DNA from: Candidatus Uhrbacteria bacterium
GTDB lineage: Bacteria > Patescibacteriota > Patescibacteriia > UBA9934
Assembly: GCA_943354605.1 (NCBI GenBank)
Contig: CALRCK010000001.1
Span: forward strand, 84,936 to 148,935
Length of the DNA stretch: 64,000 nt
Reading direction: 5' to 3'
Both the position numbers and the translations under genes were made by a program. Below, one piece after another: positions 1 through 64,000 of this stretch. Each line of letters starts with the position of its first letter. Position 1 is the first letter of the stretch. Under the pieces are notes generated by a model. It was not told where the DNA came from. It made no database searches and saw only the letters and a program-made list of their open reading frames with translations.

Positions 1-765
1 AAGATCGACACTGCAGGAAAAATCACGCAGTCCGCCGTTGGTATGGGAACATCGGAGAATGTGGAGCGCGCACCGGACATTCTTTCCGTTCTCATGATGC
101 AGAATGGCGTAGAAATGGTGGACGATCGCGGTCGTGTGACATTTAACGATGCGCCAAAAGGATCCGGAAATGCCACGCCGCCTGGTTTGGGTGCGGTGCA
201 GTTCTATACAGATTTCGCGAACCCAACAAAGGAGGTGTATACGTGGAACGACACGATGCAGTCGTCGCTCGACGCATTTGTGAACGGTCAGACGGCGATG
301 TTCTTGGGATATAGTTACCACTTGCCGATCATCCGTACACTTGCACCAAAACTGAATGTTGCGGTTGCTGCATTGCCGCAGATTAGTACGGCAGACACCA
401 CGCAGCAGGTGAACTACGGAAATTATTGGGCAGAAGGTGTGTCGAAAGATTCTGCAAATCAGGATTACGCATGGAATTTTGTGTTGTTTGCAACGAACGA
501 AGACAATGTCACGAGCTATCTTTCCGATGCGAAGAAACCAACGGCCCTGCGATCGCTCATTGCAAGTCAGTTGAACGACGAGGATCTTGGCGTGTTCGCG
601 TCGCAGTTGTTAACCGCAAAAACCTGGTATCGCGGGCTCGATGTGGACGCAGAAGAGGCGGCAATGAACCAACTCATCGATGATTACTTGGCAAACACAT
701 ATGGCGACGATCCGCAGAAGGCTGTAGATAACGCGGCGCGTGTGGTGTCGCAAACGTATCTCTAA
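1..765 (+). CDS. C-terminal part of an extracellular solute-binding protein (ABC transporter SBP family 1-like); 5' end lies outside the window
   Basis: The reading frame is open from position 1 with no stop, and the stop is at 763-765. The soluble sequence (…AMFLGYSYHLPII…KTWYRG…) resembles MalE-type SBP C-terminal lobes. This is an assignment by eye. Confidence 0.4.
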   Translation, partial: KIDTAGKITQSAVGMGTSENVERAPDILSVLMMQNGVEMVDDRGRVTFNDAPKGSGNATPPGLGAVQFYTDFANPTKEVYTWNDTMQSSLDAFVNGQTAMFLGYSYHLPIIRTLAPKLNVAVAALPQISTADTTQQVNYGNYWAEGVSKDSANQDYAWNFVLFATNEDNVTSYLSDAKKPTALRSLIASQLNDEDLGVFASQLLTAKTWYRGLDVDAEEAAMNQLIDDYLANTYGDDPQKAVDNAARVVSQTYL

Positions 766-797
766 ACGCCATTCAGCGCGTGTTATACTTGTTCTAT

Positions 798-1361
798 ATG
801 TTTCGCGCGCTTAAGATTGCCGTTCTTGGTGTGATCCTCTCAACGTCTTTTGGTATTTTTGTGCCAGCCGTTGATGTGCGTGCTGCAGATCTTGGTGCGC
901 AGTACACGGAGATCAATTCATCAGGAACGTCTTCGCAGGGGCTTATTTTTGCAGGAATCTGTCCTAGCTCTACGGATCCAACAACCGGGCTCAATCACTG
1001 CACGGAATGTCGCGACCACGGAAACTGTACGCTCTCCGATGTGCTGCAGGTGTTCGTGAACCTTTCCACGTTCATTCTTGGCATCAGCGGAACCGCGGTG
1101 CTGTTCGTCTTCGTTTATGGTGGGTTTAAGTGGGTGTTTTCCCGTGGGGATTCACACTGGATTACCGAAGGAAAGGACGCTATTACCGCGGCAATTATTG
1201 GACTTTGTATTATCTTTGGCGCGTACGTTGCGATTAACTTTATTGTTTCTGGTCTCACCACAAAGGGGGGCGCGACGCCATCATCCGGAAAGCTCGAAGA
1301 TACGGTGAATCAAAGTGTGACGGGCGGCACAGGAGCGACCGGAGTTTTTACTACTGAATAA
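798..1361 (+). CDS. pilin-like small membrane protein A (TrbC/VirB2-like candidate) with a Cys-rich insert
   Basis: ORF 780..1361, with the likely start at MFRALKIAVLGV. It has an N-terminal hydrophobic leader, a CPSSTDPTTGLNHCTECRDHGNC segment, and then the conserved module VYGGFKWVFSRGDS…GKDAI flanked by two hydrophobic helices. Confidence 0.45.
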   Translation: MFRALKIAVLGVILSTSFGIFVPAVDVRAADLGAQYTEINSSGTSSQGLIFAGICPSSTDPTTGLNHCTECRDHGNCTLSDVLQVFVNLSTFILGISGTAVLFVFVYGGFKWVFSRGDSHWITEGKDAITAAIIGLCIIFGAYVAINFIVSGLTTKGGATPSSGKLEDTVNQSVTGGTGATGVFTTE

Positions 1362-1367
1362 TGGTAT

Positions 1368-1736
1368 ATGAAGAAGATTTTTCGATACGCGATTCTTGCA
1401 TCAATTGTGCTCCTCCCATTTGCTGCGCATGTTGCGCTCGCAGCAACATCAACGTCGTCGGTGACATTGATCAATCCCCTTGGCGACGAGGCTCGTGATG
1501 TTCGCGTACTTTTTGGTCGAGTCATTTCCGCGGCACTATCGATCGTGGGTGGACTTGCATTGTTGATGTTCGTTTATGGCGGCTTGCTCTGGATGACATC
1601 GCGCGGTGAATCGAAACAGGTTACGAAAGGGAAAGATACAATTACCTGGGCTACGCTTGGACTGGTCATTATCTTTGCGTCGTACACGCTGGTGAATGCA
1701 TTGATTTCCGGAATCACATCCGGAAATGCCACGTAA
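1368..1736 (+). CDS. pilin-like small membrane protein B
   Basis: The protein has a signal-peptide-like N-terminus (ILASIVLLPFAAHVALA), then VYGGLLWMTSRGESKQVTKGKDTI between two hydrophobic helices. Confidence 0.5.
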   Translation: MKKIFRYAILASIVLLPFAAHVALAATSTSSVTLINPLGDEARDVRVLFGRVISAALSIVGGLALLMFVYGGLLWMTSRGESKQVTKGKDTITWATLGLVIIFASYTLVNALISGITSGNAT

Positions 1737-1781
1737 GAAAATGGCGTGATATACTATTCTCAACAATTATTCTTCTCCCGT

Positions 1782-2183
1782 ATGATGAAATCTCTCGTCC
1801 GTTTCGCGATGAGTGTGGTACTCGGCCTGGCTATTGCGCTTCCGTTCGTACATATCGGTGCTGTTCATGCGGCATCTGGTCAGCTTGAGGCAACAGATTT
1901 ACTCGGGACGGACTTTGGTGACGCAACCGGTCTTGGTCAGGGCGATCTCACGACAACGATCGGTTCGTTGATCCGTGTCGCACTTGGATTCCTTGGCGTT
2001 GTTGCGGTGGTGATTATTCTCTTGGGTGGATTTAAGTGGATGACGGCTGGCGGAAGTGACGAAAAGGTTGGCGAAGCAAAGAAGCTCATCATCGCCGGTA
2101 TCATCGGTTTGGCGATTATTCTCTCGGCATACGCTATTGCATCGTTCGTTATCAGCTCGATTGTTGGTGCGGCAGCAGGATAA
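1782..2183 (+). CDS. pilin-like small membrane protein C
   Basis: ORF 1746..2183 with the probable start at MMKSLVRF. It has an N-terminal signal-like helix and the module LLGGFKWMTAGGSDEKVGEAKKLII plus a C-terminal helix. Confidence 0.5.
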   Translation: MMKSLVRFAMSVVLGLAIALPFVHIGAVHAASGQLEATDLLGTDFGDATGLGQGDLTTTIGSLIRVALGFLGVVAVVIILLGGFKWMTAGGSDEKVGEAKKLIIAGIIGLAIILSAYAIASFVISSIVGAAAG

Positions 2184-2238
2184 TCGATTCGACGTTGTCT
2201 CATGACGCTCGCCCCGAAGAATATTCGGGGCCTGCACT

Positions 2239-2589
2239 ATGCGAGAACTGTTGGCGCTGACAACAATAGACGGATCAACAACGGGACTCTCTTCAACGGG
2301 AACCGCGGCGTTTGGTTCAACGTGGGTTCGCACGCAGAGCGCAACGTCGCTGTCGTATTTCATCGGCCACAACATCATTCAGCCAATTTTTGGCTTGGTG
2401 GGATTGGCATTTTTCGTGCTTGCCGTCTATGCCGGCGTGTTGTGGATGACGGCGCAGGGGGATTCGAAGAAGGTGGACAAAGCAAAAGATATTTTGGTGT
2501 CGGCAACGGTGGGATTGGTGATTATTGTTGCATCGTACGTGCTGACGAACGCAATTTTGAGTGCCGTGACGTCCGGAACGGTAACCTAG
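2239..2589 (+). CDS. pilin-like small membrane protein D
   Basis: A hydrophilic, Thr/Ser-rich N-terminus is followed by VYAGVLWMTAQGDSKKVDKAKDILV between two hydrophobic helices. Confidence 0.5.
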   Translation: MRELLALTTIDGSTTGLSSTGTAAFGSTWVRTQSATSLSYFIGHNIIQPIFGLVGLAFFVLAVYAGVLWMTAQGDSKKVDKAKDILVSATVGLVIIVASYVLTNAILSAVTSGTVT

Positions 2590-2596
2590 TGCCGAT

Positions 2597-2941
2597 ATGA
2601 TCCGACTTCTTGCTGCGGCAACTGCGCCCTTCAATGCTGATCCACTTTCAAATGCTGGTGCGGCGGCATACGGTGGCACCGTGCCTTCGACCACCCTTTT
2701 TTCCCTGATCAACAGCATTATCACTGCGATATTCAGCGTTCTTGGCCTCATATTCCTTTTCCTTACGCTCTACGCGGGGTATTTATGGATGACGGCGATG
2801 GGGGATTCAAAGAAAGTGACGCGAGCAAAGGATATGCTGTCGCAGGCGGTCATCGGGCTCATCATTGTTGTACTCTCGTACGGAATTTCCTTCTTCGTGG
2901 TCGATCTTATTGGGACCGCTGGAGGATTCGGCGGGATATAA
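2597..2941 (+). CDS. pilin-like small membrane protein E
   Basis: It carries the same module (LYAGYLWMTAMGDSKKVTRAKDML) between two hydrophobic helices. Confidence 0.5.
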   Translation: MIRLLAAATAPFNADPLSNAGAAAYGGTVPSTTLFSLINSIITAIFSVLGLIFLFLTLYAGYLWMTAMGDSKKVTRAKDMLSQAVIGLIIVVLSYGISFFVVDLIGTAGGFGGI

Positions 2942-2953
2942 ACGCTCGCATTT

Positions 2954-3066
2954 GGCCCATTTTCGACTCAGGCCTTCGGAAACTTCTTCAACGTACCGAG
3001 AAGTACGCCTCAGAAGCTTTCCTCGCCCTTCATCGAAACTGGTCTCAAATGAGAGCGTTTATCTCG
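2954..3066. repeat. ~112-nt repeat family R1, copy 1 (forward orientation)
   Basis: This copy aligns along its length with the reverse complements of 16151-16264 and 26825-26936. Shared blocks include GCCCATTTTCG…AACGTACCGAGAAGTACGCCTC…CGAAACTGGTCT.AAATGAGA. It contains a hairpin CGTAC-n6-GTACG. Confidence 0.6.
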
Positions 3067-3132
3067 GGCAATCATCCACAGCGAGTATTTTCTCAACGTG
3101 ATACACTATTCACATAATATTTTGTCCATCGT

Positions 3133-3516
3133 ATGTCGAAGCTCAAGAACATTCTCATCGGCGCAGCGCTCGTAGCACTGCCATTCGGTGCAGCATTGAG
3201 AATCCCAGTAGTACACGCATCGCCAGATCTCACCACGAATCTTTCCGACGTGAATGCTGACGCATCGCTTGGATCGGAGGACCTTACCGCAACCATCGGT
3301 AAGCTGATCTCTGCATTGCTCAGCGTGCTTGGTGTGATTTTCTTGCTTCTCATCATTTGGGCAGGTTTCACCTGGATGACCGCACAGGGAGACTCGAAGA
3401 AGGTGGACAAAGCAAAGGACATTCTCATCACATCTGTTGTTGGTCTGATCATCTTGCTCTCGGCATACGCCATCAGCACGTTCGTCATCGACCAGTTGGC
3501 GACAGCTACGGGATAG
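3133..3516 (+). CDS. pilin-like small membrane protein F
   Basis: It has a signal-like N-terminus, then IWAGFTWMTAQGDSKKVDKAKDILI between two hydrophobic helices. That core is near-identical to D. Confidence 0.55.
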   Translation: MSKLKNILIGAALVALPFGAALRIPVVHASPDLTTNLSDVNADASLGSEDLTATIGKLISALLSVLGVIFLLLIIWAGFTWMTAQGDSKKVDKAKDILITSVVGLIILLSAYAISTFVIDQLATATG

Positions 3517-3534
3517 TTTGAAAAAGCGATTTCA

Positions 3535-3562
3535 GAAAAGACGACCCGCATGGGTCGTTTTT
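3535..3562 (+). terminator. rho-independent terminator after the pilin-like array
   Basis: The sequence is AAAAGACGACCCGCATGGGTCGTTTTTT, a stem-loop followed by a T-run. Confidence 0.6.
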
Positions 3563-3659
3563 TCGTTTGAAAAGCGAGAGACCCCGGAATCCTTTCGGAC
3601 GCCGGGGTCTCCGTTGCGTGGGTCACGTCACCGTCACCCGAACCTCGTCGCGCGTCCCC

Positions 3660-5609
3660 TCAGTTGCAGGGGTACGAGGTGTCGTTCACCTTGTCGCACT
3701 GCGCGCGGCCGCCGTAGGCTTCGAGGGCTTCCGCCTTCTTCTCCGCCTTCGTCTTGGCTCGCGGCTGCCTGGCCGCGGGCTTCGACCCCGACGTCGCGCC
3801 GCTGCCGCTGCCAACCGCGTTTTCCGCGTAGTCGAGCACCTTGGAGCCGCCATTGCTGACGACCCCGGCCGCGCGCGTGGCGCCGTGGCTCATCGACGTT
3901 TCCGTCTCCGAGATCCACTGCGCGCCGAAGATGCGAACGACGATGAACGCCGCGAGCACCCCGGCCGTGACAACGCGCAGCGCGTTGTACCCGTACTGCA
4001 GGTTGAGGATGTCCTGCTTCTCGATCTCGGCGCCGAGCTTCCCCGCGTACGAGCCGTACACCTTCATCGTGGCGCCACGCTTCAGGTACCCGTACGCAAT
4101 GGCGAGGATCGCGATGAACGTGATGCCGCCGATGCGCCAGCTCTGCGGCGTGTTGAGCGCGAGCGCGAGGGTGAGAGGGATCCACGCGAGCACGATCGCG
4201 GAAGCGACCGTGGCACTGATGTTCACGAGGAAGTTGGTTTTGGCCAGCTCCTTCGACAGCGCGTCCACGTGTTCCTTCTCCATCCGGATGATGCTCTTGA
4301 TGAACGCCGGGATGGCGCCCACCGTCTGCCCACCCTTCTGGAGGAGGTTGATGCTCACGAAGTCGAAGGTCACGATGACGAGGAGGCTCACCCAGTAGGC
4401 GAACCAGTCCACCGTCGGCGTGAAGATCGCCGTGATCACCCACACGAGGGTGAGCGCCATCGGCGCCGCGTAGAAGCCGAGGAGCACGCCCACCACCTGC
4501 ACCGCGCCGGAGACGATCCAGCCGAAGGCCATCATGAGCGCCGAGACGCCCAAGATGGTCACGGTGGACCCCCAGGCGAAGCCCGGGAGCCAGTCCTGGT
4601 GCCAGTTTCCGATCCACAGCGTGATGATGCCGTAGATGATGAGCGCGCCGACGACTGCCACCGAACCCTTGCTCACGTTGGCGGCCGTGCGGATGGCCGC
4701 CTGCGCCTTCACGAACGCGCTGCTCGGCTGGAGGCCTGCGAACAGGTGCAGCCGGTCGAGCATGTCCATGCCGCTGGCGACGGCGTTGGTGCCCTGGTTG
4801 CGATCCGCCTGGCCGACGAGGAGGAACTCGAACGCCGGGATCATCCGGCGCACGAAGTTCTCCGCGGAGCGCCGCCAGCCCTCGAGGTTCGGGCCGCTCT
4901 GGCACCCGTGGTTCTCGAAGTCGCGGATCTCCCCCACGAACTCCACGGCGGCATCGAAGTCCGGGCCCGAGAGCCAGTTCTTGATGTCGTCCGCGTTGTC
5001 GCGGAGGGTGTTGAGGAACCCCACGCCGGCCACCGCCGCCTCGCCTTCCAGCTCGGCAACGATGTCGGTGCCGGGCGTGGCTTCGATCCGCATGAGGCGG
5101 AACATGTAGAGGAGGACGAGCTGCTGGGTGTCGGAGTACCCGGCGCCTGCGGTTGCTCCGGAGAGCGCGCGCTGGACGCGGGAGTACGACGCCACCGGAA
5201 CAGCTGCCGGGGTGGGGGTGGTTGCGGGAGAGGCGGTTGCGGGGGTGGCCATGAGGGCTCCGATTCGGGGGTTGCGGGAAAAATTCCGCCAGTGCGCGAC
5301 GACGTCGGCACGGGCTTCTTCGGTGGTCTTGCCGGTCACGCCGCGCAGCATGCGCGACGTCGGCGGGATGGTTTCCACGAATTCGCCCAGCAGGGACAGC
5401 ACACCGCCACGGTTCTGCAACCGCTGAGCGATGAACAGGATGGCCGGGCTGGCGATGTTCGGGATGCTGGCGTAGAGGTCGAAGATGACCCCCACGAATC
5501 CCTCGAGGTTGTCGGACCCACGGATGCGGGCCACGATTTCGTCGGGGAGGCGCTGCTCTCCGTCTTCGGTGAGGGCACGGATGAGGCTTTGGAAGTTGGA
5601 ATCGCTCAT
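3660..5609 (-). CDS. large polytopic membrane protein in GC-rich block 1 (~330-aa soluble N-terminal region plus ~7-8 TM helices), function unknown
   Basis: This is the long minus-strand ORF 3660..5777, with the likely start at MSDSNFQSL (ATG at 5607-5609). The sequence is coherent, with clear hydrophobic helices. The overlapping plus-strand 690-aa ORF and the other-frame minus-strand 669-aa ORF are Arg/Pro/Gly-rich artefacts of high GC. Confidence 0.5.
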   Translation of the reverse strand: MSDSNFQSLIRALTEDGEQRLPDEIVARIRGSDNLEGFVGVIFDLYASIPNIASPAILFIAQRLQNRGGVLSLLGEFVETIPPTSRMLRGVTGKTTEEARADVVAHWRNFSRNPRIGALMATPATASPATTPTPAAVPVASYSRVQRALSGATAGAGYSDTQQLVLLYMFRLMRIEATPGTDIVAELEGEAAVAGVGFLNTLRDNADDIKNWLSGPDFDAAVEFVGEIRDFENHGCQSGPNLEGWRRSAENFVRRMIPAFEFLLVGQADRNQGTNAVASGMDMLDRLHLFAGLQPSSAFVKAQAAIRTAANVSKGSVAVVGALIIYGIITLWIGNWHQDWLPGFAWGSTVTILGVSALMMAFGWIVSGAVQVVGVLLGFYAAPMALTLVWVITAIFTPTVDWFAYWVSLLVIVTFDFVSINLLQKGGQTVGAIPAFIKSIIRMEKEHVDALSKELAKTNFLVNISATVASAIVLAWIPLTLALALNTPQSWRIGGITFIAILAIAYGYLKRGATMKVYGSYAGKLGAEIEKQDILNLQYGYNALRVVTAGVLAAFIVVRIFGAQWISETETSMSHGATRAAGVVSNGGSKVLDYAENAVGSGSGATSGSKPAARQPRAKTKAEKKAEALEAYGGRAQCDKVNDTSYPCN

Positions 5610-5639
5610 GGCGAATTCTCCGGGGCTGTGATGAATTGA

Positions 5640-5830
5640 ACAATTGACGCGAGTTTTGAAAGATGCGGAAAATAAGGGGTTTCCCCAGGATTTCCGGACT
5701 GGGGAGAATAGCAGAAAAATGCAGAAAAGTAAAGGGAAAGGAGGGTTTTGGGGAAAATGAGGTTTCCCCAGGGCCACCTTTACTTTTCCCTGTTTTTCTG
5801 CTATAGTAAAGGGTTAGATTCCTTCAAAAC
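5640..5830. promoter_or_regulatory. divergent intergenic control region with direct and inverted repeats
   Basis: GGTTTCCCCAGG occurs twice (about 5678 and 5762). GCAGAAAAGTAAAGGG faces an imperfect inverted copy CCTTTACTTTTCCCTGTTTTTCTGC. The region is locally AT-rich and lies between two divergently oriented GC-rich genes. Confidence 0.3.
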
Positions 5831-5897
5831 TCGTGTACATTGTTCGATTCACCCGCCGATGCCGCAAAGGATCGGTTTCTCTCGCCAGAGGTCTCTC

Positions 5898-6602
5898 ATG
5901 CTCCTGTCCCTCATCCTGTCTTCCCTCATCTCCGCGGCCCGTGCCGAGGAGCCCACCATCAACGTCACGGTCGTGGCCCCCGCGGTCACGGACGAGGCGG
6001 CCGATGCCACCGAGATCCCGACCAGCCAGTACGGCGTGTCGCTCGTCATCGGCAGCAACTGCAGCGTCAAGGTCACCGGCAAGAACCTGTCCGCCAAAAA
6101 GGCGGGGCAGCTCGCCGGCGAGATCGAGGCGGCCAAGGGCAAGTGCATGGCCAACAAGGCCCGCCGCGACGACAAGGCTCGCGCCGACCAGGTCGCCACC
6201 GCCCGCTCGAAGTCCGAGGACACCCTCATCTCGGCCGGCGCGGATGCGGTCAAGAATGGCGGCAGCGTGGACTACAGCTCCAAGGCCAACGGCGATCTCC
6301 ACTTCGTGGCGGGTCCGGCGGCCGAGTGGAGCGCGTACGGCACCGCGGTCAGCAACGGCAACGGCTACGTCCCCGGCATGTCGGTGGGCTACGTCGATCC
6401 GCAGATGGCGATGCTCTACCGCCTTGGCGCCGGCCAGGCCGCCTTCGCCGCACACCCCGTCGTCCCCGGCGCGGTGATGCCGATGCAGCCGGCCGCACAG
6501 CCCGCGACGACCACCGACAACAGCGCCGCCCTCGGTGAGTGCCAGCAGGCGCTCAAGGCCAAGGGCAAGCTGCTCGAGTCCTGCGAGAACAGCGGCTCGT
6601 AG
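5898..6602 (+). CDS. secreted hypothetical protein (GC-rich block 1)
   Basis: ORF 5748..6602 with the probable start at MLLSLILSSLISAARA, which looks like a signal peptide. It is Ala/Gly/Lys-rich and I recognise no domain. Confidence 0.45.
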   Translation: MLLSLILSSLISAARAEEPTINVTVVAPAVTDEAADATEIPTSQYGVSLVIGSNCSVKVTGKNLSAKKAGQLAGEIEAAKGKCMANKARRDDKARADQVATARSKSEDTLISAGADAVKNGGSVDYSSKANGDLHFVAGPAAEWSAYGTAVSNGNGYVPGMSVGYVDPQMAMLYRLGAGQAAFAAHPVVPGAVMPMQPAAQPATTTDNSAALGECQQALKAKGKLLESCENSGS

Positions 6603-6748
6603 TCGTCGGTGTGTGGTGCGGTCGGTCTCGAAAGGGGCCGGCCGCCGGATGGGCCACGATACGGTCCCCATTCCTCGCGGTTTGATGGAGTCCCTCGGGA
6701 CATTATTGCCGCAAAACGTTCCTCGTCTCGAAACCTCCCGGAGTTCCC

Positions 6749-7372
6749 ATGTCCTTGTTCCTCTTCCTCGTTTCTTCCTTCGCTCTCGCCGCCGCTGGTG
6801 GCCCCATGGCCCCGCGTACGGTGGCCCATCCGTACCTCCCCAACGTGGAGCTCGCGATGGACGCGTCGAACTGCTCGGCGGACACGAACTGCGTCACCGT
6901 GGTGAACACGGGAAGCACGTTCCTCGTGCCGCAGAACAGCAACGCACCGGGCGGGATGCGCGTGGTGGACCCGGAGGGGTACACGAACGGCATCTACAAG
7001 GACGGCCTTCCGGTGTTCGTCGGCTTCACGGTCGATCCCACCACCGGCGAGACTATCCCGATGCTCAACGGCACGTTCGTGTCGGCCATCGAACCCTGCA
7101 TCCGCAGCGGCTCCTGGCCCACGACCGCGCTCCGCGTGCGCACCGCCAAGGAGATCACGGTCACCGCGGAGTCGGTGGTGTTCTACCCGGAGCCGGGCCC
7201 GGTCACCAAGGCGTTCGATGTCCAGACCGGGACGATCATCCGGTACCACCCCGGCTACGGCGAGACCGTGGGTCAGGTGGACCCGATCAAGAGCGTTCTC
7301 CGGAACGCGATCGGCGAGCCGACCACCTACGCCTGGCGCATCGCGCTGGGCAACGGTCGCTGCCAGAGCTAG
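6749..7372 (+). CDS. secreted hypothetical protein with 4 Cys (GC-rich block 1)
   Basis: The N-terminus MSLFLFLVSSFALAAAGG looks like a signal peptide. No domain recognised. Confidence 0.45.
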   Translation: MSLFLFLVSSFALAAAGGPMAPRTVAHPYLPNVELAMDASNCSADTNCVTVVNTGSTFLVPQNSNAPGGMRVVDPEGYTNGIYKDGLPVFVGFTVDPTTGETIPMLNGTFVSAIEPCIRSGSWPTTALRVRTAKEITVTAESVVFYPEPGPVTKAFDVQTGTIIRYHPGYGETVGQVDPIKSVLRNAIGEPTTYAWRIALGNGRCQS

Positions 7373-7400
7373 TCGGGTTCAGCCAGTGTGACTCGTGACT

Positions 7401-7460
7401 GTTCGTCAGTACGCGTGACACACGACGGCGCCGCCATTCCTGAATAGGGGTGGCGGCGTT
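7401..7460 (+). terminator. conserved 24-nt motif GTTCGTCAGTACGCGTGACACACG followed by a GC hairpin and T-run
   Basis: The motif at 7401-7424 is identical at 23 of 24 positions to 16051-16074. Here it is followed by the hairpin GCGCCGCCA…TGGCGGCG and then TTTCGATTTT. Confidence 0.5.
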
Positions 7461-7494
7461 TCGATTTTAGAAGCGCTTTGCCGCTATTTTGTTT

Positions 7495-7578
7495 CAGTCA
7501 TGTTGAGCGCAGCGAAACATCTCCGCAGGGAGTGCTGGTAACCTACGGGAGATTCTTCACTTCGTTCAGAATGACTGA
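7495..7578. repeat. palindromic hairpin repeat (family R2), copy A
   Basis: GTCATGTTGAGCGCAGCGAAACATCTCC … GGGAGATTCTTCACTTCGTTCAGAATGAC form imperfect inverted arms. It sits between convergent gene ends. Confidence 0.55.
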
Positions 7579-7585
7579 TCGGATT

Positions 7586-8917
7586 CTATACGTGAGTTTT
7601 GCGCGATACCAACATTCCTACCAAACAGAATGCGGTGAGTATCACTAAATCATTTTTGAAAAATGGGACATCGACCAAGCCATGAATCGTCATTGTGAGT
7701 ATTGCGGCAGCGAAGGCAAGGACCAGCGCGTCGTCTTTGCGTCGCCATGCGGTTCGCGTAAGAAGGAACGCTCCAGTGATCAGGCCAATAAGGCCAATAA
7801 GACCCATTTCTGACCACACATTCAGCATGATGTTGTGCGGATACTGAAAAATTTCGTAGAACGTCGCGTCGTGATACGGCGCAAGCGCTGCAGGGTAGCC
7901 GTTCAGGCCGGCCCCAAGGAACGGGCGATCTGCAAGCATGGTGAGCGTTTCACTCCATTGCGCGCGGCGAACAAGGCCGGACGAATCGTGGAGTGCAATT
8001 TTTTGAATGATCGACGGCGCGAAGAGCGACACCGCACATGCTCCGGTAATGGTTGCGGCGATGATGGCGTATTTGATTCGTCCAGCAATCGGCGCGAGGA
8101 GTCCGACGATCACGAGCGCAACGGGGATTGCGACAAGAGCGGCTTCTGTTTTTGCTGCAACAATTCCGCCGAGCATGAGGAAGATTGTAATGATTTCAGA
8201 TACACCCAAGCCCCCTCCAACTCCCCCATAAATGGCGGAGAGAAGCCCGGTGATTCCTCTCCCCCCATTTATGGGGGGAGTCGGAGGGGGGCTTTTACGC
8301 ACGGAGAGGATTCGATTGGAAAGCTGCACCATCGCCATCGTCACGATTGGCGCAATAAAGAGTCCGACAGCATTTGGATAATCATACAGCGATGTTGCGC
8401 GGTTCTCGATGGCCCAAGCGTCCGGAATACCAACGTGGGTGAGGATCTGCAGAATAGCGAGTATACCAACGGCGGTTGCCGATGCAATGAGCACGTTGAT
8501 CATACGTTCGACGTCGTCACGATCAGTCATAACCGCTCTGACCACGAACGCGAGGAGCATTGGTTCAATGATGTACGCCTTCAGAATGCCGAGCGCAGAA
8601 AGCGTGTCTGGTGCGATGATGGTAGAAATTATTCCGGCGATGACGACGAGTGCCATCGGAATCCGATACCAGCCAAACGATTCCCAAATCGTAGAGACGG
8701 CCCGGCGGGCCGTTTCCGACCGTAATCGAATCACCGCATTCGCGATCGTAATTAAAAGGAATCCTTCAAGCAGCGTGGAAGGAATCGGTCCAATAGTGAA
8801 TCGAACGAGATACGTCGGCAGGAGCGCGAAGAGGAGAACAATGCCGAGTTTTTGATTTCGCCACGAAAGAACAGCAAAGGCGGCGATTACGGCGGTGACG
8901 AGGATGGGGAAGATCAT
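7586..8917 (-). CDS. polytopic membrane protein, O-antigen ligase/polymerase-like (Wzy_C-type) candidate
   Basis: It is 443 aa with about 10-12 hydrophobic helices and sits adjacent to the Wzx-like flippase. The family assignment is by architecture only. Confidence 0.4.
   Translation of the reverse strand: MIFPILVTAVIAAFAVLSWRNQKLGIVLLFALLPTYLVRFTIGPIPSTLLEGFLLITIANAVIRLRSETARRAVSTIWESFGWYRIPMALVVIAGIISTIIAPDTLSALGILKAYIIEPMLLAFVVRAVMTDRDDVERMINVLIASATAVGILAILQILTHVGIPDAWAIENRATSLYDYPNAVGLFIAPIVTMAMVQLSNRILSVRKSPPPTPPINGGRGITGLLSAIYGGVGGGLGVSEIITIFLMLGGIVAAKTEAALVAIPVALVIVGLLAPIAGRIKYAIIAATITGACAVSLFAPSIIQKIALHDSSGLVRRAQWSETLTMLADRPFLGAGLNGYPAALAPYHDATFYEIFQYPHNIMLNVWSEMGLIGLIGLITGAFLLTRTAWRRKDDALVLAFAAAILTMTIHGLVDVPFFKNDLVILTAFCLVGMLVSRKTHV
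8208..8294. repeat. 87-nt near-perfect GC-rich palindrome embedded in-frame in the ligase-like CDS
   Basis: The arms are AAGCCCCCTCCAACTCCCCCATAAATGG and CCATTTATGGGGGGAGTCGGAGGGGGGCTT. The right arm (8257-8294) matches ileS 62597-62634 at 37 of 38 positions. In the protein it encodes …SPPPTPPINGGRGITGLLSAIYGGVGGGLG…. Confidence 0.6.
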
Positions 8918-8935
8918 AGAAAATATTCACAGAGA

Positions 8936-9018
8936 TCGTGTCATTCTGAGCGAAGCGAAGAATCTTCGTCGTGACCAACACGTAACCCACGAGAGATTCT
9001 TCGCTTCGCTCAGAATGA
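8936..9018. repeat. palindromic hairpin repeat (family R2), copy B
   Basis: GTCATTCTGAGCGAAGCGAAGAATCTTCG … CGAGAGATTCTTCGCTTCGCTCAGAATGAC is a near-perfect inverted repeat, 3' of the flippase gene. Confidence 0.6.
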
Positions 9019-9027
9019 CTGAAGAAG

Positions 9028-10485
9028 CTACGTCACGATTCCCGGATCGGGTCGGAATAATCGGAGCAGCGATTTTGGCGACGGGCCACCGAGTGCGGCG
9101 AGGGTGGTGATGTATAGAACCGTTCCCATCGGAACAGAGACAAATGCGCTTATGTCGCGAACGGCGTACAGACCGAATGCCATGACAAGCGATGCTCCAA
9201 GACACTTGGTGAAGATTTTGAGGTCCGGCTTCCATTCCGTGTGTCGAATAACGACAACGGCGGCGATGGTGCCAATGAGCGTTTCGGCAAACAACGACAT
9301 TGCCGCAGCGGCCCACATGCCAAACCGAGGAATAAAGATTGCGTAGCCGATGAGTGTGAGCGTTGCCACGAATGCGTAGGCAAACGTCATCACACGCTGT
9401 TTGCCGATTGCGACAACCGTGTAGGAGAAGAGGGAACCGAGGAACACGGCGGTGGCAGTGGGGCCGAGAATCGCGAGCACCTGTCCGGCCGGACCAAGGG
9501 AAGATTTGATGAGGGTCATTACGGCAACGCCACACAATATGCTCCCAAATGCGAATGGAACGCCGAGCATCACGAGCATATCGAAGCCGTCCTGCATGCG
9601 CTTTGCGAAGAGCGGGCGGTTGTGTGCGGCCCATGCGGCAACAAGAAGGGGGAGGAGTAGGCCCATGAGCGTTGTTGGCACCGTCGTCACCACGTCGATG
9701 ACTTTATACGCGCCGCCGTAATAGCCGATTTCCGTATCGGACCGGCCAAAGAACCACATAAAGAGCACGTCACCCTTTAAGTAGAGCAGGTTAAAGAAGA
9801 TCGAAATGCCGATCGGCCAGCTTTTTTCGAAAATGGTTTTCGCGATGCGTTTGTCGAAGCTAAACGACATTGGAATGTGGGTTCTCACGCTGCGGAGCAT
9901 CACAACGACGTGAACGATCCCGCCAACCACAAACGCGAATGCAGCGGCACCAAGCCCAAGATGCCAGAGCCATACGGCAAACACGCCAAGAAACGCAACA
10001 AATCGGTTCGCGGTTTCGGCGAGCGTTGCTTGGGTGAGCATGAGGCGTTTTTGAAACACTCCCACGAACACCTGGGCGATGGAGCTAAAGAAGAACGATC
10101 CTGCAAAGAAGAGGATTGCGAGGCGTTCATCCGGCGTCGTCGGCAAGAACATCGCCGAAATCGGTGCGATGCTTAAAAAGACAAATGCGCTGATCATGCG
10201 AACAGAGAAAATGGTTCCGAGGATTTTCTTTTCGTCTGCGCCCGGTTCCGAAATCATCTGCGCCGTGGTGAGCGTTAGCCCGAAGTCGACGAGGATCGCG
10301 AACACTGAGGCGTAGGTCTGTGCCTTGGTGAGTGCGCCATAACCAGAATCATCAAGTGTGTGAATGAGAAGCCAAAAGGTGACGAGTCCAAGAATGGTGC
10401 CAACAATCTTGCCGATCACTTGAATCACGGTGTTTTTCGCGAGCGCGCTGCGTTCGGTGGACATAGTTAGTGCAAATGATAGCAA
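9028..10485 (-). CDS. MOP-superfamily polysaccharide flippase (Wzx-like)
   Basis: It is 485 aa with about 12-14 TM helices, and its size and topology are typical of Wzx/MurJ-type transporters. An alternative start is at 10464. Confidence 0.5.
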   Translation of the reverse strand: MLSFALTMSTERSALAKNTVIQVIGKIVGTILGLVTFWLLIHTLDDSGYGALTKAQTYASVFAILVDFGLTLTTAQMISEPGADEKKILGTIFSVRMISAFVFLSIAPISAMFLPTTPDERLAILFFAGSFFFSSIAQVFVGVFQKRLMLTQATLAETANRFVAFLGVFAVWLWHLGLGAAAFAFVVGGIVHVVVMLRSVRTHIPMSFSFDKRIAKTIFEKSWPIGISIFFNLLYLKGDVLFMWFFGRSDTEIGYYGGAYKVIDVVTTVPTTLMGLLLPLLVAAWAAHNRPLFAKRMQDGFDMLVMLGVPFAFGSILCGVAVMTLIKSSLGPAGQVLAILGPTATAVFLGSLFSYTVVAIGKQRVMTFAYAFVATLTLIGYAIFIPRFGMWAAAAMSLFAETLIGTIAAVVVIRHTEWKPDLKIFTKCLGASLVMAFGLYAVRDISAFVSVPMGTVLYITTLAALGGPSPKSLLRLFRPDPGIVT

Positions 10486-10510
10486 GAATTGTTACAATAC
10501 GCTTGCATCT

Positions 10511-12358
10511 ATGCTCTCATTTTTTCGTCGAATCTGTTCTGCATTCGTCGTGGCGGCTGCGGTTCTTTCCCTTTGCCCTTTGCCCACTGCTCACGCAGCG
10601 GTGTACTCGGCATTGCAAGTCACGAATTCTGGCGGTGGAACAATCACCATGACGCCGGGCGAAGTGAAGACGATTACCACAACATTTCAAAATACTTCCG
10701 ATTTTACGTGGAAGAACGACGGCGCAGGGTACGTTTCGCTTTACACATACGGCCCAAAATATCGCACGAGTGTGTTTGATCCTGGCACGTGGCTTTCGCC
10801 AAGCCAGGTGAAACGCATGGCCGAGGCGTCGGTCGCAAAGGGAAAGATTGGAACATTTACCTTCCAGTTGAAGGCGCCAACAACCACCGGAACATACGCG
10901 GAAACATTTAAGTTGGCCTCAGAGTCGTATTCCTGGTTCGACGGCGGGGAGTTTACGTTGAATATCACCGTGAAGAATGCGGCGACGACCACAGCAAAAT
11001 CGACCACTTCATCGTCGTCGACCACCACGACCACGCCGACATCAACCACAGTCTCGTCTGACCACGCGACGCTCTCCATGGTTTCCGCAAACAAGGTGAA
11101 GGCAGTGGCAGGGAAGTCGGTCACGCTTTCTGCGGGGTTTAAAAATACGGGAACAACCACATGGAAGAGCTACGGGCTTCGTGCGCCGGACATGAGCATC
11201 GCGTCCACGGGATCGTTTAAGCATGTATCGTGGAAGGGTGACATTGTAACGTCGACCGTCGGAACCGTGAAGCCGGGGGAGACGGCATATGTGACGTTTG
11301 CGATTACGGCGCCAAAAACGAACGGCACACACACGGCGAAATTCCAGTTTACCGCAAACGATGCCGCCGTTGACGATACATTTGTTTCTATTCCGGTTGA
11401 GGTTACCGGTGGCGCCGCTGAAGCAATCAATGCACCGAAGGACGACAGCGTTGACGATGGAAGTCAGAGTGTTGCGTACATCGACGAACCAACGATTCGT
11501 GTTGGTGTGCTTATTGTGGACGAGGAAACGGATAGCCAAGTCGTCATTACGTCGGACGACAGTGATTTCGACGTAAAGGATATTGATGGCAACTTGTTGG
11601 CCGAAATGAAAAAGGGGCAATCGGTGACTGCAGCGTGGAACGGAAAAACATACACATTCGATAGGGGGAAGGGTGTTGAGAAAGTTTCAAGCGGCATCCG
11701 GTTTATTCCAAAAACCGTAAATGCAGTGATGAAAGTCTCGAATTTTGATCGTAAAGTGACACGTGGGTCGTCGTTTACGGACAATACGTTCCGAAACATT
11801 CTTGAACTTCGATACAACACGCCAAACGATCGCACATGGCTCATCAACGAGCTGCCGATGGAGTATTACCTTCGCGGCTTGGCGGAAACATCCAACATCT
11901 CGCCAGCAGAATTCCAGAAAACGCTCATCACCGCAGCGCGAACGTACGCGTTTTATCACTGGAGCCGCGCCACAAAACATAAGAGCGAATATTTCCACGT
12001 GGATGCGTGGCTCGATCAGGTCTATAAAGGGTACGGTCAAGAAGCTCGAACGCCGAATCTCACCGCAGCAGTGGACGCAACGCGTGGAAGAATTGTGACG
12101 TATCAAGGCGAGACGGCAATTACGCCATACTTCTCCCGTAGTGACGGCCGTACGCGAAGTTGGAGCGAGGTGTGGTACGGCACGGTGCCATGGTGTGTGG
12201 GCGTTACAGTTCCGGCTGATGCTGGAAAGACGTTGTGGGGACATGGCGTTGGAATGTCCGCATCTGGCGCGCTCGCGATGGCCAACGACGGCCAAACATA
12301 CGACCAAATCCTGAAATACTTTTACACGGGCATTGATGTGACGAAAAAGTGGGAATAG
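10511..12358 (+). CDS. secreted SpoIID/LytB-domain protein (peptidoglycan-active, amidase-enhancer-like) with an N-terminal Thr/Ser-rich region
   Basis: The start is MLSFFRR…, with the signal peptide inside the ORF 10430..12358. The C-terminal region carries SpoIID/LytB-like motifs (…YYLRGLAE…TYAFYH…DQVYKGYGQE…YFSRSDGRTRSW…). Confidence 0.65.
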   Translation: MLSFFRRICSAFVVAAAVLSLCPLPTAHAAVYSALQVTNSGGGTITMTPGEVKTITTTFQNTSDFTWKNDGAGYVSLYTYGPKYRTSVFDPGTWLSPSQVKRMAEASVAKGKIGTFTFQLKAPTTTGTYAETFKLASESYSWFDGGEFTLNITVKNAATTTAKSTTSSSSTTTTTPTSTTVSSDHATLSMVSANKVKAVAGKSVTLSAGFKNTGTTTWKSYGLRAPDMSIASTGSFKHVSWKGDIVTSTVGTVKPGETAYVTFAITAPKTNGTHTAKFQFTANDAAVDDTFVSIPVEVTGGAAEAINAPKDDSVDDGSQSVAYIDEPTIRVGVLIVDEETDSQVVITSDDSDFDVKDIDGNLLAEMKKGQSVTAAWNGKTYTFDRGKGVEKVSSGIRFIPKTVNAVMKVSNFDRKVTRGSSFTDNTFRNILELRYNTPNDRTWLINELPMEYYLRGLAETSNISPAEFQKTLITAARTYAFYHWSRATKHKSEYFHVDAWLDQVYKGYGQEARTPNLTAAVDATRGRIVTYQGETAITPYFSRSDGRTRSWSEVWYGTVPWCVGVTVPADAGKTLWGHGVGMSASGALAMANDGQTYDQILKYFYTGIDVTKKWE

Positions 12359-12360
12359 TG

Positions 12361-12585
12361 CTATCGGAACGAGAAAATCTTTTCGACGGGTGCTCGGAAA
12401 TATTCTGCAATACGGAGTGCGGTGAAGAGGGATGGCTGAGCTGTCCCTTTTTCGATTGCAACGAGGGCTTGGCGGCTGATCCCGAGCTCTTTTGCGAGAT
12501 CGGTTTGAGAAATTGGCTCGACGATGCGAAGTGAATAGATACGGGAAATGAATCGAATGTTTTTTTGATGAGAGTATGAATGCAT
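12361..12585 (-). CDS. XRE-family helix-turn-helix transcriptional regulator
   Basis: The sequence ISQTDLAKELGISRQALVAIEKGTAQPSLFTALRIAEYF is a classic Cro/CI-type HTH. The ORF extends to 12645 if an upstream Met is used. Confidence 0.6.
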   Translation of the reverse strand: MHSYSHQKNIRFISRIYSLRIVEPISQTDLAKELGISRQALVAIEKGTAQPSLFTALRIAEYFRAPVEKIFSFR

Positions 12586-12689
12586 AAGGAGGATCTGAAC
12601 TGATCTTTGATGGGGTTGTGAGGAATAGCGTGATGACGAATGCACATCATCGGCGATCCTGGGTGTGCGATTTGAATATTGATGTTTGT

Positions 12690-12765
12690 CAAGTTGACTT
12701 TACATTTCACGTCGATATTTGCCAATGATTTTGCACGTCGAGTGTCAAGTCAACTTGACAGTTGT
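12690..12765. promoter_or_regulatory. inverted-repeat operator candidates upstream of the XRE regulator
   Basis: TGTCAAGTTGAC (about 12693) and TGTCAAGTCAACTTGACAG (about 12744) are palindromic half-sites in the intergenic promoter region. Confidence 0.3.
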
Positions 12766-12880
12766 GAATTGTATTATTGGACACTTAATCGCCGAGCGTG
12801 TGGCGTTACCGTCGTCGATGTCGGTATCTCTGCTTGGTTCCCTCTCACTCCATCCAAGATCAGTTCACTCCGGATCAGCG

Positions 12881-13453
12881 CTATTCACCCGGTACTTCTT
12901 CTTCATGATGCACTGCATGTCCGTGGGTGTTTTTACAGGTTTTCGCAAGTCCTCCAATCGCAATCTTCACGTCCTCGGGATTATCAATATTTTTGAATTG
13001 GAACCTCTCGCGTTCTGCCGCGGTTTGCACAAAGACGTCGCCAAACGTGAGGAACGTTGCAAGCAATCCTTTTTGTTCGCTTGTCACGTCTTGAATTTGG
13101 TAGAGGTACACCTCGGAAACCACGCGGTTGAACAGTCCTTGCTGTTCCGTATTGATGATACGTTCGGTGGTGACGATCCATACATCAAGCCAGTAATCGG
13201 TCACTTCAGTGAGGGTGAGGACGAGAATGACGAGAAGGTAGGCGACGAGGGTTACTACGAGTGCCGGACCCCAGAACACGTGAGCAATGAGATCTGGATT
13301 CGCAAACTCGATGAGCGTCCCAACGACGACGGGAAGCACAAAGAGCACGCCGCTAAAGAAGAAAATGCGGATAAGATCAATCCAATGCCTGCGCAAAAAA
13401 AGCACGACTTTCTCGTTCGGCAATGCGTTCGGAAGGGTACTGAGATTCATCAT
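12881..13453 (-). CDS. membrane protein with bacterial PH-like domain (YdbS/YdbT-like, DUF304-type) candidate
   Basis: Two TM helices are followed by …VVLFLRRHW…ITTERII…, a pattern typical of bPH_2 proteins. The start was chosen at MMNL, which gives an ATGATGA overlap with the upstream small gene. Confidence 0.4.
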   Translation of the reverse strand: MMNLSTLPNALPNEKVVLFLRRHWIDLIRIFFFSGVLFVLPVVVGTLIEFANPDLIAHVFWGPALVVTLVAYLLVILVLTLTEVTDYWLDVWIVTTERIINTEQQGLFNRVVSEVYLYQIQDVTSEQKGLLATFLTFGDVFVQTAAERERFQFKNIDNPEDVKIAIGGLAKTCKNTHGHAVHHEEEVPGE

Positions 13454-13737
13454 AAGCCAAAGGACGACGAGCTGCCGCCGGTAAACGGAAGAATGTCGCG
13501 AAGCGTCACAGTTTCGGTCCACTTGATATCGAGAAGTGCGGTGACCCCAAGAACAAAAACAAAGAGATAACTCACGATGTACACCAAAATGAGCGCAATC
13601 GCGCCGCGACCAACCACGCCGTAGCGTGCAAGGTGGAAAATGTTAAAAAAGAGAAACAGTGCCGTGAACGCAACAATGAACGCAAGCGGCACGAGGAGAA
13701 TCCACAATGGAATATCCATACGTGCGTATTGTAGCAT
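13450..13737 (-). CDS. small hydrophobic membrane protein
   Basis: It is 95 aa with 3 predicted helices, and appears translationally coupled to the downstream PH-like gene. Confidence 0.3.
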   Translation of the reverse strand: MLQYARMDIPLWILLVPLAFIVAFTALFLFFNIFHLARYGVVGRGAIALILVYIVSYLFVFVLGVTALLDIKWTETVTLRDILPFTGGSSSSFGL

Positions 13738-14753
13738 TATTTTGTGCGTCCCAAATGTTCGTATGCTCGGGCGGTTGCCATTCTTCCGCGTGGTGTGCGC
13801 TCTAAAAATCCAAGTTGCAGCAAATACGGTTCGTATACTTCTTCGATCGCCTCTGTTTCTTCTTGTGTTGCGGCAGCAAGCGTGCCAAGACCAACGGGAC
13901 CGCCGTTGAATTTGTCGATGAGCGTTCCAAGGAGATGGCGATCAACGGGATCGAGACCAAGATTATCAATCGCGAGCATGGCGAGTGCTTCGTGTGCAAT
14001 GTCCGGAGTGAGGATTCCTTCATGACGAATCTGTGCAACGTCGCGAACGCGTTTCAAGAGACGGTTGGCGATGCGTGGTGTCTTTCGTGCACGGCACGCG
14101 ATGGTTTTCGCGGTGTCTTCGTCCATGTCGAGGTTGAGAATCTTCGCGCTGCGATGAAGAATCTTCGCCATGTCGTCGTCGGAATAGAAGTTGAGGTGCA
14201 GCGTGCAGCCGAAGCGATCGCGGAGTGGGGCCGAGAGCAATGAGAGGCGCGTGGTTGCGCCGATGATGGTAAACGGTTCCAGGGTTAATCGGAGCGTGCG
14301 TGCCGACGGGCCTTTTCCAACCACAAGATCAAGCGCAAAGTCTTCCATTGCCGGATACAACACTTCTTCAATATTGTGATTCATGCGGTGAATTTCGTCG
14401 ATGAACAGCACGTCGCCACGGGAAAGGTTGGAGAGAATCGCGGCAAGATCGCCAACGCGCTCCAGTGCCGGCCCGCTCGTGACACGAACATTCGCGCCCA
14501 TCTCTGCGCCAATGATGTGCGCAAGGGTTGTTTTGCCAAGCCCAGGATTACCGTACAGAAGAAGGTGTTCAATCGGTTCGTTGCGTGCTTTTGCGGCGCT
14601 GATGAAAATCGAAAGATTGGTTTTTAAATCGTTTTGCCCAACAAAATCATCCAGCCGCGACGGCCGCAGGGTATTTTCGACGGTTTGCTCTTCCGGATCC
14701 GCTGTTTTTTCAACGATCCGTGGCGCGTCGCTTCGTTCTTCTTCGTGCAACAT
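13737..14753 (-). CDS. ruvB: Holliday junction branch migration ATPase RuvB
   Basis: It has the Walker A motif [11 protein letters not shown] and LFIDEIHR, plus the conserved RuvB C-terminal winged-helix region. It is 338 aa. Confidence 0.9.
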
Positions 14754-14866
14754 ACGTTATCAAAATTGTACCGTATGGATTGACTTTTCACCATTTTTTG
14801 TGTTGAAATGCGCGCACCGCGACCCCCCGCGGAGCAGGAGAACATTCCATTTCACAGGAGCCAGCA

Positions 14867-16048
14867 ATGGCAAACCCCAAGCCCCCTCCCGATCCCACTC
14901 GTGCCACGATTCTCGGCGAGGATCCGCCGCCTTCCGCCGTTCCTTCGGCAATCCCTATGCCGCCGAACGACCGTCCGGTGCGTCCGGTTCTGCGCCCGGT
15001 CGGTCCGTCCATCACGCCCGGTACCGCCGCATTCCCGCCGGAGATGATCGTGGACCTCTCGCGTCGCACGATGGTTCCCGAAGAGGAGTTCGTCGGCGCG
15101 CCGCCGATTCCCGCAGCGTTGGTGAACGCGCGTACGCTGGGCCTTGGCCCGGCGAAGGTCACCAACGTTCCGCCCCAGCCCCCGCCCGTCCTGCAGAAGG
15201 TTGCGCTCCGCATCACCACGCGGAACGTGCCCGATGCCAAGGCGGAGTCGTGGATCCAATCCCCGACGCCGCTGGGCAAGCCGGTGGCGGTCAACAGTCG
15301 CCTCGTTGCGGTGTTCATCGCTGCCCGGGTGACGAACTTCTTCCCAGGTGCGGAGCCGGGGACGATGATCGTGGAAGTGGATCTCGCGTTCGCCCCGATG
15401 ACGCCCGGCAAGGTGGCGGAGGACTGGGCGCTGCGCTACGCACAGAACGACGCCGAGCTTCAGAAGTCGCTCACCGCGGCCCTGTACATGGCGTTCTCCC
15501 GGCTTCCGCTCTGGCCGGGACTCATCGTTCGCTTCGTTGGTGGGCCGCCAATGACGCAGGCTGATGCGGATGCGAATCGCTACCACGTCTGGATCGACGA
15601 AGCTCGCTCGCCCACGCGGGTGGAGATCGACGACCGGTTCGTGGAAGCGGCTCGAGAGCAGGCGGAGAGTGCGTACCTCAAGGCGGAAGGCGGGCTCTTC
15701 ACCAGGCTGACGCTCATGTGGTGGGAGTGGAAGAACCCGCTTCGGCTCCGCGACTATCGCATGGGAAAACTCCTCGCCGAGCGCGACGATCTGTTGGAGC
15801 TCGACAAGAAGGAGCTGGAGGCACTCAAGACGGCACTTGCTGCGTACGCTGGCCCGGTCATCAGCAGCCAGAGCGCTGTCGCCTTCGGTGACGATCTCGA
15901 TGTGAGGGCGATGATGGAAGCCAAGGGTCGGCAGGGCGTGCGACCGACGGAGATCGAGCGGCCGGAGCCCCCGCGTCGGCCGACGTACCTGGAGCACGAG
16001 CCGCTCCCGGACGGTGCGATGGTTCCGCTCCCGGACGGCGAGGGCTAA
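14867..16048 (+). CDS. Pro-rich hypothetical protein (GC-rich block 2)
   Basis: The ORF is 393 aa, is visibly GC-rich and has a Pro-rich N-terminus. A sigma70-like promoter (TTGACT-17-TGAAAT) lies at about 14798-14830. Confidence 0.4.
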   Translation: MANPKPPPDPTRATILGEDPPPSAVPSAIPMPPNDRPVRPVLRPVGPSITPGTAAFPPEMIVDLSRRTMVPEEEFVGAPPIPAALVNARTLGLGPAKVTNVPPQPPPVLQKVALRITTRNVPDAKAESWIQSPTPLGKPVAVNSRLVAVFIAARVTNFFPGAEPGTMIVEVDLAFAPMTPGKVAEDWALRYAQNDAELQKSLTAALYMAFSRLPLWPGLIVRFVGGPPMTQADADANRYHVWIDEARSPTRVEIDDRFVEAAREQAESAYLKAEGGLFTRLTLMWWEWKNPLRLRDYRMGKLLAERDDLLELDKKELEALKTALAAYAGPVISSQSAVAFGDDLDVRAMMEAKGRQGVRPTEIERPEPPRRPTYLEHEPLPDGAMVPLPDGEG

Positions 16049-16050
16049 AG

Positions 16051-16104
16051 GTTCGGCAGTACGCGTGACACACGGGAGCCTGGCGCGTACGCGTGCCAGG
16101 CTCC
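16051..16104 (+). terminator. conserved 24-nt motif GTTCGGCAGTACGCGTGACACACG followed by a GC hairpin
   Basis: The motif starts 3 nt after the TAA stop. The hairpin is GGAGCCTGGCGCGTACGCGTGCCAGGCTCC, followed by TGCTTGTTT. Confidence 0.5.
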
Positions 16105-16150
16105 TGCTTGTTTGAAACGAAATTATCGGGCAGAATGGTGGGGTGTGAGG

Positions 16151-16264
16151 AGATAAGAACTTTCTCATTTCAGACCAGTTTCGGTGCGCAAGGAGCAAAG
16201 TTCGCGAGGCGTACTTCTCGGTACGTTGAGCGAATTTGCGACGCAGCAAGCCGAAAATGGGCGA
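16151..16264. repeat. repeat family R1, copy 2 (reverse orientation), immediately 5' of tRNA-Leu
   Basis: Its reverse complement aligns with 2954-3066, including the AACGTACCGAGAAGTACGCCTC hairpin block. Confidence 0.6.
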
Positions 16265-16283
16265 AATGACGAAGTTCTTGTGA

Positions 16284-16369
16284 GCCGAGATGGCGGAATG
16301 GTATACGCAAGACACTTAAAATGTCTGGATCGAAAGGTCATGCGGGTTCGACTCCCGCTCTTGGCACCA
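16284..16369 (+). tRNA. tRNA-Leu (anticodon TAA)
   Basis: The cloverleaf was folded by hand. The acceptor is GCCGAGA/TCTTGGC, the anticodon stem AGACA/TGTCT with loop CTTAAAA, a long variable arm, a T-loop TTCGACT, and an encoded CCA. Confidence 0.8.
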
Positions 16370-16436
16370 GAAACGCATCGCCGAAAGGCGGTGTTTTTCT
16401 TTTCTGTGTGTTTCCTTTTGTGATAAGGTTTCATTA

Positions 16437-16907
16437 TTGATTCCCCGTATGAACAAAATCCTTACCTTGTGTGTGATCGCCGAACCGCATCGTGTGTTGC
16501 TTGGCATGAAGAAGCGCGGATTTGGGGCAGGGAAGTGGAATGGATTTGGAGGAAAGGTTGCAGAGGGCGAGTCCATTGAAGACGCGGCAAGGCGGGAAGT
16601 TACCGAAGAGTGCAGCCTCGTCGTCGAATCGATGAGCGCTGGCGGTGTTCTCGAATTTACGTTTGAAGGTCAGGATGGAATTCTCGAGGTTCACCTGTTC
16701 CGCGTGGATCGGTGGCACGGCGATGTCGTCGAGTCTGAAGAAATGCGGCCGCAATGGTTCGCGATCGAAGACATTCCGTATACGGAGATGTGGCCGGACG
16801 ATACATTTTGGTTGCCGGCGTTTTTAGAAGGAAAAACATGTAGCGGTGCGTTTCATTTTGCGCCAGACGGATCAATCGCGCGCCAGACGCTTACGATCGG
16901 AGAGTAA
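16437..16907 (+). CDS. NUDIX hydrolase (MutT/MTH1-like 8-oxo-dGTP diphosphatase candidate)
   Basis: It carries the Nudix box GKWNGFGGKVAEGESIEDAARREVTEECSL. Confidence 0.7.
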   Translation: MIPRMNKILTLCVIAEPHRVLLGMKKRGFGAGKWNGFGGKVAEGESIEDAARREVTEECSLVVESMSAGGVLEFTFEGQDGILEVHLFRVDRWHGDVVESEEMRPQWFAIEDIPYTEMWPDDTFWLPAFLEGKTCSGAFHFAPDGSIARQTLTIGE

Positions 16908-16921
16908 ATATATGGAATCAA

Positions 16922-17388
16922 CCGACCGCTATCGTCCAAACGCTGCGCTATTGCTCACCGACGGCCACGGCCGCGTGTTGTGCTGTGAGCGACACGACGA
17001 CACGTACGGCGATGCGCTGCAGATCGTTCAGGGCGGAATCGATGACGGGGAGAGCGTGATCGACGCAGCACTACGCGAAGCGTCGGAGGAGCTTGGCGTC
17101 GATCCGTCGGTGATCACAATTCTCGGAACGATGGAGAAGGCCTTTCGCTATCGTTGGGACGACGCGTATATCGCAAAATTTCCTGGTGGTTTCGTCGGTC
17201 AAGAACAGCATTATGTGTTTGGTCAGATGGAGCCGGGCACGCCGATGAACTTGGATGCACATCATCGCGAATTTGTTCGCGTGTATTGGGGGAGTCCGCA
17301 GGAACTCATCGAAGGCTGTTGGGAAATGAAACGGCCCGGGCTTATTGCTGCGCTACAGTATTTTGGATTGTTGGACGTGAAATTTTGA
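16922..17388 (+). CDS. NUDIX hydrolase (RppH/NudH-like)
   Basis: The start is MESTDRYRPNAALLL, and the Nudix box is QIVQGGIDDGESVIDAALREASEELGV. Confidence 0.65.
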
Positions 17389-18413
17389 GCGTGAAAGGCA
17401 GGTCGTGTGCGGTAAGAACCTTCGCTGCATCGTCGGCATTCATGAGTGTGACGTGTTCTTTGGAATCGGAGACTGGAACAAACGTCATCGTGATGGAATT
17501 GGTGTCGATGTCAAAGCCGAGTGTGAGGCCTTGTTGTGTTGGAATGCTCCAGTCTTGATCAAAGAGGAAGTTACCGAGGGAGTAGATAATCGGAACTCCT
17601 TTGTAGTTTTCGTAGGTTTGAATGACATGAGGATGCGCGCCGATGATCGCATCGGCGCCGGAATCGATGAAGAGATGGGCAGCATCAGTTTGCGCACTGC
17701 TCGGCGTGTCTTGATATTCGTTTCCCCAATGCGGGAAGACGATCACGAAGTTGCCCGCAGCTTTTTCTGCTTTGATCGCATCAACGATCGATTCTGGTTC
17801 CTCGCCGAATACATGAAAGCCGATGAAGGAAATCGAAATACCGTTGATCGTTGCGTGTCCAATAAAATCCTTGCTGGTGTACGGATCGCCGAACGGTGTC
17901 ATGCCGAGGTCCACGATTGTACTTCGAGTAGACGCAACAACTGCCGATCCGTAGTTGTCACTATGATTATTTGAGAGCGAAACGAAATCAACACCGGCAT
18001 CAGCAACAGTTTTTGCAATCGTTGGCGTCGTGTCGAACGTGAATCCGTCGAGTTCTTGATTTGGCGCGTTCCGGATCGTGCCTTCGAAGTTTCCAATGGT
18101 GAGATCTGGTGCAGAAAGATACTCAGCGATATCGCTGAGCGGATATTCGAGATTCGTTTTTCCAATTCTCCATTCCACGCCGCGAGCGAGCATGATGTCG
18201 CCGATGAAGAGGAGTCGCGCAACGGATGGTGTAGAGACGTCCCCGCTGGGGCGTCTCGAATCTTTGAGCGCGTTTGATTGTTCGATCCGGAATTGTTCGA
18301 TCGGCAAGAACGATGGCAACACAATCGTCCCAAGAACTGCGCCTATCGAAAAGACGCAGGTGAGGTACAGATTCATGAATGCGATGGATCGGGTGGGGAG
18401 CATGGAAAGGATG
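17342..18413 (-). CDS. CapA/PgsA-family metallophosphoesterase (poly-gamma-glutamate capsule synthesis-like)
   Basis: It has an N-terminal TM helix and a calcineurin-like fold with the motifs GDIMLARG, GNFEG, NNHSDNYG and HPHVIQ. The start was set downstream of the tRNA-Gly, which overlaps the longer ORF. Confidence 0.6.
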
Positions 18414-18423
18414 ATAGCAGAGA

Positions 18424-18453
18424 ACAAAAAAACCCGACCGGAGTCGGGATTTT
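18424..18453. terminator. bidirectional stem-loop terminator
   Basis: AAAAAACCCGACCGGAGTCGGGATTTTTT. Confidence 0.55.
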
Positions 18454-18528
<75 letters not shown>

Positions 18529-18618
18529 CATTTCGCTCGTTTCTTGCCGCAAAACTATATCACGGGGCTTTTTCTTGGTCAACGGCAACGCCGCCCGATT
18601 CGGGCGGCGTTTGAAGGG

Positions 18619-19230
18619 TTACGATTTCAGAATGAGTCGCGTGTATCCTCGCTCAAGGCGAGAAATACGTTCCTCGTGATCGCGTTGAACCGGGACGAGG
18701 GGCTCGAGAATGGTGGAGATTGAATTGACTTCAGTTGCGATGGTTTCGAGAAGTTCATCGTGATGATCGAACCGCTGTTCATGACGCCGCAATGTTTCTT
18801 GGACGTCATTCACTTCAGTCGCGACAGCCTCGAGAAGTCCGTCATGGTGATCGAATCGTTGCTCATGGCGTCGCAATGTTTCTTGGACGCCGTTCACTTC
18901 TGTTGCGACAGTCTCGATGAGATCGTCGAGGTGATCAATTTTTTGGTCGAGATGATCAAATTGTTGATCGATCGCAGTGAACCGTCCGTCGAACCCATTG
19001 AGTCGCATATCAATACCATCAAGCCGCGTATCAATGCCCTCGAATCGCGCATCTGCCGCGTCGAACCTTGCATCCGTCGCGTCAAATCGCGTATCGATGC
19101 CGTCGAATCGCACGTGGATTCCATCAAATCGTTTTTCATGGCCATCGAATCGGTTTCGGACTTCATCGCGAAACTCTGTGAGAAGTTCCACCATTTCTTT
19201 TTTGGTGATTGGCGTTTGGTCGAACGTCAT
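18619..19230 (-). CDS. tandem-repeat protein (eight-residue xRFDGIDT repeats plus ~22-residue ETLRRHEQRFDHHDxLLExxATEVN repeats)
   Basis: It is 203 aa. The repeats are also visible at the DNA level: 24-nt units at about 18980-19130 and ~66-nt units at about 18730-18900. A terminator hairpin lies at 18585-18612. Confidence 0.45.
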   Translation of the reverse strand: MTFDQTPITKKEMVELLTEFRDEVRNRFDGHEKRFDGIHVRFDGIDTRFDATDARFDAADARFEGIDTRLDGIDMRLNGFDGRFTAIDQQFDHLDQKIDHLDDLIETVATEVNGVQETLRRHEQRFDHHDGLLEAVATEVNDVQETLRRHEQRFDHHDELLETIATEVNSISTILEPLVPVQRDHEERISRLERGYTRLILKS

Positions 19231-19268
19231 ATGTTCGCACTATAGCAACATCCCATATGGTCGTGAAG

Positions 19269-19496
19269 TTAGGTTGCGAGTGCGAGTTTTGGCGCACGAG
19301 CTTCCATGGCTTTCTGTTTTAAGTACCATCCAATGGCGCCTTTACTTCCGGCCCGGAACTGATCCTTCGCCACCGTCAGCACAAACGTTTCGATGTCGTT
19401 TGCGATGTCTTCTGGCATGTCGTGCTTTTTCATGAGTGCATGAAAGTTGTCTTGGAGAATGGCGAGCCATCCCTTTTGGTATTGTCCGTCGCTCAT
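19269..19496 (-). CDS. small hypothetical protein (75 aa) translationally coupled to the upstream surface-protein gene
   Basis: The start MSDGQYQKGW overlaps the stop of 19493..21994 (ATGA). Confidence 0.3.
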   Translation of the reverse strand: MSDGQYQKGWLAILQDNFHALMKKHDMPEDIANDIETFVLTVAKDQFRAGSKGAIGWYLKQKAMEARAPKLALAT

Positions 19497-21994
19497 ACGG
19501 TGGTTGGGTGAAGAATAAGGTTTGACGTTCGTGCTTTTGGCCGGGTGTACCAGATCCATGCACCAAATCCGGCGCTCCCGAGTGCGAGCAGGGCAGCAGT
19601 CATCCAAAGTAGTGATGACGACGATGCCGTTGTTCCCGCGACTGTTGCGGACGAGATCGGCTCGTTGTTCTGCTGCTGCGCGACGTCGGCGGCGGATCGA
19701 AGAATGATGGTTTCTTGATCGCTGTGCTTCAGAATTCCTGTTGCGGTAATTGTTTGACCAGCAAGATCAGCCCACGCGATTGTTGCCCCGCTTCCTGCGG
19801 CGAGTTTGATCGTGCCAGAATTGGTATTCAGCAGTACGGCGTTGCCATCTCGAGCACTGACGGTTCCAGTAATGCGGGCAAGACTGCCGTACGGAAGCGT
19901 TGATGCGTAGTCGTGCACGATTGGTGTGGATTGATCGATGACCTCGACTGCGCCTTCTCGGACATTTACGCGACGATGATCAGTGAGCACACTCACTTTG
20001 CCGGCAACGGTGACACGGTCGCCGATCTTTACGTCGGCAAGATCGCCGCTCCGCTGATAGATTTCAAGACCGTCAAGGAAGAATGATCGCTTTCCGATCG
20101 TTCCCGGAGCCGCAACAACGATTCCGTCGATTGTTGCTTTTGCGCCATCGGTGAGCGTCGCGATGTCGTCGATGGTGATGGACCGTACAGATGACTTCGA
20201 TCGTGCTGAACTTTTCTTTACTGTTATTTTTGGTTTCGCAGTTTTCGATATCGCCGATGCGGTGTTTACGCTGTTTGCAATTGAAGCCGGATCAGCGGTT
20301 GCGACGCTTTGGACTGCGGCAACCACATGACGCGCGACAGTCGATGGAGCGCTTGATGAATGAGTTGATTCATAGGAATTGGTTGTGACTGTGGCCTGTT
20401 TGGTTGTCGTGACCGTTGTAGTGCCAGCATAAAGCGTTGGTGAGAGGGTTGGAATAATGGTTGTGGTGGTTTGCGGTGCTGTCGTTGTGCTCATGTTTTT
20501 CGCGGCTGGTGTTGGTGTCGCAGCGATCCACACTCCGTTGATCCGAGCGAGCGAAACATCTTTTTTTGGTGCAGGATGTGTTGCGTCGCCGTAGCTCACT
20601 GAATCAAGAGTTGTTGAGCTGTTCATCAATGTCACGCTATCGGCACCGTTATTGAGTTTACCGTTTGGATTTGGGATGAGGGTGTAGCTGCCTACGCCGA
20701 TTGTGCCACTGAGGGAGGTGACCTTTCCCGAGGCGTCAACGAGTGTGAGGCCGTCAATGAGTAAGGAAGCGTTCGTCATGTTTTCAAGCTCGACCCACTC
20801 GTCGTTTCCGGCGCTTGGTGATGGGAGAAGTTCGCTGATGATCACATCGCCGATCTTGGCGGTTGATGGTGGAGATGCCGGTACGTCGGGGGTTGGTGTA
20901 ACAGGTTTCGGTGACGAAATGATTGCTGCAGCAACAGGCTCAAGTGTTTTCATAGCGACGACTGAGACATTCACGACTGGAGTTTCAGCAACAGCCGGAG
21001 ATTCTGCCGCAACACCTGGGGTGTCGACGATAGTTGGAGCTTCTAGAATTGTCGGTGTTTCAATTGTTGACGTTGCGAGCTGTTCGTCGACAGCCGGAGC
21101 GGGAGTGTTTGTTGATGTTGAAGGTGAATCAGAAACAACAGGATCGATATCGACCGTTGGAGGGGCGCTCGGCTGCGAAGGAGTGGAATTGTCGAGCGAT
21201 GTATCGGCGACGTTCGCATCGGTAATCGCATCAGTTGGAACGGATGCTTGTGCATTTGTGACGACGGGTTCGACCGAATCCGATGTCACGAGCGTTTCGA
21301 TTGGCGCGGTTTCCGTTGCGGCGGGATCGGGGGCGGGAGATTCTGCAAGAACGGTATTGGGAGCAGGCGCTGTTGTTGCTGCTGAATCGGTTGTTGGCGC
21401 AAGCGGGATTGGATCAGCCGGGGGAGCGGTCGGCGACGCTGCTTCCACGGATGCTGATGTCGTGGCCGATGCATGGAAGATATTCGTTGATGCAGTTTCG
21501 GTGAACCACGTTCTCGATATTAGATCGCGTTTCATCGTAGAGAACGTGGTCGACGACCCAAAGTTCGGCGCGCCAGGATCAACGAGCGAATCGACGACGG
21601 TACCGGTAGCATCGACAAGTGCGACGTTTAGGCTCGAATTCGGGATACTCACGGTAGTGGTAACGAGATCGGGCTTTACGATGAGCGCTGTCTTTGGATC
21701 GGTCATCGAATAGTTCGCGACGAGGTATGCCGATCCAGCCGCGATTGAGCTCGCGCTCGGGATGGTGATCGCCGAACCGCTCGTTCCAACGCCGGTCAGC
21801 GACCAGCCGCTTACGTCGAGAGCTTGGGAACCAATGTTCCGGATTTCAATCCATTCATCAGCCGTCGATTTTTCCGATCCTGCCCACGCGATTTCCGAGA
21901 TGATTGCGCTTGGTGGTTCGGCCGCTCGGACATTGGGTAGAGCAGGCACAACGGACAACGCGAGGAGGAGTCCCAGGGCATATGAGTGTTTCAT
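19493..21994 (-). CDS. large cell-surface protein with two lamin-tail-like (LTD) domains, Thr/Pro/Ser-rich linkers and a C-terminal TM anchor
   Basis: It has a signal peptide MKHSYALGLLLALSVVPALPNVRA. The first LTD signature is IISEIAWAGS…DEWIEIRN…GWSL and the second is IISELLPSPSAGNDEWVELEN. The C-terminus carries the hydrophobic helix LLWMTAALLALGSAGFGAWIWY. Confidence 0.55.
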   Translation of the reverse strand: MKHSYALGLLLALSVVPALPNVRAAEPPSAIISEIAWAGSEKSTADEWIEIRNIGSQALDVSGWSLTGVGTSGSAITIPSASSIAAGSAYLVANYSMTDPKTALIVKPDLVTTTVSIPNSSLNVALVDATGTVVDSLVDPGAPNFGSSTTFSTMKRDLISRTWFTETASTNIFHASATTSASVEAASPTAPPADPIPLAPTTDSAATTAPAPNTVLAESPAPDPAATETAPIETLVTSDSVEPVVTNAQASVPTDAITDANVADTSLDNSTPSQPSAPPTVDIDPVVSDSPSTSTNTPAPAVDEQLATSTIETPTILEAPTIVDTPGVAAESPAVAETPVVNVSVVAMKTLEPVAAAIISSPKPVTPTPDVPASPPSTAKIGDVIISELLPSPSAGNDEWVELENMTNASLLIDGLTLVDASGKVTSLSGTIGVGSYTLIPNPNGKLNNGADSVTLMNSSTTLDSVSYGDATHPAPKKDVSLARINGVWIAATPTPAAKNMSTTTAPQTTTTIIPTLSPTLYAGTTTVTTTKQATVTTNSYESTHSSSAPSTVARHVVAAVQSVATADPASIANSVNTASAISKTAKPKITVKKSSARSKSSVRSITIDDIATLTDGAKATIDGIVVAAPGTIGKRSFFLDGLEIYQRSGDLADVKIGDRVTVAGKVSVLTDHRRVNVREGAVEVIDQSTPIVHDYASTLPYGSLARITGTVSARDGNAVLLNTNSGTIKLAAGSGATIAWADLAGQTITATGILKHSDQETIILRSAADVAQQQNNEPISSATVAGTTASSSSLLWMTAALLALGSAGFGAWIWYTRPKARTSNLILHPTTV

Positions 21995-22301
21995 AAAGGG
22001 TTAGACGCAGCGTGTTGCGCTGATCACACGCAATACATTCTGCAGAAATAAGCACGAGTACCCGCGGCAAACAAAATTCCCCACAAGCCCTTGTTCAGGG
22101 GTTGTGGGGAGTTGCTTGTACCTCCACAGTGCCATATTTGGTGTTCAGCTTCAAGAAGAATGCATGGGATAAATCATCCATTTTCATTCGCTAATCACCG
22201 AATTCATTATCCACGAACACCAAGAGTCGTCAGAAAAACCGCAAAAACTTCCGTTCCTCATTTTGCGAGAACTTCCAGGTTCGGTATGATGCTTTTCGCA
22301 T

Positions 22302-22386
22302 GGGTAGATGGTGGAATTGGTATACACGTATGCCTTAGGAGCATATGCAGCAATGCATGAGAGTTCGAGTCTCTCTCTACCCACCA
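22302..22386 (+). tRNA. tRNA-Leu (anticodon TAG)
   Basis: Folded by hand. The acceptor is GGGTAGA/TCTACCC, the anticodon stem TATGC/GCATA with loop CTTAGGA, the variable arm TGCAGCAATGCA, the T-arm GAGAG-TTCGAGT-CTCTC, and the 3' end ACCA. Confidence 0.75.
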
Positions 22387-22395
22387 AAGAATTTT

Positions 22396-22962
22396 ATGAA
22401 CTGCATCATTATTCACGGCTGTCCGTCGGATGAGGAGAAGGCGATGAATCCGGAGACTCGGACGTTTGATAAACATTGGTTGAAGTGGTCGCAACGCGAG
22501 TTGATTGCTGCAGGAATTCCAACAGAGAATCCAATGATGCCGAATCCGTGGAAGCCCGATTACGAGGTGTACAAAAAAATATTCGAGCAGCATCACATCA
22601 ACGAGCACACCGTTCTCGTCGGGCATAGCTGTGGGAGCGCTTTTCTTGTTCGATGGCTTGGAGACACGAAGCGCAACATCGGCAAGCTGATCCTTGTCGC
22701 CCCATGGAAAATTCCAGACCCCACTGACGAATTGCGCATGGCGTTGTATACCTACGATATTGATGAAACCATCAAAGATCGGGTGAAAAAGATTGTAATT
22801 TTTACATCAGACAACGAGGAAGAAGATGGAAAAAAGAGTGCAGAGATTTTCCACAACGCTCTTGGCGGCGAAGTCATCAATCTTCCGAATCACGGACACT
22901 ATTGCCTGGACGACATGGGAACGGAAGCGTTTCCGGAGCTATTGAAAACAATTCTTGAATAA
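22396..22962 (+). CDS. alpha/beta serine hydrolase (RBBP9/YdeN-like family)
   Basis: It carries the nucleophile elbow motif VLVGHSCGS and is about 189 aa. Its paralogue lies at 23866..24459. Confidence 0.55.
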   Translation: MNCIIIHGCPSDEEKAMNPETRTFDKHWLKWSQRELIAAGIPTENPMMPNPWKPDYEVYKKIFEQHHINEHTVLVGHSCGSAFLVRWLGDTKRNIGKLILVAPWKIPDPTDELRMALYTYDIDETIKDRVKKIVIFTSDNEEEDGKKSAEIFHNALGGEVINLPNHGHYCLDDMGTEAFPELLKTILE

Positions 22963-23054
22963 AAGTTTTACAAAACCAAAGCGCGGTCGCTCTCACAGGA
23001 TTGCTCCCGGAGTGCGACCGCGCCGTGCGTCTGCGGTGCGTTCAGCCTGACGTG

Positions 23055-23768
23055 TCAGATGCTCTTCGCGAAGTCCGTGAAGATCTCGCGGTACGCATCG
23101 ACCAGCGCCTGGCCGCCCTCCTGCTCCCGACGGAGCCGCCACTGCAGGGCGAGCGGATCGGTGAACCAGGCGGCGTGCGCTGCGGTGCCGAACGCCGCGT
23201 TCGCTGCCGTATAGGCCGCGTGGTCCGCGTCGTTCCAGTGCATCATCGCACCGTCGAACGTACTCGACGCCATCATCGCCTTGTCTGCCGCCGCTTCCGC
23301 CAGCCAGAGCTTGCGAAGTTCGGGCGGGACGGTCATCGTGAAGTCCTGGATGAGGAGGCCCAGGTACGTGCGGATCTCGACGAGCTTCTGCCGGTCTGCG
23401 AGGAGCATGGAGCCGAGCACGAACGGTTTCAGCTTGCGGTACGTCGCGCGCACGTTGGCCGGGTTCGAGAGGAACTTCCGCTCCTTCTCGCGCATGGCGT
23501 AGTCTGCGCCGTCGGCGTTCGGGTTGTCCTCGAGCATGTACACGTTGTACACGAGCATGTTGCTCGTTTCCGTGAGCGTGCCATGGCTGCACAGCGGCGA
23601 CCACCGCTCCTTGAATTCGGGGATTTGTGCAGCGACGGGGTCCGTGTCGCATCCGATGTTGAGCGGCAGACCGTGTCCGGTCATGAACGCATCGGCGACG
23701 TGCTCGGCGAGCTGCTCTTCGCGGGTGGGTGCGGTGGAGAAGGCGGAGGTGAGGAGGAGAATGAGCAT
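23055..23768 (-). CDS. secreted hypothetical protein (GC-rich block 3)
   Basis: The start is MLILLLTSAFSTA, which looks like a signal peptide. It is visibly GC-rich and I recognise no domain. Confidence 0.4.
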   Translation of the reverse strand: MLILLLTSAFSTAPTREEQLAEHVADAFMTGHGLPLNIGCDTDPVAAQIPEFKERWSPLCSHGTLTETSNMLVYNVYMLEDNPNADGADYAMREKERKFLSNPANVRATYRKLKPFVLGSMLLADRQKLVEIRTYLGLLIQDFTMTVPPELRKLWLAEAAADKAMMASSTFDGAMMHWNDADHAAYTAANAAFGTAAHAAWFTDPLALQWRLRREQEGGQALVDAYREIFTDFAKSI

Positions 23769-23865
23769 GAGTGGCCCTGGGTTGCACAAAGAAAATAGCA
23801 AATATAAGCGAAAAAGTCAACTCTTTCGTTTGCGAAACGATTAATCTGCCGTATAGTGTTCCGGT

Positions 23866-24459
23866 ATGCGCGTTATTCTTGTTCACGGCTATAAGGCCAC
23901 ACCAAAAAGCGGATTTTTTCCGTGGCTTGAGCGTGAATTGCGGGCAAGAGACTTCGACGTGGTCATTCCGGAGCTGCCGAATCCCGAGGAGCCGGATCGC
24001 GATGTTTGGACGGAAACGCTTGTGAAAACGTGCGCGCCGCTGAAGGAGACTGATATCATTGTCGGCCATTCCCTCGGCGGTGCTGCGGCGTTGCGTATGC
24101 TCGAGGCTGCCGAGGCTCGATCGACCCCACACGCCATGGTGATGATCTCGACGCCATGGATGATCAAGGATGACAGGTTCCGTGGGTTCTTTATGTCCGA
24201 GCTCGATTTTGAAGTGCTCATGTGGCGTGCAAGTAAATTCGTCGTCATTCATGCGCAGAACGACCCAACCATTCCCGTGGACCACGCAAAGCGCTACGCA
24301 TCGGTCTTCCATGCAAAGCTCGTTACCCCAGAAACCGGGGAACATTTCCGAGGAGAAGAATACCCAATTATTTTGCAATCGATTTTAGAGGTTGCCGCAG
24401 AACCGATCGTTTACGAGCCAGGAAAATCACTTGCAGACGATTACGCAGAGATTCGATAA
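23866..24459 (+). CDS. alpha/beta serine hydrolase (RBBP9/YdeN-like family), paralogue
   Basis: It has the motif IIVGHSLGG and the same architecture as 22396..22962. Confidence 0.55.
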   Translation: MRVILVHGYKATPKSGFFPWLERELRARDFDVVIPELPNPEEPDRDVWTETLVKTCAPLKETDIIVGHSLGGAAALRMLEAAEARSTPHAMVMISTPWMIKDDRFRGFFMSELDFEVLMWRASKFVVIHAQNDPTIPVDHAKRYASVFHAKLVTPETGEHFRGEEYPIILQSILEVAAEPIVYEPGKSLADDYAEIR

Positions 24460-24471
24460 TCCGTCATTGCG

Positions 24472-24590
24472 AGGAGGGTAATCCCGACGCGGCAATCCAG
24501 GCTCAGTCATTCCGAGCGTAGGCGAGGAATCTCCGCAGGTGATCCGTGATAACCTGCGAGAGATTCTTCACTTCGTTCAGAATGACTGAG
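24472..24590. repeat. palindromic hairpin repeat (family R2), copy C, with an extra upstream half-unit
   Basis: CAGTCATTCCGAGCGTAGGCGAGGAATCTCCGCAGG … CTGCGAGAGATTCTTCACTTCGTTCAGAATGACTGAG. It shares about 60 nt with copy A. Confidence 0.55.
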
Positions 24591-24611
24591 ATGCAGATTA
24601 AGTGATTTTCT

Positions 24612-25199
24612 ATGTTCACCGGCATCGTCAAAGGCCTTGGATCGGTAGCTGCGATTGATCGTCGCGAAGGTTTTTTGGATATGACGATCGATGTTGGGAG
24701 CGTTTTATCGATTCCCGAGATTGGTGCGAGTGTGGCGGTTGATGGTGTGTGTTTAACGGTCACCGAGATCGACGGAACGAATTTGAAGTTCTCGGTGATG
24801 GAAGAAACGCTTGAGAAGACGACAATCGGCGATCGGAATGTTGGCGATCGCGTTGGGCTTGAACAACCGCTAAAGATGGGCGATGAACTTGGCGGCCACA
24901 TGGTGCTCGGCCACGTTGATGGCGTTGGGACGATCGTAAAAAAGGACATCGACGGCGAGAACTGCTGGGTGACGATTACGGCGCCGAAGTTTTTTACAAA
25001 ATATATTGTGCAGAAAGGGAGTATCGCGATCGACGGTGTCAGCCTCACGGTTTGCGATCCTGCGATGAAGGATGGGGGAGTCGAATTCTCCGTCTCGCTT
25101 TTGCCACTAACGCTTTCGTTGACGACGCTCGGTTTTAAGAATGTTGGTGATCGCGTGAACCTGGAGGCTGATTACGTACTGAAGGCGATGATAAAATAG
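24612..25199 (+). CDS. ribE: riboflavin synthase alpha chain
   Basis: It has the MFTGIVKGLG start, the two lumazine-binding repeats (…VDGVCLTV… and …IDGVSLTV…), and is 195 aa. A terminator AATCGAAAACGATTTTTT lies at 25201-25221. Confidence 0.85.
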   Translation: MFTGIVKGLGSVAAIDRREGFLDMTIDVGSVLSIPEIGASVAVDGVCLTVTEIDGTNLKFSVMEETLEKTTIGDRNVGDRVGLEQPLKMGDELGGHMVLGHVDGVGTIVKKDIDGENCWVTITAPKFFTKYIVQKGSIAIDGVSLTVCDPAMKDGGVEFSVSLLPLTLSLTTLGFKNVGDRVNLEADYVLKAMIK

Positions 25200-25698
25200 A
25201 ATCGAAAACGATTTTTTGATATACCAAGTTTAATAATCGACCATATTTTTTCGCTCCGTTGTAAGCCTCTCCAAATTCGCCAATAGTAATTTTTGGTTTT
25301 AAGGAAAATATTTGTCGAATTTTCTTTAAGGCCGATCGGATAAGTTGTTCGTCAGAAAGGTTTGAATTTTCGTTCGCGAATGTTTTTATTTGTGCGGGAC
25401 CAAGGGTCATCGACGCATGCACTTGAAAATATCGGAGCAGACGAAAAACCATTTTTTCCAAAAACCTTATCCGCGCTGGGCGAAAGTAATTTTCTACACG
25501 AAGAACTGCCTCAAATAACAAAGGATCTACAAAGAAGTCTGCAGAGAGGCGATCGCCACAGTCTAGAACCCCCTTCTCAATAGGATTAATAAAAACTAGG
25601 AGAGAAAGCCTTTCTAGTTCCTCGGATTTTAATGAGATAGCAGTGAAGTCATCTTTTTCCATACGCAGTTGATAGCCGCAATCATCGCAGTAACCCAA
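25135..25698 (-). CDS. hypothetical protein in an AT-rich segment (soluble)
   Basis: The ORF is 187 aa. Its 3' end overlaps the ribE tail on the opposite strand, and its 5' end overlaps the next ORF in another frame. Confidence 0.25.
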   Translation of the reverse strand: MGYCDDCGYQLRMEKDDFTAISLKSEELERLSLLVFINPIEKGVLDCGDRLSADFFVDPLLFEAVLRVENYFRPARIRFLEKMVFRLLRYFQVHASMTLGPAQIKTFANENSNLSDEQLIRSALKKIRQIFSLKPKITIGEFGEAYNGAKKYGRLLNLVYQKIVFDSILSSPSVRNQPPGSRDHQHS

Positions 25699-26153
25699 AT
25701 GCCGTCAATGAGAACGTGGTTTGAAGAAGGAAGAAGAGAGCCATTAATATTTCCAATAATCCAATCGCCAAAAGTAAATCCAATACGACTCGCGAAGCCG
25801 TAGTATGTAGTAAAGAGAATTAGAATAATCAAAAGCTCGGTTCTCTTGTTCTGTTCGATTACTCGGAATGGAGTCAGTTCTTTATTCAGCGCCAATGGAA
25901 TCAAGATGTATAAAGGAAAGAAAAGACCAACGCCAATAGCTACGGCATCCGAGTATCCAAGTTTTAAATAGTTTAATGTGATTGAAAATATAATGCCCAC
26001 AATTACTGGCAGCGACAGCTTTGCGAGTTTTATGAACACACTTCTCTCTTCAAAACCCGTAGTTAATTCATGAATTGAAAAATAACCCTTCTGTAAACGA
26101 AATAGTCCAAAGTTTATAACTGACCCGGTCACTATTAAGGCCAAATCCCACAT
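25629..26153 (-). CDS. hypothetical membrane protein in an AT-rich segment
   Basis: It is 174 aa with 4-5 hydrophobic helices. It could be a frameshifted fusion with 25135..25698. Confidence 0.3.
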   Translation of the reverse strand: MWDLALIVTGSVINFGLFRLQKGYFSIHELTTGFEERSVFIKLAKLSLPVIVGIIFSITLNYLKLGYSDAVAIGVGLFFPLYILIPLALNKELTPFRVIEQNKRTELLIILILFTTYYGFASRIGFTFGDWIIGNINGSLLPSSNHVLIDGIWVTAMIAAINCVWKKMTSLLSH

Positions 26154-26170
26154 AAATATTTGCTTACGAT

Positions 26171-26593
26171 TTAATAATGATACGTCACCCCATGATTGAT
26201 AGTGCAGGCGCGGTAGAGTTGTTCGAGGAAGAAAAGGTGGGCCATGTCGTGGGTGGTGGTCATGGGGGAGAGGGAGAGACGGAGGGCGGCGCGGGTTTTG
26301 AGGCTTTCCGGGAGGCCGCGGGGGCCGCCGAGGACGACGGTGATGTGGTTACCGAGGTCCTCGTGAGCCTTGAGGAAGGCGGCGAAGGATTCGCTGCTGT
26401 GTTTTGGGCCGATAGCGTCTAGAACGATGAGGATATCGCCTGCGGGAATGGCGTCGTCTACATCGTCGGCGGATTTGACGATTTTTTCCGTCATCATGAC
26501 GAATTTTTTCAGCCGAAGGCGAAAATCATCCCCAATTGCTTGAAAAGGGCCTCGGGGGAGGGTGCCAACGGTGATGAGGGTAAGTTTGATCAT
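26171..26593 (-). CDS. rlmH: 23S rRNA (pseudouridine1915-N3)-methyltransferase RlmH (SPOUT)
   Basis: The N-terminus MIKLTLITVGTL and the motif VVLGGPRGLPESL match RlmH over about 140 aa. The gene is visibly GC-rich. Confidence 0.75.
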   Translation of the reverse strand: MIKLTLITVGTLPRGPFQAIGDDFRLRLKKFVMMTEKIVKSADDVDDAIPAGDILIVLDAIGPKHSSESFAAFLKAHEDLGNHITVVLGGPRGLPESLKTRAALRLSLSPMTTTHDMAHLFFLEQLYRACTINHGVTYHY

Positions 26594-26824
26594 AAGGGCG
26601 AATCTTAGCGCAGAAACCGATGTGGAACAATGGTGGATAGTTCGGATACGGATTTTCTTGACAGTCACTCCGCAGTCCTATACCATTTCGCCCACATTGA
26701 GCCTGTGCGGAAACGTCCGCTTTGGAGATGTAGCGCTGAAGTTTTCTTGAGCTCTAACCTCCGAACTTTCACAACTGAAGATTGCAAATAGAGAAAAACG
26801 TACTGATGACGATAATGATCGGGA

Positions 26825-26936
26825 CGCACATATTTGGTGATAGTTTCGGTGCGCAACGAGCAAAGCTTTTGAAACGTACTTCATGTGTACGTTGAAAAAG
26901 TTTGCGAAGGTGCAAGCCGAAAATAGCCCAAATAGG
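26825..26936. repeat. repeat family R1, copy 3 (reverse orientation), immediately 5' of 23S rRNA
   Basis: Its reverse complement aligns with copies 1 and 2 (GGCTATTTTCGGCTTGC…AACGTACACATGAAGTACG…TTGCGCACCGAAACT). Confidence 0.55.
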
Positions 26937-26964
26937 GGCGGACCGCATTGTCAGCAATCAGTGA

Positions 26965-29995
<3,031 letters not shown>

Positions 29996-30071
29996 ATTCA
30001 CTGATTGTTCTCGGAAACGAGTAACAATACGTTCTTCACTATTTGCAGAAACTGATCGAAAGGATCCTCCG

Positions 30072-30182
30072 TCTTGGTGGCACTTCCGGCAGGGCAACAC
30101 CCGTTCCCATCCCGAACACGGTCGTTAAGCCTGCACGGGCCGATGGTAGTCAAGGTGGCGAGAGTAGGTGGCCGCCAGGACA
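30072..30182 (+). rRNA. rrf: 5S ribosomal RNA
   Basis: …CCGTTCCCATCCCGAACACGG…GCCGATGGTAGT…GAGAGTAGGTGGCCGCCAGG is a typical 5S core. The ends are approximate. Confidence 0.85.
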
Positions 30183-30257
30183 GAGAACCCTTTCACAGTC
30201 AGGAACAAACCGAGCCCCAGTGGCTCGTTTTTGTTTTGCCGAGTAAAATATGTTCGT

Positions 30258-30914
30258 ATGAAAACTATCGTTATCACCGGCGCGGGCCGAGGTATTGGTC
30301 GCGCGCTCGCCGAACGCTTCCTCGAGAATGGTGATTTCGTTATTGGAACATCGACTTCAGGTGTTTCTCCGATCGAACACGAACGATTACTGATGCTCCA
30401 GCTCGACCTCGCGAATCCAAAAAGCATCGAGGCGTGCACGAAAGCAATCATCGATTCCGGAAAGAAGATTGACGTTCTCATTAATAACGCAGGTATTTGG
30501 TCGGGAATTGAGGGCGATCCGATTATTCGTCTTGATCTTTTGCGAAAAACGCTCGAGGTGTATCTTTTTGGAACGATCGATTTTACTGAACGATTGATTT
30601 TGGTCATGAATAAAGGCGGCCATATTCTGAACATCTCATCGAGTTCAGGATCGATGGGGCACACATATCATTCCGATTATCCCGACTACAAAATTTCCAA
30701 AGCAGCGCTGAACATGGTTACGCGTTGCCTCGCGCTTCGTTTGGACGGCAAGATTATCGTCTCTTCCGTCCATCCAGGCTGGGTAAAGACTGACATGGGT
30801 GGCGCAGACGCCGATATTGAGCCTGAAGAGGCCGCGGAAGACATCTTCACACTCGCAAACTCGCGTCCAGAAACTGGACAGTTCTGGTTTAAGGGCGAGA
30901 AATTTCCGTGGTAA
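30258..30914 (+). CDS. short-chain dehydrogenase/reductase (SDR) family oxidoreductase
   Basis: It has the Rossmann motif TGAGRGIGRA, the NNAG motif and the catalytic YxxxK (YKISK). Confidence 0.75.
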   Translation: MKTIVITGAGRGIGRALAERFLENGDFVIGTSTSGVSPIEHERLLMLQLDLANPKSIEACTKAIIDSGKKIDVLINNAGIWSGIEGDPIIRLDLLRKTLEVYLFGTIDFTERLILVMNKGGHILNISSSSGSMGHTYHSDYPDYKISKAALNMVTRCLALRLDGKIIVSSVHPGWVKTDMGGADADIEPEEAAEDIFTLANSRPETGQFWFKGEKFPW

Positions 30915-30932
30915 AAGCAAAATCGACCAATA

Positions 30933-31328
30933 TTATCTGATCTTTGGCATCTCTGTCGGAAGAGTCGCTCCACCGAGTGGCTTCACTCTTCGTTCGAATT
31001 CGCTCACCACCTCATTGTTTCTCTCTTGGTACTCAAGCCACAATTCACGCAATCCTTCTACTTCAGGAATGATGCTCGCATATCCATCTGCGTAAGGGTC
31101 TGGACCTTCCGAATGACCAAAGACATGTTTCTCATCAAGCCATGCTTGTTTCGCTGAATTGCCAAGCGTTCTTGCCTCGATTTGGATATCCGGCCGCACG
31201 TCAAGCATTTTTGCCAAAAGCGCCAATCGTCCGTTGCTCGATTGATTTTTTGTATATTCTTGCAAATATTTTTCAGCGATTTCGCGCATCTGCACCTTTT
31301 CGTCTTCTGATAAAGTGAATTTCGTCAT
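30933..31328 (-). CDS. hypothetical protein
   Basis: The ORF is 131 aa with clean, acidic/helical composition. No domain recognised. Confidence 0.3.
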   Translation of the reverse strand: MTKFTLSEDEKVQMREIAEKYLQEYTKNQSSNGRLALLAKMLDVRPDIQIEARTLGNSAKQAWLDEKHVFGHSEGPDPYADGYASIIPEVEGLRELWLEYQERNNEVVSEFERRVKPLGGATLPTEMPKIR

Positions 31329-31438
31329 AGATTTTAACAGCGAATGGAATCAAGCTACATGTATTGTACTCACTACCCCCAATTTCGCCACTGGTTATTA
31401 ACAAGGGTTTACGCTGAATTCAAGTATAATTCTCGCAT

Positions 31439-32473
31439 ATGTCCCAGCGCGATCTTCTAAATCCTCCAGAAAAAACAAATGAACAGATTATTTCGGAAGC
31501 AGTTGGGGAGTTGAAGGGATTTGGTTCTGCAGAGGTTCAACGGTTCCAGAAGGATAGCGACCCTCGTCAGACGAGTCCTGAAAGTTTAATAAAACCCTTT
31601 AAGAAGTTGGCGTTTCCGAACGAAGGACCCCGCGAGCTGACGTTTTTTGGTGTAACTCATGGAGAAACGGAGTCGATTACAGAGTTGCGGACAGATCTTC
31701 GTGAGAACGTCCTATCACAGCAGGATCCAGAGAAGATCGCATTCATGATCGAGGGGCGCCACAGCGATACGCCATATGATCGTGAACAGGCGCTGAAGGA
31801 TATGGAAGGCGTAAGTTCGATCGATGAAGCGATTGAAAAATTTGGTGAATCCGGTGTTGCGTTGTGGTGCGTGGCCGATTACGCACGACGAGACCCGCCA
31901 ATCACCGTGGAAATTTCGTCTCCAGAAGCATCGGAAGCAGATATTGCGAATTCGCTAAAGTCTGAGTTCGGAGCTGACGACATTGCTGCATATCTCACGC
32001 TTCGGCAATGGACGACGGAGCTTGGCACAAGAAGAAGTGGAGACTACTCAGTGTTGGAATTTGCAAAGCAAGCGTTTCATTTTTCGGAAGTATCTGGCGT
32101 GGACTGGATTCGTGATAAGAAAACAGAGAGTGAAATTCGTGAATTGATGAAAGATTCGGAAAAATTTCAAGAATATGGAAAGCTCGTCGGCCAACAGTTT
32201 CTTGATGGGCTGAATGTAAAACTTGGATTGTCGATAACTTTGGAGCAGCTTCGAGATCGAAAAGCTGACGATGCGCTAATGAAAGAGATTAATACGCCTT
32301 CGGGTGCCGTAGGCGGAGTCGGTGCTCGATGGAATACCGAGCGTGATAAATTCCTCGTAAAAGAAATCGGCAACGCCATGATTCGTGGAAAGAGGCCGTA
32401 CGTCATTTTTGGGGCATCTCACGCCGTTCACTGCGAGCCCGCGCTTCAGAAACTTGCCGAACTCGCCAAATAA
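31439..32473 (+). CDS. hypothetical protein
   Basis: The ORF is 344 aa. No domain recognised. Confidence 0.35.
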   Translation: MSQRDLLNPPEKTNEQIISEAVGELKGFGSAEVQRFQKDSDPRQTSPESLIKPFKKLAFPNEGPRELTFFGVTHGETESITELRTDLRENVLSQQDPEKIAFMIEGRHSDTPYDREQALKDMEGVSSIDEAIEKFGESGVALWCVADYARRDPPITVEISSPEASEADIANSLKSEFGADDIAAYLTLRQWTTELGTRRSGDYSVLEFAKQAFHFSEVSGVDWIRDKKTESEIRELMKDSEKFQEYGKLVGQQFLDGLNVKLGLSITLEQLRDRKADDALMKEINTPSGAVGGVGARWNTERDKFLVKEIGNAMIRGKRPYVIFGASHAVHCEPALQKLAELAK

Positions 32474-32499
32474 CGCCCACGTGCTACCATTTCTGCACT

Positions 32500-33249
32500 A
32501 TGCTCACCACTCGCGTTGTGATTCTTGCCGCTGGAAAGGGAACCCGAATGAAGAGCGATATTCCAAAGCCGCTGATTCCGGTGGCGGGGGAGCCGATGAT
32601 TACGCGTCTGGTAAGGAGCGTGAAGGAATCGGGAATCGATGAAAAGCCTGTTGTTGTGGTTGGATCCTGGAGCGAGGCGATGTTTCGTGATGTTTTGAAG
32701 GATTCGGTGGATTATGCCGTCCAGCTCGAACAGCTTGGTACTGGTCATGCACTTCGATCGGCGAAGGAAGCGGTTGGCGATGCGGATCGTGTGGTGGTGC
32801 TGTACGGCGATCACCCGTTTATTCGCCCAGAGGTGATGAATCGTCTTGTCGAGATCCAGTCAAAGAATTCGGTGTCCGTGGCTATGTTGACGGCAAAGGT
32901 GCCGAATTTCGACGAGGTCTTTGCAACATTTGCGAAGTGGGGGAGAATTTTGCGCGATGCTGACGGGAATGTGACGGCGATTCGTGAAGCGAAGGATGCG
33001 ACACCGGACGAGCTCGCAGTGACCGAAGTGAACCCGGCGATCTTTGCCTTCCCGGCTGAATGGGCATGGAATCGGCTGGAAAACTTGAAGAATACCAACG
33101 CAAGCGGAGAATATTACCTCACTGATCTCATCGGTGCTGCTATGGAGGAAGGTGTGCCGATTGTGACTGCTGATGCGGATCCGATGGATGTTGTGGGTAT
33201 TAATTCGCCAGAGGAACTTGCTCGCGCGGAGGCGATGGTCCAGGGATAA
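32500..33249 (+). CDS. sugar-1-phosphate nucleotidyltransferase, GlmU N-terminal-domain-like (no acetyltransferase LbH domain)
   Basis: It carries ILAAGKGTRMKSDIPKPL, QLGTGHAL and EYYLTD, all GlmU-type uridyltransferase motifs, and is 249 aa. Confidence 0.6.
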   Translation: MLTTRVVILAAGKGTRMKSDIPKPLIPVAGEPMITRLVRSVKESGIDEKPVVVVGSWSEAMFRDVLKDSVDYAVQLEQLGTGHALRSAKEAVGDADRVVVLYGDHPFIRPEVMNRLVEIQSKNSVSVAMLTAKVPNFDEVFATFAKWGRILRDADGNVTAIREAKDATPDELAVTEVNPAIFAFPAEWAWNRLENLKNTNASGEYYLTDLIGAAMEEGVPIVTADADPMDVVGINSPEELARAEAMVQG

Positions 33250-33299
33250 CTGTCAGAGCTTTCGTTGACACCCCGGTGCGCGTTCGGTACGCTTCTGGC

Positions 33300-34052
33300 A
33301 TGGAACGCTACGAATCACTTTTCGCAGCACTCGGATTGGCTCCAAAAGAGACAAAAGTCTATTTGTCTCTCGTGAAAGAGGGTCCGAGCAGTGTTCGGCA
33401 GCTGGCTGTCGCGACGGGAATGAACCGGGGCACTGTCTACGATGTGCTGAAAGAGCTCCAGGCCCATGGCCTGGCGCGTTTTTATAATGCAGAAACTCGG
33501 CAATACTTTGTGGCCGCTTCCCCGAAGCGACTTGAGGAGATGTTATTCGAGAAAGAAGAGAATTTGCGGAAGGCGACGAGTGAGCTTACATCGGTTGTTT
33601 CTCAGCTTGAGACACTTTACGACGGCGGGGATCGCCAGCCGATTGTTCGGATGTACGAGGGCGCAGACGGGGTTCGTCAAATTCTCGAGGATGTTCTCGG
33701 CACCATGGATTCGGTTACTGACCGCGAGTATTACGTGTACTCCGCGAGTGCGGTTCGAAATGCTGGTCTGTATGCCGGATATCCCAATTACACCAAGGAT
33801 CGCATTGAGAAGGGGATTCGTGTAAAGAACATCAGTTTCGGAAAAGCAGGAAAGGAGGCTGGTCTCGACGAGCGCCGACATGTGGAAGGTGCGGCTGGCG
33901 CTCCAACATACGTATTGATTTACGCGGGGAAGGTTGCAAACATTTTTTTGGACGGCCGTGGCGAGTTTATGGGTCTCATCATCGATAATCGCGCGATGTA
34001 CGAAACGCAAAGGGTGCTTTTTTCTGAACTCTGGGAGCGCCTCCCGTCGTAA
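33300..34052 (+). CDS. TrmB-family transcriptional regulator (sugar-responsive type) candidate
   Basis: It has the N-terminal wHTH LGLAPKETKVYLSLVKEGPSSVRQLAVATGMNRGTVYDVLKELQAHGL followed by a C-terminal effector-like domain. Confidence 0.5.
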   Translation: MERYESLFAALGLAPKETKVYLSLVKEGPSSVRQLAVATGMNRGTVYDVLKELQAHGLARFYNAETRQYFVAASPKRLEEMLFEKEENLRKATSELTSVVSQLETLYDGGDRQPIVRMYEGADGVRQILEDVLGTMDSVTDREYYVYSASAVRNAGLYAGYPNYTKDRIEKGIRVKNISFGKAGKEAGLDERRHVEGAAGAPTYVLIYAGKVANIFLDGRGEFMGLIIDNRAMYETQRVLFSELWERLPS

Positions 34053-34060
34053 GGACGGAT

Positions 34061-34696
34061 TTGGTACCATTCTGGGATATGGATCTCCTTGTTCTCCTCA
34101 AGCATCAATCAACGAACATACGCGATGCCGCGTTCGCCTTCCGTGACGACATCATGCGCCTCCTTCGCGCATCTCCAGTGTTTGGCGGCATTGTTCTTGC
34201 GACGGGCGTTGTGCTCGGTCTGGTTCCTATTCTGCTTTGGCAATACTTTGGAAATTTCGTTGATGCATCGTTTGCATCTCGCGGCGTTGGCACAATGACG
34301 TCCGAACTTTCGCAGAGCGCGATTGCTGTTGCGGGGCTAAGTGTTCTTCTTATTGCTGCTGGAGCGTACTTTCTTCAGACGAAAGCACTCTCGCGAGCCA
34401 TCGCGTCGACGATTGCCGTTGTCGCCATTTTCGGAACGCATATTGTTACGCTGTTGCCAATTGAAAAGTCGTTCATTATTTTCCTTGCCATCCTTGCGAT
34501 CGGGTTCCATGTTGCGCGGCATCGTGCGGCACTTATTGCGGTGAGCGGTGTGCTTATTCTCCTTTCGATATCTGCGATTTCAGACATTTTATACATGATG
34601 TCGCATCGGAGCATGACCGTGGGGAGCGCGATGGAGTACTGTTTGGTGATTTTGACGCTTAGTACAATAAGCGCATGGATTGCGCATCGGAAGTAG
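34061..34696 (+). CDS. hypothetical polytopic membrane protein
   Basis: It is 211 aa with about 5 hydrophobic helices. Confidence 0.35.
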   Translation: MVPFWDMDLLVLLKHQSTNIRDAAFAFRDDIMRLLRASPVFGGIVLATGVVLGLVPILLWQYFGNFVDASFASRGVGTMTSELSQSAIAVAGLSVLLIAAGAYFLQTKALSRAIASTIAVVAIFGTHIVTLLPIEKSFIIFLAILAIGFHVARHRAALIAVSGVLILLSISAISDILYMMSHRSMTVGSAMEYCLVILTLSTISAWIAHRK

Positions 34697-34697
34697 T

Positions 34698-35960
34698 ATG
34701 CGCATCATCACCGACTGGCACCTGCATTCTCGGTTTAGCCGCGCATGTTCACAGGAATTGACGCTCGAGAACAATGCGCTGTGGTGTGAGAAGAAGGGGG
34801 TGAATGTGCTTGGGACGGCAGATTTTACGCATCCCGTGTGGTTTGCGGAGATAGCGGAGAAGCTTGTTGAAGCTGAACCTGGACTGTACGCGCTTCGGTC
34901 TGGAGCCTTTCCATCGATGCGGTACATGATGACGACGGAAGTTGCGCAGATTTATAAACGCGGAGGCAAGACCCGACGCATTCATAACATCATTCTTGTG
35001 CCATCGATCGAGGTTGTCGCGAGGATTAATCAGTGGCTTGACGACGGTGGGTACAATCGAAAATCCGACGGCCGACCAATCCTCGGTCTCGACTCCGAAG
35101 AATTGTATAAGCGCCTTCGCGGAATCGATGAACGTATCGTGATGATTCCGGCACACGCATGGACGCCGTGGTTTTCCGTTTTTGGGTCAAAGTCCGGCTT
35201 TGACTCGCTTGAGGAATGCTTCGGCGAAATGACGCCGTATATTTACGCCATCGAAACCGGCCTTTCGAGCGATCCGCTGATGAACCGATCGCTCTCGAAG
35301 CTCGACAATGTGATGCTTATCTCAAATTCCGACGCGCATTCGCCCCGAAACTTTGGTCGCGAGGCAAATGTGTTTGAGATCAATCCCGCGAAGTACTCGT
35401 ACGACGAGTTCATTCGGATTCTTCGCGAGCGGGACACGAAGGCGTTTCAATACACCATCGAGTTCCTCCCAGAGGAGGGAAAGTATCATATCGACGGTTG
35501 TGCCGCCTGCGGATTCTCGTGCGAGCCGATCCAGACGAAGGCGATTGGAGGCGTTTGCCCAACGTGCAAGCGACCGCTCACCGTCGGTGTCGTATCACGA
35601 GTTCACGATCTCGCAGATCGGAAGATTAATACGATGCCAGCGAACCATGTTCCATTCAAATCGATCGTGCCGCTTCAGGAGATCATTGCCGAATGCGTCG
35701 GCGTGTCATCGACAGCAGGGAAGAAGGTTCAAGAAATGTACGAGAAGATGATTCGTGAGATTGGAAATGAGTTCCATATTCTCCTTGATGCCGATGCGTC
35801 ATCCATTGAACATGTTGCGGGAAAGCTGATTGCCGATGCAGCGCTTCGTGTTCGATCTGGTAAGGTCTCGATCACGCCGGGATATGATGGCATTTACGGT
35901 GAGGTGAAAATTTTTGGTGAAAACGATCGCGCAATACCCAAGCAATCCACATTGATTTGA
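34698..35960 (+). CDS. PHP-domain phosphoesterase with C-terminal zinc ribbon, endonuclease Q (EndoQ)/COG1379-like
   Basis: It has the N-terminal TDWHLHSRFS PHP motif, later CAACGFSC…CPTCKRP, which looks like a zinc ribbon, and a PGYDGIYG tail. Confidence 0.45.
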   Translation: MRIITDWHLHSRFSRACSQELTLENNALWCEKKGVNVLGTADFTHPVWFAEIAEKLVEAEPGLYALRSGAFPSMRYMMTTEVAQIYKRGGKTRRIHNIILVPSIEVVARINQWLDDGGYNRKSDGRPILGLDSEELYKRLRGIDERIVMIPAHAWTPWFSVFGSKSGFDSLEECFGEMTPYIYAIETGLSSDPLMNRSLSKLDNVMLISNSDAHSPRNFGREANVFEINPAKYSYDEFIRILRERDTKAFQYTIEFLPEEGKYHIDGCAACGFSCEPIQTKAIGGVCPTCKRPLTVGVVSRVHDLADRKINTMPANHVPFKSIVPLQEIIAECVGVSSTAGKKVQEMYEKMIREIGNEFHILLDADASSIEHVAGKLIADAALRVRSGKVSITPGYDGIYGEVKIFGENDRAIPKQSTLI

Positions 35961-36047
35961 CGGCGATAAAAATGATAGGATGAACATGAAATAAATCCGT
36001 ACCGTTCTCTGACCCACGGGGGAGGCGATACACAACGTTTTTCTTTT

Positions 36048-36371
36048 ATGAAAAATGAGAACGATGTGCTGACAGTGGGCGTGTTTAGGGAAGTATTGAA
36101 AGAGTTTGGTCTGAATATCGATCAAAAGTTCGAGGGACTGCGTGATGAGATGCGTCAGGAATTTAAGAGCGTTCGAGGTGAGATGTACCAGGGATTCGTG
36201 AATCTAAAAGATGAAATGACGCGGGAGTTCAAGAGCGTTCGAACCGAAATGGCTCAGGGATTCGAAAAAGTTCGGATCGAAATCCGAGATGATGTTATCG
36301 ACCAAAATATCCAACCTCAACTCACTAGCGCAGTGAGTCGTATTACCCGTCTTGAACGGAAAATGGCGTAG
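36048..36371 (+). CDS. small coiled-coil repeat protein
   Basis: It contains three EFKSVRxEMxQGF repeats and is 107 aa. Confidence 0.3.
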   Translation: MKNENDVLTVGVFREVLKEFGLNIDQKFEGLRDEMRQEFKSVRGEMYQGFVNLKDEMTREFKSVRTEMAQGFEKVRIEIRDDVIDQNIQPQLTSAVSRITRLERKMA

Positions 36372-36384
36372 GCAAAAGCAAGGA

Positions 36385-36455
36385 AAATAGCGAATATTAG
36401 CAAAGAATGGTTGACAAAACAGCCATTTTTGCTATTATATACACGCTATCAACCC
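36385..36455 (+). promoter_or_regulatory. sigma70-like promoter preceded by the motif AGCGAATATTAGCAAAGAA
   Basis: The promoter reads TTGACA-17 nt-TATTAT(A). The conserved upstream motif is shared with 42776-42794 and 53855-53873. Confidence 0.45.
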
Positions 36456-36498
36456 GGCAACCGCCAGTACGACGGCAACTCTCTGTTCCGGAAATCTC

Positions 36499-37035
36499 AT
36501 GGACGCGTTCCTTTCCCGTATCTCTGTCCTCATCGCCGACACCAGCCCCAAGGCCGTCGCCACCCGCGAGTACATCCTCGCGATCCTCGACGGCAAGGTA
36601 GTTATCCCCGACGGTATTGCGATGCTCATGGAGGAACTCGCGTGCGACGGCCACGTCAATCCCGAGATCGACGACATCCACTTTCCTGGAGCCGATGCGT
36701 TCGTCTCCACCGAAGGCGTCGTTCCCGTCGAGATCCCCATGGACCCGTGGACCGATTTGGATGCACCCGTGTACCTTGCCGCCATGACGCCCCCGATGCG
36801 GTCGGTCATGCCGGACAAGGGCTTGAAGTGGGCAGCGGAGAACAAGGATGTTCAGAGAAAAACCCCGCTCGTTATTCTCGGCCAGTTGTGCCGTGCTTCC
36901 AACGGGAACGTCTGTGCTCTTGTGTTGGACGGGAACAACCGCAGGCGGAGCGCATTCCTTTTCAACGTACAGGTCGGGTTCAGTCGGCACTTCCTCGTCC
37001 TCGCCGAGCCAAAGAAGAAGACGCTCGGAACCTAG
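36499..37035 (+). CDS. hypothetical protein (GC-rich block 5)
   Basis: The ORF is 178 aa. The overlapping 243-aa ORF in another frame is Arg-rich and was rejected. Confidence 0.35.
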   Translation: MDAFLSRISVLIADTSPKAVATREYILAILDGKVVIPDGIAMLMEELACDGHVNPEIDDIHFPGADAFVSTEGVVPVEIPMDPWTDLDAPVYLAAMTPPMRSVMPDKGLKWAAENKDVQRKTPLVILGQLCRASNGNVCALVLDGNNRRRSAFLFNVQVGFSRHFLVLAEPKKKTLGT

Positions 37036-37190
37036 GTCTGGTACTCGTCACACGCGCGATCGCGCCTGTCTCTCCGGAGATGGGCGCGATGTTCGTTAAA
37101 GAATATTTTGGAAAACAAAAACATTCCCGCATCGGTCGCTGATGAAACTCCTCCAGGATTTTCACCAACACCGTACGGGAATGTTTTTTG

Positions 37191-37307
37191 AAACTAGGCG
37201 CGAGCCTTCTTTGCAGCCTTGCGCTTTGCAGGTGCGCGCTTCTTTGCAGCCTTGCGCTTTGCTGGGGCCTTCTTCGCAACCTTTCGTGCCTTCTTCTTCA
37301 TTGCCAT
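37191..37307 (-). CDS. small basic Ala/Lys-repeat protein (histone H1/Hc1-like composition), 38 aa
   Basis: Translated by hand it reads MAMKKKARKVAKKAPAKRKAAKKRAPAKRKAAKKARA. It is below the ORF-track length cutoff. A terminator hairpin AAAACATTCCCG…CGGGAATGTTTTTT lies at 37127-37189. Confidence 0.35.
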
Positions 37308-37461
37308 AAAAGTATGACATTAGTTATTGGCGCACGAAATAAATATCGTGGCCAGTGTCATCACGAAGAAATCTTCATGACGCTACCTGAAGTATAGCAG
37401 TGAAAATGCACAGAAAAAAGATTTTTGTGAAAAAGTGTGCAAGTTATACACAGTTGAATTG

Positions 37462-38841
37462 TTAATCAACGACATTCACCGGCGTGCCAACATCGGTCCA
37501 GTTGTAAATCCATTCTGAATTTGTTGCGTTCATGTTGATGCATCCATGACTCATCGGATGACCAAAATTGTTGTGCCAATACGCCCAGTGAATATAAATG
37601 TGATCGTAGATTTGTAAATTCCATTTCACGTGTGGAACATTGTAGTTGTTTGGATTGCCAATGCCCCAAATCCATTTGTAATCGTGATAGAGAAGCTTTA
37701 CGCGCACTGAAGTTTTTCCAACTGGAGTGTAAAAACCTTTCTTCGCTGTTGAAACAAGAAACGTGTGAACAGGAATTCCGTATTCGTAACTCGTTAATCG
37801 TTGCTGTGATTTATCGACGTGAATCGACTTTGCCGATACGTCATCATTCATGTGCGGAGCAGTGTTTGCGACAACAATACCAGTAGTTTTCGCATCATCG
37901 ACGATTGGTGATGCGACGAGTGCATCAGTACTGTCGGATGCGTATGGCGCGATCGATTGTGTCTCTGTTCCAGATGCATTCATGAAAACGATCTTCGGCG
38001 ATTGATATCCTTCGGTAACGTATCCTACGTCTCCATCGACAACGATCGGCGATGCAAGAATATGTGTTTGCGTTGCATCAACATCTGACGACGCGACGTC
38101 GAGCGCTGAGGTTGCGTTGTTGAACTTGAGAACGGTGATGGTGGAGACGTTTTGGTATGTCATTGGTGACGCGACGATCTCATCGACGCCATCACTGTCC
38201 ACGTCGCCCACAACAACACGTATCCCCGTGTTACTCAACGCGCTTCCAAGAAATGTTTCCGCGATTTTTTCTCCGCGTGCATTAAAGACGATGATGTCTG
38301 GGCCACCGCCAGCATTGGCGCCAACAACGATGTCGCCGATGCCGTCACCAGTAACATCGCCGCATGCAACATTTACTCCACCAAGGAAGGATTCATTGAA
38401 TGCAAAAAATCCTGGATTTTTCACGTTGCCCATCGCGTCAAAAATTCGAACATGCGGTCCGCCATACCATGCCGCCGCTGTGATGATTTCTGTTCGCCTG
38501 TCTCCATCAACGTCACACGCGGCAACATTCACGCCGCCACGATAACCGTTGTCGTATGCAGGGAACGATCCGATGAATGATCCATCTTGCCGAAACACGG
38601 AAACCGTTGGATCAGCATCTTCTCCTGATCCGACGAGAATTTCGCTTGTTCCATCTGTTCCAAGATCGGCGCTTGCGACGCTTTGAATCAGTGCATTTGG
38701 GTCTGCGTATGGGGTAAAGATTGTGACGATATTCCCATCGGCATCAAGAATGCGAACGTCAGGCTGTGAGGCTGCCATACACAACATCGGAGCGAAGAGC
38801 GCAATCGCTGACGATAAAAGGATGGACTTGATCCTGAGCAT
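37462..38841 (-). CDS. secreted FG-GAP/VCBS-repeat protein fused to a C-terminal L,D-transpeptidase (YkuD) catalytic domain
   Basis: It has a signal peptide, then repeated GDVDGDGxxEI and GDVTGDGIGDIVVG units. The C-terminus carries HGCINM, which is the L,D-transpeptidase active-site motif. Confidence 0.6.
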   Translation of the reverse strand: MLRIKSILLSSAIALFAPMLCMAASQPDVRILDADGNIVTIFTPYADPNALIQSVASADLGTDGTSEILVGSGEDADPTVSVFRQDGSFIGSFPAYDNGYRGGVNVAACDVDGDRRTEIITAAAWYGGPHVRIFDAMGNVKNPGFFAFNESFLGGVNVACGDVTGDGIGDIVVGANAGGGPDIIVFNARGEKIAETFLGSALSNTGIRVVVGDVDSDGVDEIVASPMTYQNVSTITVLKFNNATSALDVASSDVDATQTHILASPIVVDGDVGYVTEGYQSPKIVFMNASGTETQSIAPYASDSTDALVASPIVDDAKTTGIVVANTAPHMNDDVSAKSIHVDKSQQRLTSYEYGIPVHTFLVSTAKKGFYTPVGKTSVRVKLLYHDYKWIWGIGNPNNYNVPHVKWNLQIYDHIYIHWAYWHNNFGHPMSHGCINMNATNSEWIYNWTDVGTPVNVVD

Positions 38842-38877
38842 AGATACACGTAGTATACTGCCTTCCGCTCATCGTTT

Positions 38878-39697
38878 TATGAAACTTTCTCGTCGCTTTC
38901 CATTTTTGCACGTTGTGAGTATTTGGCGTTTTCGGATACTCCGCTGGTTTCAGTGGATATTTCTTCGGCGCTTGGCTACGGTGCGCCGCGCACAAGTATT
39001 GCCATTCAAGGTTGCATCGCACGAATCGATCCTTCTTCGAAAGCTCGGCGATGCCGACATGCGCTTGCAGCATAATAAAGTAACGAATCTGAAACTTGCA
39101 TGTTCGCGGATGGACGGCGTGATCATTCGTCCTGGAGAGACATTCTCATTTTGGAGACTCGTGGGCTGGCCGACGGCGCGAAAGGGGTATGTGACCGGAA
39201 TGTTGCTATCAAATGGAAGGGTTCAAGAGGGGATTGGCGGTGGATTGTGTCAGTCGGCAAACTTATTGTATTGGATGGCGTTGCATTCTCCGCTTGTTGT
39301 GCGGGAGCGTCATCGCCACAGCTACGATATCTTCCCGGACTCCGGTCGTGTGCTGCCATTCGGAACGGGTGCTGCTGTGTATTACAACTATGTGGATCTT
39401 CAGTTTTATAATCCAACGGACATTACGTTTCAGATCGTTATCGGCGTGAACGAGACGCATCTCCGTGGTGAGATTCGATCTGATGTGATGACCCCGATCT
39501 CGTACAAGATTCTGGAACGCGACCATCGGTTCCTTCGTTCGAAGAAGATAGGAAAAGTGTTTCGTGAAAACGCTATTTTCCGCCAGTCCTTCGATAAGCG
39601 GACGGGAAACATGCTTTCCGATGAACTGTTGTATCGGAACCACTGTGAAACGCTCTACGACTTGCCGCGATCGGTTCCAGCAGAGGTCATCGATTGA
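38878..39697 (+). CDS. VanW-family protein
   Basis: It carries GETFSFWRLVG and GGGLCQSANLLYWMA, which are VanW signature blocks. The start was chosen downstream of the overlap with the L,D-transpeptidase gene. Confidence 0.65.
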
Positions 39698-39749
39698 CCT
39701 CTTTTGGAGACTTTGGTATTATTTTGGTCGTTCAGGATGGTCTGTTTCA

Positions 39750-39825
39750 GGGCCAATAGCTCAGTTGGTAGAGCATCTGCTTTGCAAGCAGAGGGTCCAG
39801 GGTTCGAGTCCCTGTTGGTCCACCA
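39750..39825 (+). tRNA. tRNA-Ala (anticodon TGC)
   Basis: GGGCCAATAGCTCAGTTGGTAGAGCATCTGCTTTGCAAGCAGAGGGTCCAGGGTTCGAGTCCCTGTTGGTCCACCA. The G3:U70 identity pair is present. Confidence 0.85.
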
Positions 39826-39826
39826 T

Positions 39827-39854
39827 AAAACACCGTCGATTCCGACGGTGTTTT
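39827..39854. terminator. bidirectional terminator
   Basis: AAAACACCGTCGATTCCGACGGTGTTTT. Confidence 0.6.
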
Positions 39855-39861
39855 ATATTCC

Positions 39862-40854
39862 TTACTTCACCGCATTCTCCGGCGTTTCTCCGGCCAAGAA
39901 TTCTTCAATATTTTTGACCACCTGTTTGCTCATAGCCATTCGAGTGGTGAGGGTGGCGCTTGCGGTATGTGGGGTGAGGACGACGTTTTGGAGCTTGCGG
40001 AGGCGGTCCGCAATTGCCGGATCGGCGGCGATATTCGGCTCGCCTTCGAACACGTCCAGCCCGGCGCCGCCGAGTTTTCCGTGTTCGAGTGCGTCGACGA
40101 GTGCGGTTTCATCGACAATCGGGCCTCGGGCGGTGTTGATGAGGAACGCGGTCGGTTTCATCATCGCGAGTGCTGCACGATCGATGAGATGTGTGGTTGA
40201 TGGCAAAAGGGGGACGTGGAGGCTGACGATGTCGGCTTCTTGAAGCAACGATTCCTTCGATCGGAACTCGGCACCAAAGTCACTCTCGAACTTCGGATTC
40301 GGTTTCAGGTCGTTATACAGAATTCGTAAGCCGAATCCATCCTTCATCCGTTTCGCAATGCCGGATCCAATCGCACCGCCACCGATAATTCCGAGCGTTT
40401 TGCCGGCGATGTCGGTGCCAAGAAGAAGCTCTGGGCCCCAGCCGTGATATTTTCCTTCGCGAGTGTAGCGATCCGTTTCTACAATACGATGAGCGAGCGC
40501 AAAAATGAGCGCGATGGCGTGTTCGGCAACAGATTCGTTAATTTCCGGCGTTGGAGCATTCGTGACGATAATTCCGCGTTTCTTTGCCTCGGCAACGTCC
40601 ACATTATCGAATCCAACAGCGTAGTTCGCGACCATTTTTAGTTGTGGGCCAGCGGCATCGAAGAGCTCGGTGTCGATCTTGTCGGTAAGAATCGAAACGA
40701 GAATATCGACTCCTGCAACGCGCTTGAGGAGCTCGTCTCGCGGGATAATTCGATCTTCAGTATACGAATCGACCTCAACGTTCGGCATTGATCGGAGTAG
40801 TTCGATGCCGGGCGAGGGGATATGGCGGGTAACAAAAATTCGAGTCATAAGCAT
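39862..40854 (-). CDS. D-isomer-specific 2-hydroxyacid dehydrogenase (glyoxylate/hydroxypyruvate reductase-like)
   Basis: It has the NAD-binding motif GKTLGIIGGGAIGSGIAKR and conserved catalytic-domain blocks. It is 330 aa. Confidence 0.8.
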   Translation of the reverse strand: MLMTRIFVTRHIPSPGIELLRSMPNVEVDSYTEDRIIPRDELLKRVAGVDILVSILTDKIDTELFDAAGPQLKMVANYAVGFDNVDVAEAKKRGIIVTNAPTPEINESVAEHAIALIFALAHRIVETDRYTREGKYHGWGPELLLGTDIAGKTLGIIGGGAIGSGIAKRMKDGFGLRILYNDLKPNPKFESDFGAEFRSKESLLQEADIVSLHVPLLPSTTHLIDRAALAMMKPTAFLINTARGPIVDETALVDALEHGKLGGAGLDVFEGEPNIAADPAIADRLRKLQNVVLTPHTASATLTTRMAMSKQVVKNIEEFLAGETPENAVK

Positions 40855-40945
40855 TCGGAAGGCTAACTTAGTTTGTTACGAACTAAGTTCGTACACTAGA
40901 TCTGAATTGTCGCGTCGGTCGATGCTCCTCGCAACGACAGATTCA

Positions 40946-41743
40946 TTACTTGATCGACGACCAATCCAGAGATGAAAGGAGAGTATTCCATTCACTGTCG
41001 GTAACGTTGCTTTGCCGTAAAAGTTCAACAACGTTGGTTTGCGTGTGGTATTGGAGGAGTGTGAATGGCCCCGAGAACTCATCGATTCCGCCAGGGTCGA
41101 AAGAGCCTGTAACGGTGACTAATGTTCCTGCGCCTTTTGTAACACTTGTTACCGTAACATTGCTGAGTTGGAGATTTTTCGCGAGATTTGCTTTGATCGT
41201 TGTTTCATCCGTCGATCCCAACGGATATCGCGGCGCAACGGTCGTCTCAACAATGCCAAGGTTCGCAATGACGTCTCCAGCCATTGAGAATTGAGAGGGG
41301 AAGCCTACACCACCGCACTCGTTGCAGTTCATATAGATCCCTGTTGTTCCTGCGAAAGTTGCCCGTGGTCGAACTGGATCTTTTGCATTGTTTTCGAAGC
41401 CGCTCCCGGTCCAGTTGATCGGTAATGTCAGCGAAGGGAGATAGTCGCCACCAGAGTAAGAGAGCCCTTTGCTCGTTTCCGTTGTTGCTGCCACAGGGGT
41501 CGTCGCAGGCTCTGCACTACACGCTTCCGAAATTCGGGTCAGGTTTGTGGTGATGCCGTTGATCGTGCCGTTTTGGCAGGCGGCGGAAAGGTCGGTAGCA
41601 GAAAGGGTGTTGTCCGATCCTTTTGTGAGCAAAATTCCTACAATTACGATTGAAAACACCGCAATCCACGTGAGTAAAATGAGCATCCAGGTGTGGACTT
41701 TGCTGGTTGGTGTGTGATTTATGTCTGGACTCATTGGTTCCAT
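40946..41743 (-). CDS. membrane-anchored extracellular hypothetical protein
   Basis: It has an N-terminal TM (WMLILLTWIAVFSIVIVGILL) and a Thr/Ser/Asn-rich ectodomain. Confidence 0.35.
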   Translation of the reverse strand: MEPMSPDINHTPTSKVHTWMLILLTWIAVFSIVIVGILLTKGSDNTLSATDLSAACQNGTINGITTNLTRISEACSAEPATTPVAATTETSKGLSYSGGDYLPSLTLPINWTGSGFENNAKDPVRPRATFAGTTGIYMNCNECGGVGFPSQFSMAGDVIANLGIVETTVAPRYPLGSTDETTIKANLAKNLQLSNVTVTSVTKGAGTLVTVTGSFDPGGIDEFSGPFTLLQYHTQTNVVELLRQSNVTDSEWNTLLSSLDWSSIK

Positions 41744-41755
41744 ACAATACAGAGA

Positions 41756-42790
41756 TTACACTTTGCGAATACGATACGCCGCGAGGTCGGATTCCTTCGG
41801 CCATGCGCGAAGTATACCAGCCTTGGCGCCAATATGTTGCACGACACTTTCACCATTCATCGTGCCCAGGCGCAGCGCGTCTTCGATGCTGAGGTTGTTC
41901 GCGATGGCCGCCGTGAATGCTGAACCGAATGCATCGCCAGCACCAGTACTGGAGATTGATGTCGCGCCACTCGTTCGGCAATGCCAGGTGGATTTGTCCT
42001 TTCGTGCCCATGCGCCGTTTTGGCCATCGGTAATGACGACGATTTGTCCGGGCAACGCAAGAAGTTCGCATTGAACCTTTGGATCGTTCGACGATTTGCC
42101 CGTAAGAAGTTGTGCCTCCTCCAAATTCACAATAAGAATCGCGACGAGTTTGCGGATGGGATCGAGTCCGCGGCCGCTTTTCAACTCCTGTCCGCCCGGG
42201 TTCCACGCGAGTATCGACTTTTTTCGCTCGCAGGTTTTGGCAATACTGAGCGCAAGCGCGACGTTGCCGGCCAGCGATGTGAGGTACACCACATCTGCGG
42301 TGATTTTGGAAAGTTTAATATCCTTTTCCGTAAAGTTTGCACTCGCGCCACGAAAAACCAGCGCGGTTCGCTCACCACCTTCTGCGGTAAGAAGCGTGCT
42401 GTACGCGGTCATTTCCTTTTTTGCGATGGAGACGAGAGTGGTGTTGATGGTGCGGCTGGCGAGATCGGCCAGAATTTCCCGTCCGTTTGTGTCGTCGCCA
42501 ATACGCGACATGAGGCTCGTGGCAAACCCAAGATTCGCAAACGTTGCCGCGGCATTTGTTGCGCCTCCTCCGGTTGCAATCGTCAGACCATCGACATCGA
42601 TTTTCGCTCCCAGCGTGATGCACTCCGCCATCACCCCCGGGCTTCCCGGCATTGGCATCACCTTGAACAGTTTTGAAAACAAAAACACATCGCGTGTTGC
42701 AGAGCCAATGGTGAGGACGGTGGGGAGGGGCATAGATGCGTAAAGTATATCAGCTCCAGAAAATGAAAGAACTTTGCGAATATTAGCCAA
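41756..42790 (-). CDS. PfkB-family carbohydrate kinase (ribokinase-like)
   Basis: It carries GGGATNAA, TGAGDAF and GAGDAFGSAF-type motifs. Confidence 0.7.
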   Translation of the reverse strand: MANIRKVLSFSGADILYASMPLPTVLTIGSATRDVFLFSKLFKVMPMPGSPGVMAECITLGAKIDVDGLTIATGGGATNAAATFANLGFATSLMSRIGDDTNGREILADLASRTINTTLVSIAKKEMTAYSTLLTAEGGERTALVFRGASANFTEKDIKLSKITADVVYLTSLAGNVALALSIAKTCERKKSILAWNPGGQELKSGRGLDPIRKLVAILIVNLEEAQLLTGKSSNDPKVQCELLALPGQIVVITDGQNGAWARKDKSTWHCRTSGATSISSTGAGDAFGSAFTAAIANNLSIEDALRLGTMNGESVVQHIGAKAGILRAWPKESDLAAYRIRKV

Positions 42791-42845
42791 GAAGTATTGA
42801 CTTCTTTAGTGTTTTTTGCTTATACTTATTGTGCATGGAGTACCG
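42770..42845 (+). promoter_or_regulatory. sigma70-like promoter preceded by the motif GCGAATATTAGCCAAGAA
   Basis: The promoter reads TTGACT-18 nt-TATACT. The motif sits 2 nt upstream of the -35 box. Confidence 0.45.
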
Positions 42846-42901
42846 GAATTCTCCGGAACTTCAGGGCAAACGGCACGGCGTTCCGTGCATTCTGACGTTC
42901 G

Positions 42902-43663
42902 ATGGACCAAAATACGGGTTCGCTCGTATCAGGATATCGACTGTCGGAGGTTCCTATGTCTGCGCTCTTCAACCTTGGGCACATCGCCAAACTCCACGAA
43001 ATTCAGAAGGCTCACCTCAAGGCTGGCCTGCCCGGCATCGGCCGGGAGGTGGAGGAGCTCATCTCTCGCCTGGAAAACGGCGGCGTTGGAAAGAGCGCTG
43101 GTGACCCGCGGATCGCTCAGGCCAAGAAGCTCTGGGACCTCGGCTTCGGCCGGGAGCTCAAGATGAACTCCTTCCACGCTTACTTCGCGACCATCCCGGA
43201 GATTCCCAAAAGCCTCGTGGCGGACAATCCTGTGCTTCCGCTCCTCGTGCTCGTCGATCCGCGCCTGGGCCACACGCGCTCGTGCCGCTTGGATGGGCTG
43301 AGGTTCGCCGAATACGGCTGGGACGACACGTCCCTCGTGCCGTTCGACGACCGTCACGTCATGCCCTCCGCGCCGTACTGGGTTCGCGCCCACGACGGAA
43401 GCCCCAACCTCGGAAAGAAGCCGAGCGACTGTCGTGCTAAGTGCACCGGTAAGCTCTATGCAGGAACGGCCGACGTGGGTATCGCGATCTGGATCCAGCA
43501 CGGCAAATGCAATCACGTGATGGACCTTCCCGGTTCCGTTCACATCTCCAACCGTGAGAGCTGCGCGTGCCTCGGTGTGTGGCGCGGCGGGCTGGAGCTG
43601 GGCGCGTCCAGGCACGATGTGACGAATACGCTTTTCGGCTCCGTTGTCTTCGTCCGGGAGTGA
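42902..43663 (+). CDS. hypothetical protein (GC-rich block 6)
   Basis: The ORF is 253 aa with an alternative start at MSALFNLGHIAK. No domain recognised. Confidence 0.35.
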   Translation: MDQNTGSLVSGYRLSEVPMSALFNLGHIAKLHEIQKAHLKAGLPGIGREVEELISRLENGGVGKSAGDPRIAQAKKLWDLGFGRELKMNSFHAYFATIPEIPKSLVADNPVLPLLVLVDPRLGHTRSCRLDGLRFAEYGWDDTSLVPFDDRHVMPSAPYWVRAHDGSPNLGKKPSDCRAKCTGKLYAGTADVGIAIWIQHGKCNHVMDLPGSVHISNRESCACLGVWRGGLELGASRHDVTNTLFGSVVFVRE

Positions 43664-43763
43664 CGACGCTCGGTACTTGAGCCTTGGCACTACGCGTGTC
43701 TCGACTCTCAATCACGATCCCCATCGGCGCAAGCTGGCGGGGATTCGTCGTATAGGAAGAACG

Positions 43764-44594
43764 TTATTTCTTCTGAGATTTTTTCCAAAGCCTCACGTAA
43801 TGAATATAGTTTTTCGCAATCGCGTTGACGGCTTGGACTTTGGTGAACTTCTTTTCCGCATACTTTTTGATCGGTTCAAAGAAGATGGTTCTGCCGATGG
43901 CGAATCCATCCACCACGCCGCTTTTTGCTGCGGTCACGACCCAGGAATCTACTTCTTTCATTGATGCCCCGTGTCCAAGAAGAATCATTGGCGCTTGAGC
44001 GATCGGCGCGAGTTTTTTCCAGTCTTTCATCGTTGGCAACATTTCCAGCTTCCAGACGGTTGGATGAACGCCATGTTTTTGCATGTCTTTCAGCGCGATG
44101 GTTGCGCGTTTGAGGGGAGAAGCCTTCCCGTGAATCAGCGGTTCGAGCATGAGAGGGATGCCTTCTTCGATGCAGAAATGGGAGAGCTCTTGAAGTTTTT
44201 CCATTTTTTCCTCGTTCAGTTCCTTGTCGCCAAGGTTGTAATTGACGAGGGCTTTCGCGAATGTTGGGTCTCGTTTGACTAGCGCTCGACCAAAGCCTCG
44301 GCCGTGAATAAATTGAAATGTTGCGCCACCACTTTTTTCTGTGGAAACAATGTGGGTAATGCCAAGCTTCTTTGCTTTTGCCAAAATCGCTTCACCAAAT
44401 TCCTCGTCCACAAGAATGCCGCAGTCGCCGTCGTCTTGGACGTCTTTGTACGCCTTCAAAAACCCGTCGAAGATGATGGACTTCAGTGTGAGAATTTTTT
44501 TCGCAATGGTGGGATTTGGGGGGTAGGGAACATTGAACAGCTCGTGGGTGAGCCCACTGCGGTGATCGAACGGAAGAATAAACAGGGGTTTCAT
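43764..44594 (-). CDS. DUF2090-like aldolase-fold protein (resembles the C-terminal domain of IolC-type 5-dehydro-2-deoxygluconokinases)
   Basis: Its N-terminus is MKPLFILPFDHRSGL. It is translationally coupled (ATGA) to the upstream PfkB kinase. The family call is from memory of IolC architecture. Confidence 0.4.
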   Translation of the reverse strand: MKPLFILPFDHRSGLTHELFNVPYPPNPTIAKKILTLKSIIFDGFLKAYKDVQDDGDCGILVDEEFGEAILAKAKKLGITHIVSTEKSGGATFQFIHGRGFGRALVKRDPTFAKALVNYNLGDKELNEEKMEKLQELSHFCIEEGIPLMLEPLIHGKASPLKRATIALKDMQKHGVHPTVWKLEMLPTMKDWKKLAPIAQAPMILLGHGASMKEVDSWVVTAAKSGVVDGFAIGRTIFFEPIKKYAEKKFTKVQAVNAIAKNYIHYVRLWKKSQKK

Positions 44595-45565
44595 AGGGTT
44601 TTGGTTGTGTATGTTGGGTGTGCCGCGAGGGCTTTCTTCAGATCCGCGAACGCTTTCAACCCAGCGGTTGGGCCAACTTGGCCAATGACCGACGCGGCGT
44701 TTGCGGAGCCAAACTTTAGCGCTTCATCGATCGGGAGGTTGTGAAGCGTTGCCCCAAGGAATCCCGACGAGAACGCGTCTCCGGCCCCGGTGGCTTCAAC
44801 GCGATCGCCGGGGAATACGGGGGCAAATACCAATGTTGTGCCATCAAAGGCGTATGCCCCGTTTGCGCCGTCGGTAAGGACGACGATTGTTGGGCCAAGG
44901 TGGTGCAATCCCGCCACAATGCCGTGAACGCTTTCTCCGTTGTGAATGTGGAGAAGTGATCGCGCTTCGTTCATGTTCGCGAAAAGGATATCGGTAGCGC
45001 GGAGAAGGTTGAAGAGCGGGGTCTTTTCTTCGGTAATCTGCACCGTGCCCGGATTGAAGCTGATCTGTGTGCCGTGGCGCTTTTTCATGGCAATCGCGTC
45101 GGCGTAGAGCTGTTCATACCCTTCGCCAAGCTCCGAAACGTGAATCCACGATGCGTGCTTGGTGGTGTCTGGCAAACGGTATTCAACATTGGCGTGATTC
45201 ACGAATTGCGTAGACTCGCCTTTGTACGTAAGCACCGTTGCTGAGCTTGATCGAACTCCGGGCTTTGCAACGACGTGTATCGAGCTCACCTTATGGCGCT
45301 TGAGGAACGATTTTGCATGGACATGAACGTCGTCGTCGCCCATAACGCTGATAACGCCAGTTTTCTTTTGAAATTTTGCGACGCCAACCGCAACGTTTGG
45401 TGCGCTTCCGGCAATTTGCGACGTCATGGCGGTAACGGGAATCTTTTTCCCGTACGCAATACACATTTTACAGTCCGGCATGTGGAGTGCACACATCACG
45501 CTCGCATCGGGCACCAAAATAAAGGTGTCCAACTTAATATCGCCAACGGTGAGCAAATCGAGCAT
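44591..45565 (-). CDS. PfkB-family sugar kinase (IolC-like)
   Basis: The start was chosen at MLDLLTVGDIKLD. It carries the GAGDAF motif (VEATGAGDAFSSGFLGA). The longer upstream extension is non-protein-like. Confidence 0.6.
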   Translation of the reverse strand: MLDLLTVGDIKLDTFILVPDASVMCALHMPDCKMCIAYGKKIPVTAMTSQIAGSAPNVAVGVAKFQKKTGVISVMGDDDVHVHAKSFLKRHKVSSIHVVAKPGVRSSSATVLTYKGESTQFVNHANVEYRLPDTTKHASWIHVSELGEGYEQLYADAIAMKKRHGTQISFNPGTVQITEEKTPLFNLLRATDILFANMNEARSLLHIHNGESVHGIVAGLHHLGPTIVVLTDGANGAYAFDGTTLVFAPVFPGDRVEATGAGDAFSSGFLGATLHNLPIDEALKFGSANAASVIGQVGPTAGLKAFADLKKALAAHPTYTTKTL

Positions 45566-45845
45566 ACGCCCAAAGTATACCGCGTTGCAGCGAAATCGTG
45601 AGCGGATGATTGATGCGGTCATCCACGCGTATGCGGGGATCCAGACTTCATCACTCGCTGGTGGCTCGGGTACATTCTTCTGCACTCCGCGCGAATCCCC
45701 TACGCTGCAACGTCTCACTGGCGTTCGACTGCAGCTGTGGGGCGCGTGCTCGTTGGAAGAATGTATCCTCGCCACTGGCGCTCGCGATGTCCTCGGTGCC
45801 ACCCGTTGAATCACTCACAACGTTCGGTCGGTTCGATGTCGCAAT

Positions 45846-46433
45846 TTACAGTCCGCGATACACGTACCACGGTACGAGTTTTTCGCCGTTGATCGTCTGG
45901 ATTGGTTCAATGTTTGGCAATGGCCAGGCTTCGATGGCGACGAGGGCATGGGGCTTCAGCTCGCGTTTCAGCGTCGCGATGAACTTTGGGTATGCCTTTT
46001 GCATGAGGAATGCCACCACAACGTCGGCATCAGAAAAGTGCTTTGTGAAAAAGTTTCCAAATCGGAGCGAAACATTTTTGTATCGTACGGGATGCCGAAG
46101 CTTTATCATCGCGCCGATGAACAACGGGAGGAGCGAGACGTCGTAGCCAATGCATTTGGCATTCGGATAGCGACTGGCGAATTCGAAGAGAATCGACCCA
46201 GAGCCGCAGCCGAGATCGTAAAGGGTCACCGATTTCTTCCCCTCCTTTCGAAGGCGCTCGACGAGCCTGTCGTTGGGCGAGGAGAGTGAGGGGTTGGGGG
46301 GAGGTATGACGAGATTATCAACCAGCAACTTCCGTTGCGCCGACAAGGTTGGCACCCACGGAGCCGCAAGAAGCGAGCCCCAGGCCATGGTGCCCACAAT
46401 GACGAGAAGAAAGAACAGGAGAAGGGGTGGCAT
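45846..46433 (-). CDS. class I SAM-dependent methyltransferase with an N-terminal TM helix
   Basis: It has the motif LYDLGCGSGSILFEFA. The start was chosen at MPPLLLFF. Confidence 0.55.
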   Translation of the reverse strand: MPPLLLFFLLVIVGTMAWGSLLAAPWVPTLSAQRKLLVDNLVIPPPNPSLSSPNDRLVERLRKEGKKSVTLYDLGCGSGSILFEFASRYPNAKCIGYDVSLLPLFIGAMIKLRHPVRYKNVSLRFGNFFTKHFSDADVVVAFLMQKAYPKFIATLKRELKPHALVAIEAWPLPNIEPIQTINGEKLVPWYVYRGL

Positions 46434-46438
46434 CGCGC

Positions 46439-47176
46439 TTATCGGGGTCCAAGCATCGCGAGCAATTCTTTCTCTTCGCCTGTCGTAAGGTGGCGCCACT
46501 TTCCTTGGGGGAGTCCGCCGAGTTCAACATTCATGACGCGGATGCGTTCGAGCTTTTTGACGTTGACGTGCATTGCCTCACACATGCGGCGAATTTGGCG
46601 ATTCTTGCCTTCAACAAGGGTAATCGCAAAGCTCATATCGCCGAGTTTCTCCACTTTTGCCGGGAATGTTTTTCGTCCCATGATTTCGATTCCGGTAGAC
46701 ATTTGGCGCACAAAGTCGTCGGTGACAGCGCGGTCGATGGTGACGACGTACTCTTTTTCATGCTTGCCCTCAGCGCGAAGAATTTTGTTCACAATATCGC
46801 CGTCGTTCGTGAGCAAAATCAGGCCAGACGACGCCACGTCCAAGCGGCCAATGTGAAAAATACGCTCAGGATACGCCACAGCCTCGATAATATTGTCCTT
46901 TGCCTTGGGATCCGACGTACAGATGACGCCGACGGGTTTGTGATACGCGAGATACACCCGTTTTTGGCTTGGCTGTGCCACACGCTTACCGTTCACCGTG
47001 ATGGATTCGGCTCCGGTGACCTTCATTCCGAGCTCGGCTTTCTTGCCATCGACGACGATTTTCCCAGCCACCATGAGCCGATCTGCTTCCCGACGGGAGC
47101 ACACCCCAGCATCAACTAAGTACTTATTCAGGCGGATTGGTTCCATAGATGGGCTGACTATAGCGAGTTTTTTCAT
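46439..47176 (-). CDS. rRNA pseudouridine synthase (RsuA/RluB family)
   Basis: It has an S4 domain (RLNKYLVDAGVCSRREADRLM), the catalytic HIGRLD motif, and GKNRQIRRM. Confidence 0.8.
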   Translation of the reverse strand: MKKLAIVSPSMEPIRLNKYLVDAGVCSRREADRLMVAGKIVVDGKKAELGMKVTGAESITVNGKRVAQPSQKRVYLAYHKPVGVICTSDPKAKDNIIEAVAYPERIFHIGRLDVASSGLILLTNDGDIVNKILRAEGKHEKEYVVTIDRAVTDDFVRQMSTGIEIMGRKTFPAKVEKLGDMSFAITLVEGKNRQIRRMCEAMHVNVKKLERIRVMNVELGGLPQGKWRHLTTGEEKELLAMLGPR

Positions 47177-47216
47177 TTTTGGCTACGATGTCTTTGCCTC
47201 GAACCATGGAGCAAAC

Positions 47217-47444
47217 GTGAACCGTATCCAGAACCTCATTTCCGCACTGCAGAGCATTATCGACAACACCGACAACCACTACCAGGAGCAGGCGCAGACT
47301 CGGCGCCTCGTGGAAGATGCTCTATTCGCAATCGGGGTGCCCGATACCCCTGAAAAACAGGAGCTGATGAAGGCAATCAATTTGGGGCAGCCCTCGAAGG
47401 CGATCGGGATTCTCCAGCGGATGTCTGCAGAGCACGCGGCCTAG
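47217..47444 (+). CDS. small hypothetical protein (possible GTG start)
   Basis: It is a 75-aa helical ORF, followed by the terminator CGGCGACCGCAAGGTCGCCG at 47457-47476. Confidence 0.2.
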   Translation: MNRIQNLISALQSIIDNTDNHYQEQAQTRRLVEDALFAIGVPDTPEKQELMKAINLGQPSKAIGILQRMSAEHAA

Positions 47445-47488
47445 GGCCACGGAACGAAACGGCGACCGCAAGGTCGCCGTTGATGTGT

Positions 47489-49957
47489 TTAAGAAAGAAG
47501 TGTAAAGAGCTCTTTCGTTTCCGCAACAATCGCGTCGGCAACGGACATGCCCCAAGGATTTTCCAAAAACCGTCGCGCAACGCGTTTCGCCATGAGTGAT
47601 GTCGTGAGTGACACTCCGTCAACCGTTTCGTCCATGAGTAATGCAACATCGCCGCCTTTTAAAATTTCTGCATCAACCAAAGCAGGAATTGATCGCCATT
47701 GCTCAACGCGATTACAGATTTTGTCCCATAATTTTGGATATTCATCGTTAATCTTTTTTCGTGTGGCAAAGGTCTTGATGGTGTTTATACGCCAATCAAT
47801 ATCGGCGTTCAATGCGCTTGTGCTCATCGTACGATGATCGAGATGATAGCGTGGTCCATGAGCATCGCAACCATTATTCTGAATTTCTCTGACGAATTTT
47901 TGTGCATCAGCGCTTTTTTGCGGAAGTGTAGTACATATCGCCGCATACGCATCAAGTTCCTCAAATCGTTCTCGAAATATTGCGCAAACTTCCGGAGTAA
48001 ATGCCGCATGAGCTCGGGCCCTTTCTGCTTCAATATCGAGGGCGCGTTGTTTTGCTGTTCGTTGGTGTTCTCGTTCAGCAATATGCTGGGCATCGATGGC
48101 GCTAGTGAGCTCTTCGAGCGATGGGATGGGGAGCAGGTGGAGGGTGAGTGGATCTTGAGCTGGTAAAGTGTCAACGGCGGCAGAGTACGAAGGAACGATA
48201 TTTTGTGATGAGTGAACAAAAGTATACGGAACATATGTTTGGCGTGGCGCGGTACTCGAGAGATCCCATCCACGACCAATAGGAGGAGACGTTGTGCGTC
48301 CAGAAAGGCCGGTAACACCGTCCCATTCTTGGGAAAGTGCTGTGAGAAGCGCATGCACCGCGGTGCGCTGTGCAGGAGTAACGCCATCAACAGGAAGTTT
48401 TGCAACGGTGAATACGTGAGGTGCGGCAGCGGTATTTTTACGCCATGCGAGCGCAAGCTCATCGCGGTTGACCAATGGCCAGAAAGTTGGGGTGGATCCT
48501 TTGCACAACGTGCCGTCTGCGGTAATCACCCAACCGCGAACATGCTTAGAGTCGTCCGGATTTCCGGGAGAAAAATTGTGTAATGTCTCCCCGCGAGCTT
48601 CTTCTGCGGCAAAAATTTCCGCTTCAGGTTGCGCGATGCGTACATCGGAAAGAATGGCGGTTGCCCAGGAATTCCAAGAATCAAGAGCGGTTTTATCTGC
48701 GGAATCCGCATCAAAACGAGAATGCCACCAGTCAGGACCTTTCCCATCGGCAATTGCCCGAATGCGTTGCTGTAGGCTTGGATCCATGCATCGGAAAAAG
48801 GGGGCTCTGCGCACCTGGAATGCCTCAGCAAACAAGACGCGGTACGTTTCCATGGAGCCTTCACGTTCCACGGCAACACGATGACGTTCAACTTCTGCGG
48901 CATTTGCGCGATGAATATCGCGAAGCTTCACCTTGGCTTCTGCATCGGCACGAGCATGGAATAGAGATTCTGCGAGTCGTTCTGCGGTGGATTGTGCTTC
49001 AGCGCGGAGTGCCGCTTTCCCGCGCGGGCTTGTGAAAACAATTGTGCGCATGGCAAGAAGTTCTCGAAACGTTAATACACACGGCCCTTCCGGTGCAGCG
49101 TGAAAATATTCTTTAATTGCTGGCCAGGATGCGCGCGCGATAGTCATGAGTTGCTTGCCATCAATAAGAATATCGACCACCGGATCGCCTCCCTCGATGC
49201 GTGTGCTTCGGGTGTCGTTAGATTCTACTTCGTACGTTGGAGTGATCCAATGTTTCGTCGTGAGGATTCCGCTAAAAATGTGATCTGGAGCGATGTGATG
49301 TTCGGATGCAAATTCCGCGGTTCCGGTATCAAGATAGCGTTTAGCCCATAGCGCACAAGCACGATCAATATCGGGAAGGTTTTCGTTGGCAATAGCGTTG
49401 TGATCTGATGTATTGTCAGGAATAGGAATGGTTTCTTCCGCGAGAAGGATGTGAGGTTCACTTACGGCGGTGTCGTTCCGAGACAGCGTGCCTGTGTAAC
49501 GAAGGATCACGGAAATGTCATATGAATCATCGACGATTCGTGTTGTTTGCTCCAGATCAGGAACAGAAAATTCAAGCGTGCGAAGACGTTCTTGTAGAGT
49601 AAATCGAGACCACGTTGGCTGCCAATGTTGCGCAATATTTCGAGCAAGCGTTTCTTTGGTTCCAAGCTCTGGGAGCGGAAGAAGAAGGGTTCGGGGCTGA
49701 GAAGGGCGATGTTCGTATATTCCTGCAGCGCCGTTGACGATGGCGAAAAATGGATACCAGGGGCACGCGCCATGCCAACGACGATCGTACGAAGAAGGAG
49801 AAACATCAAAATTCCCATTCACGAAGCGTTTGAGCATCTTCGGATCCTGTATCGCACGGCGAATCGATAACTCCCATTCGGTTTGAACTTCTTCACGATC
49901 ATACGCTTCAGATCGGGAAGGATTATTCAGTGTGCCAGTACGCTTTTTATCGAACAT
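47489..49957 (-). CDS. large hypothetical protein (822 aa)
   Basis: It is a long clean ORF with protein-like composition. I recognise no domain. Confidence 0.45.
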   Translation of the reverse strand: MFDKKRTGTLNNPSRSEAYDREEVQTEWELSIRRAIQDPKMLKRFVNGNFDVSPSSYDRRWHGACPWYPFFAIVNGAAGIYEHRPSQPRTLLLPLPELGTKETLARNIAQHWQPTWSRFTLQERLRTLEFSVPDLEQTTRIVDDSYDISVILRYTGTLSRNDTAVSEPHILLAEETIPIPDNTSDHNAIANENLPDIDRACALWAKRYLDTGTAEFASEHHIAPDHIFSGILTTKHWITPTYEVESNDTRSTRIEGGDPVVDILIDGKQLMTIARASWPAIKEYFHAAPEGPCVLTFRELLAMRTIVFTSPRGKAALRAEAQSTAERLAESLFHARADAEAKVKLRDIHRANAAEVERHRVAVEREGSMETYRVLFAEAFQVRRAPFFRCMDPSLQQRIRAIADGKGPDWWHSRFDADSADKTALDSWNSWATAILSDVRIAQPEAEIFAAEEARGETLHNFSPGNPDDSKHVRGWVITADGTLCKGSTPTFWPLVNRDELALAWRKNTAAAPHVFTVAKLPVDGVTPAQRTAVHALLTALSQEWDGVTGLSGRTTSPPIGRGWDLSSTAPRQTYVPYTFVHSSQNIVPSYSAAVDTLPAQDPLTLHLLPIPSLEELTSAIDAQHIAEREHQRTAKQRALDIEAERARAHAAFTPEVCAIFRERFEELDAYAAICTTLPQKSADAQKFVREIQNNGCDAHGPRYHLDHRTMSTSALNADIDWRINTIKTFATRKKINDEYPKLWDKICNRVEQWRSIPALVDAEILKGGDVALLMDETVDGVSLTTSLMAKRVARRFLENPWGMSVADAIVAETKELFTLLS

Positions 49958-50244
49958 AAAAAACGAAAAAGAATTACAAGTATTTTATCATGCGCAATAG
50001 GTGGAAGGCGGTAAACACAAACACCCCACCAAATAGGCAGGGTGTTTGAGAAATGCATCGGGAGAGAGATCCGAAACGTTTCCTTTGAGGACGTGTCGAA
50101 TTGCTTCAACATGTCCTTCAAGGAGAGAGAACTCTACGGCGCTGTGCATGGCCGGAATTCTCTCACGTTGAGTGCATCGGAACTTGTGGTTTCTTTCACC
50201 CACCAGCGCGTCCGGTTTTGGCGCTTCCCGTTTTAAAAAGAGGG

Positions 50245-51342
50245 TTACTTTTTGGTGACTTTTGCTGCGCCGCCAAACAGGCCGGAAAGGTCGAGCTTCT
50301 TTGCCTCGACCGGCCGTTCCTGTTTTTCCACGTACGCCTGCAACTCTTGCAGACCCGTGGCAGTGGCGGGGAACGCAGTCTTCCAGCATCCATCAACGAC
50401 GAGCCGCACGCCGCTGTAATCGAGATCGGTTTTTACGCCGAGCGCGACGAGACGAGCAACGAACGGAGGGGCGACGGTTTGGAACAGATTCCGCATGGAC
50501 TCCTGCTCCTTCTCGGCCGCCTTCTTCGCGACAAGCGCCTTGAGTTTCGCGATCCCATCGGCGTCGAAGCTGAAGTATTCGTCGTAGAACCCACGACGTG
50601 CAACAAAGCACGTTTCTCCCAAATGGTGCTCCACACCGAGCGCGATAAGCTGAGAGACTAGGGTCGGAAGCTCGGCGAGGAACGCGACTTTCTGCCTTTC
50701 GGCTTCTTCTGCATCTCGCCGAACCTTGTTCGGGTAGTCCACCGCTGCGAGTCGCTCAATCTCCGCCGCCTTCTTTGCCTCGATGAGGCTGGCATTGGAG
50801 GTGTTAGGCGCCGCACCGGTGAGCCACACCTCGAACTCCTCCGTGGGCATCTCAACAATGCCGCGCCACGAGAAGATTTCGACAAGGCCGGTGCTGCACC
50901 GTCGTCCCGTTTCGGCATAGACGAATCCATTCGGGTGGGTGAGGCGAACGACAAGATGCGCCGTGGGGCAACAGTGTATGTTGCTCTCCTCTCGGACGAG
51001 GATCTCGGCACCGACGCCGATGATTCGGCTGTACCCACCGCGGAACCCACCGCGGAGCGTGAGGAGAAGGATCTGCTCATCTTCGTGGAGCGCGCAAGGC
51101 GTCACGAGGAGCGTTCCCTTCTCCTTGCTCTTGGTGAGTTTGCTCGGATTCGGATCGAACCCGAGGAAGGTGGCGGTGACGGGGAGCTGGAAGTCGGGCT
51201 GATACTCCCAGCGTGCGGCCAGAAAGCCGCGATGACGAGCTCCCTCGCCGCGGAAGGCGGGGAAGGGTTCCTTCGTCCAGCCCCACGGCGTGGGGCGGAA
51301 CGAGTTGGTTTTTTCCCGGGAGTAAAGGTTTTTTAAGGACAA
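50245..51342 (-). CDS. hypothetical protein (GC-rich block 7)
   Basis: The ORF is 365 aa and visibly GC-rich. No domain recognised. Confidence 0.4.
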   Translation of the reverse strand: MSLKNLYSREKTNSFRPTPWGWTKEPFPAFRGEGARHRGFLAARWEYQPDFQLPVTATFLGFDPNPSKLTKSKEKGTLLVTPCALHEDEQILLLTLRGGFRGGYSRIIGVGAEILVREESNIHCCPTAHLVVRLTHPNGFVYAETGRRCSTGLVEIFSWRGIVEMPTEEFEVWLTGAAPNTSNASLIEAKKAAEIERLAAVDYPNKVRRDAEEAERQKVAFLAELPTLVSQLIALGVEHHLGETCFVARRGFYDEYFSFDADGIAKLKALVAKKAAEKEQESMRNLFQTVAPPFVARLVALGVKTDLDYSGVRLVVDGCWKTAFPATATGLQELQAYVEKQERPVEAKKLDLSGLFGGAAKVTKK

Positions 51343-51540
51343 GGCTGCTCCTGATGTTGAATTTCGAGGAACGGATTCCCTCGATTGGCTTCTTAAATCT
51401 CTTCCAACAAGCGAAAGATATTTCAGAAGCCGATCGAGGAGCTCTTCAACGCGCAGTGCGTGGCGAAGAAGAGCTCAGACTCGAGTGCTTTTCCCAGATC
51501 TCGATCCCGCTGGTACGGGGGTGTGACGAACCGTCGGGCG

Positions 51541-52461
51541 CTAGCCGACGAGCGCGAGCTTCGCCATGCGGTACACGCCCGCGAGCGTTGCCGCACCGGC
51601 GATCCACCTGCCGGGGTGGCAGAAGATCGCGCCCTCCACCCCCGTGAGGGTGGCGAGATCAGCGCCGCGGACGCCGGCCCAGCTGGCCGGAAGGGCGAGA
51701 CGCTGGGCGAAGCTCCCGCGCTTGGGCGGGACGCTGCGGATGTACCAGTACGAGCCGTCCTCGCTGGGGTAGACGACGAACTTCGCCGCCTTCGACGCGC
51801 TGGCCTCGTCCGCCCAGTCGAAGTTGAAGGTCTCGAACTGGACGACCTTCTTGCCCTTCGCGTTGGCCAGCGCCACCTTCACCTCGCGCCGGGCCGTGAT
51901 GATCGCGGCGGCGTTCCGAACGGCGTCCCGGATGATGCCCTCGGCAACCTCGACGGCGCGCCCGAAGGCGGCGTTGTAGTCACGGTCGGCATCGTTCCAC
52001 GCGGGGTTCATCGCCCCGAGGATGTGGCTGACGGTGTACGGGGCGGCGCCCTCGAACCCGCGCTTCTTGCCGGTGATCCGCTGGCCGTTGTCGGTCGCGT
52101 CCACGGGGATCACGAGCGTCCGATCGACCTCAGCGGCCACCTCGATGTCCCCGTTGCAGATCTGCGCACCGTAGTGCTTCCAGATGAGCCCGAACGCGGA
52201 GAGGAAGATGGGGGAATCGGTGCGGGTGCCGGCGCGGCCGGACTGGTGGTGGTCGAAGCGGCCGTTCAGCGGGTTGTAGACCGCGCCGACGTCCACGACG
52301 ATGTCGCAGGAGGCGAGGATCGCGGGGTCGCGGGTGCGGATGACATCGCAGTTCGCGATCAGCCGCAGAGCGGCGACCGCGAGGACATCGTCTGCGTGGA
52401 ACTCTCCGTTGTGGGTGGCAAGAGTGATGGAGGAGGAGAGGACGAGGGCAGGGATGGACAT
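51541..52461 (-). CDS. MYG1/UPF0160-family metal-dependent hydrolase (GC-rich block 7)
   Basis: The N-terminal ATHNGEFHADDVLAV motif and later DHHQ are characteristic of MYG1. Confidence 0.6.
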   Translation of the reverse strand: MSIPALVLSSSITLATHNGEFHADDVLAVAALRLIANCDVIRTRDPAILASCDIVVDVGAVYNPLNGRFDHHQSGRAGTRTDSPIFLSAFGLIWKHYGAQICNGDIEVAAEVDRTLVIPVDATDNGQRITGKKRGFEGAAPYTVSHILGAMNPAWNDADRDYNAAFGRAVEVAEGIIRDAVRNAAAIITARREVKVALANAKGKKVVQFETFNFDWADEASASKAAKFVVYPSEDGSYWYIRSVPPKRGSFAQRLALPASWAGVRGADLATLTGVEGAIFCHPGRWIAGAATLAGVYRMAKLALVG

Positions 52462-52707
52462 GAGAGCTCCTGTCTTTCGACAAGTGAGTAACGTGACGGT
52501 TGTTGTCTCGCCGGGGTTCCGGTTCGATCAACGTGCGTCAGGTTCCTCGACGCATTGCTCAAGTGTTAAGCAATATGTCGAAGATCCCACCGCTGCTTGT
52601 GCAGGGCTGCGGTGGGTTTCGAGTGCATGCCGGATTGAACTCCGGCGGGTCAGTACGTTTTTCGGAAGGTTGTACTAGCCTTCGTAGTGGTGTCGGCGCC
52701 GAGGCTT

Positions 52708-53055
52708 CTAGCCCTCGGACACCGTCCAGAGGCCGAACCGGAACTTCGCCCCGTCGATCTCGGCCTGCGTGTACTCGTGGCGCCCCTCGAGCCGGGGCAG
52801 GCCGACGACACCCATGACCAGCAACGAGTCGCCGGGCTTCAGGTTGATCGAGGCCGCCTTCGTGGGGATCTCGCAGAAGATGCCGAACCGGTTGTTCATC
52901 GCGGCGATCGTCAGCGAGTGCGACGGGTTCAGGCACAGGGCACAGTCACCCTCGATGACTGCCTTGGCCTCCGCGGGCGTGAGCTCGCGGCGGGAGACGT
53001 TGGCGGTGGCAGGGAACATGTTGTCAGCGAGGCCGAAGCCGAAGTACGTGGTCAT
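52708..53055 (-). CDS. small hypothetical protein (GC-rich block 7)
   Basis: The ORF is 115 aa and begins MTTYFGFGLADNMFP. No confident family. Confidence 0.3.
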   Translation of the reverse strand: MTTYFGFGLADNMFPATANVSRRELTPAEAKAVIEGDCALCLNPSHSLTIAAMNNRFGIFCEIPTKAASINLKPGDSLLVMGVVGLPRLEGRHEYTQAEIDGAKFRFGLWTVSEG

Positions 53056-53059
53056 TGAA

Positions 53060-53945
53060 GACTCCGAATGAGACGAATGCGTTGGGTCGATGTGGTGTCG
53101 TTTGGCCGGAAGGATTACCGGTTACACGTCTTACAGGACTTAATTGCGAGTCGCTCTCATCGTCCATAATCCTCTGTACTTGGGATCGTGAACGTTGAGA
53201 GCGGCTGGAGCGGAACGCTTTGCAGCGGTACTCCAGATGCTCATATAGGATCTCTTCGGTTGTGAAGGATTATTGTCGTCCGAACTTGTGATAAGGACTG
53301 CCCCGACATTGTTTGTCTTGCGACGAACCATGTGGGGTGCACTCTTTACCACTGCGTGATCTGTGGTCACTGCAGGGGGAAGTCGGGTTGTAGGCATTCG
53401 AAGGTATCGAATCCTGCGTATTCCTCCCGGTTCCGGTCGTTGCTGGCGTTTCGTCGTCAGCACAGAAGCTGATAATGGTACGAGTCACGACTTCTCTCTC
53501 AGGGCGTTTCCCTAAGTAGTCGCTCATGTCATCATCGCGTCGTTTCCTCCTTCGCTAAAGCTTCGGAGGACAAGGCTTTTTTGACTCAACTCGCTCTCTC
53601 GCGAGGAATCAGAAAAGGCAGGATTCAATCTTTCGTGTATCGAGAGATGGAATCCTGCCTTAGCCAGATCCGCTATACTGCGAAGTGGCACGGCCCTTTG
53701 TCGTGTGGGCGTCACGCTCTCTCTAGGTTGATTGTTTGGAAGGTTCTGATGAAGTTCTCGTCTTGTTCTCTTGCCTCACTTCATCGTGCTTATACCATAC
53801 CATAATTCCATGGAAGTGTCAAATACTTCTGGGCAATACAAGCAATTCATAGCGAATATTAGCCAAGAAACTATCCACAGTACTGTATTGCAGCATTTGG
53901 CAAAACAGCGATATAGTGTCAAAAGTGACGGATAAATCTCCATCT
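53060..53945. other. ~0.9-kb region without a convincing ORF, containing several stable hairpins; candidate ncRNA or leader region
   Basis: Only short ORFs of at most 107 aa are present, and their composition is poor. There are hairpins AGGCAGGATTC…GAATCCTGCCT (about 53608-53660) and TCCTCC…GGAGGA (about 53545-53570). Confidence 0.2.
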
Positions 53946-53947
53946 TT

Positions 53948-54703
53948 ATGCTCTTCTCTGATATCCTTTCCCGCCTTGGACTTGCTGAAAACGAGGCAAA
54001 AATCTACGAGATACTCCTTTTAAAGGGGGAAACCAAGGCGCGAGATTTGCTGGACGACTCCGGTTTAAGCCGCGGCAACGTCTATAACATGCTGACATCG
54101 CTCACGGCCCGGGGTTTTATTCAGGTCATTGAAGGCAAACAACAAACATACCGCGTAACAGATCCCGCCAAGCTCTCCTCCTTAGTAGAGGAGCGAAAGC
54201 GGGGGATTGAACGGCTAGACGCCGAATTCAAAGAAACCCTGCCAAGAATGCTCTCCACGTTTTCTTTGACGACAGGCAGGCCAACGGTAAGGGTCTTTGA
54301 AGGAATCGACGGAATCGAAGAAGCGCTCAATGATTCGCTGCTTGCAACGGGGGAGATCCGAACATATGTAGACAATGCTGCGGTGGTCGGCGACGTTCTC
54401 GCAGTGAATGATCGCTACGTGAAGCGCCGACTCGCAAAAAAGATTGTCAAAAAGATGATCGTGAGCGACACACCAGAATTGCGAAAACTCTTTTCAACTC
54501 TCGTAAACGAGTTCACGCTCGTCGCGTTCATTCCGCAATTCCCCACAACCTTTCAAAGTGCCATGGAAATGTACGACGACACCGTGTCCTACATCACACT
54601 CACCCCAGAAAAAATGATTGCCGTATTGCTTACGGATCCAGCAATCGCATCGTTAGAAAAACAAAAGTTCGATTTTTTGTGGAATCAGTATTACGCAGCC
54701 TGA
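53948..54703 (+). CDS. TrmB-family transcriptional regulator candidate (second paralogue)
   Basis: It has the N-terminal wHTH LGLAENEAKIYEILLLKGETKARDLLDDSGLSRGNVYNMLTSLTARGFI. The motif AGCGAATATTAGCCAAGAA lies 75 nt upstream. Confidence 0.5.
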   Translation: MLFSDILSRLGLAENEAKIYEILLLKGETKARDLLDDSGLSRGNVYNMLTSLTARGFIQVIEGKQQTYRVTDPAKLSSLVEERKRGIERLDAEFKETLPRMLSTFSLTTGRPTVRVFEGIDGIEEALNDSLLATGEIRTYVDNAAVVGDVLAVNDRYVKRRLAKKIVKKMIVSDTPELRKLFSTLVNEFTLVAFIPQFPTTFQSAMEMYDDTVSYITLTPEKMIAVLLTDPAIASLEKQKFDFLWNQYYAA

Positions 54704-56868
54704 CGTTCTTGAGAAAAAGTCACTGCTGCTTCGAACGCGATATATCGCAATGTCGGGTTGAGCGGATCAGAAAAATATTTCGTCGCAACTTGGCCGTGTG
54801 CCGTTTGACGGGCGACGGCATCAAGAATTGCATCGTCGCCGTGCGAAAGATCGAAGCGTTCAATGTGGGGATGTGCGCCATAGTGTCGATTTTTTTCGTC
54901 GTCGCGTTCAAGTTTCAGATCGCGAATCACGGTTCCATCGGGTGCGATCTCCTCGTCGATTCCCACAATGTTCAATCCAAAATCATTCACGTATTTCATT
55001 GCTACCGGAAGAGACGCTGGAACATGAGCGGTGATGACGTGAGTTTTTGCAAGGGAATCAATTGTGCTTTGCAACATGGCCTCACCAATGCCGGAACTTC
55101 GATACACATCGTTCACGTTTAACGATCCCGCATACAACGAGCCATGATCCTGTTCATCAAATCGTACCGAAGCGGCAATATTGTTACCCTTACGAAGAAT
55201 AACGAATCGCGATCGAGGATTCTTGAACGAATCTTCAAGGCTCTTCCGCGTGCTTTCCAAAAGTTCCGGTGCTTGTTTGCTCCAATTCTCGGTGAGAATA
55301 CTGACCATCGATGCCTTATCGGCGTCTGTAAGTTCGTTTGATGATACCGATTCCAGATGTACATCTTTGATGTCCTCAAACTTCACATCCTGTCCCTTTT
55401 GCGTAATTTTAAACATGCTCGCAAACAACACGATGTCGCTTTTGAATCGTGCAAGTTTTGACGTGATCGACGATGCATCGGCGGATTCTGCAGTGACAAG
55501 AAGATCTTTGGCACGCGAAAGGAGTTCTGTGCGGACGGCATCGGCGTTGTAGGTTTTGTCCTTCGCAAAGAAGCGCTTGCCAAGCGTGTCCGCAGTTTCC
55601 TGTGCAAACGTAACAATCTCGCTAAAGCTTTTGAAAATCTGTTTTGCATCGTCCTCAGAAAACTTTTCCGCGATTGCAAGCACCGTTCCACGAAAACCAT
55701 CACCAAACTCCGTGGAAAGAAATGCCCGAGCACCGTCAATGCCGAATCGATGAATCGTTCCAATAATTCGTTTCTCCTCCGCAGCCGTAATTTTTCGCAG
55801 CGTCCCAATCACCGAAACCTGTTCGCGAAGCGTGAGCTGTTCAATAGGGAAGCCGAAGTCTTTGCTAAACTGTTCTCGCATGCCGATGTCAAAGGTGAAT
55901 GTAATATCGTCGGCAATATCGGGGAGCGCAAGATCGGGGTCTTTGTCTACGGGAACAAATCTGAAATCCTGGATATTACGAACGCCAAGAAGACGTCCCA
56001 TAGCATCGAACGCACCAACTTTTTCCGGAGCAATTTGGGTAATAATAAAATGAGCATCATCAACATTCTTTCGAAGCATTGGTGTATCAAGTGAGCGAAC
56101 GACTTGGGTCCAAAGATATTCAGTGACGCCTTCATCGCCAGTCAGATATGGATCGATACGAAAAATCTCTTCATCAGACATCGCGGCAACCGTTTCGGAT
56201 GTTTCAAGAGTAATCCTTGGGAATTGAAGGTAAAGGTTTCGAAGCGCCGTGGGGTCGTGAGGAAGTGAAACGCTCTGCCGAGCATTCATGGCCTCCACTT
56301 TTCTGCGGAGCAGGGGATTGCTTGCAAGAGAATCGGGATCTTCAATGATAAAACTATGCTCGTCGACAGGATAAAAATGAAGGGGATCACCAGCAAGCGT
56401 ACGAAGTGCATCATTGGAAAATTGACTGAGAGCGGTATCATAGTATTCGCCGTGTTCCTTGGCGGCGATGATGGTGGAGTCGAGTAAAGAAAGGAACCGG
56501 CCGCTGAGACGAATATTTGCGTTCCAATACGATTCTTCTCCGAGTACGCCGTAACAAATGTCCTGGACCCAGCGTCGTAATTTCTTGTCATGACTCCATG
56601 CGTCATCGAGGGTAACAATGGAAGTGACCCGTGCAAGAACATCATGCCATCGCTCGACGGTGCCGAATGTGGCGACAGGTTCAGCTGGAATGAACTCATT
56701 GTATTGCAAGTGCAATGATTGGAGCGCATTTTGGAGTTCGAGAACACGAGGATGAGAGATTTCTTGAGGACGTTCTTTTTTGGGGACAGAATTCCCCCGG
56801 GTGCTCAAATAGTGTGAAACGCTTTGTTCGCCGGCCGCCCTACTTCGCCATGATCCACCTTCGGCCAT
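54691..56868 (-). CDS. large hypothetical protein with a C-terminal GNAT acetyltransferase-like domain
   Basis: It is 725 aa. The C-terminal ~150 aa (…FVILRKGNNIAASVRF…RSSGIGEAMLQS…) are GNAT-like. Its start abuts the transketolase C-subunit stop with a 2-nt gap. Confidence 0.45.
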   Translation of the reverse strand: MAEGGSWRSRAAGEQSVSHYLSTRGNSVPKKERPQEISHPRVLELQNALQSLHLQYNEFIPAEPVATFGTVERWHDVLARVTSIVTLDDAWSHDKKLRRWVQDICYGVLGEESYWNANIRLSGRFLSLLDSTIIAAKEHGEYYDTALSQFSNDALRTLAGDPLHFYPVDEHSFIIEDPDSLASNPLLRRKVEAMNARQSVSLPHDPTALRNLYLQFPRITLETSETVAAMSDEEIFRIDPYLTGDEGVTEYLWTQVVRSLDTPMLRKNVDDAHFIITQIAPEKVGAFDAMGRLLGVRNIQDFRFVPVDKDPDLALPDIADDITFTFDIGMREQFSKDFGFPIEQLTLREQVSVIGTLRKITAAEEKRIIGTIHRFGIDGARAFLSTEFGDGFRGTVLAIAEKFSEDDAKQIFKSFSEIVTFAQETADTLGKRFFAKDKTYNADAVRTELLSRAKDLLVTAESADASSITSKLARFKSDIVLFASMFKITQKGQDVKFEDIKDVHLESVSSNELTDADKASMVSILTENWSKQAPELLESTRKSLEDSFKNPRSRFVILRKGNNIAASVRFDEQDHGSLYAGSLNVNDVYRSSGIGEAMLQSTIDSLAKTHVITAHVPASLPVAMKYVNDFGLNIVGIDEEIAPDGTVIRDLKLERDDEKNRHYGAHPHIERFDLSHGDDAILDAVARQTAHGQVATKYFSDPLNPTLRYIAFEAAVTFSQERQAA

Positions 56869-56869
56869 A

Positions 56870-57853
56870 TTACTTCCTCTTCATTACACTCTTCGCCGCC
56901 CTCACAATCCATGGCGCGGTGAGGTGGTAGTGCTCCAGAAGTTCTTCCGGCTTTCCAGACTGGCCAAATTCGTCGCGCATTCCCATTCGGATTACCGGAG
57001 TAGGGCATTCTTGCGACAGCAGCTCGCAGACTGCGCTGCCCATACCGCCGGCGATCTGTGCTTCCTCCACGGTCACGACGGCGCCACATTCTTTCGCGGC
57101 CTTTATGATCGTCTCGGTATCAAGCGGCTTTACGGAGACGCAATTGATCACGCGAGTTTCGATTCCGGATTTTTCAAGATCGCGAGCCGCCTTGAGTGCT
57201 TCGTACACTTGTGGCCCACAAGCGATGATGGCGACATCGTTTCCTTTGCTGAGCACTTGCGCCTTACCAACTTCGAATGGGGATTTTTCGGTGGTGAAGA
57301 TTGGCGTTGCTTCACGACCAAGGCGAACATACACGGGGCCGTCGATTTCCGCGGCGGCGATTGTTGCTTTCTCTGCCTCAATTGCGTCGCACGGCACAAG
57401 GACCGTCATGTTCGGCAGTACACGCATTAATGCGATGTCCTCAGTCATTTGATGCGTTGCGCCGTCGGGGCCAACGGAAATACCGGCATGTGCACCGGCA
57501 ATTTTGAGATTGACGTTCTGCAAGCATCCTGTGGTGCGGATTTGCTCCCAGTTTCGACCGGGAGAGAATGCGGCGTAGCTCGCGATAAACGGAATTTTTC
57601 CTGCGAGCGCCATGCCAGAAGCGATTGCGGCGAGAGATTGTTCGGAAACGCCAATCTGAATGTACCGATCTGGAAACGCATGCTTAAAATCGAGAACACG
57701 TGTGGACTCGCTCAAGTCCGCGCACAGTGCCACAACGGATACATTCCGTTTTCCGGCCTCAACCAAGCCTCTACCGAAGCCATTGCGCGTTGGTTCGGTT
57801 TTGATGGTTTTTGCAAAAAGGTCTTTGACGAGTTTTGCGGAAGAAACGATCAT
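56870..57853 (-). CDS. transketolase, C-terminal (pyrimidine-binding) subunit
   Basis: It carries TRNGFGRGLVEAG…, FIASYAAFSPGR and HAGISVGPDGATHQ, which are typical split-transketolase blocks. Confidence 0.85.
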   Translation of the reverse strand: MIVSSAKLVKDLFAKTIKTEPTRNGFGRGLVEAGKRNVSVVALCADLSESTRVLDFKHAFPDRYIQIGVSEQSLAAIASGMALAGKIPFIASYAAFSPGRNWEQIRTTGCLQNVNLKIAGAHAGISVGPDGATHQMTEDIALMRVLPNMTVLVPCDAIEAEKATIAAAEIDGPVYVRLGREATPIFTTEKSPFEVGKAQVLSKGNDVAIIACGPQVYEALKAARDLEKSGIETRVINCVSVKPLDTETIIKAAKECGAVVTVEEAQIAGGMGSAVCELLSQECPTPVIRMGMRDEFGQSGKPEELLEHYHLTAPWIVRAAKSVMKRK

Positions 57854-57890
57854 AGAGAAAAGAAACCTCGCAATAAACGACCTGACCCCT

Positions 57891-58772
57891 TCAGGAACCT
57901 GCTTCAATAGCGCCATTGAGTGTTCTCAGCTCTCGCAAGGCTCTTCCAAGTTCCTTTCGATCTTTCGGCGGCTTGCCATGCCAGCTTGGCTCGCACTCCA
58001 TGAAGGAGACGCCTTTGCCGGGAATGGTGTGTGCGATGATGACCGTTGGGGCTTCCCATGTGCTCTCCCCACGATCACAGGCGTTGATGATGTCGCGAAT
58101 GTTATGGCCGTCAATCTCCAGAACATTCCACCCAAATGCAGTAAATTTATCGTGAAGTGGCTCCAGCGGCATGATGTCTTCGGTGTAGCCGTCGATTTGA
58201 ATGTTGTTTCGGTCGATGATCCACGTGAGATTGTTCAGCTGGTTTTTTGCGGCGAAGAGTGCGGCTTCCCACGTAATTCCGCATTCCAGTTCGCCGTCGC
58301 TCATCACGCAGTAGGTGTGCCACGGGGAACCGTCCATTTTTGCAACATATGCCGTGCCGACGGCTTGCGAAGATCCGTCGCCGAGAGGTCCAGACGTGTT
58401 CTCGAGTCCTGGGAGAAATCGCATTTCTGGATGCCCTTGGAGACGAGATCCGAACTTTCGCAAGGTTTGGAGCTCCGCGACAGGAAAATATCCCGCGTGG
58501 GCCATGGTGACGTACCGCACTGGAACAATGTGACCGTTGCTGAGAAAGAGTCGATCGCGTTCGTCCCATGTTGGACGCTTGGGATTATGGTGGAGAATGT
58601 GAAAGTAGAGCGCGGTAAAAATATCCGCCATGCCGAGTGGGCCAGCACTATGGCCGCTTCCCGCAGTAAGGAGCATTTTCAAAATATCCTCGCGAATGGT
58701 GTTCGCGATGAGCTCGAGCTTGCGGACATCGCCATCGGTGATGGCAGAGGGGGTATGTCGACGTTGCGGCAT
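57891..58772 (-). CDS. transketolase, N-terminal (TPP-binding) subunit
   Basis: It has GSGHSAGPLGMADI and the DGELECG TPP-binding motif. Confidence 0.85.
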   Translation of the reverse strand: MPQRRHTPSAITDGDVRKLELIANTIREDILKMLLTAGSGHSAGPLGMADIFTALYFHILHHNPKRPTWDERDRLFLSNGHIVPVRYVTMAHAGYFPVAELQTLRKFGSRLQGHPEMRFLPGLENTSGPLGDGSSQAVGTAYVAKMDGSPWHTYCVMSDGELECGITWEAALFAAKNQLNNLTWIIDRNNIQIDGYTEDIMPLEPLHDKFTAFGWNVLEIDGHNIRDIINACDRGESTWEAPTVIIAHTIPGKGVSFMECEPSWHGKPPKDRKELGRALRELRTLNGAIEAGS

Positions 58773-58858
58773 GCGGGAAGTATAGCAAGAAACAAAAATC
58801 ACTCGCAGTGTCGCGAGTGACTTTTGTGATGAACCGAGTTGATAGAGAGGAGGCTCGA

Positions 58859-59662
58859 TTATTCTGCCACGTAGATCGCGCCGGTGTTCCCACTATCGTA
58901 GCTATCGAAGAATGTGTAGGTTCCCGCTTCGCTGAAGCGGTGGGTGAATGTTCCACCCGCTTCCATGGTTCCGGTGCCCCAGGAAAGATCGTCGCTCGTT
59001 GCCGTGTGCTTTTCGGTATCGGTATTGGTGAAGGTGACGGTTTCGCCTGCGCTGATCGTCACGTCGATCGGGCTGTAGCCGTTGCTGGTAATGCTGATGT
59101 TTTCTGGAGCGGTGAGGCTTTTATCGATATTAATACTTGTTGCCGCAGCGCTTTCGGTGGTTGATGAGTAGTCGCCAGACGCTTCGATCGCATCGCCAAT
59201 GGTGTAGTTACTGAAGAATCCATCTGGGACGTCGTCAATTTTGGTGTTCCATGTGCTGCCGTACAGTGCGGTTGCGATGGATTCGCTGGTGACATGGCGA
59301 AGCACGCCACCTGCGCTAATAGCGTAGGTTTTTGGATCAGAGTTGATTTTGATCATTTTGCTTCCTGGTTTGTACGTGACGTTGCCGCCCATCTGGATTT
59401 TTGCGAGATCTGCATCTGAAAGGAACTTCACGCTATCAAAGTTGCTATACCACGTAAAATACGTTTTGTCGTTTGGAAAAACGTAGCGGAAGCCATCGGC
59501 GCCCATGTAGTACACAGCGGAGAAGGTGGTGCCGCGAATGAGATCGCCGGAGACAACGCTGGACGACGCCTGCACGCGGTTGGTGTGCCACAGACCCACG
59601 GCGCCAACGATAGCAGCAACAGCAATGAACGAGCCAATGAACGAAAATGCGCGTTTGGTCAT
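58859..59662 (-). CDS. secreted hypothetical protein with a C-terminal cupredoxin-like beta-sandwich (no obvious Cu ligands)
   Basis: It has a signal peptide. The C-terminal region VTISAGETVTFTNTDTEKHTATS…GTYTFFD resembles plastocyanin-like folds but lacks the Cys/Met ligand set. Confidence 0.35.
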   Translation of the reverse strand: MTKRAFSFIGSFIAVAAIVGAVGLWHTNRVQASSSVVSGDLIRGTTFSAVYYMGADGFRYVFPNDKTYFTWYSNFDSVKFLSDADLAKIQMGGNVTYKPGSKMIKINSDPKTYAISAGGVLRHVTSESIATALYGSTWNTKIDDVPDGFFSNYTIGDAIEASGDYSSTTESAAATSINIDKSLTAPENISITSNGYSPIDVTISAGETVTFTNTDTEKHTATSDDLSWGTGTMEAGGTFTHRFSEAGTYTFFDSYDSGNTGAIYVAE

Positions 59663-59719
59663 AGAAGATTAGGATGTTCTCCAAAGTGAACGTCCTAAAA
59701 GATTATAGTAAAGATGATA

Positions 59720-60409
59720 TCAAATCTTCCGAATGTCGGGAAGCGATGTGCTGTGTGTGAGATGTTGATAGGCATCGTGAGGCCGTTTTGCAGACCAAAT
59801 TGCGCTTGTTGCAACAACGGCATCCGCGCCAGCAGAAACGACGGATTGTACCGTCTCTGCATGCATTCCGCCATCAACCGCGAGAGTGAGCGACGGATAG
59901 AGGGATCGCGTTCTCCGGATCTTCGCCAGAATCGGTTCGCCAAGAAATGGTTTGCCTGACGCGCCGGGCTCAACGCCCATGATGAGGACGCGGTTGGGGA
60001 GTTGCGGAAGAGTGTCGAGGATATCCGGTGATGTTCGCGGACACAGTGCAACGCCGGTTTCGAGGCGAAGTTCACGGATACGATCGAGTATTGGGGCGAT
60101 CGGCCTTTCAATTTCGGCGTGAACAATCGCACGAATCGTTTCCGGAACAATCGACTTCCATTGTTCGATAATGGGCATGGGATTCTGGACCATGCAATGT
60201 AATTCGATATTGGGAATTGTAGAGACGGCCCGCTGGGCCGTCTTCGATCGAGCCGCCGCCGCATCACAAAAACACGTTGCACCGAACATCGTTCCGTCGA
60301 GAATATCGATGTGCGCCGTCATTCCTGGTTGCCAAAAGCCGCGGAAAAAGAGTTTTTCCCGAAGCTCTGCGGCATCTTGGGCAAGAATTCCGGGAAGCAC
60401 CTCGAGCAT
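59720..60409 (-). CDS. rpe: ribulose-phosphate 3-epimerase
   Basis: It carries HIDILDG, LHCMVQNP, MGVEPGASGKPF and AVDGGM, which are Rpe signature blocks. Confidence 0.8.
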   Translation of the reverse strand: MLEVLPGILAQDAAELREKLFFRGFWQPGMTAHIDILDGTMFGATCFCDAAAARSKTAQRAVSTIPNIELHCMVQNPMPIIEQWKSIVPETIRAIVHAEIERPIAPILDRIRELRLETGVALCPRTSPDILDTLPQLPNRVLIMGVEPGASGKPFLGEPILAKIRRTRSLYPSLTLAVDGGMHAETVQSVVSAGADAVVATSAIWSAKRPHDAYQHLTHSTSLPDIRKI

Positions 60410-60413
60410 AGCG

Positions 60414-60863
60414 CTATTCGTTTTCTTCAATCTTCGCAATTTCCTTTACCCGTCGTTCGTGCCGCTCTTCGCCGGAAAAGTTCGTTTCGATGAACGTATC
60501 AACAATCGCGAGAGGTTTATCGGCGGTAGCGATCCGTCCGGAGAGGCACAGAACGTTTCCATCGTCATCACTTCTGAGACTTCGTGCAGCAGGAATGGAA
60601 AAGCCGATCCCGGCGCGGATTCCGTCGAATTTATTCGCGGCAATACAGATTCCTTCTGCACTTCCGCACACCAAAATCCCAAGTGAACGTGGATTCTCCC
60701 GTACAACGCCAGCCACCCGAGCGGCGTACGTCGGATAGTCGTCGTTCATATCCAAAACATGCGCGCCAAGATCTTCAACGTCGGTCCCGCGATCCTGCAA
60801 GTGGCGCTTCACACTTTCTTTGAGCGCATATCCGGCGTGGTCGGCTCCCAAGTACACAATCAT
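60414..60863 (-). CDS. rpiB: ribose-5-phosphate isomerase B
   Basis: It has MIVYLGADHAGYALKE and GILVCGSAEGICIAANK, the RpiB/LacAB family motifs. Confidence 0.8.
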   Translation of the reverse strand: MIVYLGADHAGYALKESVKRHLQDRGTDVEDLGAHVLDMNDDYPTYAARVAGVVRENPRSLGILVCGSAEGICIAANKFDGIRAGIGFSIPAARSLRSDDDGNVLCLSGRIATADKPLAIVDTFIETNFSGEERHERRVKEIAKIEENE

Positions 60864-60934
60864 ATGTTGCAAGTATACCGCGCATTGTGTGCTCATCATG
60901 GAATTGGTACAGTCGCCGCGCACAAGGAAACGAC

Positions 60935-61660
60935 ATGACCATTGTTCCTCTTACGCATTCGCCTCGCTTTTGGGAACGGGTGTGGGGAGGGCTTCTTCGC
61001 ACCAAGATCCGCGTTCCGCCGCAACCAACACTTCCGGCCTTTCTCGCGGACGCCGCAACACTTGCTCGCTACAAGCTTCTCCTCGTCTACATTCCACCGG
61101 GTATCACGGAGGAGCGATATCCGCGGTCGTTCGTGAAGCCCGGGTGGGAGCAGCTTCAGAAATACCGCCCGACCGTGGTGGAACATCTTCCACTGCGCGG
61201 TGGCTGGGCGCTCGTCGAAGCAATTCAGAAGCCCGACTGGCTCCCGAATAACGGGTACCTGGACGACGTCCTCATCGCGGAATGGGACATTGGGAAGCGG
61301 TACGAAATTCCGTGGACGATTGCAGTTCGGCTCGCATCGGAAGGTGTCGAAAAGAAGTTTGCACTTCCTTCGCGAAGCGCTTTTCTTATGTCGGCCGAAG
61401 AGTGGAGCCTCACCGCGAACCTCTTTAATTGGCTTCGTCGCCGTCGGTGTATCGCGCTTCCGAACCTCGGAGCCACGAATTCCTCGGAATGGTGTAGAAA
61501 TGCTGTTCCGCACGAAATGTCGGCCGATGGACAGCGGGGGAAACACGGGCTGACGATTGGCTGGAAGACGAGTGGCGGGCTTGCAAATCTCAGCCACTGG
61601 GACGAGGCATCACGGTCCACCGGATTTCGGTTCATCATCTGGCTCGAGCCTGCGGCTTGA
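60935..61660 (+). CDS. hypothetical protein
   Basis: The ORF is 241 aa from MTIVPLTHSPRFWERVWGG. No domain recognised. Confidence 0.3.
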   Translation: MTIVPLTHSPRFWERVWGGLLRTKIRVPPQPTLPAFLADAATLARYKLLLVYIPPGITEERYPRSFVKPGWEQLQKYRPTVVEHLPLRGGWALVEAIQKPDWLPNNGYLDDVLIAEWDIGKRYEIPWTIAVRLASEGVEKKFALPSRSAFLMSAEEWSLTANLFNWLRRRRCIALPNLGATNSSEWCRNAVPHEMSADGQRGKHGLTIGWKTSGGLANLSHWDEASRSTGFRFIIWLEPAA

Positions 61661-61812
61661 GCTACAACGCATCGCGCTTCGGGGCACGCCCGGAGCGCGA
61701 TGGTGCGTTTTGTGATCGGTGTACGTCTGGCTGGCGGGGATTTGGCGTTTTTGCTACCATCCGTACATCACAATTTATCGAGCGCGGCGTTCCGTTGCTC
61801 CATTTGCCTGAT

Positions 61813-64000
61813 ATGCAAAGTCATTCCGATCAAGAAAAGGAACTTTTAGAATCTTGGGAGAAGAATCGCATTTTTGAGCGCTCGGTGGAGGAGCGGCCGG
61901 AAGATAAACGATACACCTTTTACGACGGCCCGCCGTTTGCGACGGGTTTGCCACATTACGGCAGTATTTTACCGTCGGTGATTAAGGACGTGGTTCCTCG
62001 GTACTGGACCATGAAGGGTTATCGCGTGGAGCGAGTGTGGGGCTGGGATTGTCATGGAGTTCCGATTGAAAACATGATCGAGCAGGAGCTTGGACTGAAG
62101 GGCGGAAAGAAGGGAATTGAGGAGCTCGGTATCGATAAGTTCAATGCTGCATGTCGCGCAGCAATTCTGCGTTTCGATAAAGAATGGGAAGTCATCATCA
62201 AGCGCGTTGCACGGTGGGTTGATTTCAAACACTCGTACAAAACCATGGACAACACGTTCATGGAGAGTGTCTGGTGGGGGTTCAAGGAGTTGTACGAAAA
62301 GAAGCTGGTTCGCGAAGGCAAACGCGTGATTTTGTATTGTCCACGCTGCGCAACGCCACTCAGCAACTTTGAGATTGCGATGGATAACTCGTACAAAGAT
62401 GTTGAAGACAATTCGCTGTACGTAAAGTTTAAGCGTAAGGGAACGGACAATGAATATTTTCTTGCTTGGACGACTACTCCGTGGACGCTCCCGGGAAACG
62501 TCGGCCTCGCCGTTGATCGCGATGCGGAATACGTGAAAGTCCAGGTTGGTGATGAATTCGTCTGGATGGCGAAGCAGCGCATGGAGGCGATAACTTCTCT
62601 CCCCACATTTATGGGGGGAGTCGGAGGGGGGCTTGATTCTGGATCGATCGTCGAAACCGTGAAGGGCTCCGATCTTCTCGGTATCGAATATGGACCGCTC
62701 TATTCGTACATGCCGCTTGATGGCAAGAAGGCACATTACATTCTTCCAGCAACATTCGTGTCGCTCGACGACGGAACCGGAATTGTGCACACCGCGGCTG
62801 TTTTTGGCGAAGACGACTACAAACTTGCACAAGAGTTCGATCTTCCGTGCGTTTCAACGCTCGATGATCAAGGGAAGTTTCTCGATTTCGTCGAGCCGTT
62901 GAAAGGTGTGTTCTTCAAGAAAGCAGAGCAATGGATTATTGACGATCTTCAAAAAAGAAACTTAGTTTGTGCAGTAACGAAGTTTGTTCACTCATATCCA
63001 ATGTGCTATCGCTGCTCCACACCGCTCTACTACAACGCGGTGCCGGCGTGGTTTATTGATGTGCAATCGCTCAAGCCACAGCTCATCGCGCAGAATGAGA
63101 ATATCAATTGGTATCCAGAGCATTTGAAGAAAGGACGATTCGGAAAAGGTCTCGAGACCGCACCAGATTGGAACATCTCACGTTCACGATATTGGGGAAC
63201 GCCGATGCCGGTGTGGGTGGCGGAAGACGGCACGCGCCGTGTTGTTGGTTCCTTCAACGAGCTGAAAACATGGGCCGTTGATCTGTCGCGAGTAGAATCG
63301 CTTACAGATTTCCATCGTGAGTTTATTGATCCGATCGATGTGTGGGTGGATGACGCGAGGACGAAAAAAGGGAAGCGCATTCCGGAGGTGTTCGATTGTT
63401 GGGTGGAATCTGGATCAATGCCATTTGCGGCGATCCATGCGCCGTTTGAGAATAAGGAGAAGTTCGCCGCGGCATTCCCGGCTCAATTCATCACCGAATA
63501 CATCGCCCAGACTCGAGCGTGGTTCTATGTGATGCACGTGATGTCTGTGGCGCTGTTTGGACGAAATGCGTACGAAAATGTTCTGACGACGGGAACAATT
63601 CTTGCTGACGACGGGCAGAAGATGAGTAAGTCAAAAAAGAATTACCCGGATCCAACAATCTTGATTGAAAAACACAGTGCCGATGCATTGCGGTTCTATT
63701 TGATGTCGCAACCGCTGGTAAACGGTGAGAATTTGAATTTCAACGAATCTGGCGTTGATGAGGTTTCCAAGAAGTTCATCACCATCATGAAGAACGTGGT
63801 GTCGTTCTATGGGTTGTACAAAGAGCACGACGACGGGCGAACGCCGTCCAACGTGCATGTGCTCGACCAATGGATCATGGCACGCATCGCACAAACACTT
63901 GGAGAAGAAACGACAGCCATCGAACGATACGATCTTTCCGACGCAGCCCGATCGCTCCAATCATTCGTGACCGATCTTTCCACGTGGTATGTTCGCCGAT
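61813..64000 (+). CDS. ileS: isoleucine--tRNA ligase (3' end beyond the window)
   Basis: It has PPFATGLPHYG (HIGH-class motif region), WGWDCHGVP and the KMSKS motif (KMSKSKKN). The frame is open to the window end. Confidence 0.9.
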   Translation, partial: MQSHSDQEKELLESWEKNRIFERSVEERPEDKRYTFYDGPPFATGLPHYGSILPSVIKDVVPRYWTMKGYRVERVWGWDCHGVPIENMIEQELGLKGGKKGIEELGIDKFNAACRAAILRFDKEWEVIIKRVARWVDFKHSYKTMDNTFMESVWWGFKELYEKKLVREGKRVILYCPRCATPLSNFEIAMDNSYKDVEDNSLYVKFKRKGTDNEYFLAWTTTPWTLPGNVGLAVDRDAEYVKVQVGDEFVWMAKQRMEAITSLPTFMGGVGGGLDSGSIVETVKGSDLLGIEYGPLYSYMPLDGKKAHYILPATFVSLDDGTGIVHTAAVFGEDDYKLAQEFDLPCVSTLDDQGKFLDFVEPLKGVFFKKAEQWIIDDLQKRNLVCAVTKFVHSYPMCYRCSTPLYYNAVPAWFIDVQSLKPQLIAQNENINWYPEHLKKGRFGKGLETAPDWNISRSRYWGTPMPVWVAEDGTRRVVGSFNELKTWAVDLSRVESLTDFHREFIDPIDVWVDDARTKKGKRIPEVFDCWVESGSMPFAAIHAPFENKEKFAAAFPAQFITEYIAQTRAWFYVMHVMSVALFGRNAYENVLTTGTILADDGQKMSKSKKNYPDPTILIEKHSADALRFYLMSQPLVNGENLNFNESGVDEVSKKFITIMKNVVSFYGLYKEHDDGRTPSNVHVLDQWIMARIAQTLGEETTAIERYDLSDAARSLQSFVTDLSTWYVRR
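62597..62634. repeat. 38-nt GC-rich repeat unit inserted in-frame in ileS (single arm)
   Basis: CTCTCCCCACATTTATGGGGGGAGTCGGAGGGGGGCTT matches 8257-8294 at 37 of 38 positions. In the protein it encodes …SLPTFMGGVGGGLDSG…. Confidence 0.6.

Follow-up and report, generated by a model that had tools for sequence, protein, structure and literature searches.

Does a short sequence that recurs behind unrelated genes mark the place where those genes were inserted, or does it act in their transcripts? The question is raised by a 64-kb stretch of the genome of a Candidatus Uhrbacteria bacterium (Patescibacteria, ~53% GC), here called the window. Two nearly identical 24-mers stand in it at the 3' ends of two GC-rich genes. 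The initial annotation had taken them for a boundary signature on independently located cassettes, pointing to a common donor or to a common signal for recombination or transcription termination. The present census of the motif covers the 64 kb together with the short contigs of relatives. A literature search on Uhrbacteria and CPR retrieved nothing relevant on islands of GC-rich genes or on 3' motifs.

Occurrence of the motif

The two 24-mers differ at a single position (T/G at motif position 6). Copy 1 begins 29 nt past the TAG stop (7370-7372) of its gene and copy 2 begins 3 nt past a TAA (16046-16048), or 2-3 nt when its leading G is counted. Coordinates, sequence and the single difference were confirmed as first reported. 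Matches to the 24-mer with up to three mismatches did not occur in any of 100 dinucleotide-preserving shuffles, and a self-blastn of the pair gave E = 0.003. A degenerate third copy, absent from the initial annotation, was located on the minus strand between the stop of a GC-rich membrane protein gene and its terminator (profile E-value 0.53). All three copies in the 64 kb are sense-oriented and occupy the interval from the stop codon of a GC3-rich ORF to a strong intrinsic terminator (Table 1), and a clear copy is carried by three of the nine GC3-rich ORFs in the window. The box that directly follows the stop of the 207-aa gene has a counterpart, GGTTCGGC, at the matching position of the L008 ortholog. 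A tRNA T-arm origin of the hexamer GGTTCG was considered and rejected, as inspection by eye revealed no similarity to tRNA-Leu beyond the hexamer.

Weaker relatives of the motif had also been listed behind other GC-rich genes. An nhmmer profile built from ten motif instances was run on the 64-kb window and reached significance with the two 24-mers only. The relative at 43686-43698 scored E = 2.1 and the remaining ones did not appear in the profile results, so that the listed relatives are without support from sequence alone. The relative to the left of 51541 held up in part. This possible collapsed copy is not directly followed by a terminator and is not significant by itself in the profile, but it fits an enrichment of GGTTCR within 40 nt of the stop, found for 4 of the 9 GC3-rich ORFs versus 1 of 53 others (Fisher p = 0.001, with the pattern chosen post hoc). 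A second sub-pattern of the motif occurs 3' of three of the nine GC3-rich ORFs versus none of the 53 others (p = 0.002).

Table 1 Motif copies, host genes and RNA features in the window
Feature	Position	Strand	Remarks
ORF of the membrane protein gene	3660-5609	-	multi-pass membrane ORFan, ~649 aa from MSDSNF start, GC3 0.88; adjoins T4SS-pilin gene cluster
Motif copy 3, degenerate	3643-3617	-	GTTCGGGTGACGGTGACGTGACCCACG; 3'UTR of ORF 3660-5609(-)
Intrinsic terminator of ORF 3660-5609(-)	3571-3609	-	hairpin 3609-3580, then TCTCGCTTTT
ORF of the 207-aa gene	6749-7372	+	ORFan, 207 aa, GC3 0.92, signal-peptide-like N-terminus
GGTTCAGC box	7376-7383	+	directly 3' of the stop of ORF 6749-7372; opens degenerate first tandem unit GGTTCAGCCAGTGTGACTCGTGAC
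Upstream hairpin P1	7386-7423	+	copy-1 3'UTR; arms GUGUGACUCGU and ACGCGUKACAC; the 24-mer gives loop and 3' arm
Motif copy 1	7401-7424	+	GTTCGTCAGTACGCGTGACACACG; 3'UTR of ORF 6749-7372
Intrinsic terminator of ORF 6749-7372	7427-7470	+	hairpin 7427-7460, then interrupted T-run
ORF of the ruvB-locus gene	14867-16048	+	hypervariable ORFan, 393 aa, GC3 0.81; between ruvB (13737-14753, -) and tRNA-Leu(taa) (16284-16369)
Motif copy 2	16050-16074 (24-mer 16051-16074)	+	(G)GTTCGGCAGTACGCGTGACACACG; 3' of ORF 14867-16048
Intrinsic terminator of ORF 14867-16048	16073-16116	+	hairpin 16073-16106; T-run overlaps -35 region of tRNA-Leu promoter
Possible collapsed relative	51532-51521	-	GGTTCGTCACAC; 9 nt past stop of GC3-rich MYG1 gene 51541-52461(-)

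Terminator hairpins and RNA structure

Each 24-mer had been described as followed by its own GC hairpin and T-run, and a hairpin scan as well as folding confirmed this. The hairpins behind copies 1 and 2 contain 15 pairs each and are the best two terminator-like hairpins in the first 20 kb. They are followed by the tails TCGATTTT and CTTGTTTG, with interrupted U-tracts (TTTCGATTTT and CTTGTTTG). Their folding energies amount to -47 and -35 kcal/mol (z = -4.7 and -3.7), and z-scores over all three terminators range from -3.0 to -4.7. With a GC-rich stem-loop, a T-rich tail and a position at the gene 3' end, these hairpins are intrinsic (Rho-independent) terminators. The loop of the copy-2 hairpin carries a second GTACGCGTG word (16087-16095).

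Among orthologs, the copy-1 terminator varies on the plus strand with double changes at three pairs and several changes from G.U to A.U, and the copy-2 hairpin is almost invariant. Such G.U pairs and compensatory changes preserve pairing only if the sense strand is the one that folds, and the hairpins therefore belong to the sense RNA. In copy 1 the motif also takes part in an upstream hairpin, P1, for which a consensus of four orthologs yields ten pairs and no covariation; the window turns one of its G.U pairs into G.G. Folding placed copy 1 inside this hairpin and left copy 2 unpaired, hence the copies share sequence, not structure. A common secondary structure of the motif was rejected on these grounds, and the motif itself is without covariation.

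Host genes and their setting

The genes upstream of the 24-mers had been called GC-rich and unrelated, and both statements hold: the two ORFs have no sequence relation, and the GC3 of motif-bearing ORFans lies at 0.8-0.9 vs ~0.55 in ordinary ORFs. Searches of the GC-rich proteins against Pfam, PHROGs and NCBIfam identified no family except MYG1, whose homologs included no identifiable GC-rich donor, and PHROG matches were obtained for none of the nine proteins. The AlphaFold model of the 207-aa protein is all-beta (mean pLDDT 65) and had no Foldseek match in the PDB at E <= 0.001. The membrane ORFan shares 75% amino acid identity with its ortholog in the relative L005. The motif-bearing genes, odd in composition, probably act at the cell surface.

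Sites resembling sigma-70 promoters were present upstream of the host genes, and each motif-bearing gene, with promoter, ORF, motif and terminator of its own, has the look of a self-contained unit. The units are inserted in conserved backbone, namely between ruvB and tRNA-Leu and between the pilin cluster and wzy, with ruvB, tRNA, NUDIX, pilin and wzy genes as neighbours. In the more distant relatives L019-L021, ruvB and tRNA-Leu are directly adjacent; L017 has a small ORF at the same site without homology to the GC-rich ruvB-locus ORF. A further GC3-rich unit, a DeoC-like gene with a related 3' motif, is found in L047 and L011 and is missing from the same site in the window. Filled and empty sites of this unit were compared, the one comparison with nucleotide resolution. 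The right junction was placed ~25 nt past the terminator T-run and ~60 nt from the motif; the target-site duplication that had been proposed as a check was not found, nor was a matching 5' repeat. The empty sites support the view that GC3-rich units behave as discrete insertions. The GC-rich genes are syntenic over the clade rather than freely mobile.

Single-gene units with a GC3 of 0.8-0.9 are kept stably in a genome of 53% GC, across species that are 75-78% identical in DNA.

Conservation in related genomes

Orthologous 3'UTRs preserve the motif at 89-96% and the hairpin at 97-100% identity, compared with ~70% (DNA) and 49-68% (protein) for the ORFs. At the ruvB locus, comparison of the window with L002 and L004 resulted in 82-84% DNA identity for RuvB, 69-70% for the ORF, 71-73% for the 5' intergenic region, 89% for the motif and 97-100% for the hairpin. 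The ORF at this locus, variable between conserved flanks, fell to 34% amino acid identity while RuvB remained at 95%. The core GTTCGGCAGTACGCGTGAC was kept there in five lineages. Copy 2 is conserved in L002/L013, L004, L045 and L047, degenerate in L012 and L048, and deleted in L011 and L014. In the latter two the gene and the terminator stem were retained, which indicates that the motif is dispensable in that lineage.

Copy 1 is matched at 23 of 24 positions in L008 and by its 3' half only in L009 and L005. At this 207-aa locus GTGTGACTCGTKAC and TACGCGTKACACACGACG do not vary at all, although identity between the proteins is just 49-56%. The L005 ortholog of copy 3 keeps GGTGACGTGACCAACG. 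Even an allele in L010 with 25% identity retains TTCGTCAG..GAC..CACG immediately 5' of its hairpin. A related element, GTGAC..GTGACCACG, precedes the terminator of the DeoC-like gene of L047 and L011, which is the fourth GC3-rich gene in this set and unrelated to the others. The distance from motif to hairpin is 0-5 nt in all four unrelated genes. Judged from these alignments, the motif at the ruvB and 207-aa loci appears to be under purifying selection. The 3' signature of these separately located, compositionally distinct genes is thus genuine, conserved and linked to terminators.

In the lineage of the window, copy 1 exchanged GTTAC for GTGAC and lost a base pair by it, and copy 2 went from ACATCACG to ACACACG. 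Each copy thereby moved toward the state of the other. Gene conversion would account for such a concerted change as well, with no function involved.

Distribution outside the window

The exact motif had no match in 185,579 species-representative genomes, and a strict pattern had none in JGI metagenomes. A relaxed pattern retrieved only two contigs from the JGI metagenomes, both from the same sister species. Five scans of IMG/VR with relaxed patterns returned only a few matches, all of them chance ones inside phage coding sequences. These scans thus provided neither a donor nor a viral link. As far as the searched reference genomes and JGI metagenomes reach, the exact motif is confined to this lineage. 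The public search suggested in the initial annotation therefore delimited the motif but disclosed no other carriers, and the common donor was not borne out: genome matches are absent, metagenome matches come from the same lineage, and MYG1 has no identifiable GC-rich source.

Comparison with known systems

REP/BIME elements and terminator-proximal 3'UTR stabilisers of E. coli and its relatives resemble the motif in that they lie within the transcript past the stop, are placed near or act with terminators, and are common to unrelated genes; their presumed site of action is the 3' end of the mRNA. REPs, however, are imperfect palindromes of ~35 nt that occur in hundreds of copies, in both orientations and often clustered, whereas the 24-mer is non-palindromic, present in 2-3 copies per 64 kb, always sense and tied to one compositional gene class. 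Identity with REP/BIME was rejected for these differences and for the unpaired state of copy 2. Closer in position are the 3'UTR-derived sRNAs CpxQ and SdhX of enterobacteria, in which a conserved single-stranded stretch directly 5' of the mRNA's own terminator exceeds the coding end in conservation. A seed-like stretch of this kind is present here, conserved above the coding sequence and 0-5 nt from the hairpin. In contrast to CpxQ and SdhX, the same 'seed' stands on several mRNAs, and no target complementarity was found in the 64-kb window, where antisense pairing of the motif to 62 translation-initiation regions was no better than that of shuffled motifs.

The host genes recall phage morons, autonomous units of promoter, gene and terminator with a deviant base composition. 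They too are single genes, inserted between conserved ones; each has a sigma-70-like promoter and an intrinsic terminator, and their GC3 departs widely from that of the neighbouring genes. The host units lie outside prophage, however, and the searches turned up neither phage genes nor PHROG matches. With their own promoters and terminators, a GC3 of 0.8-0.9 vs 0.55 and empty sites in relatives, they fit a moron-like autonomous unit; to our knowledge, morons do not share a common 3'UTR motif. The Sma/Cla repeat of Neisseria pilin genes is another conserved 3' sequence of variable surface-protein genes at separate loci. The pil loci are homologous and exchange sequence, whereas the ORFs studied here are mutually unrelated.

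Integron cassettes share with the units a conserved element directly 3' of unrelated promoter-proximal ORFs and a hairpin-forming region past the ORF. They are arranged in arrays beside intI with attI and Pc, and are usually promoterless. The units, in contrast, have their own promoters and true U-run terminators, are syntenic across species and have an insertion junction away from the motif. No RYYYAAC/GTTRRRY pair flanks the hairpins at copies 1 and 2. The first element directly past the stop, GTTCGKC, has a C at position 4. In agreement with the initial annotation, the motif is not a canonical integron attC: an R''/R' core pair is lacking, the units are single and scattered, and no integrase was recognised in the ORFs examined or the genes called in fetched loci.

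Alternative explanations

The motif could be a passive part of an inherited or copied terminator module, either duplicated or from a common source, with its near-identity maintained by occasional gene conversion and its conservation due in part to hitch-hiking with the terminator. The copy-1 3'UTR resembles two tandem degenerate motif units, which implies a history of duplication, and the additional word in the copy-2 terminator loop points the same way. So do the mutual approach of the copies in the window lineage, including the change that breaks a pair, the losses in L011 and L014, and the failure of the antisense search in the window to reveal a partner or target. Against this stand a motif identity well above that of the 5' intergenic region and the ORF, in several independent lineages and at two loci, and the narrow hairpin spacing maintained in four unrelated genes. 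Furthermore, 24 nt is at the lower limit of the pairing length for homologous gene conversion. A terminator module without a function of its own is the main rival of the reading favoured below and, all in all, somewhat unlikely. The role that the initial annotation had offered, a DNA-level boundary or recombination signal where GC-rich single-gene units insert or exchange, is disfavoured and appears quite improbable. In its favour, the insertions are discrete, the site between ruvB and tRNA-Leu and that of the DeoC-like unit are occupied in some relatives and empty in others, the ruvB-locus ORF is hypervariable between its conserved flanks, and GTTCGKC loosely resembles the attC core GTTRRRY. 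Against it, that resemblance breaks at position 4 and has no R''/L'' partner, and the junction is distant from the motif and bears no duplication or repeat. Moreover, neither an integrase (in the ORFs examined and the genes called in fetched loci) nor a cassette array was recognised, the units are syntenic over the clade, and the hairpins vary in the manner of RNA, with G.U pairs.

A binding site for a DNA-binding protein (operator or parS-like), or a DNA uptake sequence beside terminators, is very improbable. Copy 1 does contain a weak dyad, GTCA-N7-TGAC, and the idea of an uptake sequence gains from the frequent location of the uptake sequences of Neisseria and Pasteurellaceae in terminators and from the natural competence that Patescibacteria are thought to possess. 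Still, the dyad is limited to 4 bp, with imperfect symmetry in copy 2, and the motif occurs in 2-3 copies in 64 kb, the exact form twice, whereas a true uptake sequence recurs about once per kb across its genome. Counts of the words ACGCGT, GTGAC, GGTTCG, TACGCGTG and CACACG in the window agree with Markov expectation, showing neither the over-representation of an uptake sequence nor avoidance of R-M sites. Neither an operator nor an uptake model requires the strict sense orientation to the upstream gene. Least credible is a minus-strand type II hammerhead ribozyme (Rfam RF02276), although the expected elements follow each other in the right order: the reverse complement of copy 1 would supply the CUGACGA box, the T-run the CGAAAC box and the terminator hairpin the strong stem III. 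In a search of 271 nt, Rfam Hammerhead_II matched the minus strand at 7466-7393 with 28.5 bits (E = 0.0005); the L008 ortholog, in which the cleavage triplet is a proper GUC, reached 31.9 bits. Neither value attains Rfam's gathering score of 37, the hit was missing from the search of the whole window at that threshold, and its E-value rescaled to the whole window is ~0.1. The cleavage site in the window reads GCC instead of GUC, stem I contains non-standard pairs and stem II is barely formed. CUGANGA is missing in L009 and L005 despite the conserved rest of the 3'UTR, and copy 2 reads CUGCCGA and has thus lost the essential A6. The covariation is on the opposite strand, and on the minus strand the G.U pairs of the hairpin would be A.C mismatches. 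A working hammerhead was rejected on account of the sub-threshold scores, the defective cleavage triplet and stems, and the missing core.

Proposed role in the mRNA tail

As the motif is better conserved than the genes that carry it, it probably serves as a small control element, specific to this lineage, in the tail of the mRNA rather than being the scar of a mobile element. The specific reading that we favour, in which the motif acts in cis in the 3'UTR of the sense strand, jointly with the adjacent terminator, is a fair possibility, put forward tentatively. The 24-mer would then be the core of a lineage-specific 3'UTR element for a special class of genes, made up of self-contained GC3-rich transcription units, mostly ORFan and partly hypervariable, in gaps of the backbone. 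Such a unit would comprise, in this order, a promoter, the ORF, its stop, a short 3'UTR (GGTTCRKC ... TACGCGTGAC ... CACG), a hairpin 0-5 nt further on and an interrupted U-run, with GTGAC words sometimes repeated in the 3'UTR. The motif may enter the transcript and form its last single-stranded, or only weakly paired, stretch 5' of the terminator stem, where a putative trans-acting partner (an RNA-binding protein, an RNase or possibly an RNA) could read it as sequence. Together with the terminator, this partner might set the formation of 3' ends and/or the stability of this class of mRNAs, in a role comparable to that of REP and other terminator-proximal 3'UTR elements in other bacteria.

A more far-reaching proposal, clearly unlikely in its full extent, would make the motif a common 3'UTR 'address tag' on a class of accessory genes that are rich in GC3 and evolve fast. 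The tag would be recognised beside the terminator by a trans-acting factor dedicated to it, and the tags at different loci would co-evolve with that factor. In a reduced genome poor in regulators, these genes would form a post-transcriptional regulon particular to the lineage, and the long-term GC3 of 0.8-0.9 vs 0.55 would be part of the same system. The tagged accessory genes would be secreted and membrane ORFans, probably used in host contact.

If the motif were only an inherited terminator module, the finding would be an ordinary one. The genomes of Patescibacteria are very small and contain few recognisable regulators, and post-transcriptional control in these bacteria is almost unstudied. 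A short conserved 3'UTR element on unrelated genes would, if the proposed role is true, offer a concrete handle on such control. The upkeep of GC3-rich units also bears on how foreign or fast-evolving genes stay apart from the genomic backbone, be it by selection, biased gene conversion or repeated transfer.

Results

Motif copies and terminators

Two near-identical 24-mers occur at the positions reported by the initial annotation, copy 1 29 nt past the TAG of ORF 6749-7372 and copy 2 3 nt past the TAA of ORF 14867-16048. As also claimed there, each is accompanied by a terminator, a 15-pair G+C-rich hairpin within 0-3 nt followed by an interrupted T-run. A degenerate third copy had been overlooked; it too has a hairpin and T-run next downstream. 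The 24-mer pair gave a self-blastn E-value of 0.003, and 100 dinucleotide-preserving shuffles yielded no chance match with up to three mismatches. Every copy is co-directional with its upstream gene and stops 0-5 nt short of the terminator stem. The hairpins of copies 1 and 2 (folding z-scores -4.7 and -3.7) were the top two terminator-like sites within the first 20 kb.

Coordinates of the motif copies, host genes and other repeats in the window
Feature	Position	Strand	Remark
Motif copy 1 GTTCGTCAGTACGCGTGACACACG	7401-7424	+	sequence inspection
Motif copy 2 GTTCGGCAGTACGCGTGACACACG	16051-16074	+	sequence inspection
Motif copy 3 (degenerate) GTTCGGGTGACGGTGACGTGACCCACG	3643-3617	-	after stop of GC-rich ORF 3660-5609(-)
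Motif word GTACGCGTG, again	16087-16095		loop of copy-2 terminator
GC3-rich gene class	3660-7372, 14867-16048, 23055-23801, 36499-37035, 42902-43663, 51541-52461, 52708-53055
Nested inverted repeat	5632-5851		promoter region of the diverging GC-rich gene pair 3660-5609(-) / 5859-6602(+)
23S + 5S rRNA genes	26965-30180		no 16S gene adjoining
Rod-like hairpin element	16131-16280	+	promoter to tRNA-Leu(taa) gap
Rod-like hairpin element	~26838-26935	+	directly 5' of 23S rRNA
Rod-like hairpin element	~3062-2945	-	between two pilin genes
~40-nt intergenic repeat GAGATTCTTCACTTCGTTCAGAATGAC...	7539-7578, 8982-9022, 24550-24589
38-nt direct repeat (97% identity)	62597-62634, 8257-8294

Host genes

The closest genomes by RuvB-based retrieval were Candidatus Uhrbacteria/Patescibacteria MAGs. 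The window has a G+C content of 53% overall, with some blocks above 60%, and carries four tRNA genes and a 23S-5S rRNA pair; the rRNA operon is unlinked, since no 16S gene lies beside it. The GC-rich blocks are single genes with GC3 values of 0.78-0.95 vs ~0.55 in ordinary genes. They are not related to each other, and apart from one MYG1-family gene their proteins had no match in Pfam, PHROG or NCBIfam; several contain signal-peptide-like or multi-pass membrane sequences. The trio at 3660-7372 is flanked by a T4SS-pilin gene cluster and a Wzy_C gene, the 393-aa gene (bearer of copy 2) by ruvB and tRNA-Leu(taa). Within the trio, the nested inverted repeat (one pair of arms 32 nt long with 84% complementarity, the other 28 nt with 86%) provides both flanking genes with mirror-image promoters and 5'UTRs (TTCAAAACTCGYGTMMATTGTTCRATTCA). 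It occurs only once in the window.

The 3' flanks of 62 curated ORFs of the window, 9 GC3-rich and 53 other, were compared. GGTTCR at most 40 nt past the stop was found in 4/9 vs 1/53 (Fisher p 0.001), GTKAC(N1-3)MACG within 70 nt in 3/9 vs 0/53 (p 0.002) and CGTCA within 45 nt in 4/9 vs 4/53 (p 0.012), the patterns being picked post hoc and somewhat favoured by G+C-rich flanks. The weaker relatives proposed behind further GC-rich genes remain unproven, because an nhmmer profile of ten instances gave significance for the two 24-mers only (copy 3, E = 0.5; 43686, E = 2.1); the relative at 51532-51521 is a possible exception by its context.

Conservation and RNA structure

At the ruvB locus, nucleotide identity between the window and the related loci L002 and L004 was 82-84% for ruvB, 71-73% for the 5' intergenic region, 69-70% for the ORF, 89% for the motif and 97-100% for the hairpin. 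The motif core GTTCGGCAGTACGCGTGAC was nearly invariant in five lineages, variation being found in the three or four bases preceding the terminal ACG (A-C, ATC, GAT, GAC). Proteins of the 207-aa locus (bearer of copy 1) are just 49-56% identical, yet GTGTGACTCGTKAC and TACGCGTKACACACGACG are unchanged in four lineages; GGTGACGTGACCAACG is retained at the 705-aa locus of L005, and the L010 allele, at 25% identity, still has TTCGTCAG..GAC..CACG immediately 5' of its hairpin. As the motif is kept at loci where the proteins diverge, its region is more constrained than the proteins. It is degenerate in L012 and L048 and is dispensable in one lineage: in L011 and L014 the motif is deleted and the hairpin loop altered, with the stem retained. 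The loop word GTACGCGTG is lost there as well, which hints that motif and loop word are linked or were swapped out together.

Among orthologs, the terminator stems differ by double compensatory changes and by A.U in place of G.U, which keep pairing on the sense strand only; the antisense strand would have A.C mismatches. The copy-1 family has a second, smaller hairpin (GUGUGACUCGU / ACGCGUKACAC) 5' of the terminator, whose loop and 3' arm are supplied by the 24-mer. Copy 2 lacks a 5' partner of this kind and remains essentially single-stranded, so the common ground of the copies is sequence, not structure. Copy 1 reads GTTACACACG in 3/3 orthologs vs GTGACACACG in the window, a change that leaves the small hairpin with G.G where G.U had paired. 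Copy 2 reads GTGACATCACG in its closest orthologs (L004, L002/L013) vs GTGACACACG in the window, and other orthologs also have an extra base at the GTGACATCACG position. Each copy has thus shifted toward the other's state in the window lineage.

Units in a conserved backbone

All relatives at or above 79% RuvB identity had a GC-rich ORF separating ruvB from tRNA-Leu; at ~77% the gap measured 130-270 nt and was without ORF. The 393-aa protein shared 62-68% identity with L002/L013 and L004 (listed identities), 56% with L012, only 34% with L011, where RuvB is 94-95% identical, and 23-27% with L010, L015, L018 and L039. Sliding-window identity passed from 0.8-0.9 in ruvB to 0.4-0.7 in the ORF and ~0.85 at motif and hairpin. 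The gene (14867-16048; loci L010-L018) is hypervariable between conserved flanks, suggesting allele replacement or strong diversifying selection.

In L047 and L011 a DeoC-like unit (GC3 0.91) separates tRNA-Leu from a NUDIX gene; the window has no such unit at that place. The unit carries its own promoter-like site and a 3'UTR that reads ..GTGGTGACTTCGGTGACCACG, along with a hairpin and T-run. On the right, its junction falls ~25 nt beyond the T-run, and the filled and empty loci revealed no target-site duplication. As discrete units with their own promoter-like site and terminator in a conserved backbone, such genes recall the layout of phage 'morons', although no prophage surrounds them.

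Other repeats

The rod-like element (~100-125 nt; core AGTTTCGRTG..CGTACTT[loop]GTACGTTGA..AAGYCGAAAAT) had no match in Rfam. Its tRNA-Leu copy, missing from that site in L002 and L047, forms 49 pairs, 13 with double compensatory changes (RNAalifold, four orthologs); the element may be a structured leader, a processing element or a MITE-like repeat. The ~40-nt repeat has a hairpin ATCTCCGCAGG...GAGAT directly 5' at two sites, and one copy lies just ~80 nt downstream from the copy-1 terminator.

Discussion

The motif lies in the predicted 3'UTR of the sense transcript, at a near-fixed distance from a hairpin predicted to be a functional RNA terminator, and is better conserved than the coding sequence at several GC3-rich genes that have no relation to one another. 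Our tentative reading is that it serves as landing site for a trans-acting factor working with the terminator on this gene class. This factor, a protein that binds RNA or an RNase or, with lower probability, an RNA, would bind the motif sequence-specifically and, together with the terminator, would affect 3'-end formation or mRNA stability of the GC3-rich genes. The concerted change of copies 1 and 2 agrees either with a common reader whose single optimum both track or with gene conversion between 3'UTRs. The latter belongs to the chief rival, which we regard as rather unlikely: a terminator module, functionless by itself, that has been copied and is kept uniform through gene conversion.

That the motif is a DNA-level cassette site is improbable, as the resolved DeoC-like junction lies off the motif. 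This junction, the sole one resolved to the nucleotide, also speaks against the recombination boundary raised in the initial annotation. The common donor suggested there is not demonstrable. The annotation's rejection of an integron attC holds: an R''/R' pair is lacking, none of the ORFs examined or genes called at the retrieved loci was recognised as an integrase, no array is formed, and the units are syntenic, each with a promoter of its own. A REP-like repeat is contradicted by the low copy number, single orientation and non-palindromic sequence. An operator or uptake sequence is very unlikely; sub-word frequencies were as expected, against a DNA uptake sequence or R-M-related word. On the sense strand no known RNA family matched with E <= 0.9. 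Hammerhead II matched the minus strand (7466-7393, 28.5 bits; L008, 31.9 bits), with CUGACGA as reverse complement of TCGTCAG, CGAAAC as the T-run and the terminator as stem III. A hammerhead is nevertheless extremely unlikely, because both scores fall short of the gathering score (37), the cleavage site in the window is GCC, not GUC, with weak stems I and II, the CUGANGA box is missing in L009 and L005 while the remainder is kept, copy 2 reads CUGCCGA, and the G.U pairs belong to the opposite strand.

Conserved terminator-proximal 3'UTR elements common to unrelated genes are an already known kind of feature; the motif is an undescribed, lineage-restricted variant linked to a compositionally distinct gene class of a CPR bacterium. 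High GC3 was also found in orthologs from species at just 75-78% DNA identity; slow amelioration after transfer, biased gene conversion and selection are possible causes. Stable GC3 of 0.8-0.9 across such species may be a more interesting lead than the motif.

Follow-up and report, generated by a model that had tools for sequence, protein, structure and literature searches.

An 87-nt palindrome lies within the open reading frame of a membrane-protein gene of Candidatus Uhrbacteria, and part of it recurs in frame in ileS. This locus raises the question of what kind of DNA can occupy two unrelated genes while leaving both readable. It was examined within the window, meaning the whole stretch of 64,000 nt that was analysed. 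CPR genomes are about 1 Mb in size and are assumed to be streamlined, yet selfish DNA is found in IleRS, UvrB, RadA, SMC, and other core proteins, where it is presumably translated; a description of this Rickettsia-like parallel in CPR was not found in the literature searched. Taken as a whole, the most likely reading is that the palindrome (a doublet) and the 39-mer in ileS (a singlet) are copies of a small non-autonomous selfish repeat of Uhrbacteria, for which an origin from a nuclease-encoding cassette is inferred.

The two insertions in the window

The host genes, the insertions, and their parts are listed below.

7586..8917, minus strand: host gene 1, an O-antigen-ligase-like (Wzy_C) membrane protein of 443 aa (Pfam E = 4e-17)
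8208..8294: doublet of two inverted units plus linker in the Wzy_C gene, 87 nt = 29 codons, minus-strand translation SPPPTPPINGGRGITGLLSAIYGGVGGGL
8208..8242, minus strand: left unit, G5 type, with its parts in the order Y, loop, R1, spacer, R2, CTT
8234-8240, minus strand: left unit Y (C-rich arm), CTCCGCC, with one stem mismatch
8228-8233, minus strand: left unit loop, ATTTAT
8221-8227, minus strand: left unit purine arm R1, GGGGGAG
8218-8220, minus strand: left unit spacer, TTG
8211-8217, minus strand: left unit mirror arm R2, GAGGGGG, with CTT after it
8243..8256: linker between the doublet's units, AAGCCCGGTGATTC, read on the gene strand as GAATCACCGGGCTT
8257..8294, plus strand: right unit, G6 type, with CT first and CTT last
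8259-8266, plus strand: right unit Y (C-rich arm), CTCCCCCC
8267-8272, plus strand: right unit loop, ATTTAT
8273-8280, plus strand: right unit purine arm R1, GGGGGGAG
8281-8283, plus strand: right unit spacer, TCG
8284-8291, plus strand: right unit mirror arm R2, GAGGGGGG
61816..64000, plus strand: host gene 2, ileS (tRNA-synt_1 E = 5e-127), truncated by the window end; P0001, the full-length protein, has 986 aa
62596..62634, plus strand: singlet G6 unit in ileS, 39 nt = 13 codons, SLPTFMGGVGGGL

The sequence at 8208-8294 is an imperfect palindrome of 87 nt within the Wzy_C gene. Its left arm (AAGCCCCCTCCAACTCCCCCATAAATGG) spans 28 nt and its right arm (CCATTTATGGGGGGAGTCGGAGGGGGGCTT) 30 nt. 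The right arm is the reverse complement of the left apart from a single mismatch and two runs whose lengths differ by 1 nt (G5 versus G6). Folded as RNA, it reaches -70 kcal/mol against -46.1 +/- 3.6 in shuffled sequences (z = -6.6), and none of 200 shuffles was as stable. The ORF at 7586-8917 on the minus strand continues uninterrupted across the doublet (peptide ...RKSPPPTPPINGGRGITGLLSAIYGGVGGGLGVSE...), and the ileS copy is also in the reading frame (...AITSLPTFMGGVGGGLDSGS...). The 38-mers at 8257-8294 and 62597-62634 are identical at 37 of 38 positions (blastn E = 2e-14; 0 matches expected in shuffles); this identity extends to positions outside the C and G runs, and the two host genes are unrelated. 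The ileS unit carries one mismatch in its C-rich arm (CTCCCCAC). The sequence-only reading had claimed a near-perfect palindrome in an open ligase-like frame and a second, in-frame copy in ileS with 37 of 38 identical positions. Both claims held, and "near-perfect" is a fair description once the arms are corrected to 28 and 30 nt.

The inserts comprise whole codons and are free of stops, and AlphaFold models place both window inserts in loops, as the surface-loop check proposed by that reading had asked. In Wzy, helices 181-208 and 239-254 flank the insert, in a model with a pLDDT of 90.2 whose insert blocks have a low pLDDT of 56-67. The IleRS insert (aa 262-274) is coil with a similarly low pLDDT of 64-71, and aligns within the CP1/editing insertion of IleRS, in a part of it that is variable. 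Since the inserts are codon-sized, stop-free, and located in loops, they are read through in frame, presumably being translated as Gly/Pro/Ser-rich loop extensions that are tolerated.

Alignment of close IleRS and Wzy orthologues revealed that these orthologues do not have the peptide and that its presence is lineage-specific. In ileS, the empty-site orthologue L039 (P0007) differs from filled alleles by a clean 39 nt (13 codons), with the empty-site junction falling between GCGATGAAG and GTTGTT. The site is filled in the window, L038, and L043, contains loop variants in L041, L042, and L071, and is empty in L039/L040 and P0009-P0012. The unit copies in L044 and L071 are decayed. The empty P0007 allele appears seamless, though the relatives around it are filled. 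A target-site duplication, which had also been proposed as a check, was not found at this ileS site, the sole clean comparison of filled and empty alleles. In a neighbour-joining tree of ileS, presence is patchy and fits neither a single origin nor repeated insertion decisively, and units are shared between species whose host proteins are 84-90% identical. At the Wzy site, a doublet is likewise present in the CALRHV orthologue (L045) and absent from orthologues P0123-P0131, which are 68-75% identical; among the orthologues compared, the site is filled only in the window and CALRHV.

A suggested link between the element and a kb-scale GC mosaic was rejected, given that the GC-rich blocks at 4-7, 15-16, 23-24, and 51-53 kb contain no units. 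Because the window holds only three units, all of them at 8208-8294 and in ileS, the unit does not explain these blocks.

Unit architecture and genomic distribution

The sequence-only reading treated the 87-nt palindrome as the repeating entity. This was corrected: the repeat is a unit of 33-39 nt, and the palindrome is an inverted doublet of it. Each unit consists of a C-rich arm (Y), a 6-nt loop, a G-rich arm (R1), a 3-nt spacer, and a mirror-image G-rich arm (R2), with the consensus 5'-(CT)CTCCCCC(C)-ATTTAT-GGGGG(G)AG-TYG-GAGGGGG(G)-C(TT), or CTCCCCCCATTTATGGGGGGAGTCGGAGGGGGG in oligonucleotide form. R1 base-pairs with Y, whereas R2 is the mirror image of R1. The same layout was found in 82 tabulated units, with a Y of 7-8 nt, a loop of mostly 6 nt, and a spacer of mostly 3 nt. 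Their R1/R2 types were GGGGGAG/GAGGGGG (62 units), GGAGGGG/GGGGAGG (12 units), GGGGGGA/AGGGGGG (4 units), and additionally GGGGAGG/GGAGGG[G/A]; a hairpin combined with the wrong tail was not seen in any of the 82. The three-way covariation of the arms is preserved in four sequence variants, and the mirror rule is backed by only about four independent variants. The change from G5 to G6 is concerted across both purine arms in 41 of 41 units, and G6 units have an 8-nt C-rich arm in 10 of 10 cases. This concerted change, which adds 3 nt, can also be explained by frame preservation. Loops vary (ATTTAT, TGCAAA, TTTTCAA, TTATGAA, and others) while arms are retained, and at orthologous sites the hairpin and mirror arms remain intact where loops and flanks have diverged.

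By analogy with the BoxC/PIT/TMECO repeats, this layout corresponds to a class II purine-motif intrastrand triplex. Triplex formation by the units is inferred and is supported only by the covariation; RNA does not adopt triplexes of the purine-motif type (PMC4666352). A single unit is stop-free in five of six frames and a doublet in three of six. The claim that either strand would encode a similar G-rich peptide failed, as the peptide encoded by the C-rich arm is rich in Pro and that encoded by the G-rich arm in Gly.

The search for further copies succeeded in several independent Uhrbacteria assemblies. Five or more Uhrbacteria/Patescibacteria genomes contain numerous units. The 37 genome loci, mostly from four Uhrbacteria/Patescibacteria MAGs, all share the flank CTCTCCCCCA, which was absent from the search pattern, and the fetched loci number 3-14 per genome under the strict pattern. 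As loci were fetched for containing units, copy numbers and genic fractions are biased. Overall, the unit with the same flanks occurs at more than 40 places in independent assemblies, orthologous sites included. About 20 different genes carry it in frame, with the host confirmed by Pfam in many cases: IleRS, UvrB, MiaA, CCA-adding enzyme, RadA, SMC, RarA, an HhH-GPD glycosylase, RibE, KsgA, a PEP-utilising enzyme, a GT4 glycosyltransferase, a methyltransferase, a PKD-domain protein, FemAB, a second Wzy site, a second ileS site, and the Wzy loop of P0139. These hosts have no function in common. In ribE, the unit is present in L015 and L028, and the window allele is empty. The family is thus dispersed, lineage-specific, and in frame in many unrelated housekeeping genes. 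In annotation, the units give rise to false "hypothetical protein" peptides, and they introduce indels into marker genes.

Doublets are fewer than singlets (12 versus 58, about 5:1 in favour of singlets, in this locus-biased sample). The 12 non-redundant doublets span 78-94 nt and are all oriented tails-out, and 8 of them pair a "main" with a "sister" unit. Orthologous sites hold different unit variants. A metagenome scan for arm variants returned 24 loci. Roughly half were purine-rich sequences that matched by chance and had no hairpin, and the scan added a single arm variant (L056). Searches of viral contigs gave 0 matches to the unit pattern; Rfam, applied to the whole window at gathering thresholds, returned rRNA and tRNA only, with no match at 8208-8294 or the ileS unit; and an exact-string literature search for the unit retrieved no paper. 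Some unit matches lie in MAGs labelled Gammaproteobacteria. One of these contigs, L028, is syntenic with the window, which identifies it as a mis-binned CPR contig and not as contamination of the window; L020 and L034 were outside this check. Neither finding that would have refuted the sequence-only reading was obtained, namely a peptide ancestral in distant taxa, or a lack of other copies pointing to an artefact.

The DUF559 cassette and a proposed origin of the units

A search of 662 kb of DNA yielded five DUF559 homologues, distributed over five genomes and three contexts, and all five are bracketed by inverted units. The resulting cassette of about 0.48 kb contains a gene for a DUF559 (Vsr/EDxHD-like) nuclease, and its units are oriented tails-out, matching the geometry of the 78-94-nt doublets. 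The cassettes of L016, L027, and L035 have "main + sister" ends, as do most doublets. At its ends, the doublet in the window (AAGCCCCC(C)TCCGACTCCCCC(C)ATAAATGGGGG(G)AGAG ... CTCTCC(G)CCATTTATGGGGGAGTTGGAGGGGGCTT) matches the ends of the L023/L048 cassettes, differing in run lengths and about 2 substitutions. Its linker also resembles two other sequences, a likeness based on short motifs only: the linker in the doublet of L045 (GAATCACTGAGTGG) and, in the L016 cassette, the inner right end (GAATCAGTGAGATT). Other DUF559 proteins in databases have termini encoded by units. Many DUF559 matches lie on contigs of 0.5-2 kb, and the units therefore probably break metagenome assemblies. Published work places DUF559 together with Vsr and a homing endonuclease (PMC3424549; PMC9403480), and targets flanked by inverted repeats are enriched for DUF559 genes (PMC9881135). 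In E. coli, the DUF559 gene ycjD adjoins a BoxC/TMECO element. This link rests on one locus, and we estimate the chance expectation of such adjacency at about 0.002 (23 TMECO copies, 4.6 Mb, 400-nt window). The window itself contains no DUF559 gene; the rest of the source genome was outside the search. A TATGA(TC) repeat lies close to three cassettes, yet it does not abut their ends. A transposase was considered for the 1.5 kb between the two inverted units of L029 and rejected, the genes there being KsgA and an epimerase.

The units may accordingly be pictured as the terminal inverted repeats of this cassette, although this remains an inference. Because DUF559 cassettes are bracketed by inverted units in doublet geometry, the doublet looks MITE-like; Wzy-type doublets would be internal-deletion derivatives of the cassette, and singlets would be solo ends. 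Spread may proceed via structured single-stranded DNA ends with the DUF559 nuclease acting in trans, its activity and target both being inferred, and same-site copies may subsequently have been replaced or homogenised through recombination with other copies. Neither a transposition event nor a within-population insertion polymorphism was observed. The direction of descent could also be the reverse, with a DUF559 gene invading a doublet.

Three rival explanations were weighed against this selfish-repeat reading. That the units serve the host at the DNA level, as replication or transcription pause sites, recombination hot spots, or nucleoid-protein sites with the genic copies under selection, is unlikely. 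It draws support from the retention of arms at orthologous sites despite divergent loops and flanks, from the persistence of units between species with 84-90% identical host proteins, and from the local instability of the genome that is associated with E. coli TMECO loci (PMC4666352), and the variant differences at orthologous sites are compatible with recombination hot spots. However, the host genes share no function, presence is patchy even in close relatives, copies have decayed in L044 and L071, and recent copying or gene conversion can explain the arm conservation; in earlier work, moreover, PIT elements neither acted as promoters or terminators nor blocked polymerase in vivo (PMC4666352). 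Still less probable, and in our view very unlikely, is a REP/REPIN-type repeat for which a RAYT or an HUH tyrosine transposase of the IS200/IS605 type would provide mobility by working on hairpins in single-stranded DNA, with DUF559 incidental. At 33-39 nt the unit is indeed a short hairpin, its inverted doublets are REPIN-like (PMC3116915), and the lack of a target duplication, together with the seamless-looking empty P0007 allele among filled relatives, fits IS200/IS605-style transposition. Against it, tblastn with IS200/IS608 TnpA queries found no match in the 662 kb, a weak test that did not cover whole genomes. The conserved GTAG tetranucleotide is a hallmark of REPs; it was not visible in the tabulated copies on inspection, without a dedicated search. 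Additionally, singlets outnumber doublets by about 5:1 where REPs are mostly doublets, the units are mostly genic where REPs are extragenic by definition, and the gene found between inverted units is DUF559.

The possibility that the sequences are not mobile at all, being ancestral protein sequence, slippage-made Gly/Pro linkers, or an assembly or binning artefact, is all but excluded. The C and G runs are prone to slippage, and the matches in Gammaproteobacteria-labelled MAGs raise binning questions. Nevertheless, this reading is contradicted by the 37/38 identity across unrelated genes, non-run positions included, by recurrence alongside the same flanks at more than 40 places in independent assemblies, some of them orthologous, and by the empty orthologous sites known for ileS, Wzy, and ribE; the synteny of L028 likewise speaks for mis-binning of that contig.

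Beyond the selfish-repeat reading, a bolder proposal can be put forward, which in our judgment is possible but less likely than not. Intrastrand-triplex repeats, by extension including BoxC/PIT of E. coli, would be the structured ends of an unrecognised class of tiny mobile elements whose autonomous form encodes a DUF559 nuclease. The arm covariation would reflect in vivo selection on the triplex as the form recognised in mobilisation, and the stop-free, codon-sized ends would allow miniatures to settle in surface loops of essential CPR proteins. If true, this would be the first comparative-sequence evidence for in vivo selection on a DNA triple-helix fold.

Comparison with known systems

The Rickettsia palindromic elements (RPEs; Ogata et al. 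2000, per PMC10969869) resemble the units in being palindromic selfish DNA inserted without frameshift into numerous unrelated and often essential genes, in a genome that is reduced, with the extra peptide (presumably translated in the case of the units) at a fold-tolerant position and presence varying between species. The suggestion of a dispersed, in-frame, loop-tolerated, RPE-like mini-element therefore held for behaviour and, by the size criterion, failed for membership of the RPE family. RPEs measure about 150 bp (MITE review PMC10969869), a size met neither by the 33-39-nt unit nor by the 78-94-nt doublet, and they lack the hairpin-plus-mirror-arm build. RPEs have an AT-rich composition and are not known outside Rickettsia, so that similarity in sequence to the units is not expected. 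To our knowledge, no nuclease gene is associated with them.

Like the units, REP/BIME/REPIN repeats with RAYT (PMC3116915) are short GC-rich hairpins that occur as singlets or as inverted doublets folding into long hairpins, accompanied by a single-copy, repeat-flanked gene for the presumed mobilising enzyme. That enzyme is a Y1 HUH transposase, whereas the unit-flanked gene encodes a PD-(D/E)XK-fold DUF559 nuclease. REP/REPINs are also extragenic and mostly inverted doublets, in contrast to the mostly genic units, among which singlets predominate (in a biased sample). With MITEs, the family shares a short non-coding derivative, the doublet, alongside a longer enzyme-encoding element with the same inverted ends; it differs in the absence of a DDE transposase and of any clear target-site duplication. 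DUF559 falls in a clade with a proven homing endonuclease among the EDxHD/Vsr-like enzymes (I-Bth0305I family; PMC3424549, PMC9403480), but its cassettes lie outside introns and inteins, and its nuclease activity is inferred.

The closest architecture is that of BoxC/PIT/TMECO (Hoyne et al. 2000; Holder et al. 2015, PMC4666352). These repeats likewise comprise a C-rich arm, a 3-6-nt loop, a G-rich arm, a 3-nt loop, and a second G-rich arm, with highly conserved arms and variable loops; they occur as tens of dispersed copies on either strand and form close inverted pairs of two subtypes, type A + type B in TMECO (PMC4666352) and "main" + "sister" in Uhrbacteria. In neither case was a transposase found nearby, and Holder et al. 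reported no mobility genes near the repeats (PMC4666352); a DUF559 gene adjoins both, in E. coli at the one locus where ycjD lies beside BoxC. The architecture is shared and the sequence family is different: the Uhrbacteria arms are 7-8 nt long (CTCCCCC) versus 9-10 nt (CCCTCNCCC), and the units do not meet the BoxC consensus CCCTCNCCC-N3-6-GGGNGAGGG-N3-GGGNGAGGG with its 9-nt arms. The host phylum also differs, the units belonging to CPR. The E. coli K-12 elements are reportedly always intergenic, whereas most characterised Uhrbacteria units are in frame in genes, and in vitro triplex formation has been shown for TMECO only (PMC4666352). In contrast to BoxC/PIT/TMECO, the Uhrbacteria arms contain an off-centre A that generates natural three-way covariation and offers a natural test of the in vivo relevance of DNA triplexes. 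The literature on BoxC/PIT/TMECO repeats goes back to the 1990s, and no means of spread is known for them; with a DUF559 cassette that has the same ends as the units, and with ycjD beside BoxC, the question of how such repeats spread becomes directly testable.

The repeat unit and its distribution

The sequence-only reading had described a GC-rich near-palindrome, open in frame within a membrane-protein gene and with one arm recurring in frame within ileS, and this description held. The arms of the element (AAGCCCCCTCCAACTCCCCCATAAATGG and CCATTTATGGGGGGAGTCGGAGGGGGGCTT) are reverse complements except at one mismatch and at two runs that differ in length by a single base, and its RNA fold reaches -70 kcal/mol versus -46.1 +/- 3.6 in shuffles (z = -6.6). 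The reading frame of the host ORF is unbroken through the element. The 38-mer at 8257-8294 is matched in ileS at 37/38 bases, where no such match is expected by chance.

Units in the window and their host
8208-8294: doublet, two inverted units and a linker
7586-8917 (-): ORF hosting the doublet, 443-aa Wzy_C protein (Pfam E = 4e-17)
62597-62634: 38-mer match, within the singlet, a lone unit in frame with ileS

These three units (two in the Wzy doublet, one in ileS) are the only ones in the whole window, and the proposed tie to kb-scale GC mosaicism was therefore not supported. GC content is 62-68%, versus about 51% in the background, in blocks at 4000-7000, 15000-16000, 23000-24000 and 51000-53000, none of which contains a unit.

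Each unit consists of a pyrimidine arm (Y), a loop, a purine arm (R1), a 3-nt spacer and a second purine arm (R2), with the consensus (CT)CTCCCCC(C)-ATTTAT-GGGGG(G)AG-TYG-GAGGGGG(G)-C(TT) in G5 and G6 versions. When one genome per species was scanned, 37 loci matched, the majority in four Candidatus Uhrbacteria/Patescibacteria MAGs. An upstream CTCTCCCCC(C)A, which lay outside the search pattern, is present in all matched loci except two. Window and CALRHV loci share 77-90% DNA identity.

Matched loci in the four main MAGs
CALRGY: 14
CALRHV: 9
JBBTSM: 6
CAIKHN: 3

L028, a small contig with a Gammaproteobacteria label, shares synteny with the window and is therefore a mis-binned contig of the candidate phyla radiation (CPR). 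Three Bacteroidales/Prevotella matches (L002, L003, L013) carry the same arms and CTT tail around a 5-nt loop (TTTAT), suggesting that the family or a near relative also exists outside the CPR. One of these copies lies in frame behind the signal peptide of a GH31-like protein, and another within a 791-aa ORF without a Pfam match. The element had no match in Rfam, the unit had none in viral contigs, and literature string searches for its sequence found nothing.

Arm covariation and the triplex motif

R2 is the mirror image of R1 rather than its complement, and across variants the position of the A shifts in concert in all three arms. No hairpin among the tabulated units is paired with the "wrong" tail, and the arms are kept while the loops vary.

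Arm variants (Y; R1; R2)
CTCCCCC; GGGGGAG; GAGGGGG
CCCCTCC; GGAGGGG; GGGGAGG
TCCCCCC; GGGGGGA; AGGGGGG
CCTCCCC; GGGGAGG; GGAGGG(G/A)

Run length behaves similarly: both purine runs change together in 41/41 units, each being one base longer in G6, and the C-rich arm is 8 nt in all ten G6 units, giving a net G5-to-G6 change of +3 nt. This geometry is that of a class II purine-motif intrastrand triplex. Triplex formation itself is inferred from the covariation, which rests on few independent variants, and the +3 length change could alternatively reflect preservation of the reading frame. Two unit subtypes, main and sister, are combined in 8 of the 12 non-redundant doublets; all doublets are arranged tails-out, with linkers of 18-33 nt.

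In-frame hosts and turnover at insertion sites

Stop codons are absent from the unit in five of six frames, and long ORFs span most copies. Hosts confirmed by Pfam domains flanking or spanning the insert comprise UvrB, MiaA, the CCA-adding enzyme, SMC, RarA, RibE, KsgA, RadA and an HhH-GPD glycosylase (two genomes each), a PEP-utilising enzyme, a GT4 glycosyltransferase, a methyltransferase and a PKD-domain protein. FemAB also hosts the unit, Wzy and IleRS each have a second occupied site (near residue 800 in IleRS), and some copies are intergenic, such as those upstream of topA, rsmI and lgt. The ribE site carries a unit in two related genomes, L015 (3180-3260) and L028, and is empty in the window (25060-25085, ATGAAGGATGGG). 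Separately, a window methyltransferase gene has a different, longer C/G-run insert at ~46220-46300 (CCCCTCC...GGAGAGTGAGGGGTTGGGGGGAGG), at the exact site of a standard main unit in the CALRHV orthologue (L017); it may be a nested or replaced element.

The insert in the IleRS CP1 region is present in P0001-P0006 (P0001 being the full 986-aa IleRS of the window) and P0013, and absent from P0007, P0009-P0012 and every more distant homologue. Between the window and the empty ileS allele of L039 the difference is exactly 39 nt (13 codons), the flanks are colinear, and comparison of these two DNAs revealed no target duplication. Filled relatives share the arms and differ in the loops (ATTCAT, TTATGAA, TTTTCAA, TGAACAA), one copy having decayed. 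A second IleRS hot spot, at P0001 residues ~795-815 beyond the window end (also L071 12356), bears unit-type peptides in P0011 (PLTKGELEG), P0012 (PSHGGVGGG) and P0013 (PLNKGESEG) and is empty in other relatives; this region has pLDDT < 50 in the P0001 model. The Wzy doublet is restricted to the window and CALRHV, being absent from 68-75% identical orthologues, and the same loop holds different small inserts in other relatives. In AlphaFold2 models (overall pLDDT 90.2 for Wzy and 84.3 for IleRS), the inserts at Wzy ~207-240 and IleRS 262-274 are predicted to be low-confidence coils flanked by well-predicted elements.

Given that the filled ileS state is patchy on a neighbour-joining tree, the implied history is repeated insertion at this site or else precise loss, and the data do not decide between them. 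Within the window genome the two copies share 97% identity; at the orthologous ileS site of a genome with a 90% identical IleRS, the copy differs from the window copy at several positions. Furthermore, the first Wzy unit is nearly the same in the window and CALRHV, and the second is main in the window versus sister in CALRHV (~7 changes in 33 nt). Together these patterns indicate site turnover, whether by re-insertion at hot spots or by gene conversion between copies, a choice that remains unresolved.

Other features were observed as well. A second, unrelated palindromic family (GTCATTCTGAGCGAAGCGAAGAATC; peptide readings ILSEAKNL and FFASLRMT) forms a perfect inverted pair with 26-nt arms that occupies the Wzy-flippase intergenic gap; with a further copy directly past the Wzy stop codon, the gene is flanked on both sides. 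Downstream of the Wzy locus, L045, L046 and L072 carry arrays of five to six genes with T4SS_pilin domains, conserved among these Uhrbacteria. A ~110-nt repeat (GTTTCGGTGCGCAA.GAGCAAAG...CGTACTTC..GTACGTTGA...GCAAGCCGAAAAT), ~80% identical to many Uhrbacteria loci, lies immediately 5' of RNA genes in two of its three window copies, and may represent a third repeat family or else act as a promoter or leader module. At 3035 nt, the 23S match is longer than its 2925-position model, so an insertion is possible; 16S is absent from the entire window.

Other repeats and rRNA genes
8940-9019: second palindromic family, doublet
7575 (-), 24586 (-) and L038 7077: second palindromic family
~2940-3060: ~110-nt repeat
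16155-16279: ~110-nt repeat, directly upstream of tRNA-Leu at 16284
26831-26934: ~110-nt repeat, directly upstream of 23S rRNA at 26965
26965-30180: 23S and 5S rRNA genes

The DUF559 cassette, a candidate autonomous partner, and comparison with known repeats

One host ORF encodes a DUF559 protein (PF04480, E = 5e-34) and reads through a unit at both ends. DUF559 has a solved relative (3hrl) and is grouped with Vsr and the EDxHD homing endonuclease I-Bth0305I (PMC3424549, PMC9403480); inverted-repeat-flanked genes are reported to be enriched for DUF559 genes (PMC9881135). A tblastn search of 662 kb of DNA placed homologues at only five non-redundant places (L016, L027, L023, L048, L035; a sixth match, L057, is the same place as L023), representing five genomes and three genomic contexts, with 49-73% protein identity. 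All five genes are bracketed: each has a main unit in reverse complement on its upstream side and either a sister or a main unit on its downstream side, which is the geometry of the doublets. The window doublet ends closely match the cassette ends of L023 and L048, including the terminal AAG...CTT, and doublet linkers and cassette inner ends have short motifs in common. Other database DUF559 proteins have unit-encoded termini, many on very short contigs. Additionally, in E. coli K-12 (L073, NC_000913.3, 7204-7430), a decayed BoxC-like hairpin lies at the 3' end of the DUF559 gene ycjD, and ~170 nt downstream on the same strand is a canonical BoxC/TMECO preceded by a partial duplicate of the ycjD 3' end.

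From the bracketing, the matching ends and the ycjD/BoxC arrangement, we infer, without having shown it, that doublets would be MITE-like deletion derivatives of the ~0.48-kb cassette and singlets its putative solo ends. We do not exclude the opposite order, with a DUF559 gene invading an existing doublet.

Among known repeats, the unit is alike in behaviour to the Rickettsia palindromic element (in frame, loop-tolerated, in a reduced genome), but its size and build place it outside that family. It resembles REPINs in singlet/doublet organisation, yet REPINs are extragenic and occur mostly as doublets, and the unit fits neither criterion; a tblastn search of the 662 kb with IS200 and IS608 TnpA sequences, a weak test for a RAYT-type transposase, matched nothing. 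By architecture, it belongs with the BoxC/PIT intrastrand-triplex repeats, sharing the published layout of E. coli BoxC/PIT/TMECO, CCCTCNCCC-N3-6-GGGNGAGGG-N3-GGGNGAGGG. Triplex formation by TMECO has been demonstrated by CD and NMR, its copies are reported to be always intergenic, its inverted pairs always join type A and type B, and its neighbourhoods yielded no mobility gene (PMC4666352). Like TMECO pairs, Uhrbacteria doublets mostly join two types; the unit departs from BoxC/PIT in its arm sequence, its phylum and its genic lifestyle. Potentially new are the translation of triplex-motif repeats within CPR core genes and the association of such repeats with DUF559.
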